Made by a program: the position numbers and the translations under genes. A DNA stretch of 64,000 nucleotides from Marsupella aquatica (taxonomy: Eukaryota; Plantae; Marchantiophyta): positions 9,053,875 through 9,117,874 of the forward strand of contig OZ316891.1 of NCBI GenBank assembly GCA_973895155.1. Direction: 5' to 3'. Position 1 is the first letter of the stretch; each line of letters starts with the position of its first letter. Shown in pieces: positions 1 through 64,000 of the stretch. The notes under the pieces are model-generated. The model had not been told where the DNA came from. It did not search any database and was given only the letters and a program-made list of their open reading frames with translations.

Positions 1-1150
1 GGGATTCTCTAGGGAAGCGAAGCAAGGGATGCTGGCTTTTATCCAGGCTATTCAAAGATTGGCCTTCAGGGGACATGCTTTTGACTCTATGGCCAGGCAA
101 TGGCGGTGGCTTGACAAAGATTTTGCTCCCCATTGCTTTAGGCTCTCTAACCATCGGGTGTATGAAATGCTCCACCCTAAGGGCTCTGATTTTTGCAGGC
201 TCAACCGGATCTGGAATGAAACTCTGACTGGGGCTGATTGGAGCAGGGTCTGGATTGTGGTATGGAGTACTGATCTCTCCACTAAGGCAAAAACTTTTCT
301 TTGGTGGATTCTGGCTCAGGGGCTCTTCTCTGGCTCTAGGGCACCCAGGATGGCCAAATCTGGCAGCTCTTGTACTCTGTGTGTTGGCACTATGGAAACT
401 ATTCCCCACATTTTCCTTTTTTGCAGACACGCGACCTGTTGCTGGAGTTTGGCCAGGAGCTGGCTAAATGGCTTACTCAACGTTGGCCACGTGTCTATTG
501 TTGGCCTGCTCTCATCCACCTTGGGGAAGGAGGCTTTGACTACTTTGCGTCTCTTCCTCTTACATCAATCTCTGTGGTGTATTTGGTTGACAAGAAATTC
601 TCAGACGTTTGACCGTTCTAAGCTGAGAACTTTTGACAAGTTACTGATCTTTTCTGAAACCTTAGATCACTTGACTGTTGTTGCTGCGGCTTTTGCCCTG
701 GGCAAGAAACACCGCCGGCTTAATTACTCGAGCCATCTCGCTTTTAACTGCGGAGCAATTTAGGATTCTCGGTAGCGGTGTACACCGCACTGTTACACAC
801 TTACTTGTGTTAAATCTTGGCTGAGGCTGTCTCTCATTTGTATAACTAGGAAAACCATTCTACTCTTATTTTGAAGTCTAACACTAGATAGTTTCAATCT
901 TTAGTACTCAGAATAGTGTTCGACTAGGTTGAACACTGTTAGGATCCACATTGTTGTTTCTTTGGTCTGATCACTGTGTTGTACTTTGGACTGTGTCCCC
1001 CCTGAAGTGAACCCTCCTGCTTTGACCACACGCTCTATAGTTGTTGTTGGGTCTTTGCTCTTTTCTGCCCTCGATGGCTTGCCGCCTTCTAGCTTGCTTG
1101 TTTCCCCCATCCGTGGGGTTCACACGGAATAAAATTAAAATTTTAAATAA
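1..1150 (+). mobile_element. Non-LTR retrotransposon (L1-like LINE), 3' portion: end of ORF2 (zf-RVT) plus 3' UTR
   Basis: ORF 29..763 has W..VW...LSTKAKTFLW and CTLC...ETIPHIFLFC..A..CW...LWCIWLTRN, typical of the zinc-binding region of plant LINE ORF2. A 3' stem-loop at 1111-1127 is shared with the second LINE and is followed by an A-rich tail. Confidence 0.85.
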
Positions 1151-1159
1151 ACAAATATT

Positions 1160-3755
1160 AAAAATTATTTCTTTTATTTAAGGAAAAGTTTTGGTTTGAG
1201 GTTACAAAGTGTTTTTCTTTGGTTGCTTGTCCTCTAGCTCGGGTTTCCATGCAAAATTCAATTCAGGTCATCAGGTCAGATTTCGGTCTTGAGGTCATCA
1301 ATGGTCTCCCCCATGCATTTTGAACATAGCTTCATCCTTTGGCAAGCTTCTTTCACATCTTTGTTTTTCTTGCTCTCTTCCTCTTGTCCTTTCTTCCTCC
1401 TCTCCTCGAGCTTCCAATCCCATAGCAGGAAAATTTTCCTCTCAACCATATCTTTATCTACCGTTTTCTTTTATCAACCAAGGTATTTCAAATCCTAACT
1501 AAGTCTCTCTTATTTCAACACACTTATAATGAGCTCAGGTTTGTAGTTAAGCTTCTAATGCAAAGTTCCCACTCTGGATCTTCTTAAGTCTCGATGTTCC
1601 CTTTTATGCTCGACCTCAGCTCCGCAAGTCCTTATGTCCCAGATAGTTCATCCCCGTTTTCACTCTAGTCATCATTGCATTCGCTTAACTCTATAGATTC
1701 ATCCTTTTAAGCCAAACTGCCGTGCCACCTCAAACTGTCTTTGCTTTTAACGTCATGCATTCGGTCCTCATTTTTTTCTCGTGAAGTGTTCGACCTCCCT
1801 TTTCTAAGCTTTTAATTTCCTTTGCCAAGTATATGTAAAATTCCTCTTAATGTCAATGAATGCTCTTCTGTAGTCAAGTTAATTCAGTATCAAGGTGTAA
1901 CTCTTGTTTCTTTAATCGTGCATCAGCTCAGTTCCCCCCCCCCCAAAATGCTCTCAGCTTAGCTCAATATCTGCAATCTTGTTTCCTTTTTCAACGTTAC
2001 CTCCACTCAGTAACACTTTTAGAAATCTTTTTGTCCCTTACACATCGCATCAGCCTCTTCTTTGACATTCCTGTGAACTTCAATGTCAGACCAAGGCACT
2101 TAAAACTTGTGACTTCCTTTTCTCTGTTGACGTTTTCCACCTCTAAGACCGGTCTTTGCTTTTACAACTTTAATTGTCTAATCTGAACTCCAACAATCTC
2201 CATTTGCTCGATCATTCTTCAGCCCTTAGAAACACACCATTCTTTTTTGGATTTCCTTCCACAATGTCACCTTCAAGCTTCTTTGAATCTTTGTTTACTT
2301 TCCCATTCACTATAAGCCTGAACTTTCCAACTCAATCTTTCCTCCTTCTCAGTCATTACCGCGTGGAAAATCACATCACCATTCTCCACACACCCTTCTT
2401 TGTTTTGTAGCACAGCGTTGCCTTATCATTTGAAGCTCCTCACCAATATTTTCACGTTTTAAATGTTAATCGAAGGGAACTCACACGCTGCTTTCCAAAA
2501 AGATACCATTCTTTCGTCTCTAGAATCCCTTCTCCAGGTCCATCTCATAGCAACACTCTCCTCATGCATCTAATCTTGTTAGCTTTCCTTCTCAAATTTG
2601 CTCCTTATATGAATTAAAACTCCTTTTTCACATTCTCACTCACAGAATTTGCTCTTCCTTCCTTCAACACTAGAGCTCCAACAAGGAAGTTTGGCTCACA
2701 GCCTCAACTAACCCGACTGTCACCATTGTTTCCTTCTGTCAATTTTTTAAGCTTTGAGGTCCTCCATTTAATTTAGCAATTCCTTTGCATCTTCTGAACT
2801 GCAATCGTCCTTTTTGTCCTGCTACCAATTCACCTCCATTGTAATTCTTTTCATTTCCTAATAAAAGCCTTGAACGCAGTTCTATCGGGAGTTCTATTTC
2901 CTTGCTTCCGAATGCCTCCATTTGCTCTTAACATCTGAGAAATAAGCGATCTCCCTCCTCTTTACAAGTCCTCAAACTTCCTGAAACTTTGTTTCTCCTC
3001 TTCAATATTTTTGGAGTCCCAAATCTTCTCTCTCACTTCTGCGCAAGGAGAATGCCTCGTTCCTTACTTCAGATTTTCATCATTGTGACCTCTATCCATA
3101 CTCACCATGTCCTTACCCGATTTTGATCCTTGCCACTTAAAAAATCTCCAACAACTCACGATGCGCCTTTTGAATTTCTTCCCTGATCTCAGTATCCCAC
3201 CTGCTTCACCTCAATCACCCAACAGACCAAAAATCTTCCAACAGCAACGTTCAGCACACTTCCTTTTTCCTCCGCTCCCCTTCATCCGAAAATTGACAAA
3301 ATCCCTCCATAACCACCGCGATGCACCCTTTGCTTCACAGACTTCATCCAAACTTCCCAGACCTTAGCATCCTTTTTCTTGCTCCCTCTCTCACCCGATA
3401 AACAAAAAACTTCCACAACAACAATGATCCTCCTCCCCAGTTTTGCCATTTTTGTTTCTCCTCACTTGAACCTCCACTGCGCGCCTCCTCTTTGAAAACT
3501 GCCCTTATGAATCGAGCACTCTCAGTTCACCACGTGTCAGCGGGAGAAAATTCCGCTTCAAAAGCCTCTAAAAGCCATAGTTAAATACCCTTCCTCCTTT
3601 ACTCCTCTTCTGTCTTACTATCTTTCAACTTCAACTCAGTTTTTGTTCTTTTCCCTTCTCAACCAGAGAACTAATTCATTCCAAGCTGATCTTAAGGCAA
3701 GTCGACCTGATCCGGTTTAGTCCACTTCACTCGTCAAATATTTTCCCTGACAACA
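1160..3755 (-). mobile_element. Decayed LTR-like insert; only one terminus is in the window
   Basis: Interrupts the copia integrase at HADV. On the minus strand it begins TGTTGTCAGGG at 3755. The interior is purine-rich on the minus strand with stop-riddled, K/E-rich reading frames. The left end and second TSD copy were not found. Confidence 0.5.
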
Positions 3756-4150
3756 ACGTCTGCATGCACTCGTTCTAAGAATTTAGGTACGTATTTCATG
3801 GATAGTATGTCTTAGAAATAGAAGGTCTAAGTATTAGCTTTCCTTGAGAACATGCCATGCATGACTGATTTTGATTCGTTGGACGTGCATTTTGTGGTAT
3901 TCTATGGGTTACTCTCCTCATCTTTTGAAACATAGTCATGCTAGGGTACGTGTCCAGGCCTAGTATGCCAAAGGTCATATAGTGACATTTCATGTGTAGT
4001 GGAATGAAAAACATTCAATTGTGTGACATAGAAACCCAACGAATACGCAAAAAATATTTCTTTTATTTTCATTCCATCAAAAGTATTCTGTAAAATATGA
4101 ATTACTTCGTGGTTCTTGTCTATACTGGTGTGAATATGGTATTCGTTATC

Positions 4151-7100
4151 TGTGGACCGGCTCAATATAGGGTATGTAAGGAACTTGTCAATTTTTTTGT
4201 TGTTTGTACAAGGAATAGTAAGAAAGTTGTTGTAGTGTTAGCAAAGTACTTAGGGTTTGCAACCCTAAGTCACTAGGGATGGCTAGTAGGAAATCATGGA
4301 AGGGAGAAAATGTGTTGTTCTAAGCAAATGTAAAGGGATAAGTAATATGATTTTGGTAGGCAGCAAATGTTCCACCCTTAGTTAGGATAGGCGACTAAGT
4401 TGGGACCGGAAAATGACCCGACACCTGACATCTTATTTTTGGCTGATATTTCTCCCATGGGTGCTGGGAGGTCCCTAGGGAACCCTGAAAAAGTATGAAG
4501 TCAAGTGGGGTCTCAACCTAGGAGTTGTGAGTATTTTTACAGAAATTAAAATAACCAACTAGCGGGCCCCGGAGAAAATAGCCAAGGGGTAAATTTTGTG
4601 GGTTAGAGGTTAGAATTAAGTTTAGTATAGACCATAATATACTTGGATTGTCTCAGAAATAATTTTTCACCTTTTGTTACTTTTTGGGAACACCTCAAAG
4701 ATTGGGAATAGTAATGCGCTTTAATAGATATGGTCAAACTTATGTATTTTTAGAAAAGTCGTTATGGAGTGTTTAGAGAGTTTGATAAATTTAGGAGTGA
4801 GTCCTATGTGCAAGGATTCCAGAAATGTGCTCATAAGTACGTTTGGACATTTGAGTGAATTTTGGCATGGCCTTCAAGAGGGGCCAGTATAACTGTTTCT
4901 CCTGAGAGGAAAACGAAATTTTTCTGAGTATCAAAACGCGTCGACGCGGCTGCGACCAGACTAGCACGAGGTAAGGCAAGCATGACATGGGCAGGAATGC
5001 ACGAGGTGGGCTAATTGAAGGGCTGGTGCTCATCAAAATAGGCCACTCTTGATCTGAATAGGCAGGCGCGGGATTGAATTGAGCTAGCTGCTGCTGAGAA
5101 GGACTTGACCTAGCTGCTACTGTGAAATTGAATTGTGAGCTATGGCTGCTGATTGGAATAGGGAGGCTGGCTTTGAATTGGGAAGGTTGCTTGCTGCTAT
5201 GGTAGCGGCACAATAGATTAGAGGTGCTGCTATTAATCAGGCATGAGATGCTCACGAGAATTGGCTGGCTGCTACCTTGATGCTGCTGAATTGATGGATG
5301 CTGCTGCTAGCTGCGAAATTGCAGAGGTGGGCAACTACGAAATTGAGAAGAGAGACCTGCTTGGCTAAGTGATTGGAATAGAGCTAGTTTTTGAGAAGGA
5401 ATCAAGCTATGGCTGTTGCTGCTGTGCTTCGAATCAGTTGCTATGCTTCGAATCAGCTGCTATGCTTCGAATCTGCTGTTGTGCTGCAAGCTGCGAATTG
5501 GTGGGCTATGGCTGCTGCAAAATTCTGCTGCGATTTTGAATCACTTGCAAGGCTGGATGGCTATGGAGGTGGACTGAGAAGGGTGCTGTAGACCTGGCTG
5601 AGCTATCAATTGACCTGCTGTCATTCGATCCAATAGAGAATGCTGCCGTTTCAGATTGAATTCAAGAGAGAGGAAAATGCTGCAAAAATTGGTGTCCTTA
5701 TCAATCTTCTTCATAAGAAATGTGAGTATAATGAGAGTACTCTCCCCTCATGACACGTGGAATCCCCATAAGGGGCGTGTAAGGTTCAAGTGTAATCGGG
5801 TCACCGCTTACACCCGCTTTACACCAAAAACAGGTCTTGGGAGAATGGGCATAACTTTGGCTAGGGGTATCCATTGGGGCCCAAATTTTTTTGTGCTGAG
5901 TAAGGGGAAGGTAAGGCACCCCTTGGTGAAGGTGGAAACCCAGAAAAATAATCACTCAAATATATTTTTAGCGGAGGCCACGAGGGGGTCCCCATAGCTT
6001 GCAAACGAGAGTCGGCATGGGGGAAGTAAGACCAGGTTTTTAGGCCGACACTTCTTGCACCCGTGTCACCCAAGTTAGGATACATGGAGAAGAGAGTACC
6101 TCAGGGTAAAGGTGCAAGGCCGTTAGGGTAAGGAAAGTAAGTTGATAGGTCGGGGTAGTAAGTAAGAACTAGTAAATAAAGAGCCAACTTTGACATGACA
6201 CAACTTGAGACTCACTCACTCTTTTTGCAAGCTTTCAAGTGGGTTGGGAAGCTGGTGAGGAGGACCATAAGTGAGAACAGGTTTGGAGATCAAAGCATGC
6301 AACTCATGTGTGGCATATTCCAGGGCTTGGAAGGAGTCAAGCAATAGGTTGTAGAGTGAGCTACAAACTATAGAGTTGGACTTTGTGTGTTAGGAGGACT
6401 TGGGGGAGGAGTAGTTGGACCCCAGGTCAAGCTTGGTGTGGTGTGGAAGGAGAATAGAATATAAGGAGAAAGTTTTCCTTTGTTAGGGACCGGGAGTCTC
6501 ATCTCTTAAGTGGAATCTCTACCTTGCCAAGGTAGGGCTAAGCTTGAGAAGGGAGAGGTGGTCCATGCTTAGTGTGGAGAATGTGTAGTGAACTTTTATT
6601 GTAAAGGTGATGCAATAAAAGGAGACTTGCCAATCTTCATTATGACCATTAAGTGTGAGTGCATTTGAAGCATATGAGAGCAAGAGAAGAGTCCATGCTA
6701 TGATATAATCTTGGTCTAAGCTTGAAGGGGATGTGCTAGTACAAAACCAAGGCCAAGAGGCAAGGTTAAAGTAGAGCACTACTTTGAGACTTAGAGAGGA
6801 TTATAGCTTGAGGGTGGAAAGTATTTTGTTTGGTGTGTGGTGTTAACAAGAAGTAAGAACAAGAGGAAGAGTCCTTAGATAGAGGAGCCTTCTCTAGAGC
6901 TCAAAGGGGATGTGTGGACCCAAACCAAGGCCAGGGGCCAAGGTTGAGGGGTAACACTACTTTGAGGGTCTTGAGGAGACTTAAGCTTGAAGAGGAAAGT
7001 ACTTTGGTTCTTGGGTGTTTGTGTGAGACTCTTCTCTAAGGTGACAGCTTGGAGCAGAGATCCTCCTTGCTGATCCTTGGAGTAGAGGAGAGGAGAAGGG

Positions 7101-7298
7101 TGTGAGTACAAAAGTAGTCAAGGGGACTACCTCTCTAGAAGTGGAGAGTTGAAACTACTTATGTATGGAGTGATTAGTCATTGTAGGCACATTTCAGAAG
7201 TTTTGTCAATCCTTTGTGACCCTGGTATGATATGGAGCAGGTATTAGGTAGTCTTTTGGGGAGAAAAGCCGCTTAACCTCCTTGACAAGTGTTTGACA
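4151..7298. mobile_element. Solo LTR, 3148 bp
   Basis: TGT...ACA termini. 5-bp TSD TTATC at 4146-4150 and 7299-7303. Splits the copia motif KDIRDN/xYHIHTS. No terminal direct repeats and no convincing ORF. Confidence 0.85.
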
Positions 7299-8426
7299 TT
7301 ATCTCTAATGTCCTTGAAACTAATTAAGTCCCTCGTGGCGTAAGGCGCATAGATAACAAATTTAATGTGAATGGTGGTGCCCTGAGGTAACATGATGGTA
7401 GCGGGTCCGTTAACTTCTTCTATCTGATTACTCCCCATAATAGTGGTCATATTCCTATGGCCCGAGGGAGTAATGGTTGTGAAATAATCCCTATACTTGA
7501 GTATAGTGAGGGACGTGCCGCTATCTACTATACAGGTCCTGATGTCATCCAAGGGTAAGGATTCCTGTTGCTGTGCAATCATGTGTGTCTCAAGAATGGC
7601 CTCATCGTGAGTGTAGTTTTCTAGATGCTAATCCTGCTCTAGAAAGGTGCCATGTGCTTCCTGAGTTCTGCTATTTCTATTTTGCTGATATAGTGCTACT
7701 AGGTGTGCAGGTATGCAGCATAGCTTCTATGGATGCCCCTTGGTGCCGCATTGAAAACATTCCATAGGTCTTCCTGCATACTATCGGGAAGAGCTATCCC
7801 GTTGGGCTGGTCGTCCAGGTCTTCCCGTTCCTCCATGGGTGTACGTGAAGCTTGATCTTCCGCGTTCGCGATTTCCTCCATTTCCGCTGCCTCTGCCTCT
7901 CCCACTAAAGTAGGTAGATCTTCCGCCTCCTCTAAAGGGTGGTCGTCCTCGGCCATTGCGGCTGAAGCCGCCTTGTTGTCCTCCTCTGCTACTCAAAGGC
8001 AGGCCAAAGTTTGTCTCGGTAGTTGGAGGTGATGGTAGGGCTCTAGGGGGTTGCATCTTTGAGTTCTTCAATAACAAGTCCTGATGTCTCTCAGCTAGTA
8101 ACATGTGGGCTATGAGTTCGGAATACTTGGTGAACTTCGTATTCTTGTACTATGACGACAGTATCATGTTACTCAAGTGAAACGTAGATAGTGTCTTCTC
8201 TATCTGCTCTTCGTCATTCACTGGTTGGCCGCGTAGGGCCAACTGTGACATGATCCAAAAGAGTTTACTATTGTAGTTCACTATGGAGGTGTGGTCCTGG
8301 ACTCAAAGGTTAACCCAATCATGGCGGGCTTTGAGAAGGTGGATAGTCTTGGTATGGTCAATTCTATCCTTTAGTTGTTCCCAAAGGTTTTTAGGGTTTC
8401 TTTGTTTAGGTATTGCAGTTTTAGGG

Positions 8427-10562
8427 TGTGACACGGGCAACGTGTCACTTAACTAAACGCAGGTTCTAGATTAGGACTTATACGGTCATTAGGACCGTCG
8501 CCGTAGCGTAGAATAACACGAATAGCCGTCTTTGCCATTATGGATAGATTAGGAGTAGGTTAGTTGACCGAATGATTACGAATTAAGGAAGAGGATTATT
8601 ACGCTCGACCGAGGTATGGTGGCAGCGGTGGAGTAAAAATCCGTTAGAAGAATCACGCTTGGACCGAGACACCGACTTCAGCTCATTATCAACAACCAAA
8701 ATGGCCTTGCCCGCTCACGCTCGAGCTCACCCTGGCACCTCCATAAGAGCGGAGTCGATAAGCACTGCGGGCCATTTGCTCATTTCTACCTTTTGGACTT
8801 CGCAGATGCTGCCATTCACTCTCGCCTTTTTCTCAAATCAAACTGACCTTTACGAGGAGATTATCGAGGGATAAGAGCGGATTGTGGTGAGATTTTTTCA
8901 GGACGAGTAAGGCCTCCACCAGCAAGCGGACCGGCCGGGCGGGAACGCAGACTCGATGAACCAGACTACCAAGGTGAGTATGACCCTTACAACCTTGGGA
9001 TTTTGGACCTGTTTGGCGAGGTAGGTGCTAAGTTCTTCGAGACTTATTGGTACTCTTGCCCTGAGAAAGCCGCTTACAAACAAAGATACGCAAAGTTGGT
9101 GGCCAAGGTAGCACAGGTTAACTGTGAGAGGACAGCCATCACCAGGGATTCCAATTACAACGAGCTACGGGATTACATCACCGAGCTATATATCAGTGAG
9201 GAAGGGTTCAGATCGGTTGCAGAGGCAATTCTTGAAGTTCTCGCAAAGTTCTTTAGGCTGAGGGGTAGCCAGAGACTGACTCCAGCGGAGTTTGACAAGA
9301 TTCCGGGATACATTGACCAATAGATTGCAGCCGAGAAGCGTGAAGAAGACATCAACAGACAACGGGAAGCGGCGCGTAACCTTACGTTCCTTGGGGAAAG
9401 CTGCAACGCCTTCAACTGGGATATGGCTACCCCGACACCACCCCCAGCCCCTCAGCCAATGACCACCGGCGTACCACCAAACCGGTCCCAAGTCCGTCAT
9501 GTAAACAACACCAAGTGTTCCTCGGGTTCCGAGCAAGTTAGTCTGCAACTTGAGCAACGTTTGCGGAAGTGGGCAAGGACGACGCCGGCCCCCGAACCGA
9601 CAAGGCAAACCAACGCCGCCCCTGCACTTGCCCCGGCGAACCCCCCGACCAACCAGACCCAACGACCCACGAGCAGAGGCCGATGAGGCGGCAAACGAGG
9701 CAGAGGAGGCGGTACGGGATAACAAGGCCTTGTAGGACCGCATTACTCGATCTGCCCACCTCTGATCAAGGCGGCTCGAGGTCTCGCCCCGACAGGGGGA
9801 CAAACCCTGGTCCGACCACAACACGCACGTAAGGGGTGGTTAGCAAAGGGTGGGAGCAGGCGCCGCGCGAGGCAGTTGAGTCAGCAACGTCTTTTTGATT
9901 AGGCTTAACGACATAATAGTTGTCATTAGGTGCCGATTAGCGGCCCAGTAGGAAGAATTAGGACAGGATCAGTTAGGATCAGCCGACGTAGGATAGAGTC
10001 CATCAACAGACTAGATTTTGGTCAGTAGACTTAGCTGCTGCCACCCCAGTCAGCGCCCTTGCCGCCGACGGCCAACCGATCAGAGGAGTGCGGCCGGTTA
10101 GTCACAAGGTAGTTAGTCAATAGGCATTACCCCGGAACGTAGTATCTCGTGCATTACCCCAGACTAATGGTCCAGACAAAGCAATCCCTACCATTAGTCC
10201 GGGGTAATGCACACAGTACGGCTCTGTTTGCCATTTCAAGGGACGTACCGGGTGCGGACTAATGGTAGGGATTGCCACCCATTGCATGTCACAAGGTTCT
10301 GTCACGTCGATGGCTTGAAAGCCCCAAACCGGGAGTTAGTCCGAGTCACTAACTGTGGGAATATTCCAGCGGTGGAAAACAAATATACCTATGACCAGTA
10401 CGAGTTGCGTAAGTATTATACCGGTAAGTATATTGACTTAGCCCGACTTAGGGCTAATCGGGGCCACTACACACCTCCTTGCCCGAACCCTCACCCCTAC
10501 TGGTGGTCGAGGTTGCCCCATGGAACTAAACTGGATTTAAGGCCCGGGTTAGGGGCGCTACA
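8427..10562 (+). mobile_element. Solo LTR-like insert, 2136 bp, containing a decayed ORF
   Basis: TGTGACAC...GGGGCGCTACA termini. TSD TAGGG at 8422-8426 and 10563-10567. Splits the copia gag. Confidence 0.85.
8701..9733 (+). pseudogene. Disrupted ORF of unknown function inside the solo LTR
   Basis: Successive plus-strand segments (8701-8874, 9003-9323 with read-through, 9423-9733) have protein-like composition and a Pro/Ala/Glu-rich tail. They are separated by isolated stops and frameshifts. Confidence 0.55.
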
Positions 10563-13056
10563 TAGGGGTTCTACTAAGTGGTGTCGTATGAACACCAAAG
10601 CTTTCGCTTTCTGCTAGGTTGTAGTGCCTTGATCAGTGATGATCGTTTCGTGGATATCTTTGGCTATAAGGTTAGCTTTTAGGTCCAGGGATCATGATAG
10701 GTAATTCTCCCCCTCAATGGTTAAGGGGAGGAAGTTTAATTTTTCTATCGATGCAATAGTTTGGGTTTTAGGGTTGGGTCTAGGGTTAGGTTTAGGTCTG
10801 GTGTTAGGTTTAGGTTTAATTTTGGTGATAATGTATCCCAAAATATAAGGTAGTTTTGTTTAATGCCAGTGAGGTGTTGAGTTTTGTGTGCCTCGTTTAG
10901 TAATGGTTATAGGTTCTGTGCGCTTTCTGGAAATCAAATGTATTTGAATTTTGCCTTTTCATGTTTGGTTTTAGGGTTTCTCTTATTAATATAAGGTTCC
11001 TTCTTGTTAACCCTAAGTGTGGTTTAGGTTTAGGTTTCTGTTTAGGTTTAGTGCCGCATGCAAGGTAAATGTGAAGGAGGAGAAATTTTGTTTTAGGGTT
11101 TTCAGTTTTGCGTGTGTATATGGTTAATTCGGAAGTTTCTTTGACGGGTTTTGTGCTTATAGAAGGTTTGCACTTATCGGTTGGTGTCGATGTTTTCTCA
11201 AGGATTTGGCCTTGATTGTTGCTTTTCTTTATTCTCCTATCTTCAAATGTGGCCATTCGTCCTTCGCTTGTGCTGCGATCTCAGTCTTCAATAAGCTTTT
11301 CCACCTCCATGCTGTCTCAATCGTCTTTCATCAAAAGCCTCTTTTCTTTGTTTCTTACTTCGTCTCTTGTGTGGTCTCCACTGTTGTATTTATCTTTGCT
11401 ACCACCACGGCCTCCTGCTTTGGTCTCAAACTTATGTGCTTTCAATCCGTTTTGCTGCAGTGGTGTTCTATCGCTTCAGGGCCTTTAGGTTAAATCTTCC
11501 TTCTTCTGGTCACTTTGCTGATGTTCTTCATTGTCGCCCTGCTTCTCTTCAGAACTCGTGGCCCACTTCATCGATCCTCTAAAGTGCGTTGGATTCTGGC
11601 TGTCACGATCTCAATTTGTGATTAGCTTTTTCGCCTCCTTGCTGCCCCGATCTTCTGTTGCTTATGAGTGCTTTGATTCAATTGTCCTTATGAGGTTGCT
11701 CGATTTTTTCATGACTTTGAGACGGGCCTTAATGTGATTACTGCTTCTGGTTTTGTTTTTCCTGGTTTGCTATAGTGCAGTAGTGTACACTGAGGAAGTT
11801 GTAGCCCTACGCGATGTCCATGTAAGTTCGAGCGATCTCAAATGTCTGGTGTAATCTCTTACGGTCGATGCCTCTCTCTCCTTCTATTGGTCATCTGTGG
11901 ATTTGCATTTCTTGCCTTCCATTTTTGATTTCTTAATTGCCTTCTTGTCACTTGCCTCTCCAACGGTTAATACGTGCAAACCGCACTTTTCTTCGCTTAA
12001 ACCGTTGGTATCGTATTACGGGGTCGTGGAGGGACGCTATTTGGATTCTTTTCACACCAGGATGAGTATTTTGGTTTCCGCTCCCGGAAATGTAGGTTTT
12101 GATCAAGTCTACCGACTACCCTCACCCCACAGCTTTTGATCAAGTCCTGCCGACTACCCCACTACACCTTCACTCGGAGTCACCCAAAGAGTGCTGTCAC
12201 CACCCCTACTCACAAGGCCGACTCAAACCAAGCAAGTTTCTTCAAATCATAGAACGGGAGAACACAATTCGGAAAGCGAAAAAGGGAGAAGGAACACACA
12301 ACAAAAGCCCATCAAGTCAAATGTACAGATCCATATCTCTTGGGAAAAACGATACACATTGCATGAGTAACCCGGCCTCCTGCCGTCTACTCAACTCCTG
12401 CCTCTCCGGACAATGAGTATGGCTCCCCCTCACTACTCTGAACACGCTTTCAAACTCCTCAGGCTCCACTCTATCCCTCCTTGCTAACTTCACACTGAGT
12501 CCCCCTAACTACTTCGGGGCTATCCCCCTAAATACTGAAAAATCACACCAAAGCACCCCTCACAGGGTCACAACGGTGGCGGCTACCCTAGCGGCGCCGC
12601 TAAAACCTTGCACTAAGAGAAATCCTTAAACTGAAGAGGAGCATGCGGCACACACATGCTGCTAAAACCCTAAACCCAAAACAAGGGGGCCGACGGTGCC
12701 TTCGACGGCGCCCCAACAGTACACGTGAACCCTGAAAGTGAGAGGCACCCCAAAATGGCCGAAACTAGGTGCCCTTCCAAGTGCACACCTGAGCTCACCC
12801 CTGGATAGCTCTTCTTTTCCTGCTTCCGAATCACTAAGTCGCTCCCTCAACGGACTTCAGACGCCTGAGTTATGGCCGTTTCCGTACCGCAAAAACATAA
12901 GTTCTCCAGGCCATAACTTGCTCATCCTGGCTCCGTTTGAGGAGCGCCGCCTCTTGTTGGAATCAGCTCCGCGAGCTCATCCCAACAAGCCCATGAGTGA
13001 CCCCCCACTAAAATGTTGGAAATCTGGAGGCCGTACACCCACGTCCGTACGCCTAT

Positions 13057-14913
13057 CTAATCCTCCTCTTCTTCTTCGCTCTCGGTGCCCGGACTTGTGC
13101 CCCGTGAGTGGTCCTCCTCCTCATCACTCACGGGAGTGAGTGCCACCGTACTTTTCTTCTTCTTCGACGGAGTACTCTTAGTGCTGCTGCTCCCGCGCTT
13201 CCTCAAAGCAGCCAAGGCCTGCCACGCCTTGATGTACCCCTCACCAATTGTGTCCTTCCAGAGGGTAGCCTCTTCTCCGGACCGCAACTCCAACGGTAGA
13301 ACTTGCCCCGTGGCCATGGGAGTCCCGGGGGTGACAGACCTGGGTGGCATCCCCGTACTGACCTGAGCCTCCCGTAACGATTTCCGTACCTCCCGGAGCT
13401 TCTTCTCCAAGCTCTTACTCTTCTCCTGACTCTTCTTGGCTCCATCCAACAAGGGTCCATACTTCCCACTAACCTCCTTCACCACCATCTCGATAGCTTG
13501 GGAGATCACATCCGGGGAAAGTGTGGAGCCAGGTGTGCCGGGACTCTTCCGTTTCCCTAGACTCAGGGCCTCACTTCTCTTCGCTCGTGTCTCAAAGGCT
13601 GCCACCTGACTCCGTAGTGCTCCCACCTGGTTCCTCCACTCCATCACTTCTCCAGAATTTTGCTTCTCTTTGGCCAATGCTTGCCTCAACGCTCCTACTT
13701 CTTCTGCTTCCTTGGCCTTGGTGGACAAAGCTCCCTTCAAGTTGGTGATCTCTACGTGAGCTGCATTGATGTGCCTGACCTTCTCATGAATGGTCTGCTC
13801 CTTGGTCTTGATCACCTCCTTCAGTGACAGGATGCTCTGCTCTAACGTCTCTACTTTGACTGTGGCGTGCTTGAGAGACTCCCTCAATGCGTGGACTAGC
13901 TTGAGTCCCTCGTGGACTCCCTCTCTGAAATCCCGTAGCTCTGCCAAGTAAACATCCGGAATGTTGTATTCCAGAGGCTGTTTCGGATCTCCCACGAGTG
14001 ATTCAAGCCACTCCAATGTGCAATCATCCTCCTGGTTCTCTTCTTCTCTATTATCCTCCCCACCAGCAGACAATGATTCCTCCGTGAGCTTCCCTAAAAC
14101 GGTAGTGGCAATACTCCGGATCTCCGTGGTGAGAGATGATCCCGTGTCTTCATGCCCCGGAGAACCAATCAACCCTTCTGCCCTGGCCAATACAAATGAC
14201 CCCATCAAATGTACAGCCCCACCTGGTTTCACACTCCCGGGCTCAGCGGCCAATAGCTTCTTCAATCCGTAGCACCACCATCCGTACACATGGGCTGGGT
14301 AGTTCTTGATGTCCATAGCTACCACGAAATGCTCCTCATTCAGCACTCCGGATTGCACGTTGCCAAGAACCCGTTGATGCACCTTGGCCAGGAAGCCCTT
14401 ATACTCAACATCCTTGACAGCAGAAAGAGGGATGGCGGTGGTGGAGGTAGGATTGGTCACCCAAGTGGCCACCATTTTCAACGTGAGTTCTCCCCTGATA
14501 TTCCGAGGTGTGAATGAGAATTTCTGATTCTCAAGAAACAATAGCTTAGCCAACTCCACATGGGGCACTACACGTTTGAGACATTCAAAGTAGATTCCCT
14601 CCGTTCGGAACTCCATCCCGGCCTCAATGTCCCAGCTCTTCCCTGAAGGGATGGTAATCTCCACCTTCATGAATTCTGTAAGCCCGGTGGCTTGGAAAAT
14701 GTTCCGACAATCCTCCATCACCTTGGTGGAGGTCTTGGGATAAATTCGACGAAAAATCTTCCTACCCACCGGTGAGGAACCCGCTGCCAATCCCGTGCTC
14801 ATCATAACTTCTCTCTCTTCCCTTTCCCGTGTAATCCGAGTCTCCACGTAGTCACGGTAAGCAGCCTTGTATCTCCGAATGCGTGACGCACTAAACTCTG
14901 GTTGATCTAGCAT
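13057..14913 (-). CDS. LTR-encoded 618-aa protein: N-terminal globular domain resembling gypsy accessory proteins, central coiled coil, basic NLS-like and acidic C-terminus
   Basis: Uninterrupted ATG-to-stop ORF. Heptad-rich segment (LKHATVKVETLEQSILSLKEVIK...), PSKKKKS, terminal ESEEEEED. Weak motif similarity to the ORF at 54609-55520. Confidence 0.75.
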   Translation of the reverse strand: MLDQPEFSASRIRRYKAAYRDYVETRITREREEREVMMSTGLAAGSSPVGRKIFRRIYPKTSTKVMEDCRNIFQATGLTEFMKVEITIPSGKSWDIEAGMEFRTEGIYFECLKRVVPHVELAKLLFLENQKFSFTPRNIRGELTLKMVATWVTNPTSTTAIPLSAVKDVEYKGFLAKVHQRVLGNVQSGVLNEEHFVVAMDIKNYPAHVYGWWCYGLKKLLAAEPGSVKPGGAVHLMGSFVLARAEGLIGSPGHEDTGSSLTTEIRSIATTVLGKLTEESLSAGGEDNREEENQEDDCTLEWLESLVGDPKQPLEYNIPDVYLAELRDFREGVHEGLKLVHALRESLKHATVKVETLEQSILSLKEVIKTKEQTIHEKVRHINAAHVEITNLKGALSTKAKEAEEVGALRQALAKEKQNSGEVMEWRNQVGALRSQVAAFETRAKRSEALSLGKRKSPGTPGSTLSPDVISQAIEMVVKEVSGKYGPLLDGAKKSQEKSKSLEKKLREVRKSLREAQVSTGMPPRSVTPGTPMATGQVLPLELRSGEEATLWKDTIGEGYIKAWQALAALRKRGSSSTKSTPSKKKKSTVALTPVSDEEEDHSRGTSPGTESEEEEED

Positions 14914-15338
14914 CCATGCATCCCGAAATCAATTTCTCAATCACCAATCCCGTCACCCGTGGCAATGTCAATTCCCTGGCCCGAAACAGCCCCCGTAGCC
15001 CGATCACTTAAATTCTCTCAATTTCCCGTCACTACTCCGTGCGGCCGCCACTAATGCCTGGAAGAATGACGCCAGCAAGCCCCACTAATCCACCATGAAA
15101 GAGAGAGCTTCAAAAATAATTAGAATCTGGAGAGAGCTTCCGGCAAGAGAGAGAAGAACCCCGTTTTTGCTTTCGGCAATGAGAGGGTCGTGCAAAAGGA
15201 AGAGGGAAAGAAAAAGGAAGGAAAAAAAAATAGAACCGAAAAAACTCCTGGCGCCTTCGCCATGCGCCCCGGCCCATTTCTCGGGCCTTACCCTTGCGTC
15301 CTCCTGCGCGCGGCCCTATGCAGGGCGCGCGGCCATTC

Positions 15339-15570
15339 CTCCCGGCTCGCGGGAGGCCCTTCAACTCCCCCCCGCTCGCGTGATCCTCCCAGCTCGAGGG
15401 AGGCCCTTTAACTCCCCCCCGCTCGCGTGATCCTCCCAGCTCGCGGGAGGCCCTTTAACTCCCCCCCGCTCGCGTGATCCTCCCAGCTCGCGGGAGGCCC
15501 TTTAACTCCCCCCCGCTCGCGTGATCCTCCCAGCTCGCGGGAGGCCCTTTAACTCCCCCCCCCCCGCTCG
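15339..15570. repeat. GC-rich tandem repeat, ~47-bp unit, ~5 copies
   Basis: Unit CTCCCAGCTCGCGGGAGGCCCTTTAACTCCCCCCCGCTCGCGTGATC starting near 15339, 15386, 15433, 15480 and 15527. Confidence 0.95.
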
Positions 15571-16589
15571 CTTGCGCTCCTTCAGCTCGCGGAGCCTCAT
15601 TAATTGCCCGGGCACGCAGCCCTATGGGCTCGCGAGGCAGCCCCTCTTTCTCTCGGACGGCCACTAATGGGACTCGCCCTCCTGAGGAGGGATTTATTTA
15701 AAAAAAAACCCCCCCCTCTCCTGACTTTGCAATGGGGGTCTCAACAATAGCTCTTGAAGCAAAACGGTAAGTCCTATGGGGCTGGTCCTGGCTAGTTTCA
15801 AGGTCCCAAAATATTTGCCCACTTAGGTCGCCGCAAATCTTAGAACTATTATGAGAGAAAGAATATAAAGTCACCTGGGGCATCATCAACCTATAATGAC
15901 GGAATTAACTAAAAATTAAAAAATGGCTTATTTACATTGACTATTAACAAGGTATCGGCCTTTGCAACCAGTTATGTGTGACTTCCCGTGACGGGGTACC
16001 CGTCACACTTCTCCTTCAGTCTCATTCTTCAATCTCGTCTTCGGCTTCGCGTATCAATTCTCCATCAATTTCCACAACGGTTCCTGCCTCCTCACTCAAT
16101 CTGCGATTGACTGTTTTTCTTCCATGCTGTCTCGATCGTCTTATTCCAGTTTTGTTGTTGTCCTATTGGGAATTCCACTATTGTCCCTTATGGATTGAGA
16201 CAGTGGCTGCCTTTCTTAGCCTATCTCGCCTTCTCGTATCTCCTTGTGAAGATTGATTCTGTCCTTGAGTGAATTCTTCCCAAAAATTTACTCAAGATCC
16301 TAATTTTGGTGCTTTCTCAATGTTTCGTCAGGATTTCAGATTCGATACGCCATAGCCTCTTGCTCCAAGCTGGTAGAAGTGCTGATAACGTGTTATGTAT
16401 AAACTTCAACCGCATCCCGAACTTCTCCCTGGCAAATGAGGGTACAAAGTAGGTGCCTAACTATGGTTAGGTTAGGTTAGGATTTAACTAGGGTATCTTA
16501 ACAAAAATGTAATTTTATAATATGAATTTAAAGATATAAATAAATAAATAATATAAAAACTTTTAAAAGTAATCAAAATACAAAGAATA

Positions 16590-19500
16590 TGTCAGAGTCT
16601 AAAATGAGAATCAATTTAGTATAGGTAAGTATGTGAGTACATATAGTCTGGTTGGGTGACCGGTTGGTCCGGTCGTCCGGTCATAGGTAGAGTCTAACAC
16701 TCCCCTTTGGATATATAGTGACAACTATATAGACAACATACACTATACCTATTATATCATGTTCATAGGAAATACATGATATAAGTACAAGCGAGGTAGA
16801 CTGCCTCGTTAAAAAACCTTTATCAACTCTAGCTTAGTAAAAACTCTATCAGTGTAGCAGAGAAAAAATATGAGTGCTAAAGGAAAAAGAGTGCAGCCTA
16901 ACAGTCCTCATCGTAATAAATGTCAATGTTAAGTAAAGTTAGATGTTATGGTAAATCTAGCTTTAATATCTGTTTCAATAGTAGGTCGTCAGCATCATGT
17001 CATCAGCATCATGTCGCCAACATCATCAAGCATCATGTGGAGCAGTAGCCTCCACGGTCATCATGCGTCGCACACTCCGCAGTCCAATCGCCTGGCAGTG
17101 TCGGTGGTGAACTGATGGCGATAGTGATTTGGTGAAGAGATCCGCACAGTTGTCTACACTTGAAATCTGCAAAATGTTGATCTCTTTTCCATGTAACTCG
17201 TGGGTGTAGAAAAACTTTGGAGCTATATGTTTCACGCGATCGCCTTTGATGAATCCTTTTGTGATCTACTGTATACATGCTGTGTTATCCTCAAAAATGT
17301 TAGTAGGTTTCATTAGTGGTGGTAGGCCGCATTTGGTGTTGATGTGGTTTATAAAGGATCGTAACCAAACGGCTTCACGACTAGCCTCATGTAGAGCTAA
17401 GATTTATGAGTGATTCGATGAGGTTGCTGTTAGGGTCTGTTTCACGCTTTTCCAAGAAAAAGCGGTACCCCCTATGGTAAAAACATATCCGGTTTGGGAT
17501 TTTGTGGTATCAGTGTCGAAGAGATATCCGGCATCCGCATATCCTATGAGCTCGTGGTTTGCACCGAATGGGTAAAATAACCCGGTATTGGTGGTTTCAC
17601 ATAGGTATCTAAATACGTGCTTAACTCCATTCCAGTGTCTGGCTGTGGGAGTTGCACTATGTAGCTAGTAAGTTAACTGCAAATGCAATGTCTGGTCGTG
17701 TCTGATTTGCTAGGTACATCAATCCTCCTATCGCAGAAAGATACGGAGTTTGTGGTCCTAATATTGGTTCATGTTCTTTGCGCTTGCAAAAAACATCAGT
17801 ATTGTTTTCTAATGAACGTACTACCATTGGTGATGTCAATGGATGTGCTAGGTTCATATTGAACTGTTTTAGGATCTTTTCGGTTTGTGTTGTTTGATGG
17901 AGCATCATTCCAGTAGGTAAGATCTTCAGTTGTAAGCCTAAGCAAAAGTTTGTATGTCCAAGGTCTTTCATCTCAAATGTTGATTTAAGACGAGTGATAG
18001 TATCTTCGGTAATTTGGGTTGTCCCAAATATGTTTAAGTCATCAACATAGATAGAAACGATGACATATTCGTCATCCACATGTTTAATAAATAAACATGG
18101 TGTAATGGCATCATGGGAAAAACCCATGGCAATCATTTCATCGGTAAATCTTTGATACCATACTCTGCCACTTTGTTTCAGGCCATATAATGCCTTCAAC
18201 ATGCGGATAGCTAGTCCGCGGCGAGTATTCCGTATGGTTGACACAGCGGTGTCGTTATTATGAGTTACATGTGTAGATGACACATGAGGTATAACTTGAG
18301 ATAATTGTTTTATAATCTTATGTAAATATGGGATATGCGATTTAGCGCCTTGAGCTAAAGCTCGGCGACGTTGCTCCAACTCGGGAGGTGATCGCATGTA
18401 TAGACAAGTGTCTAAAGTTCCATATAGATATGCGGTCGCAACATCTAGTTGTCGCATTTGTAGTTTATGGAAAATGGCAAATCCGATAAGGTATAGGAAT
18501 GTTGTGCTATCCATAACTGGTGAGTAAGTTTCATCGTAATGAATTCCCGGTTGTTGGATAAATCCTTTCCCTACCAGACGTGCTTTGTAGCGTACAACTT
18601 GGTCTTTATCATTTCTTCTGCGGACGAATGTCCACTTGTAGCCAATGAGATGTACATCTTGGGGTGTTGGCTCAACTGGGCCAAAAGTGTGTCTGCTTAG
18701 TAGGGAATCTAATTCTCCGTTTATAGCTTTTTGCCATTCAGGCCAATCTGGTCTGTTTTGGCATTCTAAGATGGATATTGGTTTGGGTGTTTCGTCTGTG
18801 ATATGTGTTGCCACCATTAATGCAAAAGCATCATCTATTGAAGTAGTATTTATATCCCACATCGTATTGGTGTGTGCGTAGTGGATAGAAATCTCCTCAT
18901 GAGTTGTGGATTCGTTATGATCGGCATTAGGTGAAGGTGGTATAGATGAACCATGCCTTCTTGGTTGTTTATCCTTTGATCCCAATAGTCTGCCACGTTT
19001 GGCACGAGGTTGGGATGTACTTGCTGGCTCACTTGATAATTTGATGTGAGCGGATGCTCTCGCAGCTGGAATATGTGAGCGGGTAACTTGTGATGTATCG
19101 ACGAAAGCGTCAGGAAGTTCTTCCACAATCTTGTGGAGTTGCAAAATTTGTTGAACTTCTTTCTCCCCTTGATTGGTTCTAAGGTCTTGCCAAAATGACG
19201 AGTGTCTTTCCCACTCCAAAGGTGGTTGTGGGTGTTCAGGGGTTATTAATGGTGGGTAAATGTATTCATCAAAGTGGCAATCTAGAAATCTGGCTTTAAA
19301 AACGTCACCAGTTGTAGGCTCCATATATCGGATTATGGATGGTGAGTCGAATCCAATGTATATTCCTAACTGTCGTTGGGGTCCCATCTTGGTTTGTTTG
19401 GGTGGAGTAATGGGGACCATTACTTGACATCCAAATGAACGAAGATGTGATAGGTAAGGTTTAATACCATTAGCAATTTGGTATGGGCTATAGGTATTAA

Positions 19501-22500
19501 AAGCCGATGGGCGGTATTGGATTAATGCATTAGCCTGTAATATGGCGTGTCCCCATGCTGAGACGGGGAGTTTCGACTGCATTAGTAGTGGGCGTGCAAT
19601 TAACTGGAGGCGTTTAATGACCGCTTCAGCTAATCCATTCTGAAAATGTACGTGAGGTACAGGATATTGTACGTTAATGCCAAGTGATGTGCAAAAGTCA
19701 TCAAATGTTTTGGATGTGAATTCCCTTGCATTGTCCACCCTTAGTGTCTTAATGGGGTGGTCTAGGAATTGTGCTTTCACGCGCAGGATTTGCGCCAAAA
19801 TGCGAGGCATAACCATGTTCCTCGTTGAAAGCAGTGTCACATTTGACCATTTAGTTGATGCGTCGATTAATACCATAAAGTAGCGGAAAGGTCCGCTCGG
19901 AGGGTTAATTGGCCCGCAAACATCTACATGGATGATTTCCAAGAATTGGGGTATTTTAGTTGGCAATTTTGATGCCGTGGGCCTTGTTATTAATTTTCCG
20001 CGTGAGCATGCAGTGCATGGGGTGCTCGCTGGAATGTGGCGTGTATTGATTGGAATGCCTCTTGAATTCTTAATGATTTTGGTTAGCATTGATTGGCCGG
20101 GGTGGCCGGGGTGGCCGAGGTGTGCATGCCAAAGCGCATGCAATTCGCTTGTGTTGGCATTGTTATGCAGGCATTCAATATGAGTTACATAAAACCCGCA
20201 AGGATACAAGAAAATGGTTTCTTTAATGATTTTCCCCGTAGGGGTATTTTCAACCAAGTGGATGACTTCTTGGTCTCTTGTATCGCCTATTTGGACGTGT
20301 AGTCCATTTTCTCGTATATCTCTAAAACTGAGGAGATTACGAGTTGCATTCAGGGCGAAAATAGCAGATTCTATGTGTATTTTGGTCCCCTGCGGGAGTC
20401 TAATAGAAGCTGGGCTGAAGCCCTCTTCTATTTGGCTAGGACCATTGATAGTGGTGAGAGACCTACATGAGGGTGTAATCTTGTGGAAAAGGTGTCTATC
20501 CCTGAGGATAGTATGCGTGGTCGCACTGTCGATAATACATGTGCTTGGACTATTTAAATCTGGTGTAGTGGAGCTACTTGCCACTAAGTGTGCCTCGGGT
20601 TGGGCGGGTAGGTCTGAAAAGTCTTGGAATGGGTCACTCGACTCCATAAACGCCCCGTGGGTTTCACAGGGTGGTGCCCTTGATGTTTGTCCATCCTGGA
20701 GGGACCGTTGATATAATTCTCTAAGGTGTTGCGGGATTCTACAATTTCTCGCTAGGTGGTTTATCATGCCACATTCATGGCATTTCGGTCGTTCCCTTTG
20801 TTGTTAGGATTGTGACCAATCATTTCTGCGGTTGTTGATGTATGTTCTTCCACTGCCGCATCCTCCGCGTCCGCCACGTCCTCCTCGTCCTTCTCGTCCA
20901 CCACGTCCTCCACGTCCTCTAAAGGTCCGTTGGGAGTTATATTGTGGACGTTGGTTATAGAAACTCCCCCTGTTATGGGTGTTTCTTTGGTTGCCATTCT
21001 TAGTGCGCTTAATGCCTTGCCTCGATGTGGAGGGTTCAACATTTTCTATGTTATGGGTTTCATTCTGTTGTCCTGAGGGCAGTGTGCCCGCAGGTCATTT
21101 CCTAGAGTTTACTAAAAGAAGTTCTTGGTTTCTTTCGGTGACTAGGAGGTGGGCTATGAGCTCGGAGTATTGCCCGAACTTCATGTTTCGATACTATGTT
21201 GATAGCAACACATTCGATGAATGAAATATCGACAAGGTCTTCTCTAGCAGATCCTTGTCTGTGACCGGCTCGCCACATAGTGCGAGGGTTGAGGTTATTC
21301 TAAAGAGTTCGCTATTGTAGGTTGAAATAGAGGTAAAGTCTTGGACTCGTAGGTTTAGCCAGTCTTGCCTGGCTTTAGGTAGTTCAACCAGTTTTTGGTG
21401 GTCGAATCGGGTTTGGAGCGCTGTCCATAGTTCACGAGGGGTTGAGAGGTGCATGTATTGTCTTTGCAAGAATCTATGGATATGGCGTCTAAGGAATACG
21501 AGAGCCTTAGATTCGTTGGCTTTAGTTAACGGGTCTGGTTGGGGTTCGCCAACTAGTATGGGTTGAGCCATCCCTATAGCTGGGAGTAGGGTTAGCAAGG
21601 TTAGGTTCTCTCTGAGGTTCATTGACCATTCCAGGTAGTTTCTACCATCGATTTCTAGGGCTAGAAAAGTTAGTTTCTCTAGGTTGGTCATCCGGGTGGT
21701 GGCTTGATTCCTTTTAATGATAATGGTGCTTATTTACTAGTAAGTATAGTAAGAAACGACAAAGCACATTTCTGCGGTATGCAAAGTGGGGCTGGGTGGA
21801 GAGAGCATGCAAATTTGGAATTCGATTTTAGGGTTTGCACTTAGGATTTAGGTTTTCTTTGGTATTTGGTTAACTGCAAAGTTTCCTTTGTATTTGTTCT
21901 TTCCTTTGTTAAACTGTGCAGTAATGAAGTTTTGCAGTTTGTGCAGTTATTGGTGGTTATTTACTCGTGCCCTGGTTAAGTGCACATGCGGCTTTGTAAG
22001 GTGAATTTTCTTTGTTACGAAATGCAGTTATGGAGGTTTTGCGATTATGTGCGCTTATTTGGTTAAGTGCAACTTTTCCTTTGTAATTGAAATCTCTTTG
22101 ACGGATTTTGCAGTTAAGGAGGGTTATGCACTTAGCAGCGGTTTTCGATGTTTTTTTGACGTTTTGCAGTCTCAATGTGGTGGGATTTGATTGCAGTTGC
22201 GCCCCTTGTGCGCTGCTTTCTTTGGCTGCGCCTTGTAATGCGCCTCTCCGATTCTTTCTCTCCTGATTCTGCTGTGCGATTTGCTTCCCTGTAGTAGATG
22301 CTGCTCTTTCTTCAAGGGCGAGGTCAACAGAACATCAAAGCTCTATACTCTCTGCTGTGCTCTCTGTTAGTGCCTCCCAATGCTTCTGCTGCTTCAATTC
22401 TCTCTTCCTTATTCAGTTTTGCGTCATGTCTAATTTTGTCCTTGTTGCCCATGACATCTCGCTGTCTAAATGCTCGGATGGTTCTCTCAAGGCGCGCGTA

Positions 22501-23200
22501 GCCTTTTCTCCTCCACCCTATCTGCAGGCTACATCTGCTAGCGCCGGGTCCATCTCTTCCTTCGACTGCTTCTGTATGCTTGTCAATTCGTTTCCTACTG
22601 CTAGCGGCCCTCGTCTCGATTTCTCATTTCGCCATGGCTATTGTTAATTTCCTGCGCTCCCTCTTTCTTCGATTTTCGAAAGGGCTCGCATTTGTATCAG
22701 CGACGTTCGGAATCGTTCGCTTCTCGTAACCTTAGCAGAAACGTTCGGCCTTACCATGCGCCCATGTTTCCTTCTCTTTCTCCTTTGGCATCATCGATCC
22801 TTGGTGATTGGGTCCATCGGACCCATGCTGCATCTTCGCGAGCTTTTCTTTCTTCTCGATCCTTGTTGTCTAAGTTAATTCGTTCTCACCTTGTGCAGTT
22901 TCGATTTTTGATCTGCTTAAGGGAGCAGTCTATTGGAAAACGATCTCCCGTCTTCTAGGAGTATTAGCCGATGGTTATCTTTGCAAGGTCATGTCGGAAC
23001 ATTGACTTCATTAGATGAATGACCTCGACTCTTTCATAGGTTTTCTTCTCGATTCTCTGCTCCGCTCTCTGAGCTTTCGTGCTGATAACGTGTCAGAGTC
23101 TAAAATGAGAATCAGTTTAGTATAGGTAAGTATGTGAGTACATATAGTCTGATCGGGTGACCGGTTGGTCCGGTCGTCCGGTCATAGGTAGAGTCTAACA
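16590..23200 (-). mobile_element. Full-length Ty1/copia Bianca-lineage element B
   Basis: LTRs at 16590-16699 and 23091-23200 (110 bp, 3 mismatches by eye). TSD GAATA at 16585-16589 and 23201-23205. PBS CGTTATCAGCACGA, PPT AAAGGGGAG, domain order gag-PR-IN-RT-RH. Confidence 0.97.
17026..21691 (-). pseudogene. Bianca gag-pol polyprotein with a few premature stops and a frameshift before RNase H
   Basis: Gag starts MTNLEKLTFLALEIDGRNYLEW. Zinc knuckle CHECGMINHLARNC, protease IIDSAT, integrase HVDVCGP/RVDNA/NGLAE, RT YKARLV/LYGLKQSGR/YVDD, RNase H KHIAPKFFYTHE. The long open segment is 17657..20767. Confidence 0.95.
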
Positions 23201-25272
23201 GAATACACCTTGACTACATTATATTGAAACAAAATTATGAACTATGTGTCAGGAATGTTAATAAAACAGAAATAACAATAATCAAAGAATATACGTTGAC
23301 TTCATATTATTGAAACAAAATTATGTGTGAGGAATGTGAATAAAACAAAATAACCTGAGTAGGCTAGACGCTATATTATTTGAGATGGCAGGGGTGGACG
23401 TGTCTGTCGAGCTTGTGCATGAAATGTCGAGTGCTTGAATTTCATCGTCTCATGGATGTAGATTTGCAGTTCGAGGCTGGCCGTGAGCTTTAGAGTCCTG
23501 CTCCTCACTTCAACATCGCATCCGAAAAGAGTTGAACTCCGAGGTTAATAAAGAGCGCTCCAGAATCCCCACGCTGAACACATTTCATTTTGCTCCTTTC
23601 CTTCACTCTTGGAACACATGAATGCCTGAATTGCACTGCCTGAATTGCACCCGCAAACATTCCTATCGAAACCAAAGGAATGATGCCAACAATTCTCGTC
23701 TCTAATAAGATACTACGTCCTGACGCTTCAGAGAATGCCACAGTTGTATCTCTCTACACTCAGGATTACACAGTAGAATAGCCACGTAGCAGAACTGGCT
23801 ATCCACTCTTCATGATGCAGTCAATCACCAGTCCATCACAAATGAAGGCTAATCAATGGATTTTCTTCAGCTGAAACGCACGCTTTCCACGTAAATCTTT
23901 CGTTCGCTTCGACTCACTCTGGAGAGAACGCTACGAGTTTAGAACGCTCATCGAGAATTTGGAGAGCACCGGTCATGTAAAGACGAGGAATCATTTGAGA
24001 TTGCCGTTTCAAATCTGATTGGAATGAAGAGACCATTCTGCAAAAATATCGACCGGAACCTCTATTTCTGCAACCAGAATCTATATTTTTCAAAACAGAT
24101 AATACGAGAAGGCATACTTCAGAGCCCGCGGAGTGACGAGATTGGACATGTTTTGTAAACGAACTGGCAATACAGATTAACGATTGTAATAGATCTTGTC
24201 ATGTGGCTGCAAACCGACTGTAGTCCGTCAAATTAAACCCCGTTTCTTTCATCACGGTTCGAAACATGTACATCGTTCAAAAATTGTTTACATTTCAATG
24301 ACTGGCCCTGTCCCTAGTTGGCCTGCTTTGTTTTCCGAAAAGGAAAGTAAATTATACAAATGGAGTTCCCGATAATGGCAGCATGCGGCGTTCCAGATGT
24401 TTACCAGTAAGAGAGATCCGCATTGCCAAGTTTGAGGGGAACTCAAAAGAGCCTAATGTATCGCAGGTAGGGTGTAAGGGGCAGTGCAGTGCAGTGACAG
24501 GAAGTTCACAACTCCCTGTGTCCAACAGTACACATCGCAATCAGGCGAAAATCTGGATATGCCGCACAGATCGCGAGAGCACATTTAATGTTCCTGAAAG
24601 CTGCTTTTGGTCGAGTCCAAAGTCGCGCTTAACAGCCGGTAAAGACGGTCCTGGCATCTGGGAAAGCTAGGCACGAGGAAAGACCTTCACCTTCATTAAC
24701 GCGCATGTTTAGAATGCGGCCCGGACTACGTGAAGACTTTGACAAGGCGTAATTGTGCCGGCGACTGCGAGAGACGATCCAAAACGGAGTCCTTGCTTGG
24801 AGAGAAACACCTTGGAGGTGTTCTCTCCCGTGAGTTTTCTCACCCTCCGCGGGTTATCCACTGCTTTGCACTGTTCTCCTTTCTGTTAATGTAGTTGAAC
24901 TTTCAAGACAAAACGCCTTGGAGCCAAGTACTTTATCACAAGTAATGTTCTGCGCGGGGAGAAACGAACGTTTATCAACACACGCATGCACATACGAAAA
25001 TGCGATACAGAATGGGGCGGGACTTGAAGAAAGAGATTCGTTCGTTTCAAGTTTGTCTGCGACGGAGGACTCTTCCACTGACGGACAGACAAAAAGTCAG
25101 CCTAGACTACAGAATCAACATATAAAAACCGGTGGCAGGACCACATTGGACAACTTGTAACGTAATGCTACAAGTAAACACCAATATCTTGAGGCGTGAA
25201 CAAGAAAACTCTTCCACTGCCAGACTCAGAGGAAAACCGAAACAGAACCAGGAATGACATTGCTTGGTCAAA

Positions 25273-26154
25273 TTAATCATCGAGGCGTGTTTCCTCACCC
25301 GTGCTTCCATGCTTCCCATGCTTCATTTTCGCCAGTTCGACCTGCGTTTGCATAAAAAGTTGCATTCTTTGCAGCTCGAGGTCTTTCGTAAATTCCATCC
25401 GTTGTTTCTCGAGCTCCATCAGTTGGTGCTGTTTAGCGCTTTCAATTCTCTCGTATACTTCGCCGAATTTTATAATAGCCCTAGCTAAGTCTTTGAACGG
25501 ACCTTCCTGTAATTTACGCTTCACGATAGGCTTTCCTTCCGTCCCAGGGGTGGTGGCATGCGGACAACTGTCGGTCATATCCGGGCTCTCCTTGGATTTT
25601 GTGTTCGTGGACGCATTATTGAAAGTCTTCGGCTCACCGTTTACGTCCTCTACTCTATCCCTCTTGCGTTTCTGAGTTTTCGCAGACTTCTTGTGTTTTC
25701 TTGAGGTGCCAATCAACTCATCTAGCTTCTCAAAGAAAACCCACTTAGTGCCCGCGCCGCTGGTCGCCACCTTGCTCTTTTCCAACTTGTACTTCTTCTT
25801 CAATGTGTCCAACCTGTTCTTGCATTGCACATCAGTTTTGAGCACCTTACCGTCCTCCCGACTATTAACAGCTTCCGCCACATCCTTCCAGTGCTTTTGT
25901 TTCAGATTGCCACGGTTAAGTTCGATGTAACGGTCGCCCCAGGCCTCGATGAGCGTAAAGGTGGCGGTCTCGCTCCAGCAGTCCTCCCGGACGTGCTTCT
26001 CGTTCCCATCGCCAATGAGCTTGGTCGACCTCGAGGTCGGAGTAGAATGGATCCCCGGAAGCGAGAGCGTCAGAGTGTTGTGATGTTGCGACACATCGGC
26101 CGAGCCGTGACCTCCGCCACCATGGTGCGCTGGAACACGAATCTCGGCTTCCAT
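25273..26154 (-). CDS. Trihelix transcription factor, SIP1/ASIL-like (Myb/SANT-like DNA-binding domain plus C-terminal coiled coil)
   Basis: REDCWSETATFTLIEAWGDRY...HWKDVA...KTDVQCKNRLDTLKKKYK...WVFFEKLD and LARAIIKFGEVYERIESAKQHQLMELEKQRMEF. A possible splice donor (G|GTGAGG) near 25298 means the true C-terminus may lie in a further small exon. Confidence 0.93.
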   Translation of the reverse strand: MEAEIRVPAHHGGGGHGSADVSQHHNTLTLSLPGIHSTPTSRSTKLIGDGNEKHVREDCWSETATFTLIEAWGDRYIELNRGNLKQKHWKDVAEAVNSREDGKVLKTDVQCKNRLDTLKKKYKLEKSKVATSGAGTKWVFFEKLDELIGTSRKHKKSAKTQKRKRDRVEDVNGEPKTFNNASTNTKSKESPDMTDSCPHATTPGTEGKPIVKRKLQEGPFKDLARAIIKFGEVYERIESAKQHQLMELEKQRMEFTKDLELQRMQLFMQTQVELAKMKHGKHGSTGEETRLDD

Positions 26155-29100
26155 CGACGGGATAGTTCCACAGGACGGGCCCGTCGTCCCGGCGAGAGCC
26201 CAATTTCCACTCGTAAGTCGCTCTTTCAGGTAAGATGGAACAAACCGAGAGGCCTGTCTCCCTGCCTGCCTACGCCTCCGACCTGCTCATCCCCGACATA
26301 GCATGACGAGCCCCTCCTCGACGTGGCGGGATCCCCCTCCCCTTTCGTTGAATCACGGCTCCTTTTTCTCGTCGTCGTCGTTCCCCTGCCTGCCTGCTGT
26401 GTTCTTCCGTGCCTCCGATTGGCATTTCGCGTTTGCGTATCCCCGTTGCGCCCGCCCCTTTCCTCTCCAGCTCTCCTCCTCCTCCTTTCTCCGATGCCTG
26501 CGCCTTCCTGCTCCTCTCCTGCTGCTGTTTCGGTGGCCCCCCCGCAACAACAAAGAATCGGCCCATGTCCAGCCGTGGAACTACTCACTCCTACTGGGAG
26601 CGCAACATCCTGTCGAGAACGCGAACCCACGAGAGGCCACACCACTTCCGTTGCCGGCGAATGGCGATGGCGGCAGCAGCAGGCCAGCAGCAGCACAGCC
26701 AAGTTTGCGACCAGCTGCTCGGGAAAAGCAGCAGGCCAAGAACTCAAGAAGTTCGCGAGAGCCAGACCCCGGCGACCGCCTGGCCCCAACTCCAGTTACT
26801 ACTAACTGTATCTAACTACAGTAACTCCGTCGACTACGACTCTACTCTCCTCTACTCCTCTAGTCTGGACTACACTTTTTTACCCGCCGATGATTTCAAG
26901 CGCGCGAAATCTTACACTTCGCGTCCCGAAATATACTTTTTCCCCCCAGACCGCCGTCCCCTCCCCTGACGGACTGTCCCTGATGGACGCGAAATTTAAG
27001 ACGCCCTAATAAACAAGATACTGTAGAGGGGGGCGATTGGATGGATCTCTGGAGGCGTTCTCCAGCCACGGAGCAGGCGCGGCGGAGCTGGGCAGGGCAG
27101 GGCTTTTCCCAGGCCGTCCTTCTCTACCCGCGGGCAGGCAGACCAATCTCTCCCGGGTGACCGAGTCAAGAGAGGGTGTCCCGGGTTACTCGTGGCGACC
27201 CACCAACCCACGCACCCACCCATTAATTAACCCCCGCTGCCCGCATGCCCGCATGTAACCTCCTCGTACGCACGGCGAATCTCTCGAGATCTGCCGGGCC
27301 TCTTTCTTTCTCCTCTCTCCACGTCGGCTAAATTTCCGTTCAGTCTGCCCGGCATGACTAATTTAAAACGATCGATCGGGCTCCGGCGGGCTGTGCCTGC
27401 CCTGACTGGCTGCCCGTCTGACCTGTGCTCAGGCACCGTTGGGATACGTGCGCTTCGCCATGTCTTGCCACAACCCTGCTGTCAACGCACCGGGATTCAC
27501 GGTGCCCACGTTGCCGTTGATTCTCGAGCCTGCTACCGCCGGCATCTTTTTGCATCTCGCTCTTGCTCTGTTTCTCCGCCCGGCGGCCATCCGCCCGTCT
27601 GTGGCTTGCTCAGTCCAATCCGCCGGGAACAGAAGCCGGCATGGGAGCCTGGTTTCACGGCACGCTTCTCGTCGTTCTTGGAGAGGGCTGAAAGCAGCCA
27701 GCCGGTACTGAAGGCCTACCAAACAAACTATCGTACCAACGCCCTGCTGAATACACGGTGGAGTCTTGTTAGAGGTACTCCGACTTTAAAAAGCAATCTT
27801 CCCCAAATGCTAATGAAAACTTTTAATACTGTTGCATCTAGATAAAATGAAAAAAAACCAAAATACGTAAGATACCTACAAGTGTGAGATCACCCACAAA
27901 ATCATTTATCGTGTCCTGTTTTCCTTTCAAAAAATTTCATGTTTAGAAGAATAATTAATCATTTTTAATGTTTGGGTGAAATTATTAGTCACCCCTTTAA
28001 AACAAGAATAAATTAGTTTTTGGTGACTTTGTACTTGTACCTCAATGCTTATTCCTTTCAAGATTCCTTTACAAGGTGCTTCTCTTCACGTTTATTAAGG
28101 ACCCCCATGGGAAGCTCCTCCCAAAATCTCTAGCATCGCATCTTACTATAAAAGCCATCTTACTATAAAAGCACCAAGTGAAGTTTACTTTTAAGAGCCT
28201 AGGTCTAGAGTGTCAAAGCCTCTAGACAGTAACTCTATGGTCATCATGTGCATGGGAGAAACTCTTGACATGACTATGATGTATGTACATGTAAGTTTTT
28301 TTTATAATTTCTAAATATTTACATTCAAAAAATATAGGCACTATGGCCCACCACAACATATGTGCATACAAAATGGATGTGCATACAAAAAGAATGATGT
28401 GCACATAAAGGAGAATGGTATTTTATATATGATTATTGAAATTATATATTATTTTTATCATTTCATTAACCTTCAAAGAATATGAATAGATAATATATTT
28501 TGATAAGTTTTTATTGTCCTCTCCACTATTCAATAGAGAATATATTTTGATAATTCTTTTATTGTCCTCTCCGCTATTCACTTTCAGAACGGGTAGTCAA
28601 GGCTAGTTGAGACAAATCATCAAGTTCAGTTACAAACATGAACAATGCTGTTATCTACAAGAAAGAAACAGAACAATTCATGTTTGATGCGAGGCAGGGA
28701 AAAATGGGTACCTATACCTAGAAAAAAGATCAAAAATTAGAACAGTAAATTTTAGAACAACAAACAATTGGGTACAATAAAATTACCATATTAATGTCAA
28801 TGATATATCAATGTTTACGGACCCCCATTAGGGGTCTCTTGCAAATTTCCTGGCACGGGGACGTGCCATGTCAACATAGACGAAGACAAAAAGGACACAA
28901 CTATTTTGCAGGAAAAAAACAGTGCCCAAATCCTGTTTGAGGTAAATTTTGTGTAATAACTAGGTCGCCATGCCGTAAGGACTAAAAGTACAAGTAAACC
29001 AAATACAAAGGAAAGGTCAATTTTTTTCAACACTAGCCGTTTTACTTATATTTTCTTCTTATTAAAAATAAGATAAATTGTCTTCAATATTGGCAACAAC

Positions 29101-29910
29101 TTAAACAGTTGCCAAAAGTTTGGCAACCATAACCAACTATGAAGCTTGATATTCTCACCAACTTGGGAGGCCCATTGGCAGCAATTTGCCAAGAAAAAAG
29201 TGGTGGAAGACAAATTGTCTTCCTAATTAAATGAATACAACGAGAAATTGAGCATCTTGGGACGACGCACATCTTCATTTCTGGCTTTCCACAGTTGGGC
29301 TGCACTGCAATCCTTTAATGGTGCATTCATAGTCTGTCACAAATCACAAGATCGACAGGTCTCAAGGGTCGATGGATAATTATTGGGGCGACACACATCT
29401 TCATTCTTGGCTTTCCAAAGTTGCATTGCACCTCAATCCTCTAATGGTGCATTCATAGTCTGTGTCATACATTGCAAGAGCAACAAGTCTCACAGGTCGA
29501 CAAGAAAGCTAGACCTGGCTAGCTTTCTGATCGGGAAGCCATACCCACCAACCGAACGACGGACATTCCTCAGGTGGTGTTCGTGTTCCCAAATCTCACT
29601 TGCATTGTGCATTTTTTCATTCACAGCAGAGTGTGATTGTTTTGAGCTCTTGGTCAAGTGGCATTTTGTGGTGCTCGTGGAATTGGCACCTATCTGTCCT
29701 CCTTTGCTTGCCAATGCCTTGTATCAGTCACTCTGCTACTGTTGACGCTGATGCCAACCAAAGAAAGTGGAAGGTAACGTACCTACGGTTTTAATGAGGG
29801 CATCAGTCAGCTCGCTGTAGCCCTTGAGCCAGCCTTGAGCATATATGTACCCATGTTCTTTCATTCATGATAATACTCTATAATTGCACTCGACTGCAAC
29901 TAAAATGTCT

Positions 29911-31568
29911 CATGAAATTAGCTACTATAGTCAATGCCCCAATACACATTCCACCAAATGCAGCCGTTGTTGGAATGTATCAATTTAGCTCCTTCTGCAA
30001 GTTTGATTCATGATGACCTGGCATCACCATATGTTTTTCCTTCAGCTGCTTTGTGACATCCTTAGCTGAAGACCCGGACACTTCAATCTACATCTTTGAG
30101 AAAAGAGCACACGCTATCAACATAAAAGTGAAGTAGAAGGTCTTGGGGAGGACACAATTTGTGCTATCAACAGGATCTGTGGCAGGATCGGGATCAGAGA
30201 TATTGCAGACCTGAAGGAGCCCTCCCCAGCCACTACTCCTATGTACACCAGCAAACTAGATCGAGTGAGAGGTCTGGACCACAGAATTAAAGCATTGAGT
30301 GTGGAATTTTTTAGCAAAGTCATCCGTCAGACGGACACAATACAGGACGGGCGTGCAATAGCGGGGCAATGGAGGTGGTCAGACAAATCTCAAACACTGA
30401 GGAGATTTACTCTATCTAATGCACGCACGTATCAGTTGCTTCAACCTAAAGGGTCCGACAACACAACACTCAACAGAATCTGGCAAATGGCACTCTCGGA
30501 GCTGGAATGGAACAAAGTTTGGCTGTCTTTGTGGACATCGGATCTACCACTGAAATCCTGTACATTTGTCTACTAGAGAGTCCTTGCACAAGGGCTTTTT
30601 ACAGGCACTCAAGCCCTCATAATTGGGAAGAGCAACGGTATGTGTCAGATCTACTCTACGTAACTGGAATCCATCCACATCTCTTCTTCAAGTGTCAATT
30701 TGCGCATAGATGCTGGACTTTAGTGTCTCAGTCTTTTCCTGGCATTATCATTTGGCCTCTAGCAGAAATCTTGCCGCTGATCAATTGAACATTTTAAAGG
30801 CCCCAGCTTCACACACTCAGTAGTAGCCTTCACAGTATATCAGGTCTTGTGGGCTCTATGGACCGCCAGAAAGGAGCAACTTTTTAATCCCCTGATAAGA
30901 CGCTCCTTCAATCTGAATCTAGTACTCTTTGAAATGGCCGACAACCTCCATGGGCTTTGTGAGACCTTTGGCCCCAGCCGCAAACACACGCGGCTACTTC
31001 TGGCCAAGGATGCTGTGGTCTCTGAGAGACAGCGATGGTTGGGACGACGGGATGCCTTTGTGACTTGGTGATTACACTCAATATATATTCATTTCTTACA
31101 GGATTCTTACAGGGCTCTCACTAGAGGCAACAGACACTAGACACTTCAAAGTGAGGCCCTTAGCTTTGGTATTTTAGTGTTGGCTTCCAGCTCTGGCTTT
31201 TAGCTTAATGTTTTTAGCGTAATGTTTTTTTTAGCTTAATGTCTTTTAGCATAATGTTTTTTAGCTTCGGTTGTTTGACTGAGGCCTTCTCCTTGGCCTG
31301 ACCGTCCTCCTCACTGTTGTTATATAGCATGTAGAGGTTGTCACTGGTGCTCGCATGGGCTTGACACTTGCTGTGAGGGCCTTGTCTGGCCGGGCAAGTT
31401 TTGGCTGCTTTGCCCCTTTGTACCGGCTGTTTTGGCCCCCCTTCCCGTGGGGTTTCGCGGGTTTTACTATTAATTTGCCATAAAAAGGTGGAAAAAAAAG
31501 TGAAGTAGAACAAGGCATGCAAAGGATTGGCTGGAATTTCTCCCAAACTGGTACTAGGAGGAGTGCTT
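29911..31568 (-). pseudogene. SEC61A: Sec61 alpha subunit fragment, interrupted by a LINE
   Basis: 31568-31497 reads TPPSTSLGEIPANPLHALFYFTF. 30138-29911 continues [69 protein letters not shown], the highly conserved Sec61-alpha C-terminal region, with two stops. Confidence 0.92.
30139..31495 (+). mobile_element. 5'-truncated LINE, same family as the element at 1-1150
   Basis: Decayed zf-RVT region (YQLLQPKGSD..LNRIW..WNKVW..WTSDLPLK, HLFFKC, LWALWTARK). 15-bp TSD AAAAGTGAAGTAGAA at 30124-30138 and 31496-31510. Confidence 0.9.
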
Positions 31569-32099
31569 ATCAACAGATACGGTGATTCAACACCGTCAGA
31601 AGACATATAGACAAGTTCTTCCTCTACAACATCCTTAGTTGAATACCCACACAATTCTCAATCCATGCCTATGTTTTTGAATCCTGATCCTTGCATCACC
31701 TATCCAAGGAAAAACTTGGTGAAATTTTCATGAATACTATGACCACGGCAAGGATTTGACAGATGCCCCAGCGATGCTAGCACTGAGTAACTGATTTCAA
31801 TCATTCCAAACGGCTCTATGAACTTTGGCTAAAGAAAAACAAGACTTTAAACATGAATTTGTTTTGGTTGCAGAACCACACCGACGAGCTTGGACACTCC
31901 TTGATTCATCAAATGGGCTCGAAGCACCTCACTGTCAGATTGTTCCGCATTGACTAGAAACTATGCAAAGAAACAAGAGGGTCCATGGATTAATTTAAAT
32001 GAAAATACTTATATTTTTTTATTTTTTGCATGTTTTTTAAAACCAACCGATATAATATATAAATATTTAGGACCTCTTGGGTTCCATAGTGTCAAATAA

Positions 32100-32745
32100 A
32101 CTAAATAATTAATCTCCTTAGTACTTGATGAAATATGTCAATGATAGATTCATTGGAAAGCTAGAAAAATTTAGAAACTCATGAATCACCTTTTTAGTAC
32201 TTGATAATATCTCCCAATGTTACACTCCATGAAAAGCTAGAGAAATTTAAAACTCATTATCTTCTTAGTACTAGACAAAATCTTAGAATGTTAAGTTCAT
32301 TGGAAAGCTAGAGAAATTCAAAAACTCATAACCTCCTAGGTACTTGCCAAAATCTATCAATGTTAGGTTCATTGAAAAACTAGAAAAACTAGAAACTCAT
32401 GATCTCTTTAGAACTTGACAAAAACTCTCAATGTCACACATTAGAAAGCTAGAGAGATTCGTGATCTACTTAGTACTTGACAAAATCTAACATGAAATTT
32501 GTCAATGTCAAAGTCAATGTAACTGAGAAGCTAGAAGAATTCATGAACTTACAATCTTTGTAGGTCTTGACAAAATCTTTGGATGTCACACTCATTGGAA
32601 ACTCATTTGGTACTTGATTAATCTGCCATTGTGAGATTTATTGGAATCCTAGAAAAAATTGGTAAACTCATGATCTACTTGGTACTTGACTAAATCTACC
32701 AATGTGATACTCATTAAAAACCAAGAGAAATTCAAAAAATTATGA
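32100..32745. repeat. Degenerate AT-rich minisatellite, ~60-bp unit, ~10 copies
   Basis: Recurring TAGTACTTGACAAAATC...AATG...TCATTGGAAAGCTAGA.AAATT...AAACTCAT at ~60-bp spacing. Confidence 0.85.
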
Positions 32746-33164
32746 TATCCTTTCTTGCTCATCTCTCAGTTAATCTGTGGACCCCCATGTTCATCCAAGG
32801 AATGTTCAGCAAGGCGATAACCAATGCTTTTGATTCTCCAAGTGGTTTGGTGTGTGCTCGGACTACAAAAGAGAACACTCGAAAGATAGAGGAGATCAAT
32901 CTTTTTGAGATGATCTCTCTGGTTCATGAAACGAAAGGTTGAATGTGGAGGAATTGAGTTTTTTTATGGTTTTCGCTTACACATTGGAGAAATCGTGTTT
33001 CTACCATTCTTGATTGATAATTTGTGAATTAGTTTGTGGACCCCACCTATTAATAGACACTATCAGAAGGTGATACATATCAGACATGCTCAAGAGTGGA
33101 GAAAGAAAACTCAGTGCATAAGAGAATAACATAACAGGTATTTATCGTGTTCACGAGCACAAAC

Positions 33165-33323
33165 CTGAGTGAGAATCAAATTCACAGAAGCCACCATAAG
33201 CACCTCCACTTACTCGTACACGATCCCAGAGCCATGTATTACCGATGTTGATATGACATATGAGCTGCCATCAAGTTCATAACCAGTCTCATATATATTG
33301 GCTACTTTCCCAACATAATTCAC
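33165..33323 (-). pseudogene. PREP: Single exon of presequence protease (PreP, M16C peptidase) with a frameshift
   Basis: Reads VNYVGKVANIYETGYELDGSSYVIS/IGNTWLWDRVRVSGGAYGGFCEFDSHS, bounded by a TATAG acceptor and a GT donor. No neighbouring PreP exons found. Confidence 0.9.
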
Positions 33324-34564
33324 CTATAGATAAAAATCAAGCCATAGGTTACAGTGCTTCAGTCAAACTAGGACAGAGTTTACTTATCCATAAGTAAGGT
33401 CTAGTACTTTCAAGAGAGTAAATTTGACAGCATGACAATTTCACGGTCTCCGTTGATCATGAAAGCCACAACTTGCTTGCTGACAGCTCCGGGTGGTGGT
33501 GATGGGGACCCGCTGCCAGAATCAAAGAGCGATGAGAACAACAACTAAGGACTAACAAAATACAAAGACAAAAAATACTTGCGGAAAAGGGCTTCTCAAC
33601 TCCGAAACAATTTAAAGCGTTGGCCAGAAATTTGAGAAGCCTTCCCTTTCATCTGATAGAAGTATCCACTTACACCATTGACTTCATTTCAAGATTAGTG
33701 ATATGATTCTAAAATGTGATCCATGGGGAAGAACGAGATCAGATCAATGTCACAGATTACTCATTGGATCGGTTTTGTGCAGTTATCAGCAGCAAGTTTT
33801 TGGATCATGTCTAATAAAAAAAACTTCAAAACTGTCGCTACGTGTAGGCAATGCATCCAAGGACTCCATAGGTCTAATAAGCTTGGAACACTTATCTGAT
33901 TCCATGCATTGCCCAGCTTGTTCCGCGGGGGTTTTTTTTGTTTTATTGGGAATTTTTAAGTAGACGATTGACTCTCAAGGGCCATGTCCTCTAGTTAAAG
34001 TATGCCTGTAGCTTACACCTATTTTTAAACTAATCAAACATTGGGACAAGAAGTTGTCATTATCCAGTTGAATCATGTGTGGTATAAACATGGATTCGGT
34101 GATGAGTGATCGGTGATGCGTGAACTGTCTTGACAAAAAAATGGGCATGAGCCCAAAAGTATGGAAGAAAAATCCACAATTCCCAAATGAGCATAATTGT
34201 ACATTATTAATCCAGTCAGTACATGATGGTTGCAAAGGCATATTCCGATTTTCATAGAAGAACCAAAAGACTTGCATACATAAATTTCCCTCAATAAGAT
34301 TCAACCCCATCCACAATAGAAGATGTATAACGACTTCTCAATACAGTTTCTCAAAATGTAATTTCATCATGCAAATATGAATCAAGTTGTCCTATCGAAA
34401 GATAGCTAGTGAAATGATAAGGATCGGATCCTTATCATCCAGCCATTGTGAACTCTCACCGGATGTGTATTAATTTCAATTCCTTGATGCTTTGGTTGTT
34501 GCTCAGATTGGACGTGAGTCTGCATCAATGGCAAAGCTGCTGATGGGATGACTGTGTTGGGTCA

Positions 34565-34754
34565 ATGGACAGAATGAAGGGGGTTATATTGGGCGTTGGT
34601 CTTGTAACAACGCTACTTGCTATCGGAGTCGTGAAGCTCATCCTGCACTTTCAGGACACTAAACGGGAGAAAGAAAAATATGAGAAGCTAGTCCCAAAGG
34701 TTCAGACCATCGATGGCAATGTGACGTGCTTTGAGCAATTTGGCGATTAAGTCG
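34565..34754 (+). pseudogene. Probable first-exon fragment of a CaM/Ca2+-dependent NAD kinase (zeta-toxin-domain family)
   Basis: N-terminal hydrophobic anchor, then KLVPKVQTIDGNVTCFEQFGD*V followed by G|GTGAGT. Resembles the recalled family motif (I/L)VP.LERT.SG....ERF.HYV|ARQ. Confidence 0.45.
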
Positions 34755-37700
34755 GTGAGTTCCTACAAAATTCCTTGAAGCCTCTTGCTAATTCTTGCTT
34801 ATATGTAGCAGCTTGCCATGATCTTTGATCATAATCCTCAGTCTCGGAGGATTTGAATGAGACGGCCTCACATTTGTCACTGAGCCTTTTCCATAAGAGT
34901 CACATTGCGGTTGATTCTTAAATTGATTTCCAGTTTGCCAGATGGGGTTAGACGGAGGGACATCCAACAATGACCAACCATGCAAGAAGATATTCGGGTT
35001 TTATTTTTTCACTTTTAGGCCTACCTTTCCTGTAAAATGCTGTGTAGATCAAAAAATCTTAGCTGCATCCAATGCGCAGCAAATCAGCCACGAACATCAT
35101 CACCACTCTCACCGCTCTACCACAATCCAGCACCTTTGCAGATCTAACTCAAAGCAGGTGAGAGATGAAGAATTTTCAGTTGCCCTTCTTTCGTTTGCTG
35201 AATTTTATTTGGGTTTGTGGACGTTGAGTGATCCATCCTAGCTTCCTACATTGTCGTTGTCTTTTACATGAACAAGCTCTCTGGATGTGGATAGTCATTG
35301 ATTGCATTAATGTTCCACAATTTTGAGTAATTTGCTTGTGTTTGATGAAGTGGGGCAATGAGTCCTACTCCTTCCGAATGGCATCGAGTCCCAGTCGTAG
35401 CCTTTGTTAGTCGGATTGCATACTTAGCGACATAGAATCATGTCCACTTAGAACTTCCTTCTTCTTAAAAAGCTAGTGGTAGCACAAGGTCAAAAAAATT
35501 GTCACGACACACAGACCATCTCTATCCTCCTTTCTTTTCTGTTCTTGATTTACTTATTACTCAATTGAACCACAATTCATAATGCGGGTGGGCAGTCAGT
35601 TACTCAGGGTAAATGAAACATAGGTGGGCCTACTATTAATTGAATAGTCGGTTACTCAATGTAAATAAAATGGTTAGTTTTTAAACATTTTTACATCAAG
35701 GTTTATGGCATGGTGTCCTCAATTTTACCAAAATCCTGCCACAAACACGAATGTTGAATTAATTCTATGTTGTAAACCAATCCGTACCTGTTTACAGGAC
35801 GCCTTGATGATGTGGTGCACTATGGAGTCTTGAATTTTGGAAGGGACCTCTAGTGGGGTCCGTAATTATGTTCAGCATTACGGCCGGCCACAAGATAGAC
35901 TGAAGGATAGCACTTTAAAGCTATTAGCAAAAGATTGCTTGTCATTTTGGTTGGAATATTGCACGAAACGGTTGAGCCATCACTTCACATTAAGGTTTTG
36001 TAGTTCTTTTTTTAAGAAAGCTATGGTGTGAGGGGGAGACCAACAATTGTTTCTTTGACATAGAGGCTACATTTGGCGTCAACTTGTGTTCAGAGCAAGC
36101 TGCAATTGAAACCTAGAGGGACACAAACAATTCAAATTGGGAAGCTAGCAAGCATTGCAGACAAGCGATGGCGACGTAATTGAAGAAATCAATTTGCAGT
36201 GGCTAAGTTTGTGATGGTGACGGGATTGTGACATCTCTTTATCCAAAAAGGGAGGTGAGCATTTCTGGATGTTGCATTTCTTGAGTTGGTGATGGTTCTT
36301 TAAGTGTGTGCTAGTTATACAATCATGATATGATATCCACCATTCACCTCATAACTCAAACTCAAACTCAAACTCAAAACTTAGTTGGAGATATCTCCGT
36401 TTCTTTGATGCAATGTGATAGAATGGTAGTACCCTATTCACAATCATCTCTTGTTGGTATACCTCTCTTCAAAAGAGAGATTCATGATCAGGTATGAGCC
36501 ATTACTTACTTAATTATGTTATTTTAGAGGCAGGTATCTAACTAATTACATAGTAAAAAATTTAAAAACACTCAAAAGGTAACCAATACGATTACATTGA
36601 AAAAATGACATCTCTTCCTTTGTATTGTATTTGTTTACACTTAATTCTTACACAAATATGAACACAAACATAACAAGGACCTTTTTGTTTTCCTGGAAAA
36701 CCTACTCTGGCCTGTTTGTCACCATCCTCACTGATATGACGCATCCTCGTGCTAAGGAATTTGCAATGGATCCCTAATGGGGGTCCGTAATGAACCTTTG
36801 GTGCTAAACACTTAATTACAAGCATTTTGGAAAATTTGAACATTGAGAATGAATCTAACATTGACAGATTTTGCTATCACTAAAGATATCATGAGCCCTC
36901 AACCCATTTGGTTTTCATGAGTTTGAGAAATGGGTTGAGGGTCATTTGGACTCAAACTTCCAAGTGACCTACTATAACATGTTGAGAGGAATGAAAACAA
37001 GAAACTAGAGATAAAGCTCCTTGTATTGGAATACTTGGGTTGAGTTCATGATTAGACAATGATTTGGAGATAAATAGGAGATAAATAATGAATTGCAACA
37101 TGTGTTAGGCATTTACTCTTAGGTCTAGGGTTACGACTGTAACCATTGTTAGGTCTGACCTTAGTCACAAACTAGATAAGGTTAACTAGGTTGCACACTA
37201 TATCCCATGCAAGCGGTGTTTGCTTGGATAACATGAACTCAGACAGACTCATTGTTATAGAGCCATTTCAGAGGTAGGGAAATCTTGTATTGCAAAGACT
37301 TGATATGGCCGACAAGCCTAGAGTGTAAGAAAACTCTTGTTAATTTGTTCACGCCGTGAACGTAGCCTCAACTAAGGTGAACCACGTAGGGCTCCAAGTC
37401 GGCTTGTAAGAGATAGGCACCACAACGTTGGAACCACATCCAAGGGGATTGCTTAAGACCATATAATGATCTAAGAAGTTTGCAAACTTTTGAAGGGTTC
37501 TGTTGATCTATAAACCCCTCGAGTTGGGTCATGTAAACCTCGTCAAGGAGTTTAGCATATAGAAAAGCGGTTATAACATCCATCTGATGAATGTGTATGT
37601 CATGGATGGCTGCAAATGCTAACATAACTTTGAGAGAGGTCATTCAAACAACATGACTAAATGTTTCAGTGTAGTCTATTCCTTCTATTTGAGAAAACCT

Positions 37701-38324
37701 GCGAGCAACCAAGCGAGCTTTGAATCTAATGACTATTCCATCAGCATGATACTTAATTGCGTTTTAAAAGCCACTTGCAAGAGACGGTAGAACTTCTTGG
37801 AGGAAGATCCACTAGTACCGAGGTCTCATTTTTCATCAATGATTGATATATACTCAAAATCAATAGCTTCTTGCCACTTGGCTGCATCTGGAGACTTGAG
37901 AGCTTGTTTGAATGTGGTTGGTTTGTCTAGTTGAGCCAACAAGGTATGAACATTGTTAACATGAGCCATGAACGAGGTATGATACCAAATAGGCAAAGTG
38001 CCCCTAGTTGATCGAGTACTGGTCCGTCGTAGTACACCTTGAATGGGTTCAGAAGCATCCACAACTTCATTCTCATGAAATGGATCATGAGGTAAAAGAC
38101 TTGATTGTATGTCATATTCTAATTCCTGAAGATCGTGGAGGATGTCTTGGGTTGTTTCAGACAACTCACAGGATGTATAAGGAGAACTAGGTTATGGAGG
38201 TGAATGGGATGGGCTTGAAGGAGTAGTTGGAAGTAATATAGCAGGAAGAGGTGGTGGCAAAGGAAGAGGGGTACACAACACCATCAGGTATCAGTGGCTG
38301 GTAAATGATATAAGCCGCTGATAT

Positions 38325-39045
38325 TAGTTATCTCAAAAATTTCAAAATCTTAGCTGAGGAGTTGAGATGGGGCCTTTGCACCTCCGCACATCTCAACTGG
38401 GCAGTTGACGTTGACTCAATCTCAACTGACCTTGTCGAGATGGGCGTACGGACCAAAAAAAATTAAAAACCATAAAAACCAAAAATTTGACAACAAAATT
38501 TGGAATTTTTTTCTTGTTCTAGGTATTTACTCAAGGTCTAGGGTTACGACATATAATCGTAGTTGGACTAACCATAGTCGGAGACGTGGTTAGGTTAACT
38601 AGGATGCACACTATATGCCAAGCGGTGTTTGCTTGGATAAGTGGAACTTAGGCTCATTGTTATGGAGCCACTTGAGAGATGAGGAGAGCTTACACTGTAG
38701 AGACTTGGTATAACCGACGGGCTTAGAGTTCAGTAAAGCTCTCTTGTGTGTTTTTGTGGACGTAGCCTCGAGGAGGTGAACCACGTATCTCTTGTGTTGA
38801 CTACTTGGGAGTTGGATGTGTCATGTGCTTATCGTTGCGATCGTCGTCTATGCTCAACATTTCTCCTATCTTATCTGACCTTGCCAAGATGACGTGTCCA
38901 TCCATACAATATGAACGCCCCATAGTAAAAAAAATTCAGAAAAAAAACTTTTTCTCCCAAGTTTTGAAAAACAATTCAAAATTATTTTTTCATTTTTCTT
39001 CTTGCAGTGCAACTTGGTGGCCTCTCTGAGATGAGGTGGTAGCTG
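38325..39045. mobile_element. Small non-coding insertion (probable DNA element) within the copia
   Basis: GCTGATAT occurs at both junctions (38317-38324 and 39042-39049). The TIRs are weak, so the TSD could be 4 or 8 bp. Confidence 0.45.
38515..38859. mobile_element. Short solo LTR, 345 bp
   Basis: TGTT...AACA termini. TSD TTTCT at 38510-38514 and 38860-38864. A diverged, truncated related copy lies at ~37103-37388. Confidence 0.8.
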
Positions 39046-39372
39046 ATATAAGGTTGACTGATAAAAGTGATTGATGAGATTAATTAACTATGTCCAAATG
39101 AAGAAATACAATTGGAATTGGAATTGGAACTGGAGGAGAAGCCAAAAATTCTTTTGTATGATCAACTACATCTTCATGATTTGAAACATGTGAAGGATGA
39201 GTTAAACTGGAAGGCCTAGAGTAATAAGGCTAATAAAAAATGATTTATTCATTGAGAGTAACATATATTTCTACTAAAGAAAAAATGTTGGGTACTAGGA
39301 TTGTACAGGCGATACCCCTTAACCCCCATAGCTTTGCCGTAGCCTATGAAAATGCACTTTTGTGTCTTGGAG

Positions 39373-39589
39373 AGGCTTTACACCGTGTTAGGAAACAAGA
39401 AAATTATTTCCTATTATGAGCAAAACTATACTGTTACGAGCAAAAAGCGCTAGTAACAAAATGTCAAACATACAAACAAACAAAAAACAATTCCAAAAAA
39501 TATTCTCAAAAAATTGTCATCCATTTGCTATTCACTGTTTGTTGTTTGTTGTTTCCTTTTTCTTGTTTCTTGGCACGGTGGTTATACCC
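39373..39589. mobile_element. Mutator-like MITE, 217 bp
   Basis: 9-bp TSD GTCTTGGAG at 39364-39372 and 39590-39598. TIR core CACCGTG..A.GAAACAAGAAAA at both ends. Splits the integrase motif QLDSKT/QKCIFIGY. Confidence 0.85.
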
Positions 39590-40825
39590 GTCTTGGAGTC
39601 AAGCTGCCTTCGTTTCTCCTTAGGAACATGAGCATATGCAGGACATCTAAAAACACAAAGATGAGTAATATTTGGTTTAGTGCCATGCCAAACCTCAAAT
39701 GGAGTTTGAGCCAGGTGGTTTTAAGGAAGAAGTATAGCTCCGATTTTGAAGATAACAAGTTGTCCAAACAGCTTCAGATACCCAATAAGCATGTGAGAGA
39801 TAAGCAATTTGAAGAAGACTCTGAGCACAGTTGACTAGGGTTTGGTTTTTGCGTTCAGCAACGCCATTTTGCTCAGGTGTGCTAGGAATGGTGAACTGGC
39901 GAGAAATGCCATGCTTCTCACAAAATAGATGAAACTCTTGCGAAACGTATTCACCACCATTATCTGCTCTTAGAATTTTAAGAGTAAAGTTGGTTTGATT
40001 TTCCACTTACAAAATAGTAACGAGAAAAATCAAACCAACTTTACTTGTGATGAAGAAAATAAACAAAATAGTAACGAGAAAAATCATCAATGAATGTAAG
40101 AAAATAACAAAATCCTTCCAAAGAGAGATTTTGCATAGGCCCATAGAGGTTAAAATGAACTAAACCTAGCAAAGAAGTTGCACGGTTATTGGGATCATGC
40201 GGAAAAGGTAATTTTCTTTGTTTGCCGGCAAGACAACCCTCACAGAGCTCAGGAGAGAAGGAAATCTTGAAGAAAGGCCAGAAACCAAGGCTTTGGATTG
40301 CATCAACCTTAGTGCACCTAAATGTAAATGGCCAAGTCAATGATGCCATTTGATTAAATTATTTGGGAAGGTTGAAGTAAGAACAAGTGTAGGTGCATGT
40401 TTGACAGATATGTTGAAAGAAAGACCAACCCCTCTAGGATAGAGATTACGAACTTGAGTACATTTAATATGAATGAACCGACCTTGCAAATCTGTTCCCT
40501 TTAAAATGCAGGAGGTAGAAAAGAACTCTATGCTTGCTTGACCCTTCAGAGTGGCTTCTGAAACTGATAATAAATTCTTACTAATGTGAGGGGAGTGCAA
40601 CACATTAGAAACATAAGTGATTTCACCAAAAGGTAGTTGAAAAGTGATAGTACCAACACCTAGAGCAACTTGGGTGGAGTTATCAACTAGAGACACCACA
40701 AGGGGTGGAGTAAGTGGAACATAAAGGGAAAACCAATGCCTATGTGGGGAAATGTGTCTTGTAGCCCCAAAATCTAGATACCAGGTGCAATCAAAATCAG
40801 ATTGAGAGATGACACTGGTAAGTAG

Positions 40826-42566
40826 TGTAATACAGTACATTAGTTAAAAATGATAGAAAAATTATAAATTTTGAACTTTTTCTAAGTCAATGGTCCAGTA
40901 TAGTTACTTTTTGTAACAATTTAGATCAACTGAACACTTTACCTAATGTCATGCTACACCGGAGACTACTTCATGTTCTAGATATTGAACGACAGCGGAA
41001 GTCTTTACCTTTCTATCGGCATCACACTCAAGACATGGATGTAATTCAAGAAGCTATGCAAGAGAATACCTACACAAGAGTTCAGCAACCAGATCAGACG
41101 GCACTACTCCAACAAGATTAGCTCTACTACGATCATAGTTAAGTTATATAGATCTACATAATTTTAGTTAAATACTTAAAGTAGTCAGAAAAGTCCCATA
41201 CTTTTCCAGGAGATAGACCTTACGTAGTAGAACCTACCCTGAAAATCTCAACTCAAATCGACATGTGGTTTGAAAGTTAAAAATATTTTAGTTTTGCTAT
41301 TTTTTGCTTAGGCGCGAAAGCGCTAATGCGCCCATGCTCTTATGCGCGCATGCGCCCAACACTTAGAAAATTTTCCGATTTTTGTTTTCTGTAATCTTTT
41401 TAATACTTTTACCTATTTTATTGAGTCACTTAGGCACCTCAGAAAAGTCTCATATTTTTCCAGCATAAAGAATATACATCATAGACCACTTCAGCAAAGT
41501 TTCACCTTTTTATGACGTTTAGTTTAGAAACTAAATTTTGGAACCATATTCATTAGTTTTACCATAATTCCACTTTTACAATAGTTAACACCTGAATATC
41601 TTTTAGTTAGTTTTTCATTCCATGAACATTCCACTGAACCTTAGGTACTTCTGTAGTACGATTTTATTACTTTACTTTTACCCATGACCCTTGAGATAAG
41701 AAAGGGCATGTCCTTTCATTATCTATTTTCCTTTTAGTTCCTCCTAGCATATAAGTAGTAGTTCTCATATCATTTCAAGTGTGAAGAAATTTCATGAGCG
41801 CTTAGTTACAAGTCTGCAACTTTGTTACCTCCATTTGTAGCAAGCACTCTATGTTGTTTATGAGTACTTAATACAAAGGATTTCTTCCCCTTCCTTGTGT
41901 TTGAATGATTGAGATTCTAGACCAGAGAAGTAAAACTTTATGATTGATGAATCTTTTGAATGTGTGGAGATAGATTCCTTAATTGGTGAAGGCTATACAT
42001 TCTTGAGTTCTTGATGCATATGTTTTTGGCATAACATTGCTTGTGCACGAGGTGCACAGAATGTTATCACCCAATTATCTGTGACTTTAAGTTGTTGATG
42101 ATGGTGCTTGATATTTGTGATACAAAGTACCAATTGGATGCTGAAGTGATTGGTTGTTAATCTTAACTTAGTACCTCGGAAGGAAAGGTTGAGATGTGTA
42201 GACGGCACCCTAACAACCATCCCAGTAAAGTATTTCATTCCAAAAATGTTCTTACAAGTTCAATACCTTAAATCATCTCAAATTAAGTTATGTTGGTATT
42301 TTCCAGATTCCCTCACCATACCTCAAGATTTTATTGTGTTTTGTTAATTGTTTCCATTTTGTTATTTTATTTACAATGTTAAGCAAACATTCAAAACTAT
42401 GCCTTGCTGAGCAACCATAGTAAAAGGCTCACCTTTGTGTTTTTGTTACTTAAGTCATTCAAAAGTGCTAAATCATAGAAAATTATTCCTTACATGTTCT
42501 TCCATGGGAACGAATACCGAGTTTTGAATCTTAAATGTTTATTTATGTCCCTAGTGTGATACTACA
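40826..42566. mobile_element. Solo LTR, 1741 bp
   Basis: TGTA...TACA termini. TSD AGTAG at 40821-40825 and 42567-42571. Lies between copia gag and protease. Confidence 0.85.
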
Positions 42567-43739
42567 AGTAGAGTGACTGGTTGAAAAGAGATTAATCCGC
42601 TGAGAAGATAAAGAGGACTCAGCAAAGTGAGTGGATGAGGGAGGTTTAATTGATCTATAAACCACATTGGCCCAGCCTTTGGCACGTGGACGGCAATCTG
42701 GTTGGATGTGGTCTTTCTTCTGGCAGTAATGACAAGTGAGTTCCTTGTATTTGCCTTGAGAAGAATGAGGCACAATAGGACCAAGAGCGAGAGCAGGACC
42801 AGGGCTCATTTTTGGCCTTTGATTGTTGCCACTTTTATACTTGAAAGGTTTGCCCATTGCAACTAATGCACCAGCAGGTTCAACTTTTGCTTTACCCTTG
42901 GAATTGGTGTGCATGGAATTTTCTTGAATTTTCCCAATAATCATGGCAAAAGTTAGATTTGTTGTATTACTGAGAACAAAGATGAAAGGCCTCCATGACA
43001 CAGGAAGCGTTCCAAGAAAAATAATTTGAAGGAGATTGTCAACTATAGCAAACACAAAAACTGCGGCGTCATCTACAACACCTTGAAATTCTTCAAGAAA
43101 CTCAACAACTGAATTTTGCTTTGATAAGGTAAGAGATAAGAGCTTACGCCATACAGAAACTTGGGCGGCCAGCTGGTCAAACAACTCGTAGGTAGACTTA
43201 AGTTGATCCTACACTTCCTTTGAAGTGAGAAGTGATTGAATAGGTTGATTTTGTTTATTCCCGCAATGCAAGATTAGATCTGCTGAGGCTTTTGCATCCT
43301 TCATCTTCCACTCGGCTTGTTGAATTGGGTTGGTTGCATGGACCAGGATCAAGACTTATTCCGTCAACTACAGAGAAGAGATCTTGTCTAATAAGAAGCA
43401 TCTCTAACTTGATTTTCCATTTAACTTTTCAACCATGTAGACTCTATAGGGATCAGAAGGTGGATTAGCCATCTTCAATAGAATATCTTTGATAGATGGA
43501 GTCCTTGAGAAATATGATCAACTAAGAGGGGAAAATAAAAATCTGCCTACATATTTATGAAAGTGCTCATAAAAAATCTTAGGAGGGGGAGGCAGAAGAG
43601 AACTCAAAACACATCTAATTGTTGTGAGTTCATCTAGAATGATATCCACCAAATCATTGTTGTCTAACGGATCCGATTGTAAGAATGCAGACATAAAAGT
43701 TTTAGAAGAAGAATCCATTTTTATGTTTAAAGATTATTC

Positions 43740-45400
43740 TGTTAGACTCTACCCGACTTTACCCGTTGACCGGACTAGTCGGTCACCCGACACAACTATA
43801 TGTACACACCATTCAAGACTCTATACACGGTTATTGGCATTTACATTCCTACACGTTATCAGCACGAAGCTCTTCACCAGCAAATTTTTTTGAGGTGAAG
43901 GCCAGGATTGAATTGAATGTTGAAGAATTGAATCGAACGTGGATAGCTCTCACATAGAATCGGGCGAGGAATGATAAGGACCGAAGGGCTGAAATATCAA
44001 ATCAAAATTACACGATAATTGTAGGCAGATTTCAAAGGAGAGAAGAAAACTCAAAGAAAAGGAAATCAAAAGGCCATACGAAGCAGCAAAGGATTCGGAC
44101 TTATTCAAAGCAGAATGGCAACAATAAGTCAATTCATGGATTGAAAGAAAGAGCGACTAGAAAGCAGAAGAAACTACATAAGAAGATCAAAGAGATTGAT
44201 TCGAGGGTACAATTAAAGAAGAAAACACCTCGAGGCGAAATGGAATCGCACAGATTGATCCTATAGTGAAGCCGAAGAGAGAAACGAAAAGAAAATTGAA
44301 CATAGGAAGCGAAGGAAAATGAAAGCATACAAAAATGAGAACATTCAGCAATTGATCAGGAGAAGAGGAAATTGAACCCCCTATTACACAGCGCGATCGA
44401 CAGCAGAAATGAGTGGAATCAAAAAGAGGGAAAACGATCAAGTCAGAGGGAAGAAGACATTGTGAAACGAGAAGAAAGAGCAAGTAGAAATCTAAATTTG
44501 AAGTCAAAAACTGTTGATGCTGTCACAACTTACTTTTGAGAATGATTGAGATGAGAATTCATGCCTGAGCACAGCACTGTTGACGAGAAGAGCAGGATGT
44601 GGATTGGGGGGGATCCAATTCGACACGAAGCGGAGGTGAAGTCGTGAGGCGCGCGCATAGCACCTCTCCAAGAAGAAAAACCAAAAAAATGCAACAAAAC
44701 AGCGAAAACGCGGCTAAGTCCAAAACCCTCTTTAACTGCACAATCTGTCAAAGCAATTTCCGCACACAAAGAAAACTATGCAATTAACCATCTAAGTGCA
44801 AATAACCACAAAACCTCCATAATTGCACACCGTAACAAAGAAAACTTAACTTTACAAAGCTGCATGTGCACTTAACCAGGGCACGAGTAACTAATCACCC
44901 ATAATTGCACAAACTGCAAAACTCCATTACTGCACAATTCAACAAAGGAAATAGCAAATACAAAGGAAACTTTGCAATTAACCAAATAACAAGGAAAACC
45001 TAAATCCTAAGTGCAAACCCTAAAATTGAATTCCAGATTTGCATGCTCTCTGCACCCAGTCCCACTTTGCATGTCGCATAAATGTGCTTTGTCGATATTT
45101 ACTATACTTACTAGAACATAAGCCCCAATCACCATTAAAAGGAACCTAACCACCACCCCGATGGCCAACCTGGAGAAATTGACTTTCCCAGCTTTAGAAT
45201 CGATGGTAACAATTACCTCGAGTGGTCCATAAACCTAAAGGAGAACCTGACCTCCTTAACTCTACTCCCCGCTATAGGGATCGCTCAACCCATACTAGTT
45301 GGCGAACCCCAACCAGACCCGTTAACCAAAGCCAATGAATCCAAGGCCCTAGTATTTCTTAGACACCATATCCATAGATTCTTGCAAAGACAATACATGC
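43740..45400 (+). mobile_element. Bianca element C, 3'-truncated (LTR, PBS, leader, start of gag); same family as B
   Basis: LTR at 43740-43853 resembles the reverse complement of the B LTR. PBS CGTTATCAGCACGA at 43854-43867. Gag ATG at 45161 (MANLEKLTFPALE), truncated at ~45400. Confidence 0.9.
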
Positions 45401-45699
45401 GTCAACATGATATCATATCTATGTAAATGCTTTGATACCATATCAACATGATATCAACTCAATATAACATCATGTAAGCAATGATTGTATTAGCATTGTG
45501 TTGAACATAAATATAATCAAGTGTACAAAACAAACACTAAGGTTTGTGTATGTAAAGAAGTGAGGTCCTGAAATGACACATCTAAGAGACACTGTATATG
45601 AGGTCTACACACCCTTTGCATAACCAATTAATGAGGTGTATGGTCATGGATCATGACCAAGTAGTGCTATCTCATTAGATTGTCATCATTGGCGCATAT

Positions 45700-48600
45700 A
45701 TATATATCCCTTTAAACGTGAAGGCCAAGGTCCTAACTATGGTAGGTTAACCTATGGTTAGGTAAACTAGCATGTATATATCTTAACACTTCCCCTTGAT
45801 TGTATTATGGGAATAATGCAAGCGATTATATGCTAGTTTAAGTTCTCCAACAAAATCTCTAAAATTTTACTTTGTTCCTAAGAAGGTGTTGCCTCATTAA
45901 AACCCTCTCATACTCCTGCAAAGGAAAGAGTACAACCACCTTTTATATATATGAATGTTAGGATATTGACTATCAATGGGTAGTTGCTACGATGGATCTC
46001 TTATTTTAGATAGTCTCCTTAAGCCTATTCGGCGCTGCCTATGTGTTTGATCGAGTCTCTTTGAATGAATCATTTTGACATTTGCTCAACACATGCATAA
46101 TTGTCTTCAAACAACACAATGGGTTGGGTTAAGTTGGTAAGCCACATTGTGTGCTAATGTGATCAATTATTCTTCTCAATCATATGCATTCTCTACTAGC
46201 TTCATACAAGGCAATGATCTCAACATGGTTTAGTACTTTTCCATGAAATAATCGTACCATATAAAAATATATAACCAGTTTGTGACTTAGTGTTATCTGG
46301 ATCTAAGAAATATTCAGCGTCTGCATTATTGGTTAAAGTATAGTTAGTGTTATTAGAGAAATATAATCTCATATCAATAGACTTGTCTTTAAGATAATTA
46401 TATAGTAATATTCTTTTAATTTTGTTCCAATGGCATATGGTAGGTTATGCGCTATGTCTAGCCAATAAATTCATGGCAAATGATATATCAGGTCTTGTTT
46501 GGTTTGCTAGAAATATCAAAGCTCCTATTGCTCATAAATAAGGTTTCTCAGGACCCATTAATAATAGCTCATTTTTGGTTTGTTTCCTGACTATCTCTAT
46601 CTAGAGATCTTATTTCCATGGGAGAAGTAAGTGGATGAGCTTTATACATATTAAATTATTTAAGGATTTTATTTGTATAAGTACTTTGGTGTAAAAGCAT
46701 TCCTCATAGGCTAATGATGCACCAAATGGATGTAGTGACAACATATTTATATGGATTATTTGATACCGTATTTATATGAAGGCACTCCCAAAACTAATAA
46801 GCTGAAATATCTTTCATATTCAGGGGGAGCAATCATTAATAAAGAACCTCATAACAAATCTCCTTCTACCTCATATACCACTAATAAACCCTTAGGAGTA
46901 ACGAAGGGGAAAGGACCTATAGTCCTTAAAATGCATAAGAGTGGGCGTTTTGTCCATCTAGGAAAATGGCCTATTGTCCCACCCGTGCAACACTCCATGC
47001 TTTTGAATAAGGATGGATACGTTGTCCAGATCGATCAATCAATGTATGGACTAAAACAAAGTGGTAGAATATGGTACCAAAGGTTTAAAGAAGAGATGTT
47101 AACTATGGGTTTCACTAATGAGGATACATCGTCATGTTTATTCATCAAAAGAAATGATAATGAATTTCTAATTATAGCAATATATGTTGATGACATAAAC
47201 TTATTTGGACACATGAGGATGATTAACAAAACTATTGAAATGCTAAAGAAAATGTTTGAAATGAAGGATTTAGACCAAACCCATTATTGTTTAGGTTTAC
47301 AATTTGAACATTTAAATGTTTTCCCTTCCTGGAGTGGTAAAGGGTTGAGATGTAGATGTGGTTGGGTTTTCTTTTGTTTTATTCTCCCCTTGAATATGAT
47401 ATGTTTGTCTCTTTATTAATTCTGGTGGTGCTTTCATGCATATATAGTAGTATCCAACAATTCGTATAAATATGTATTTACTATATCCATCTGATGCATC
47501 ATTAACCTATGTCCTAGGGAAAAGCCAACTAGGTATCTATAGGTTATAGCATTCATAACTGGTGCTTATGTTAAATTAAAATCACGCTTGAACTAGGTAT
47601 CTGTGTATATCCTTAAATTGCAACAAGGCGTGCTTTATATCTCGCAACTTGGCCTTGAGCGTTTCATTTTTTCACAAAAGTCCACTTATAATCAGTTAAG
47701 TGACTGGGTGTTTGTTGGTGCAGGGACAATAGGTCCAAACACTTGGCGTTTAATCAGTGAATCAAAATCTGAATTAATTGTCACGGTCTTTTCCCATTTT
47801 GACCAATCTAGGCATTCTTGTGCTTTGGTAATGGTTTTCTTGTTATGTTTGTTATATTTTGGGAAATGTAAAATGCAAAGTTATCATCCATGGGAATATT
47901 GTTTCTATTCCATAGAGTCCTAGTATTCATATATTGAATTGATAGATCTTCATTTTATGGGATTTCCATGGGAATTAGTGTAGGTATCACCTCAAGTATT
48001 ATAGGTGATGGTGTTGTGGTAGTTCTTCTTTGTCTTGGTTGGGTATCTTTAGATCCCAAAGGACGTCCATGTTTTGCTCTTGGTTGTTGCTCAGGGGCAT
48101 TTGCAATGTCAGGAATGTGATAATGTTAACTGCACAATATCGGTAAATGTATCTGGCATTTGCTCCATGGTCTTTGACAATTACAATATCCTATAAACTT
48201 CTTCTTCATCTTGACATGTCCGTGGATCATTCCAAAAAATGGATTGTGTTTGCCATCGCAACTCTAAGTCACGAGTTTGTTCAAATTGTGGCTTCTCGTC
48301 AAATAATTTAGGGAAAATGTTCTCATAGAAATGACATTCAGCAAATCTTGCTTGAAAAACATTAGTAGTGGGTGGTTCTAGGTACATGATTATAGACGGT
48401 GACTCAAAACCAATATAAATACCTTTCTATCTTTGAGGTCCCATTTTTGTATGGTTAGGTCCCATTACAAGGACTAGATAGTACTTGACAACCAAATATC
48501 CTGACATGAGATAAGTCAGGGTCTACACCAAAAGCTAAGTACGTGGTGTGCAGTTAGGTCATTTTATGCTGATGGACGATATTCAAGTAAAGATGCCGCA

Positions 48601-49567
48601 TGTAAAACAGCATGACCCCAAACAGTTGTAGGTAACTGTGTCTGCATGAGCATGGGTCTTGCTATCATTTGGATTTTCTTAAATAACGGATTCAACAATA
48701 CCGTTTTGAAAATGGACGTGAGGTACAGGGTATTGGGTATCTATCCCTATAGCCATGCAAAAATCTTCAAATGTTTTTGAAGTGAATTTGCCTGCGTTAT
48801 CAACCCTAATCGTCTTGATAGGGTTTTCAAGGAATTGGGCTTTTAGCTTCAGAATGTGTGCTAAAAGTCTAGGAAAGACCATTTTTCGTGTGGAAAGTAA
48901 TGAAACTTGTGACCATTTTGAAGATGCATCAATTATGACGGCCCACTCAATGGTTCAATAGGACCACATACATATGCATGCACGCATTCTAAAAATCTAG
49001 GCATTTTATGGATAGTCTTAGAAACAGAAGGTCTAAGTATTAATTTTCCTTGAGAGCATGTCATGCATTTTTGAATTTTATGTGTCGGGCGTGCTTTCAT
49101 TGGTATGTTGTGGGTTACTTTCTTCATTTTCTGAAACATGCTTATACTAAGATGTCCTAACCTAGTATGCCAAAGGTCATATAGTGACATATCATGTGTG
49201 ATAGAATGAAAAGCATTCAACTGGATAACATAAAAACCCAACGGATAAGCAAAAACAGTTTCCTTTATTTGCATGCCCTCATAAGTATTCTATAAAATAT
49301 GAATAATTTCTTGATTCTTGTCGGTACTAGTATGAATATGGTATCCATTGTCTCTAATGTCCTTGAAACTAATTAAGTTCCTCGTGGCGTTAGGCACGTA
49401 GATAGCGGACTTAATGTGAATAGTGGTGTCTTGGGGTAAAATGATGGTGACAAGTCCATGGCCTTCTTCTATCTGATTACTCCCCATGATAGTGATCATC
49501 TTCCTATGGGATGGAGTAATATGGTTGAAATAATCTATACATTTAGTATAGTGTGGGACGTACCACT
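45700..49567 (-). mobile_element. Bianca element D, decayed pol and 3' LTR; same family as A
   Basis: LTR end TCTTAACA at 45788 with adjacent PPT, resembling the A LTR. Remnants of RNase H, RT, integrase (RVDNAGKF) and protease. The RT segment at ~46705-47315 is inverted. Confidence 0.88.
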
Positions 49568-52500
49568 TGTAGTAGTTGATAAAAGACTAAAAACACAATT
49601 TTATCTCTATCGACTCGATATTCGGTCCCTTTAAGAACAAGATGGGGTTGATTTGATAAATAAAACACATGAGAGTTTTTAGATGCTCTCTAACATATAG
49701 TAATCATGATTGATTACTTTACTCAGGTATTTTGAAGATCACTCCACAACGGTGAGAAGTTTTTAATGGTAATTCAACATTATGTAACCATCAAATAATA
49801 AAATAAAACAATTAACAAAACACAAGGAAAAATGTCTTAAAGTATGATAAGGGAGTCTGGAATTTACCAAGGTTACTCCTTATTCATAAGTTAAAATAAA
49901 TTCTCCTATTGTGATGTTGGCTTTGACATTGTCAATGTCTGCCACAATGTCATACGGTTGGGATTTCTCCAACTTCAATTTCCCTTCCTCGATTGAAGGC
50001 ACCACAGGAGTAATTGACTTCTTGATTTCAGGTTTCACTTGTAATTCACAAGCCAAAATCTCTTTGACTTCTGCAGAGATGTCCGGTAAGAAGTATTTGA
50101 GATCATTACGATCATATGCTCCATCGTTCTTGTGGTCCACCTCTTCTCTTTCCACTGTTACAGGCTGCTTGACCTTCGTCAATTCCTTCAGGGGTTTAGC
50201 CAACTTTTTCTCTTTAGATCGAGTCACTGCGAACATGTTCAGTACTCTGTCTCTCTCCCAAACTCTTTTGTTGGGTTGGCCAAGTTCCTCTTCCTTGACT
50301 AAGTGAGGTACCTCAATGTCAAACACCAGGCCCTATGATCCACCATTATTCATATCCGGAATTTTGGTGGCTGCAGTTTTAATTTTTGGATTCAGATCCG
50401 GATCTGCACTTGGAAATAGTTTTCTGCGTTCTTTCTCCTTTTTCTTCATTATGGCGACTTGGGATGTAGACTCCTTCCTTGGGTTCCGATAAGTTGGAGA
50501 GGTGACTTCCACAATTCGGACATGGTCCACCTCTCCTTCTGGCAGCCACATTTCCTCCTCATAGCACACAAGCCAAACATTAGATTCTGGTTTTTGTGTG
50601 TCCTTGACTGGCTCTTGTACATATCTTACCAGCATCTTTGGCTTGGGTGGTGCGGGGCATTCCATAGGTAAGTGACCTTCCTTACCAAAGTTTCCACACA
50701 AAGGATTCATCCCTTCAGGTCTCTTTGGCCATGGACATTGCGGTGAAAAATGGGTCTGATCCCCACAATTTCAACATACGCCTCTTGGCAAAGTTCCTCG
50801 TGGTGGGTATCCTCCTGGTGGTGCCATAGGTGGCTTATAGACAGGTCTATTAGGTCCTCCTTGAGGTCTTATTGGTGGTCTAGGGAAGTATTGTACAGGG
50901 CCTTGAGGTTGAACTTGATACACTGAATGTTCATACCTCTGGAACTCTGAATCACACTCCATCTCACCTTCATAGTCTTCACCTGCAATGTAATTCACTT
51001 GCTTTGGGCTAGGGCATTCATTAGGATAATGGCCCATCTTCTTACAAATAGCACACCACACATTGTACCTCTGTTGTTGTATGGGTCTCCGTGGTGGGTT
51101 ATTCATCGCAAGGTTTACAGCCAATCCCTTCATCTATTTGGCAAGACCTTCCATGATGTCTACAATTTTGCCTTCACTTTTTGCAGTTTTTGCAGGTTTA
51201 ACAGTGGACACTTTCTTGGATTTCACCTCCTCCCCATCAGTGCTGTCCGTATCGTCTCCACTATCATCGCTCTCACTGGATGTATTGTCTTCAGAAGAGG
51301 AAGAATCAGCTTATTTGTTTTCTTTTTCTTAGACTTCTTCTTCTTTTTCCTTTCTTCTTCTTCAATCTCTTTTGCCAGCTGGGACCGTTGGGAGAGATTG
51401 GCATCTATATAAGATTGAGCTACATCATAAGCCTCAGTCAATGTTGTAGGATTGGACATTCTGACAAACTTATTCAATCCATGGTACAAGCCTTGAATAA
51501 ACCATTCCTTGATCAAGTAAGCCGATGGAGCTGGTGTAACTTTCTTGATTAGTCTGTTAATCCTTTGAAGGTAACCACTCAAGGAATCTGTCTTCTTCAT
51601 CATTATGGAATTGAGTCGTGTAAACGCCCAAAGCAGTGGCTCCATCTTCTTGGAATGCCTTCAGGAATTCTGGTTTAACCACAGCCCAATCAGCTGTATT
51701 TTCCAGGTTAGAGTAACATGTTCTGGCTTCACCTCTCATGAGACCTCCAAAAATTGTAGCTTTTATGTCTAGTGCATCATCTTCGTTGGACATTGCCACA
51801 GCCTCAAAATTCTCCATCCAGGCTTCAAAGTTATACTTCTTCCCTCTGAAGTAATCACAACAAATCCTTGACCGGCTCGCCATTGCAAGTCCTCCTGGTG
51901 GTGGTGGTGCTTGTGACGTTGCTAGAGTTTGTGCCGAAGTTATGCTCGGTCGCGTCGAACTCCTTCTTCTTCCCCTGACAAAAGGCACAACAAGTTTAGG
52001 CCCAAATCTCAAATTCAAATATGCAGGTCTAGTCCTGGTTGGTCGGTCTGGTGTTCCTCCACTTGTCCACGCTCCTAGAACTGAAGATACTGCACCAACA
52101 CGGGGGTTCTGCGGACTTCTGTAATCACTTTGTTGCAAAGAGGAAGAGGGAAGATCTTGACTTGGAACTTCTTCGGTTTCCTCCGATTCACCTGAAGGTA
52201 CTCAACTCATAACTACTCATCTTGGCCTACGCGTCTCGACAATCATCAACAATTTAAATCACCAATTTGAGATATGTGGTGAAGAGATCAACACCAACTG
52301 TGTGTGATATTGCTCAAATCAACCAGGATTCGGTTCCGTAAGGAATAAGGAAAGCGTTTTACTCCGTTTTTGTGGTATTTGAAATCTAAAAGTGATTTCT
52401 TTACTAGTTCTTCTCTCAGAATCCTAAAACGATTCTTCCATAAACTCCTTATTCAACAAATTCATAAGGTCTTACTTCTTATCAATAGGTAATCGGATTT

Positions 52501-53929
52501 TCATGTATCCTGGACTTTCATATACTCAAAAGAGATTGGCTTTACATCCAATGACTTATTACAATTCTCTTTTCCCTAGGTATCAAAGTTTCACTCTTAC
52601 AAATCCATGAGTTTAAGATAAGTTTGATATTTTCAATGCACAATTTTGTATATTTCCTTTTGATTTAGTCTTCCCTCCTAAGCCCAAGATTGGCATGAGA
52701 GAAAGACCCAAAATGGTCAAAAATTAAGTTTGCAAGGAAAAGACAATGAATCATGGTCTTGGGAGTCCACTTGTAAGGCTCCCTCAAAAGGTTGAGATGC
52801 CAAAAGGCTTAAAAACCTACAAACTTTTTCTCATCTAAACTTAAGGTCCTAAAAGGTAAGGTAAGACTAAGACTCTATAAATCTAATTCCTAAAGGTACA
52901 CTAAACTATGTCCCTCTATATCCTACTCTATCTAACTCATGGAAAGGCTCAAGAGGTGAGAAAGAGATGCAAAACAGTTTAAGCAACACATGCCAAGATA
53001 TCCCGGAGAATCGGTTTAGGATATTTTGAAGTTTTTGCTTTTCATGATTTAAGAAATTCTTCATGTAGCCCTTGCAAAAGGCTTTCCAACGAGACCAAAA
53101 GCTCCTCCAACCAACATGGGGCCGATCCACAATCATCCGGCAAAGGTGGTGCAGAATCCTCAAACCGAAATCCCACTAAAAGCGATTTTCTCCGGACTTA
53201 GCTAAAAGCGATTTACTTTGGATTTAGCAGGAAGCAATTCTTCAGTTTGAAATCCCAACTTCTTCACTTCTTTCCAAAACTTCCTTTTGAGGCTCAAAAT
53301 AGGTTAAGGGGTGATTTATTGACTTGGAGAAGCTTTAAGTAAGGCCGAAAAGTTTTAAAATGTACCAATTTCACTCCATAGCTCCTTTTTACCATTCCAC
53401 AAGATACCAGTTCCAGAGTTATTCCTTATGTTCGGATTTCATTCCAAATCCAGATATCACCCCAATCCGGATTTCACTTACATTCTCACTCCTCTATACT
53501 TCCTTGTTGGAGTGCTTCTTTGAATCTCGCATTCCCTTTGCTAGTCAAAATTCTCTTCATTTTTGCAATTAATTGTTTTTGTTCTTTGAAAGGAAAGTGA
53601 TCTTCTTCAAAATCCATAGTCTCCAATGCATGCACGTACTCCAATTGGAAGGCTCTAGAAGCATTAAAGATTGTATATAGTTTGCTTCTTGAGTTTAATG
53701 AATGTTTTTCGTGCTCAGGTTCTTCTGTGGTACCAACGTAACCATTCAAATATGCTCCTTCCATTGTGCTGATTGCACTGCTTCCGTCCACTGTAGACTT
53801 GAATTGATTTGAGACTGCTCGCTCTCAGGGACTTCCTCTCAGGAGGTGTCTCTCTTGAAATGGTCTCCTTTGATTACTTCAATCTCTGTAAAACTCAAAT
53901 CTATCAAAGTACCTTCACTTTTCAGGTCA

Positions 53930-53947
53930 CTCCCCGACAGTGGCGCC
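53930..53947 (-). other. Primer-binding site, tRNA-Asp type
   Basis: TGGCGCCACTGTCGGGGA matches the recalled Athila-type PBS TGGCGCCGTTGCCGGGGA at 15/18 positions and is preceded by a T-run and a CA LTR end. Confidence 0.8.
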
Positions 53948-53955
53948 AAAAAGCG

Positions 53956-56046
53956 TGTGGTAAAGTGGTTAGATTGTTAAATAACACTTTAACTTCTAAA
54001 GACCTGAATTTTTTCCTTTAAGAATTAATGAAAAGCGAATTGATACTGAAAAGAACAAATAGGATGTTAATTGGGCATGACCTTGCCAAGGAGTTCTCTC
54101 TCCATAGGATTGATGATAATCAATGAAGAAAAGCTAACAAAGAAACAAAATGACATGAAAAAGACTAGTGAGAATATCCTTTCAATTGGTCTGTTGCACA
54201 AGGTAATGTAATTTGACGACCTCCAGAAGATCAACAGGACCTTGGCTTTTTAAGAATCAGAATACATTAGAGCTTAAACCATAGCCAAATTTCAGAATGG
54301 ATAACCACATTAAATAACAATTGCAATGGAGAACAATAGCTATGAATCCAAGAATCCTTTCAGGTCAACAAAGTAGGACGATACTGAAATTCTTGATTTA
54401 ATAACTTCTCAACACTACAATCACTAAACTGCCGAGTAGTTTCTCAATTTGATTTTGATTGATGGTCATGGAAATTGAACATTCAATTGTACATACCGCA
54501 ACAATGGTACTTGAACCTTCCCAACCAGTTCCTCTAATTGCTTTGTCTTTCCGGTTGCACTCTCCACAAAAATCCGGACATGCTCCAACTTTGCTGATGC
54601 CATCCACTTCAACTTGATGTCACTCCTGGAAGACTTCCTCTGCTTTCCAGTCTCCGGAGAGCAGGTTCCAGATCTTCAATAGGATCCGGTTCCGGACTCT
54701 GAACTAATCTCTTCCGTGTCCTAGGGGGTCGGACTTCAACAATTGGTTCTTCTTCTGACTCAGTCCCCTTAGATGGCTGTCGATCCGGATCTCCAAGTTG
54801 AGCCAACATGGCTTGGTTCTTGTATTCCTCTGCCTCTTCATCTGTCAGAACCCGGTGCATGGAGTACAGGTTTGCTAGGTAGCACGAAAGCGAGGTGGGA
54901 GTCTTCAAGTGAAGATTCTGGACTTCTTTAGCAATGACTTCCTCCAACACCTTCGCCCAAGAAATCTTCTTCTCACCCACATAGGAAGCAGCAATGGTGT
55001 TCCCAATCCGGATTGTAACACGGTGAGGTTTGGCAGGGGACAGAATGGGTAACAAGAAGGACAAGACATCAAAGAACTCCTCATCCAAGCATTGAGACAT
55101 CTTCCAGCCATCCTTTGGATCTACTTCGCCATCAAAATAGTTGTCAGCGATGTTTTCTTTCGAGGTCAGAAAGCTCTCTCCTTTCAATGGCACATCCAGT
55201 AATGATGAAATGACAGCCGCAGTCCACTTTTTTGGATTTCCTCTGATAGAATCCGGAAAATCCGAAGCAAGGGTGGCACAATTCCGGACCTCCTTCACGA
55301 ACACTGCACTCTGATATCCCCATGGTAACTCCATCAACTTTGCGCAGCCCATGGCCTCAAGGTTCTTCTGTAAATGGCCCTTCCTTTCCGGATCCGTAGG
55401 AATCTCCGGACGCAGCAGCTTCTCGTTAGCAATGATTGTCCACTCCTTAGTCATCCGCTTTGGTAGCGTCCGTATTCTGGATTTGTCCAGGGCAAAATCC
55501 AGATCCTTTCTCTTCACCATGATGAACGAGGGAAAGAAAAAAAATGAATGTCGAACCCTTTCACAAAACTCCAGAAATCTCAAATGATCTGGAATTTGGA
55601 ATCAAAGTGTCACTGCCCCACTCAATCGAATGATCACCCACTTCCCCTGTAACCAACTTCCTTACAACTAATGCCTCAAATTGGCAGCCTCGTCCGGCTC
55701 TATTCTCTCTTGTGACTTCTCGCAAAAGATTTCCGTAGCAATTCGATGGTGTGAGGAATGCTCGGTCTGGCTTGGTCATAAGAACTCGGTCGCCAACTTC
55801 CGGTCTCCGGTCGGATGTCAGACTTATGGTTTTAATATTCATTCTCCCATGCCCTCTCTCATGGTTCAATAGTGCCGCTACTTTAAAGTTCCAAAAGGGT
55901 GCTATCCAGAGATTTTCGGATTTCATACTGCAATTTAGTTTTAATGGTCCTTTTTGGTCTTAGTATACTTCGTTAACCACTAAAAGATGAAAATTTTCAA
56001 AAAAATTTGACTTTTTAATTTCCTTAGTTATAACCATGGCATCACA
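53956..56046 (-). repeat. 5' LTR (~2.1 kb) of the gypsy element, containing an ORF
   Basis: Ends in CA a few bases before the PBS. The other boundary (TGTGATGCC at 56046) is inferred from the motif only; there is no partner LTR to confirm it. Confidence 0.6.
54609..55520 (-). CDS. ~303-aa gypsy accessory-type protein located upstream of the PBS
   Basis: Open from ATG 55520 (MVKRKDL...). Motifs LEAMGCAKLMELPW, IRGNPKKWT, DGWKMSQC, ISWAKVL and an acidic/basic tail. Confidence 0.7.
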   Translation of the reverse strand: MVKRKDLDFALDKSRIRTLPKRMTKEWTIIANEKLLRPEIPTDPERKGHLQKNLEAMGCAKLMELPWGYQSAVFVKEVRNCATLASDFPDSIRGNPKKWTAAVISSLLDVPLKGESFLTSKENIADNYFDGEVDPKDGWKMSQCLDEEFFDVLSFLLPILSPAKPHRVTIRIGNTIAASYVGEKKISWAKVLEEVIAKEVQNLHLKTPTSLSCYLANLYSMHRVLTDEEAEEYKNQAMLAQLGDPDRQPSKGTESEEEPIVEVRPPRTRKRLVQSPEPDPIEDLEPALRRLESRGSLPGVTSS

Positions 56047-56889
56047 CCCTCACCAAGTTTCAATACAGGAAGTGTTGCATTTGAATGATTGGCAGTATCA
56101 TTGTATCCTTCAGCTAATTCCTTTGGAGCTAGGGCAGACACGAAAGATCCTCTCGCACATTCCTTCGGAGGCATGTTTCCCTAAATGTTGCAAAGTGATG
56201 GCAGCGATCAAGATTACAAGAGCATACACAAATTGAAGTGGAGCAAAACTAAACTGCAAGCAAACACTGGCAGCCTGAGTGTTGTAGAAATTCTGTGAGG
56301 GTGGGGGTCGATGTTGTACAAAGTTGTTGCTGTACTGCAAGAGGAGTTTTTGAGAATGTCACTATCTCTCCTTCATGGTCCGTAGCTGGTTCACGTTTTG
56401 TGAGAGCATTCTATGTACTGGACACTGGAGAAATGAAAGAATGGACGCATCCCCATTTATTACTTAAAAGAGCTCATGAGAACACACATGCTTCTAATTA
56501 ATACATACCAGAGGACTCCTCTATACAAAACATTTCCGCTAGGAGTAAAAGATGAAACCCTTTCTCAAAAAGAGAACAAATTTTCTTTTACAGACTCCAA
56601 AACAATATAGCACTATTGCAAAACCCAAATTGCACTATTGCAAAATTCCATACTACGCAAGGTCTTCCTACACATGTGGTCTATTGGGATCAAAGCCTCC
56701 TGTAAAACTTGTATCAACACCCACAAAATGTAGGTCCTTTGGAATTATTGTAGGAGGTGTATGCACTGGTCCAATTGGCTCCTAGCCAGGCACCTCAACT
56801 GGAATTGACGCCTTCACAAGCACTAGTACACTTCAAGAAGCTCTGGCTGGAGTATGTATGGCCATCTGAATATCTGCTAACTCTTTTTC

Positions 56890-57720
56890 TTATGCAACCT
56901 TGAATTTCTCAAGCTCCCGAGCTCTCCATTGCTTGAAAGAATCTCTGCAATCATCATCCACTTGTGCTGCCCTCATGGTGAACAAATTGTGAATGCTTTG
57001 ATCCTGGAGTAGCTTCAAAAGTTTTGAATTAGTGATTGCCATATCCCTTTCGGCGTAAGCTGCAATCCGAAAAGCAGGCTCCTCACTCTTGAGCTTCTTG
57101 GCAGCCTTGTTGCCCATGGGTTGTCCATTGTTGCTAAATTCCCCAACAATGCTATTATCACAATCATTCGGGTTTATGATTTCTGTAGGCAAATAGGGGG
57201 TGGGGGGTACATTCTCCTTGTCTGTAGGCGATGCCTTCCCCTTATCTGGTGCGGAGTCATTTCCCTTTGCCTTCTTGCCCTTTCGTTTAATCTGCCATGT
57301 CTTCTATAGAATGGGAGAAACTTGGGCAATCTTTCAACAAGTACCAGCAGTCCATGAAAGCAAAATCCTTCCCCTTCGGATGTTGTGCCTGATAATGCTC
57401 TCTTGCCTTCTGCAAAGTATCTTCTTGATTGGAACCAGAAAGCTTGAGATCTTCTACATTGGCATACGAACCTGAAAACTTTGCAATGTCATGCTTCAAA
57501 TCTCCCCATTTGCTCTCCAGTGATCTCGCGTCTCTCTTTTGGGTAGCTCTCGGCCTATGTTGATTGTAGTGGCCAGTGACACGATCCCAAAAAGCTTGAT
57601 TTTTTTGCCCTGCACCCACAATAGGATCCTGTCCTATGTTCACCCACGACATACACAATTGTTTCAACTCGTCAGACTAATTTTTTTGCCAGCTAGCACT
57701 GTTTGCTGCCATCTTTGCTA
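56890..57720 (-). pseudogene. PIF/Harbinger-type Myb/SANT-like (NAM-associated) ORF remnant
   Basis: LCMSWVNIGQDPIVGAGQKNQAFWDRV...RSLESKW...KFSGSY...SGSNQED...FAFMDCWYLLKDCP and PMGNKAAKK, broken by stops. No transposase seen. Confidence 0.8.
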
Positions 57721-58740
57721 GGGACCACTCAAGCTCCAGAACGTGCAGAGCTCGTGCGATGCAACAATGCAGAATCTCGTGCAATGGGACGGTGCAGAAG
57801 CGAGGGAAACTTTTGTTGCAGGATTGGAGTCACTAGGTCCTTGCAACATAGGACCACGGTGGGAACAACGACGATTGAAACCGTTGGATTGAGGCAGGAC
57901 TAGGGAATCTGGGCTGTTGCAACCGGATGCCGTGAAAGAATGCAGCTTCTCCCAGCCCGCTTGTTGAGCGTAGGAGTGCCGTGCCAAGAGGTGGAAAAGG
58001 CGGCTGATATGATTAGGGTACGGGCGCCGGTGGGGGAGGATATTGGTCGCATCCCCGCCAATTGTTGCCTGACCACTCAATATAGCGGACAGGTGGGAAT
58101 GCTCTAATGGAGGAGACATGATCCCAAACGCCAAAAACCCAATCCAGGGGGAAAACAAAGGAAAATATTCGGAACTAAGTACATACGGTTTGTGTCCGGA
58201 TTTGGGAAAGGCCATAACATCAACAATAATGTCCTCTTCAGCGTTTTTCCCCGTTTGTTCAATGTTCATCATTCGGGCGAGAAGGTGTGAAGATCATTCG
58301 GGCGTGTCTGGCTCTACAGAAAGATCATGAGGTTTTAGCACATCAATGTACACTTCAGGGTTTTTCCCCTTCCTTCATGTCTTTCATCATTCGGGCGAAA
58401 ATGGAGACAAGACGGGCAGTAGCTGCTGTTGCAGGAAATCATGACATCGCCTCCCTTTAATGCCACTCATGCCTTTCGGATTGAATTGAATGAAGAGAAA
58501 TGATTTGCACGAAGGTTGAGCAGCTGATTGAGTGTGGAGTGGAATTCAATGTTTGGCGCTAGTGATGGTGGGGAGAGTACGTAAGCTGTCTTGACCATCA
58601 ATTGATTTAATGAACAGCTGCAGAGAACCCATTGAGAGGCTGCATCGCTTCAGCTCTCTCCCAACTTCAACTGAGTCTTGAAGTCCCGGTGATAGAGTCG
58701 ACGACGTGTGAGAGAGAGGTAGGCCCAAGCATTCCTTACA

Positions 58741-61700
58741 ATGTCAGCTGGAGTTGAGGGACCGGAAGAAAGCGGAGGAACGTGTAAGCCAGTGTACAAA
58801 ATTCGTGGACATACTGGGTCCATTCTTTGCTGTGTCACCTCCCGCCATTCTCCAGATGAGATTGTCACTTCCAGTGAGGTTAGTTGTGAGGTAGAGCGTG
58901 GTTGCTCTGGATACACACTCTGTGCTTTATCATGTTCACTCCGGAATTGCACTTCTCTAGCTGATTATCGCTCATCCTTTTACAATGAAATGTCGATAAA
59001 TTGTGACCAACGGATATCGCAGTCTTTTCATGGTGTTACATATTTCGAACGTTCAATACTTTTTGGCAGCATTAGCTTCCTTCGTCTTCAACTTAATTCG
59101 CTATACCCAATTGTACTGTGCTATAGAATAAAGTGATCAGTACCAGAATCGTCCTCAGTCCCGCTACAAGAATTCAAACCATCTATCGCTTTATTTTCTG
59201 TTTCGTGGTTCTCAGGATGGCTCGGTTAGGGTATTTGACTTACGCAGCCAAAGTTGCTCGACTACGCACCAGTGTTTCGGTGGAGAATCAGTTGCATCCG
59301 TCTCTTTAAATCCTGGTGAGGCCGTTTGCCTCAGAATCGTTTCTCAAGCAAATTCAAAATTTGGTTGGGAAGACGAGGACCTGATCTCATTCTCGCCAGT
59401 TGTTCTGTGTGACCTAACCTTATAGTGCTGTCTGCTAAAACATTGTCAGGTGACAAATTTAGAGGGGCTTGTAATCTTTGTCCGTGGTGGATATGCAGGA
59501 AATGCTATGGAGTTCTATGCTGCAGCTGGTTGTGTGGTTTACTGTGTCGATCGTCGTGTGGTATTCGCACTTCCCTTGCAAACAACGTTCGGTTTCTTGT
59601 ATGCATATCTCAGGATTGAAGTAGCTGGAATTTGGAGTGTTTAAGTCCCATACAGTGTCCAAATCCGTGAATTATGGACTTCATATCCTGATGAATAATC
59701 GTCTCAAATTGTGGAGGGATCGTCTGGCAGGGAACTACAGAGATACGACTTCAACCTTGATGAAATTAACCAGGTTCAAAGTCTCTTCTATATCTTCTCA
59801 CTATGATTGTCTTCTGGAAAATTCTTTCGAAGGACAAATTTATTACTTCTTTCATGTTTCCCATGAATCGCTTTTTGACTGACACACAATATGTGCTCTG
59901 CTAGCATAGGTTGTAGTGAATCAGAAGGGATCTTATGTTGCTGCAGCAGACGACAGTGGCGAGATAAAGGTTGATCAAACGCTATCTAGCAACTGCTTGA
60001 TCTGAAGGCCAGTTGTTTAATAAATGTTATTTGATAGCCAGGCCGATTGAATAGCTGCTGTAAAACGGAAGAGGCGCTTAAATCAAAGATGTGTTCGATC
60101 GCAGCCCAGTGTGTGTTTCTATTTTTCTACTGTATTTTCTGCTGAGTTGCTTTCTGTTGGAGTGTGCTAGTACAGTTGAGAGTTTCAAGCTACTCACAAG
60201 CCGTGCTTGCTTGTCTGTGTGCTTCCCATATCCCTGGCATGGCCTACTCCCTATTCAGGTTATCGATGTTCACAAGTACAGACTCTACCGAACACTTCGT
60301 GGAGGCCATACAAATGTATCCAGTTAAAGCCTTCATCTAACTAAGCAGTCAGATTTAAAGATTTACCCTGTTATTTGGAGTGCAAACACGCAATACTGAT
60401 GGTCACATTAATTAGCAGTGTTTTTAGACTCTTTTCATGGGATTTGAGGTTCTTGAAAGTTTTAACAGTCATGAGTAATGTGCTTTCATAACCATGAGCT
60501 GGTCATACCCTGTTTCTGTCTTGCGATGATTTCCTTGACTGTTCCTACAGATATGCAGTGCAGTGCAGTTTCATCCTCAAAAACCATGGGAAGGTAGAAC
60601 CTCTTTGTGCTACTGGCCAAGTATTATCACGCTGCAAAGGATAACTTCAAGCAGATATGAAGTATTCTATACGTTGTTGTAGTTTCTCTGAGGAACTCCC
60701 GACATGTTGTGATAATGAAGTAGGACTCTGCCATGGTAGACAGACATTGTCCAAGATTTTCGAGTTTTGCTGCAAGAATAGTGGTCGGACCAAGAATGAC
60801 TGTATATCTAAGCATGGACCGTTGTTCATTGAACCTGATTTTCTAATTGAGAGTGTGAAAGTTGCTTGAATTGCAGTCATATCAGGGGGATTGGATTCCA
60901 AGATCATCAAGTGGGACTTTTCAAGAGGCAAACATTTGAGATCAGTAGACCTTGGTGAGCATGGACGGGGCTGCTTTTCACCTTGTTTAGTCTTTGATCA
61001 CTTACTGTCTTCGTCCTGACCTGAACCCTTCCCTTGCCCCTTGTTTGGGACCTTGAAATCAGTCTTATTCATAGTTTTATTTTAGTCCCCCTCAACCTCG
61101 TGGCAGAGCTACGAGCACTGCATCTTTGCCTGTGGAAAGTACAAGGGTGTATCTTTCACGCCTTCAAAATGTTGCTGACAGTAAGTTTGTCTTCTGGATT
61201 GTAACAACGTCTTACGGGGCTTATTCTCTTGAATTCGCCTTTCGCAGTTGCAGGCAACGCAAACGTAGGTCAACTATGCAATCCTCCTTTTGTTCATGCC
61301 TTAGCCATTCCTGAAGGTAGTGGTTCTGCGGATAGTGGAAGAGTGGTTGCAGTTGCCCGAGGAGATGGTGCTATAGAAGTCTACGATCCAGGCTTTGAGA
61401 GTGTCAAGCCTGTCGGGAGCAAGGAAACGAAAAATAAGAAAGGCAATCATCAGACCAAGTCAGGTCAGGGTGAGATTGGTGAACCAGCTTTAAGGGTCAA
61501 TGGACTCAGGTGCCACTTGGATGGTCAGCATGGGGGGCACTCAACAGCTGTATCTACTGTGTAAGTTCTCATAGCACCCTCATTATAGCGGGTCCGTTAT
61601 CTTATTCCAAGTCTCTTTGGGATGAAGACCGAGTGGTCTGAAGTCATTTATAAGAATGCTCTTAAAATTGCGTTTTATGGTCTACTACAGTTGACAGGGA

Positions 61701-62700
61701 CAGCCCTGATTCTGAGATCTGGCGGAAAGAGAAATGAGGAATTCACAGTTATGGGAGGGATTGTATTAAGAAGTAAATATTGGCCTAGATATTTGAACTG
61801 ACACTATATTAGAAAAGATGTCTTGCGCCCTTATCCAAGCAATTACACAATTAAGTGCAAGCTGTCAGGTTCTTCGTGAGAGCTAAGTTCGTTCATCTCT
61901 GCATTTCTTTTCTTGTTGTGTAGGGCCTTTGCAGCTTTTGGTGGAAACGAGCACTTTTTGGTGTCTGGGGGCAATGATAAGTTTATAAAACTTTGGAACT
62001 GGAGATCTTCACTTGTGGTTTCTCAGTCAGATAATGGATCTGAGTTAGTACTCAACATTCAACATGGCAAGAAGGTGTGTTTAATCCATCTCTTTCTGTT
62101 AAATATAGCCTGATGGTTCCATGGCCTGATTAGGTCCTGTGGACTTCATATACTGGTAGTGTGCGTCATTCATTTATTCCGTTTTTGAGCTTTCTAATGA
62201 AAACCAGAGAGCTATGCATTTCTATTGAGAAGAATGAACTGGTCTTCAAGACCAATCATACTATCGTTTATTCATATTCTTCTTAACGCAGGAGCTTCTT
62301 CCTGACGACCTTTTCATGAATTTCCTCCTATTCAAACTAAACAAAATCTGCTGGTGATGCACGAGCTTCCATTCCGGCCTGTGTATCTGTGCTTTCATGT
62401 TCTTCCCTTTAGAGTACTCTCCCTTTCCACTATGCAAGATACTTGTCCACGGAAAAAAAAACTATTCATACAATCTCTCTTCCTGTATATCTAAGGTTTG
62501 TCTAATCCCTAGCCTAGAGCGTCTTCCCTCTTTCGCAGATATGAGTCTTTGAAAAGAAGCCGTAGTGAGATACATAATAAGCCTGGCTCGTGTCGTGTTG
62601 GTTGAGACAGATCAACTGGTTGAGTACCATGGATAGGAACAGTGGGAACCTAGCAGTTGCTGATACATCCAAAGTTTTGAGTGTTTATCACATCTTGTGA
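58741..62700 (+). CDS. WDR53: WD40-repeat protein, WDR53-like, 11 exons
   Basis: Exons 58741-58878, 59216-59315, 59499-59560, ~59717-59773, 59910-59969, 60259-60315, 60551-60593, 60877-60954, 61248-61560, 61924-62074 and 62611-62700 splice in frame with GT-AG boundaries. Motifs IRGHTG, SEDGSVRVFD, DEINQ, AAADDSGEIK, GHTNICSAVQFHP..PWE.ISGGLD, LCNPPFVH, SGGND..IKLW, HGKKINWL. Confidence 0.88.
60316..60550 (+). other. Probable U12-type (minor spliceosome) GT-AG intron
   Basis: Donor GTATCCAG. Branch site TTCCTTGAC at 60531-60539, 11 nt before the intron end. No polypyrimidine tract. Confidence 0.7.
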
Positions 62701-64000
62701 GCTCTATTTGAGTTATTGCACAAGATTATGACTTGACATCATGTGCTATTCGTCCAGGTATGTCCAATCACGTGACCTGTCTCTTACTTTATACTTTTCA
62801 CTTTACCAAGCAGTCTCTTGAGTCCAAATTAAAACGAGCTTTCTTGCCAATGGCTGTGGCAATTTTCAAGAAGTTTGGATTGCTGTTCGTATATCATGGG
62901 TTGCAGATATTGATGCCATGTGCATCTTCGCTTGCAAAAAGCTAGTGGGCCTCAATTTAAGACACTGCTAATCCATAGAGGCTACCTTTCCTCTGAGGCT
63001 AATTTCAAATCCGCAAATCCAGCTCTCTTCCAGACAATATTGGGAGTGGTATCGGCATTCTGCAAGATTGTTATTCTGACCAAAGTCTGTTATGTCTTGA
63101 AGATGCACAGAATTTTTTTATCAGAAGAAATTGACTGAATGGTAGAGAACTTACTGTACAGATTGAAATGGTCGCAGTACATTAAAGCTTCCTCAGCAGA
63201 CAGCCTCTCTGAATCTCCTAGACCGCCAGAAGATGTACAGATTTGTGTCACTTCAATTCCATCGTAGTGAGATTCGTTCCACTGTTTACTATAACCTCCC
63301 TGGGTGATGGATGCCCACCTCGTTGAGAGGGTGAAATCAAAATGATTGTCCAGTGTTTTCGAAAGCTTTTCAGTGGATAAGTTTTGCTTTCGTGAAACTC
63401 GCAGGCTCACCATGTTTTATTCTATGATTGCTCGGGCACAAGAATATAAGTACTTTGATTTTTTATACTTTTTTATGAGTTACAACTTTGAACAGATTAT
63501 TTCTACATGTTATCACTTGACAAGCTTATAAATACCAAATTTAAAGAGAGCCAGTATTGTCTGTCCTCGTGCAACGAAACTTCTGACACTTCATCCGTGT
63601 TGATCAGGCTGGTGTATAACAGATCTAAGTTGAAGTGAATAGCGTAATCGTTTCAATAGTAGATGGGCCCCTTTCACAAACTTCCCAGAAGCACAGAAGT
63701 AAACCCGGAATAGAGTTGTATAACAGGTGAAAATGGGCACGCACAAGATCGAATAACTTTCCAAACTGTCAGCTTCAAACTAGTTCTATTGGCCCTCTGT
63801 TCTCTCTTGTCCCAAGTCTCATGCGCTGGGCTCTATGGGAGTTGGCAGTATATTTGCAATCCGCATTTCATCATATGTCTGCCTGACAAAGCCTAGTAAC
63901 GATTTCTCAGTGGGCCCATGTGATTTTCCTACCTTTCTCTATGCTTGTAATGTACAAGAGGCTGCTAGAACCCGACCAAACCATAGCTGTCTAAGGGTGT

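Follow-up and report, generated by a model that had tools for sequence, protein, structure and literature searches.

A likely solo LTR of a young Ty3/gypsy family with a putative accessory gene inside it

Results

The window, by which we mean the whole 64,000-nucleotide stretch that was analysed, contains a 4062-bp unit with the termini TGTCAC..CCGTCACA, i.e. TG..CA, which is bounded at both ends by a perfect CTTCT target-site duplication (TSD) and holds an open frame encoding a protein designated P0001 (Table 1). The left boundary of the unit is independently fixed by a step in read depth and by loose ends lying exactly at 11946, while the right-hand 800 bp are without read cover, so that the right end rests on the TSD, on a drop in GC from 0.51 to 0.43 and on a host repeat (D9) present on both sides. 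TG..CA ends with a 5-bp TSD are by themselves weak evidence, since 126 such pairs occur in the window, which is chance level; the combination of ACA and CTTCT occurs only twice in the window, one of these being the right end of the unit. The matches found by blastn at word size 7 are confined to the tandem array and an inverted piece of 37 bp, with no terminal direct repeat among them, and the local scores of end versus end (14-22) are inside the shuffle range (maximum 25-29). The inverted ends likewise score at shuffle level, with five of eight terminal letters matching. Furthermore, neither inner end has a primer site or a purine tract close by, and there is no inner LTR pair within the unit, no gag or pol domain in P0001 and no Rfam family in the unit. 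The sequence-only reading of this DNA, according to which the unit has TG...CA ends and a CTTCT TSD and lacks both gag/pol and terminal direct repeats, thus holds up in sequence checks, blastn searches and shuffles.

Table 1. Positions of the 4-kb unit, its parts and comparable elements in the window
Feature	Position	Strand	Remarks
Left TSD, CTTCT	11941..11945	+	Other copies have a different flank (loose ends at 11946, agreement 0.53)
4062-bp TG..CA unit, likely solo LTR	11946..16007	-	Strand is that of the ORF
1.1-kb non-coding part past the stop, T/GT-rich stretch	11946..13056	-	Predicted 3' end region; last 200 bp common to further relatives in X2 and X3
Open 618-codon ORF (P0001)	13057..14913	-	ORF list and translation
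Acidic tail, aa 597-618	13060..13125	-
Bipartite NLS-like motif, aa 571-587	13153..13203	-	Pattern match
Predicted coiled coil, ~aa 326-445	13579..13938	-	Weak matches to many coiled-coil Pfams; heptad score
Conserved N-terminal domain, aa 57-241	14191..14745	-	28% identity to Calypogeia fissa CAM6083533.1; likely PMD/Transposase_32/Athila-ORF1-like
Stretch from array to ATG, containing GC-rich and pyrimidine-rich tracts	14914..15336	-	Predicted promoter and leader
47-bp tandem array, 4.8 copies, 97% matches, GC-rich	15337..15561		Predicted promoter/enhancer
Terminal 8-bp-stem hairpin at ORF-upstream end, ~-9 kcal/mol	15988..16006		Similar hairpin opens the unit at 8427
Right TSD, CTTCT	16008..16012	+
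Second TG..CA unit, 2136 bp, TSD TAGGG, terminal hairpin	8427..10562	+	Analogue; decayed sense ORF ~8702-9686
Primer-binding-site-like motif, 7 nt past LTR end 53956	53931..53948	-	TGGCGCC type; gag remains follow
Apparent 2.1-kb 5' LTR of Ty3-type element	53956..56046	-	Analogue, not homologue, of the 4-kb unit; 5' boundary read by eye

Several known element classes can be set aside. LARDs and TRIMs are defined by two terminal direct repeats enclosing a primer site and a purine tract, and a derivative of this kind is ruled out by the lack of terminal direct repeats and of an inner primer site or purine tract. Elements of the Ginger/TDD type have long terminal inverted repeats and encode a DDE transposase; an integrase-type DNA transposon of this class is ruled out because the ends are not inverted repeats and no DDE domain is present. 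Going by their usual definitions, Helitrons and Replitrons are likewise set aside, as the 5-bp repeat differs among copies and the ends are TG..CA.

The fully open 1857-bp frame described at the outset was recovered on the minus strand and, in 300 base shuffles of the unit, the longest stop-free frame was 292 codons versus the 618 of P0001. A tandem-repeat block had also been placed upstream of the ORF, and this proved to be the 47-bp array; no TATA consensus is found in the predicted promoter. In addition to the features of Table 1, P0001 has a second short predicted coiled coil near aa 480-510. An Env-like plant ORF is ruled out, since P0001 has no transmembrane segment (maximum 19-residue hydropathy 1.09).

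Homologues of P0001 comprise five unnamed fragments at 40-59% identity and two Calypogeia (liverwort) proteins that share its layout of N-domain and coiled coil. A search with the whole protein gave no homologue among 7994 scored candidates, the N-domain search gave six and a profile search two among 7992, and no relatives were found in JGI metagenomes, IMG/VR or prokaryote genomes. Four Calypogeia homologues are represented by one accession each; twin accessions, one per LTR, were looked for but are absent, which has no bearing either way. Conservation of 27-59% identity across families and to Calypogeia, together with an excess of synonymous variants (see below) and the length of the frame relative to shuffled sequence, indicates that P0001 is almost certainly a real gene under selection.

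The N-domain falls below every Pfam cut-off, and no Pfam accessory family is matched at E<=1 by P0001, P0003 or P0006, or at E<=0.5 by P0010. The atlas leads were Athila ORF1 for P0001 (0.76) and PMD (0.85) and Transposase_28 (0.77) for the Calypogeia homologue, all short of the tool's bar of 0.9. For the same homologue, a Transposase_32 model gave a TM score of 0.67 over 196 residues, which is under the naming bar of the tool. Our own structure models are poor (pLDDT 33.5 and 41.2), and Foldseek against the PDB gave nothing at E<=0.001. We hold it fairly likely that the N-domain belongs to the PMD/Athila-ORF1 group, and P0001 is probably a member of the gypsy accessory-ORF group of PMD, Transposase_28, Athila-ORF1 and Transposase_32 proteins.

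The window holds two further ORF-bearing TG..CA units. The apparent 5' LTR at 53956..56046 contains a broken accessory-like ORF, P0002 (55520-54609), located upstream of a primer-binding-site-like motif which we take to be of the tRNA-Asp/Athila type, and the gag remains beside this motif consist of a weak Ty3_capsid match (E 1.6e-4, under the cut-off) and zinc-knuckle matches. No purine tract was found between P0002 and the primer-binding site and no pol within 1.5 kb upstream. The 5' end of this LTR was chosen from four possible TGT starts within 1.8 kb; a Harbinger-like neighbour has no Pfam nuclease match. P0001 and P0002 show no detectable homology (hhalign probability 1.2%), and blastn finds no match between the two units. 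The decayed ORF of the unit at 8427 (8702-9686) matched none of 12 proteins. The claim that ORFs of neighbouring transposable elements are disrupted stands in part, but does not extend to a copia pol frame of 1036 codons that is open at 17657-20767.

In public runs, contigs identical to the 4-kb unit are found at 77-81x (X1) and 272-286x (X2) the depth of the flank, and the depth ratio thus corresponds to roughly 80-280 near-identical copies. At 11946, four X1 contigs pass from the unit to unrelated DNA. An X2 contig that matches the flank up to 11945 and continues with 632 letters unlike the unit is probably an empty insertion site. The copy in the window is identical to the main haplotype. 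The interior has uniformly high depth with zero differences at 12123-15190 in the listed pieces, from which it follows that the 4-kb form is the standard form of the family and not a one-off. The terminal 200 bp are about 2x (X2) and 3-4x (X3) deeper than the interior, which is not so in X1; this fits a shorter shared module, and relatives sharing these 200 bp diverge after 12147 in both X1 and X2. These observations support the notion that the 4-kb unit is a real, high-copy and recently mobile insertion with ends of the integrase type.

Nine of the 12 listed ORF variants are synonymous versus 27% expected, but the strength of this excess is exaggerated by its nominal p of 8e-4, because the list is a biased subset (the best-supported 40 of 519 variants) and 10 of the 12 lie within one 61-bp stretch. 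Only one of the 12 listed indels, of 3 nt, falls within the ORF; the other 11 lie outside it. Of the 14 listed deletions, five lie within the ORF, where three break the frame, and all are at single-copy depth, meaning that some copies are dead. In read contigs and the listed loose ends, no copy of the family was seen next to a primer-binding site, a polypurine tract or gag-pol. Little weight attaches to the lack of a junction with a primer-binding site in the listed loose ends (24 of 513), since junction contigs overlap the repeat by only some 30 letters and may escape placement.

Discussion

We consider it likely that the 4-kb unit is the solo LTR of a young Ty3/gypsy family with an accessory gene inside its LTR, and with similar confidence that the ORF lies inside the LTR of an element encoding gag-pol. 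The ORF upstream of a primer-binding site in the unrelated element at 53956..56046 lends this indirect support by analogy. A full element with two 4-kb LTRs would have inserted here, after which recombination between the LTRs would have removed gag-pol. The array and the GC-rich region are predicted to drive a transcript over the ORF that would terminate in that LTR's own T/GT-rich stretch; with promoter and 3' end so placed, a complete gene would be present in every LTR, whether solo or one of a pair. From its PMD/Transposase_32-like N-domain, coiled coil, NLS and acidic tail, P0001 is predicted to oligomerise, to enter the nucleus and act on chromatin there, and to support its family in trans; maintenance of promoter activity or guidance of insertion is the most likely way. 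A nuclear accessory role is an evenly balanced proposition as judged from these motifs, and anti-silencing as the specific role is doubtful.

It could instead be argued that the unit is a product of deletion or recombination that has been amplified, in which an internal accessory region with a Retand-like antisense ORF and array lies between very short or unlike termini, the ORF thus being outside the true LTR. An ORF with a tandem array is indeed the content known from the region between pol and the 3' LTR of Retand, as far as the available part of PMC11963269 goes, and the terminal 200 bp are shared with the relatives that diverge after 12147. This explanation is nevertheless improbable, since the ends lack the direct repeat that a LARD- or TRIM-type derivative needs and the uniformly deep, difference-free interior marks the 4-kb form as standard. 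We find it distinctly improbable that the unit is mobile in its own right, as a non-autonomous cassette resembling a single LTR that is copied and integrated by the enzymes of a partner and never flanks an internal region. The many near-identical copies are in line with such a cassette, as is the fact that a TSD is combined with the lack of an internal region in two of the three ORF-bearing TG..CA units, both of which have a terminal hairpin upstream of the ORF, and the lack of a primer-site junction among the listed loose ends points the same way. However, there is no primer site or purine tract near the inner ends to prime reverse transcription, solo formation reportedly affects long LTRs more readily (PMC7251063), the short overlap of junction contigs deprives the missing junction of weight, and a primer site and gag come after the third ORF-bearing unit. 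A broader version, in which such units form a class of self-contained single-LTR gene cassettes that never flank gag-pol and make up several unrelated element families in liverwort genomes, borrowing the enzymes of a partner and keeping the partnership active through a PMD-like chromatin protein acting in trans, is to our mind no less improbable. That the ORF is a functionless passenger, open only through the youth of the insertion, agrees with the identity of this copy to the main haplotype, which leaves no time for decay, but is very hard to reconcile with the conservation of the protein across families and to Calypogeia, the synonymous excess and the length of the frame.

If the accessory gene does reside in the LTR, each element would carry two copies and every solo LTR would keep one. 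Plant LTRs are treated as non-coding and solo-LTR formation as the means by which hosts disarm retrotransposons, whereas in this case intact copies of the gene, numbering in the tens to hundreds, would outlive their elements and could act in trans. Annotation pipelines would mask such genes or call them host genes, which may apply to the unnamed Calypogeia proteins. Furthermore, a young intact cassette with its own predicted promoter in a liverwort-like host would make the function of gypsy proteins of the PMD/Transposase_28 type easy to test. In a literature search covering mainly papers outside subscription, no plant retrotransposon was described as having an ORF within its LTR, and the supplements of PMC6317226 may list such cases.

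Comparison with known systems

Accessory ORFs had been said at the outset to lie normally between the LTRs, and this is indeed the published norm in the available parts of PMC7264820, PMC6317226 and PMC11963269. According to the accessible text of PMC6317226, the extra ORFs of Ogre, Retand and Athila most commonly contain the domains PMD, Transposase_28, Athila ORF1 and Transposase_32, and the LTRs of these elements have tandem arrays and can be as long as about 5 kb. The extra ORFs of this OTA clade, i.e. PMD in Ogre, Transposase_28 in Retand and Athila ORF1, resemble P0001 in the probable domain group suggested by the atlas leads, in their coiled-coil regions and in nearby arrays, and nuclear localisation is reported for maize Grande GENE23 (available parts of PMC6317226, PMC11963269 and PMC7264820). 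They differ in lying in the internal region, whereas the ORF described here is apparently inside the LTR and P0001 is below the Pfam thresholds. The Arabidopsis PMD proteins MAIN and MAIL1 act in nuclear silencing pathways, and in the portion of PMC5418596 consulted the authors speculate on a use in transposon anti-silencing; these are however host genes, to which P0001 is linked by a sub-threshold lead through a 28%-identical homologue.

The rice Tekay elements Retrosat2, RIRE3 and RIRE8, which we set beside the unit by description and not by sequence, likewise have very long LTRs (>3 kb), an extra ORF (ORF0) and termini starting TGTCAC, but in the available part of PMC3485330 ORF0 is upstream of gag-pol, treated apart from the LTR and confined to grasses. 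The sag gene of MMTV encodes an immune-stimulating membrane protein of a vertebrate retrovirus, for which no homology to P0001 is claimed, whereas the unit described here is 4 kb long, belongs to a plant element and encodes a soluble protein that has a coiled coil and an NLS. By analogy, however, the likeness is in the arrangement itself, since sag is a protein gene in the U3 of a betaretroviral LTR with a described intra-LTR promoter, and most sag genes persist in solo LTRs (PMC4667437, as far as its available text goes).

Boundaries and copies of the focal unit

The focal unit displays four of five solo-LTR features. As the sequence-only reading had claimed, it has TG..CA ends within a target-site duplication (TSD), lacks gag/pol domains and terminal direct repeats, and bears a tandem-repeat block upstream of its ORF (see the table); end comparisons likewise reveal no long inverted repeat, and no Rfam family is found in it. 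The ORF encoding its product, P0001, is indeed fully open, compared with a maximum of 292 codons for stop-free frames in 300 base shuffles of the unit. The claim that neighbouring TE ORFs are disrupted was too strong, since it fails for the pol frame of a nearby copia copy, which is open over 1036 codons and has integrase and RT matches. The copia copies are, judging from their gag start, presumably Bianca.

Since chance alone often yields TG..CA ends next to a 5-bp duplication (126 pairs in the 64-kb window), the boundaries required independent support. The right end is based on the TSD, a drop in GC and a host repeat present on both sides, and ACA+CTTCT occurs twice in the 64 kb. A 48-bp motif flanks the insertion on both sides, and Pfam gives no match in the left part of the surrounding repeat (10600-11945). 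At the left end, four contigs of the public sequencing run X1 exit the unit at exactly 11946 with an agreement of 0.53, by hand calculation the value given by four unrelated flanks.

Ten public runs contain all or some of the window, six of them covering half of its words or more, and none is recorded as RNA; X1 is possibly the sample from which the window came; contigs were compared from 4 of 14 listed runs over 11500-15190, the right-hand 800 bp of the unit lying outside this coverage. The left-junction contig has a depth of 20.5 in X1 and 22.1 in a second run, X2, against 1572-1664 for X1 contigs matching the unit identically over 218-483 letters and 6012-6330 for identical X2 contigs, giving unit-to-flank ratios of 77-81 and 272-286, which are rough, as depth does not equal copy number. 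Furthermore, a 989-letter X2 contig matches the flank up to 11945 and, going by its record coordinates, continues with 632 letters unlike the unit; it is read as a candidate empty site. We can conclude that the focal unit is a young, high-copy insertion, and no relatives of it were found in any searched sequence collection.

Features of the 64,000-nt window
Feature	Position	Strand	Remarks
Focal unit	11946-16007		4062 bp; TGTCAC to CCGTCACA; CTTCT on either side (5-bp TSD)
P0001 ORF	14913..13057	minus	sole long frame of focal unit, 618 aa
Tandem array	15337-15561		47 bp x 4.8 copies, upstream of P0001 ORF
Surrounding repeat	10600-11945, 16008-16500		older, decayed, strand-biased
TTTAGG runs	10767-10827		telomere-like, left of focal unit
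Second TG..CA unit	8427-10562	plus	TSD TAGGG; terminal hairpin like focal unit's; decayed ORF ~8702-9686
Truncated Ty3-type element	49880-56046	minus	apparent 2.1-kb 5' LTR, P0002, primer site, gag remains; pol absent
P0002 ORF	55520-54609	minus	accessory-like; frame broken near 54610
TGGCGCC-type primer site	53948	minus	7 nt past CCACA, before gag remains
Copia copies	17657-21691	minus	related pieces near 3800-4150, 7244-8150, 44766-49509
Trihelix gene (Myb_DNA-bind_4)	25273-26154	minus	intact, 293 aa; probably a host transcription factor
Myb/SANT-like ORF	57287-57652	minus	beside decayed Harbinger-nuclease-like stretch (by eye; nuclease without Pfam confirmation), within 56047-57700
71-bp tandem array	32103-32751		decayed
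LINE-like fragments	29-763, 30241-30576		presumably C-terminal zinc-finger region of LINE ORF2

The encoded protein

The P0001 ORF is a real gene. A whole-length search finds no relative of P0001, and its N-terminal part has six, namely five unnamed fragments (40-59%) and the Calypogeia fissa protein CAM6083533.1 (30%); a profile search added CAM6092599.1, and in both Calypogeia proteins a low-complexity linker joins the N-domain to a coiled coil. Together with the relatives of P0002, these homologues make a liverwort the likely host. Among the best 40 of 519 variants, 12 lie inside the ORF, of which 9 are synonymous where 27% is expected (nominal p 8e-4, rough dN/dS 0.12), but since the listing favours well-supported rows and 10 of the 12 fall within one 61-bp stretch, the excess is suggestive only. 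Of 12 indels listed among 56, 11 form about four clusters beyond the ORF, and the single one inside is 3 nt long. Five of 14 listed deletions lie within it, 3 of them frame-breaking; as each is seen at single-copy depth, a number of copies must be dead.

In Pfam, P0001 has no more than weak coiled-coil matches, and accessory-family cut-offs are missed. Kinship with PMD, Transposase_32 and Athila ORF families is suggested by leads that stay below the bars of atlas, a protein family and structure tool: Athila ORF1 in second place on residues 37-330 (0.76) and, on the Calypogeia homologue, PMD (0.85; of the ten best named matches, seven share a family or clan), Transposase_28 (0.77) and a Transposase_32 model (TM 0.67 over 196 of 206 residues). 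These leads agree with one another and name the domains that, according to PMC6317226, occur most often in extra ORFs of Ogre, Retand and Athila. The structure models made in this analysis had too low a confidence to be informative. P0001 furthermore has a heptad-rich region (~326-445), no transmembrane segment and, as anticipated, an NLS-like motif (bipartite, 571-587) and an acidic tail.

Other ORF-bearing units

Indirect evidence on whether the focal unit is an LTR comes from elsewhere in the window. The primer site of the truncated Ty3-type element is one we take to be of tRNA-Asp/Athila type, and P0002 lies upstream of it on the same strand. No purine tract separates the P0002 ORF from the primer site, pol is missing from the 1.5 kb ahead of the ORF, and TGTGAT at 56046 agrees with the LTR end in 5 of 6 letters. 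Most simply read, this is a 2.1-kb 5' LTR that includes the ORF; its 5' boundary, set by eye, is one of four candidates. P0002 is 45-51% identical to two Calypogeia proteins, and its Calypogeia relative P0011 likewise combines an N-domain with a coiled coil and an acidic tail; P0002 has no detectable relationship to P0001. The decayed ORF of the second TG..CA unit reads away from the hairpin, with no Pfam match and no relative among the proteins of this analysis, and this unit is likely a further solo LTR that carries an ORF and comes from an unrelated family. The 64 kb thus hold three unrelated ORF-bearing LTR-like units.

Proposed mechanism and alternatives

The focal unit has integrase-type ends, has spread recently and carries a conserved open frame. 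On the reading we favour, a solo LTR of a young gypsy family with an accessory gene inside the LTR, an element with two 4-kb LTRs would have inserted at the site and then been stripped of its interior when the LTRs recombined, an event reported to be likelier for long LTRs (PMC7251063). The 47-bp array and a GC-rich region may form a promoter, though no TATA consensus was found, and a T/GT-rich stretch 700-800 nt past the P0001 stop may provide the 3' end, in which case each LTR would be a whole gene. P0001 is predicted to be a nuclear, oligomeric accessory protein aiding its family in trans, because PMD is tied to silencing pathways (PMC5418596), DNA binding is predicted for TRP28 (PMC11963269) and Grande GENE23 localises to the nucleus (PMC7264820). 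A putative anti-silencing role is conceivable but rather doubtful.

The simple solo-LTR reading has against it that the terminal 200 bp of the unit are about twice as deep as the interior in X2 and 3-4 times in a third run, X3, with loose ends at 12147; this fits related families with a common LTR end, and also a shorter shared module. A primer-site junction is absent among the 24 listed of 513 loose ends, although such junction contigs overlap repeats by only ~30 letters. That the unit is an amplified internal derivative seems unlikely, and that it is a self-mobile cassette slightly more so. That the ORF is a passenger frame is very improbable.

Comparison with known systems

Plant extra ORFs normally lie between the LTRs, as the sequence-only reading had it and as PMC7264820, PMC6317226 and PMC11963269 describe, whereas the P0001 ORF is apparently inside one. 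ORF0 of Retrosat2 is upstream of gag-pol and is kept apart from that element's long LTR (PMC3485330), and the literature accessible to the search yielded no plant element in which an ORF lies inside an LTR. The likeness in layout is rather to MMTV sag, a gene which is located within an LTR and persists where only solo LTRs are left (PMC4667437).

Follow-up and report, generated by a model that had tools for sequence, protein, structure and literature searches.

The sag gene of MMTV and the nef gene of HIV are ORFs that lie in U3 and are duplicated at each replication, and the Ogre ORF lies behind the primer binding site (PBS), not in the LTR. The extra ORFs of LTR retrotransposons have been described in the internal region (PMC7264820; PMC6317226), and what the accessory ORF of Athila does is presented as an unanswered question (bioRxiv 10.64898/2026.03.20.713144), as far as the available sections of these sources go.

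Sequence-specific anti-silencing is established for the VANDAL DNA transposons of dicots, whose VANC proteins bind short motifs that are amassed in their own elements and differ by family. VANC21 is reported to make cognate copies lose methylation without these being transcribed (PMC5735166, available sections). VANC has been described as dicot-specific (PMC13547354, section 10). Published modelling assigns the VANC fold to the PMD proteins MAIN/MAIL1 and PMD-A as well, the latter being retrotransposon-encoded (Ogre) (bioRxiv 10.1101/2024.09.27.615353; PMC6317226, both in part). In the main texts covered, neither a plant LTR-resident accessory gene nor a VANC-like fold in Athila-type ORFs was found; the article on the structure of VANC21 (10.1266/ggs.25-00096) and Sasaki 2022 (PMC9016345) lay outside this scope, and either could contain the link in fold. 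Likewise, the available text of PMC11728184, PMC12844716, PMC13205880 and bioRxiv 10.64898/2026.09.17.752431 mentions no LTR-resident gene and no VANC-like Athila ORF.

Here, we describe an accessory ORF that very probably lies within the LTR of an Athila-like Ty3/gypsy element. The likeness to MMTV sag and HIV nef is one of layout only, as the proteins and hosts are unrelated. The VANC proteins of the VANDAL elements (Mutator-like DNA transposons; DUF1985) are alike in predicted fold over 197 residues, with a globular domain and a coiled coil, and in having family-specific short motifs repeated within the element. In contrast to VANC, the protein is encoded by a Ty3/gypsy retrotransposon in a bryophyte-type genome and shares only 13% identity; the motifs are dispersed CG palindromes, many of them in coding DNA, and whereas binding and demethylation are known for VANC, here there is a candidate motif. 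As to the PMD proteins, none of the 94 members of the accessory family matches PF10536 among the matches listed, and the likeness in predicted fold is to VANC21. The VANC-like predicted model with a matching candidate motif is the more interesting point than the position of the ORF or a link to a 618-aa protein encoded nearby, and the two together make it testable what this kind of Athila ORF does.

Layout of the element and its accessory gene

The window, i.e. the whole 64-kb stretch of DNA analysed, contains the following features.

53956 to 56046, minus strand: 5′ LTR, Athila-like Ty3/gypsy, 2,091 bp, TGTGAT...ACCACA; longer in other copies
54609 to 55520, minus strand: accessory ORF, 303 aa, with a globular helical domain (~residues 25-243, predicted VANC21/PMD-like model) and an acidic/basic linker; shortened in this copy
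54400 to 54620, minus strand: out-of-frame, partly deleted remainder of the accessory gene (coiled-coil part); approximate limits, placed by eye from the frames, the match of homologue P0008 and loose ends
54573 to 55410, no strand: nine TCCGGA palindromes, out of 13 in the whole element, eight of them inside the ORF; candidate self-recognition motif
53931 to 53948, minus strand: PBS of the Athila (tRNA-Asp/Asn) type, after the published motif; near match to the PBS of the relative L001
51884 to 53930, minus strand: long 5′ leader, including a 92-aa ORF directly behind the PBS (53764-53486, minus strand)
49891 to 51883, minus strand: decayed gag (capsid, CCHC knuckles), ending ahead of the protease at a copia-type insertion
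11946 to 16007, minus strand: solo-LTR-like comparison unit of another family, 4,062 bp, TGTGAC...GTGACA, 5-bp target duplication AGAAG
13057 to 14913, minus strand: intact ORF within the comparison unit, 618 aa, with an N-terminal domain, a coiled coil and an acidic tail

Read along the minus strand, the unit opens with TGTGATGCC at 56046, and the ORF (55520-54609) and the end ...ACCACA at 53956 follow; after a 7-nt spacer comes the PBS TGGCGCCACTGTCGGGGA (53948-53931, minus strand), and downstream of it a leader of ~2 kb and the decayed gag. The order TGTGA, ORF, CA, PBS, leader and gag given in a preliminary description of this DNA was thus confirmed. Set by eye against the 13-letter tRNA-Asp/Asn PBS published for Athila (motif from bioRxiv 10.64898/2026.03.20.713144, seen in part), the PBS agrees in 10 letters, and one of the three differences (53937) is restored in other copies. 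The gag shows a weak match to Ty3_capsid (E=1.8e-4) and, at 51850-49895, 31-39% identity to the L001 gag in tblastn; it is cut by copia-type DNA at ~49891, where contigs have loose ends. Self-BLAST and a repeat search revealed no second LTR in the window, and tblastn with the L001 pol against the whole window gave nothing at E<=0.01. The LTR contains neither AATAAA nor TATAAA, with a single TATAA at 56032, and the RNA fold of the LTR end and PBS is nothing unusual (z -0.49).

The accessory gene is broken in this copy, and the 303-aa ORF is not the whole gene. Beyond its stop near 54610 family-like residues continue in another frame, P0008 matches across the stop, albeit weakly (E=0.15), and at least 255 extra letters found in other copies at 54514-54520 are missing here; full-length homologues mostly comprise 400-800 aa. 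The only named homologues stem from the leafy liverwort Calypogeia fissa (P0001-P0005, P0152; up to 51% identity), which makes a liverwort, probably a leafy one, the likely host. The ORF matches no Pfam family, including PF03078 (Athila ORF-1), PF20167 (Transposase_32) and DUF1985. Across the 94 family members, one matches PF20167 (E=0.005), none matches PF03078 among the 25 of 43 families listed, and DUF1985 is absent from the matches listed. In the language-model search of the ESM Atlas, the first match of the 303-aa protein is an unnamed cluster (279 aa, 72 members), and ATHILA and Transposase_32 clusters are among its neighbours.

The genomic context was looked up for 30 homologues, and P0036 was chosen for its metagenome contig of 10.9 kb; among 29 stretches, scanning with P0036 yielded one locus, L001. 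Scans with A3 (metagenome) and A5 (viral) confirmed none of 124 and none of 120 stretches, respectively, as related loci. L001 represents a complete element with a circular assembly (end overlap of 123 nt). Its pol comprises RT, one RNase H and integrase only, with no additional RNase H match; liverwort Tat (Tat Z) clades are likewise described without the extra archaeal RNase H (PMC10508981, available part). A PPT-like tract at ~3752-3770 is followed by an ORF at 4213-6450 homologous to the window ORF (E=1e-31), by a second tract at 6555-6573 and by an ORF-free LTR of 991 bp that starts with TGTGATG, with the PBS and gag behind it. This PBS has 12 of 13 letters of the Athila motif (bioRxiv 10.64898/2026.03.20.713144, in part). 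The two PPT-like tracts flanking the accessory ORF are near-identical, and a stop at 814-816 separates the protease and RT frames.

L001 therefore indicates that in this lineage the gene can occupy the usual Athila position. The earlier statement that the accessory family resides in LTRs is thus not a rule, as the gene is internal in the sole relative with context. Athila is matched by the window element in the PBS type, the few letters between LTR and PBS, the long leader and the long LTR, and by L001 in RT-RH-INT without an extra RNase H match and an ORF between pol and PPT. PBS, leader and L001 layout hence fit Athila, an assignment made from sequence features (bioRxiv 10.64898/2026.03.20.713144; PMC1142308; PMC6317226, each in part). 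Unlike the sense 3′ extra ORF of Athila, the window ORF appears to stand in the LTR, and its protein reaches neither PF03078 nor PF20167.

Predicted fold, TCCGGA motif and possible function

The predicted model of the accessory protein matched VANC21 (PDB 9lnk/9lnj) over the 197 residues mentioned above. A profile search of PDB sequences did not place VANC21 among the best 60 of 187 and gave coiled-coil noise only, and the viral structure library yielded no match at E<=0.001. Judged from the model, kinship of the protein with the VANC/PMD fold is reasonably probable.

The motif TCCGGA is in excess in the element: 13 copies are present in 6,156 bp, 2.8 being expected under an order-2 model, and two in the ~54 kb of remaining window, a count that leaves out the unit of the 618-aa protein with its five copies. 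Within the ORF there are eight, compared with 1.06 in synonymous shuffles (0/2000), and all six CCG codons precede GA (Fisher p=1e-5), despite the CpG-poor element (o/e 0.47). The motif was picked after the fact, giving a corrected p of ~0.02, and three of nine control chunks, one of them the 618-aa unit, hold an equally extreme hexamer. TCCGGA is thus a lead for a candidate binding site, not proof. L001 contains AGCGCT 14 times in five clusters. These AGCGCT-rich clusters (637-8030), with a period of 8 bp, are found in the LTR and leader, in the spacer between protease and RT, and both ahead of and within the accessory ORF, and may be a self-recognition motif as well; the codon tests are weak for L001 (65/2000) and for the 618-aa ORF (60/2000).

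The VANC21-like fold, if correctly predicted, suggests that the protein may help the element to escape host silencing. In the explanation that we favour, the decayed 5′ end of an Athila-like Ty3/gypsy element would encode an LTR-borne accessory protein that binds the element's own TCCGGA and counters silencing by the host. Taken as a whole, with an LTR-resident gene, a VANC21/PMD-like fold, TCCGGA binding and anti-silencing, we give this explanation an even chance; sequence-specific DNA binding and anti-silencing in trans by the accessory protein are put forward tentatively, somewhat below that.

Alternatively, the ORF may be an ordinary Athila-type 3′ accessory ORF that is LTR-borne and has no role in DNA binding or anti-silencing, its product being a coiled-coil structural or oligomeric helper or a passenger; the likeness to VANC would then be remote or generically helical and the motif a by-product. 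We consider this unlikely, though a serious competitor. A protein that binds the element's own motif in order to drive LTR transcription, or to tether or direct the integration complex, rather than to remove silencing marks, would draw on the same fold and motif evidence, with motifs clustering in the LTR, where the promoter is, and host PMD proteins acting at promoter motifs against Polycomb (bioRxiv 10.1101/2024.09.27.615353, in part). However, motifs are also found in coding DNA and gag, and the sole matched structure is that of an anti-silencer, which renders activation or tethering improbable.

Returning to the anti-silencing explanation, a wider and rather speculative version would hold that bryophyte Athila-like elements carry a sequence-specific anti-silencer of VANC/PMD fold co-evolving with a family-specific CG palindrome, that gene and motifs moved into the LTR in some families, and that the Athila ORF, VANC and MAIN/PMD form one superfamily as old as land plants. 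If true, solo LTRs with gene and motifs would be self-contained anti-silencing cassettes.

Position of the accessory ORF and its possible origin

To delimit the repeat, contigs of four public sequencing runs containing the repeat family were aligned, and two of these runs were then aligned on 53760-56250. In X1, five contigs run past the unit at 53956 into dissimilar sequence (agreement 0.51), the pattern expected of 3′ and solo LTR ends. At the other end, an X4 contig of depth 1209 joins 55836 to 56009 and has 38 letters on that side, so that the family match ends at 56046. The X1 depth beyond 56112 is 32-36, near the value of 19.7 for the contig of this locus itself. Between 54050 and 56046, a stretch that includes the ORF, the deepest X4 contigs have depths of 1774, 1796, 1436, ~1570, 1283 and 1209, compared with 534-694 for the PBS side and gag; contig depth is not copy number, drops where copies diverge and is high in some internal bins. 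Dips occur at 54180-54515 in X1 (65-130) and at 55524-55607 in X1 and X4. The unit thus has TG...CA ends followed by a PBS, and its copies meet unlike flanks at 53956; at 56046, unlike flanks are suggested by the match end of a deep contig and the fall in depth. No loose ends at 56046 appear among the 12 of 215 rows listed, and no PPT junction was seen in the run contigs.

In end-anchored alignments, the two ends of the window unit match the two ends of the L001 LTR (2/1000 and 0/1000 mononucleotide shuffles; five tests run), and the unanchored local versions are all non-significant (13-81/200). The anchored match supports 56046 as the true LTR start independently of depth, and indicates that the ORF came to stand between LTR-start and LTR-end DNA. 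Moreover, no purine tract followed by TG exists inside 53956-56046, and the two ends of the unit share no repeat (score reached by 17/300 shuffles). The ORF therefore very probably lies within the LTR; copy boundaries and depth, the homology of the termini to the L001 LTR and the absence of an internal PPT with TG or repeat all support the earlier proposal that an Athila-like element carries it in a long 5′ LTR. A short true LTR, with the ORF as the internal 3′ gene of a neighbouring tandem or truncated element, would agree with L001, which has exactly the order ORF, PPT, LTR and PBS, and with the lack of a second LTR in the window. This is very improbable, as PPT and TG are absent between ORF and PBS, the unit ends share no repeat, no pol lies upstream of 56046, the family match ends at the TG at 56046 with LTR-level depth across the ORF, and 56046 is similar to the LTR start that the PPT defines in L001.

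An ORF borne by the LTR outlasts solo-LTR formation and is overlooked by surveys of internal-region extra ORFs; if the position alone holds, a known type of element has gained a modestly novel arrangement. Versions of this LTR shortened by deletion were also observed (window 54762-55907): X1 and X3 contain copies without 55005-55659, a stretch that covers the start of the ORF, and 55180-55711 is missing from others.

The gene probably moved into the LTR from its usual place between pol and PPT, either via a duplicated PPT/LTR-start block or via insertion into U3. By the first route, a duplicated block upstream of the ORF would take over plus-strand priming; by the second, the ORF would be inserted into U3. 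Since reverse transcription copies the DNA behind the PPT, the ORF would then belong to U3, and both LTRs, as well as each solo LTR, would receive a copy. The duplicated PPT block of L001 (0/1000 shuffles) shows one possible route. The DNA behind its upstream PPT-like tract matches neither the window LTR start (84/1000) nor the LTR start of L001 itself (412/1000) clearly; in view of the former value, insertion into U3 is still conceivable and a simple PPT shift is not supported.

The 618-aa protein and the surrounding DNA

The window holds a second, unrelated ORF-bearing LTR-like unit at 16007-11946, which is plausibly a solo LTR of ~4 kb with an intact ORF. It is one of five TGT...ACA pairs with a 5-bp duplicate around the 618-aa ORF, namely the one with near-inverted ends, and we take these ends to recall chromovirus (Tekay) LTRs. 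A GC-rich array (47 bp x 4.8) with CGCGAG lies upstream of the ORF at 15337-15561.

The preliminary description had seen spaced motifs common to the 303-aa and 618-aa proteins and joined both in one family that would tie the solo unit to a parent architecture. The shared motifs proved no better than chance, and no sequence or profile test supports a common family. BLASTP gave a best E of 4, the 618-aa protein scored -1.4 bits against an HMM of 84 family sequences, in the acidic tail only (up to 4.8 in 1,000 shuffles), and its glocal PSSM score was reached by 41/150 and 36/300 shuffles. The profile-profile comparison that had been suggested, run with hhalign, revealed no significant similarity (probability 0.2%, E=0.31). 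At the DNA level, the two units share nothing (local score 29, shuffle maximum 31). Homologues of the 618-aa N-domain were absent from 5,530 and 1,314 candidates (two length classes), and the single-sequence model (pLDDT 38.8) was unusable, its fold search giving generic helical bundles only. In the ESM Atlas, the first match of the 618-aa protein has the same size and member count as that of the 303-aa protein, and ATHILA/Transposase_32 clusters follow, at 0.81-0.82, which counts as a lead only; shuffled proteins reach this level in one case out of three. A distant superfamily relationship between the two proteins is conceivable, though less likely than not.

Upstream of the LTR, moderately repeated DNA at 56100-58300 (minus strand) contains a broken Myb/SANT-like ORF (57652-57287) and probably represents a PIF/Harbinger-type element. 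Decayed copia-type elements, presumably Bianca-like by their gag start, lie at 17657-21691, 44692-49890 and 3749-8332, one of them nearly whole with a pol ORF of 1036 aa. Among the repeats there are also a host ORF of 293 aa at 25273-26154 (minus strand), trihelix-like on visual inspection, and, at 58700-63000 (plus strand), WD40 gene exons. Finally, a degenerate 71-bp tandem array is located within AT-rich DNA at 32103-32751.
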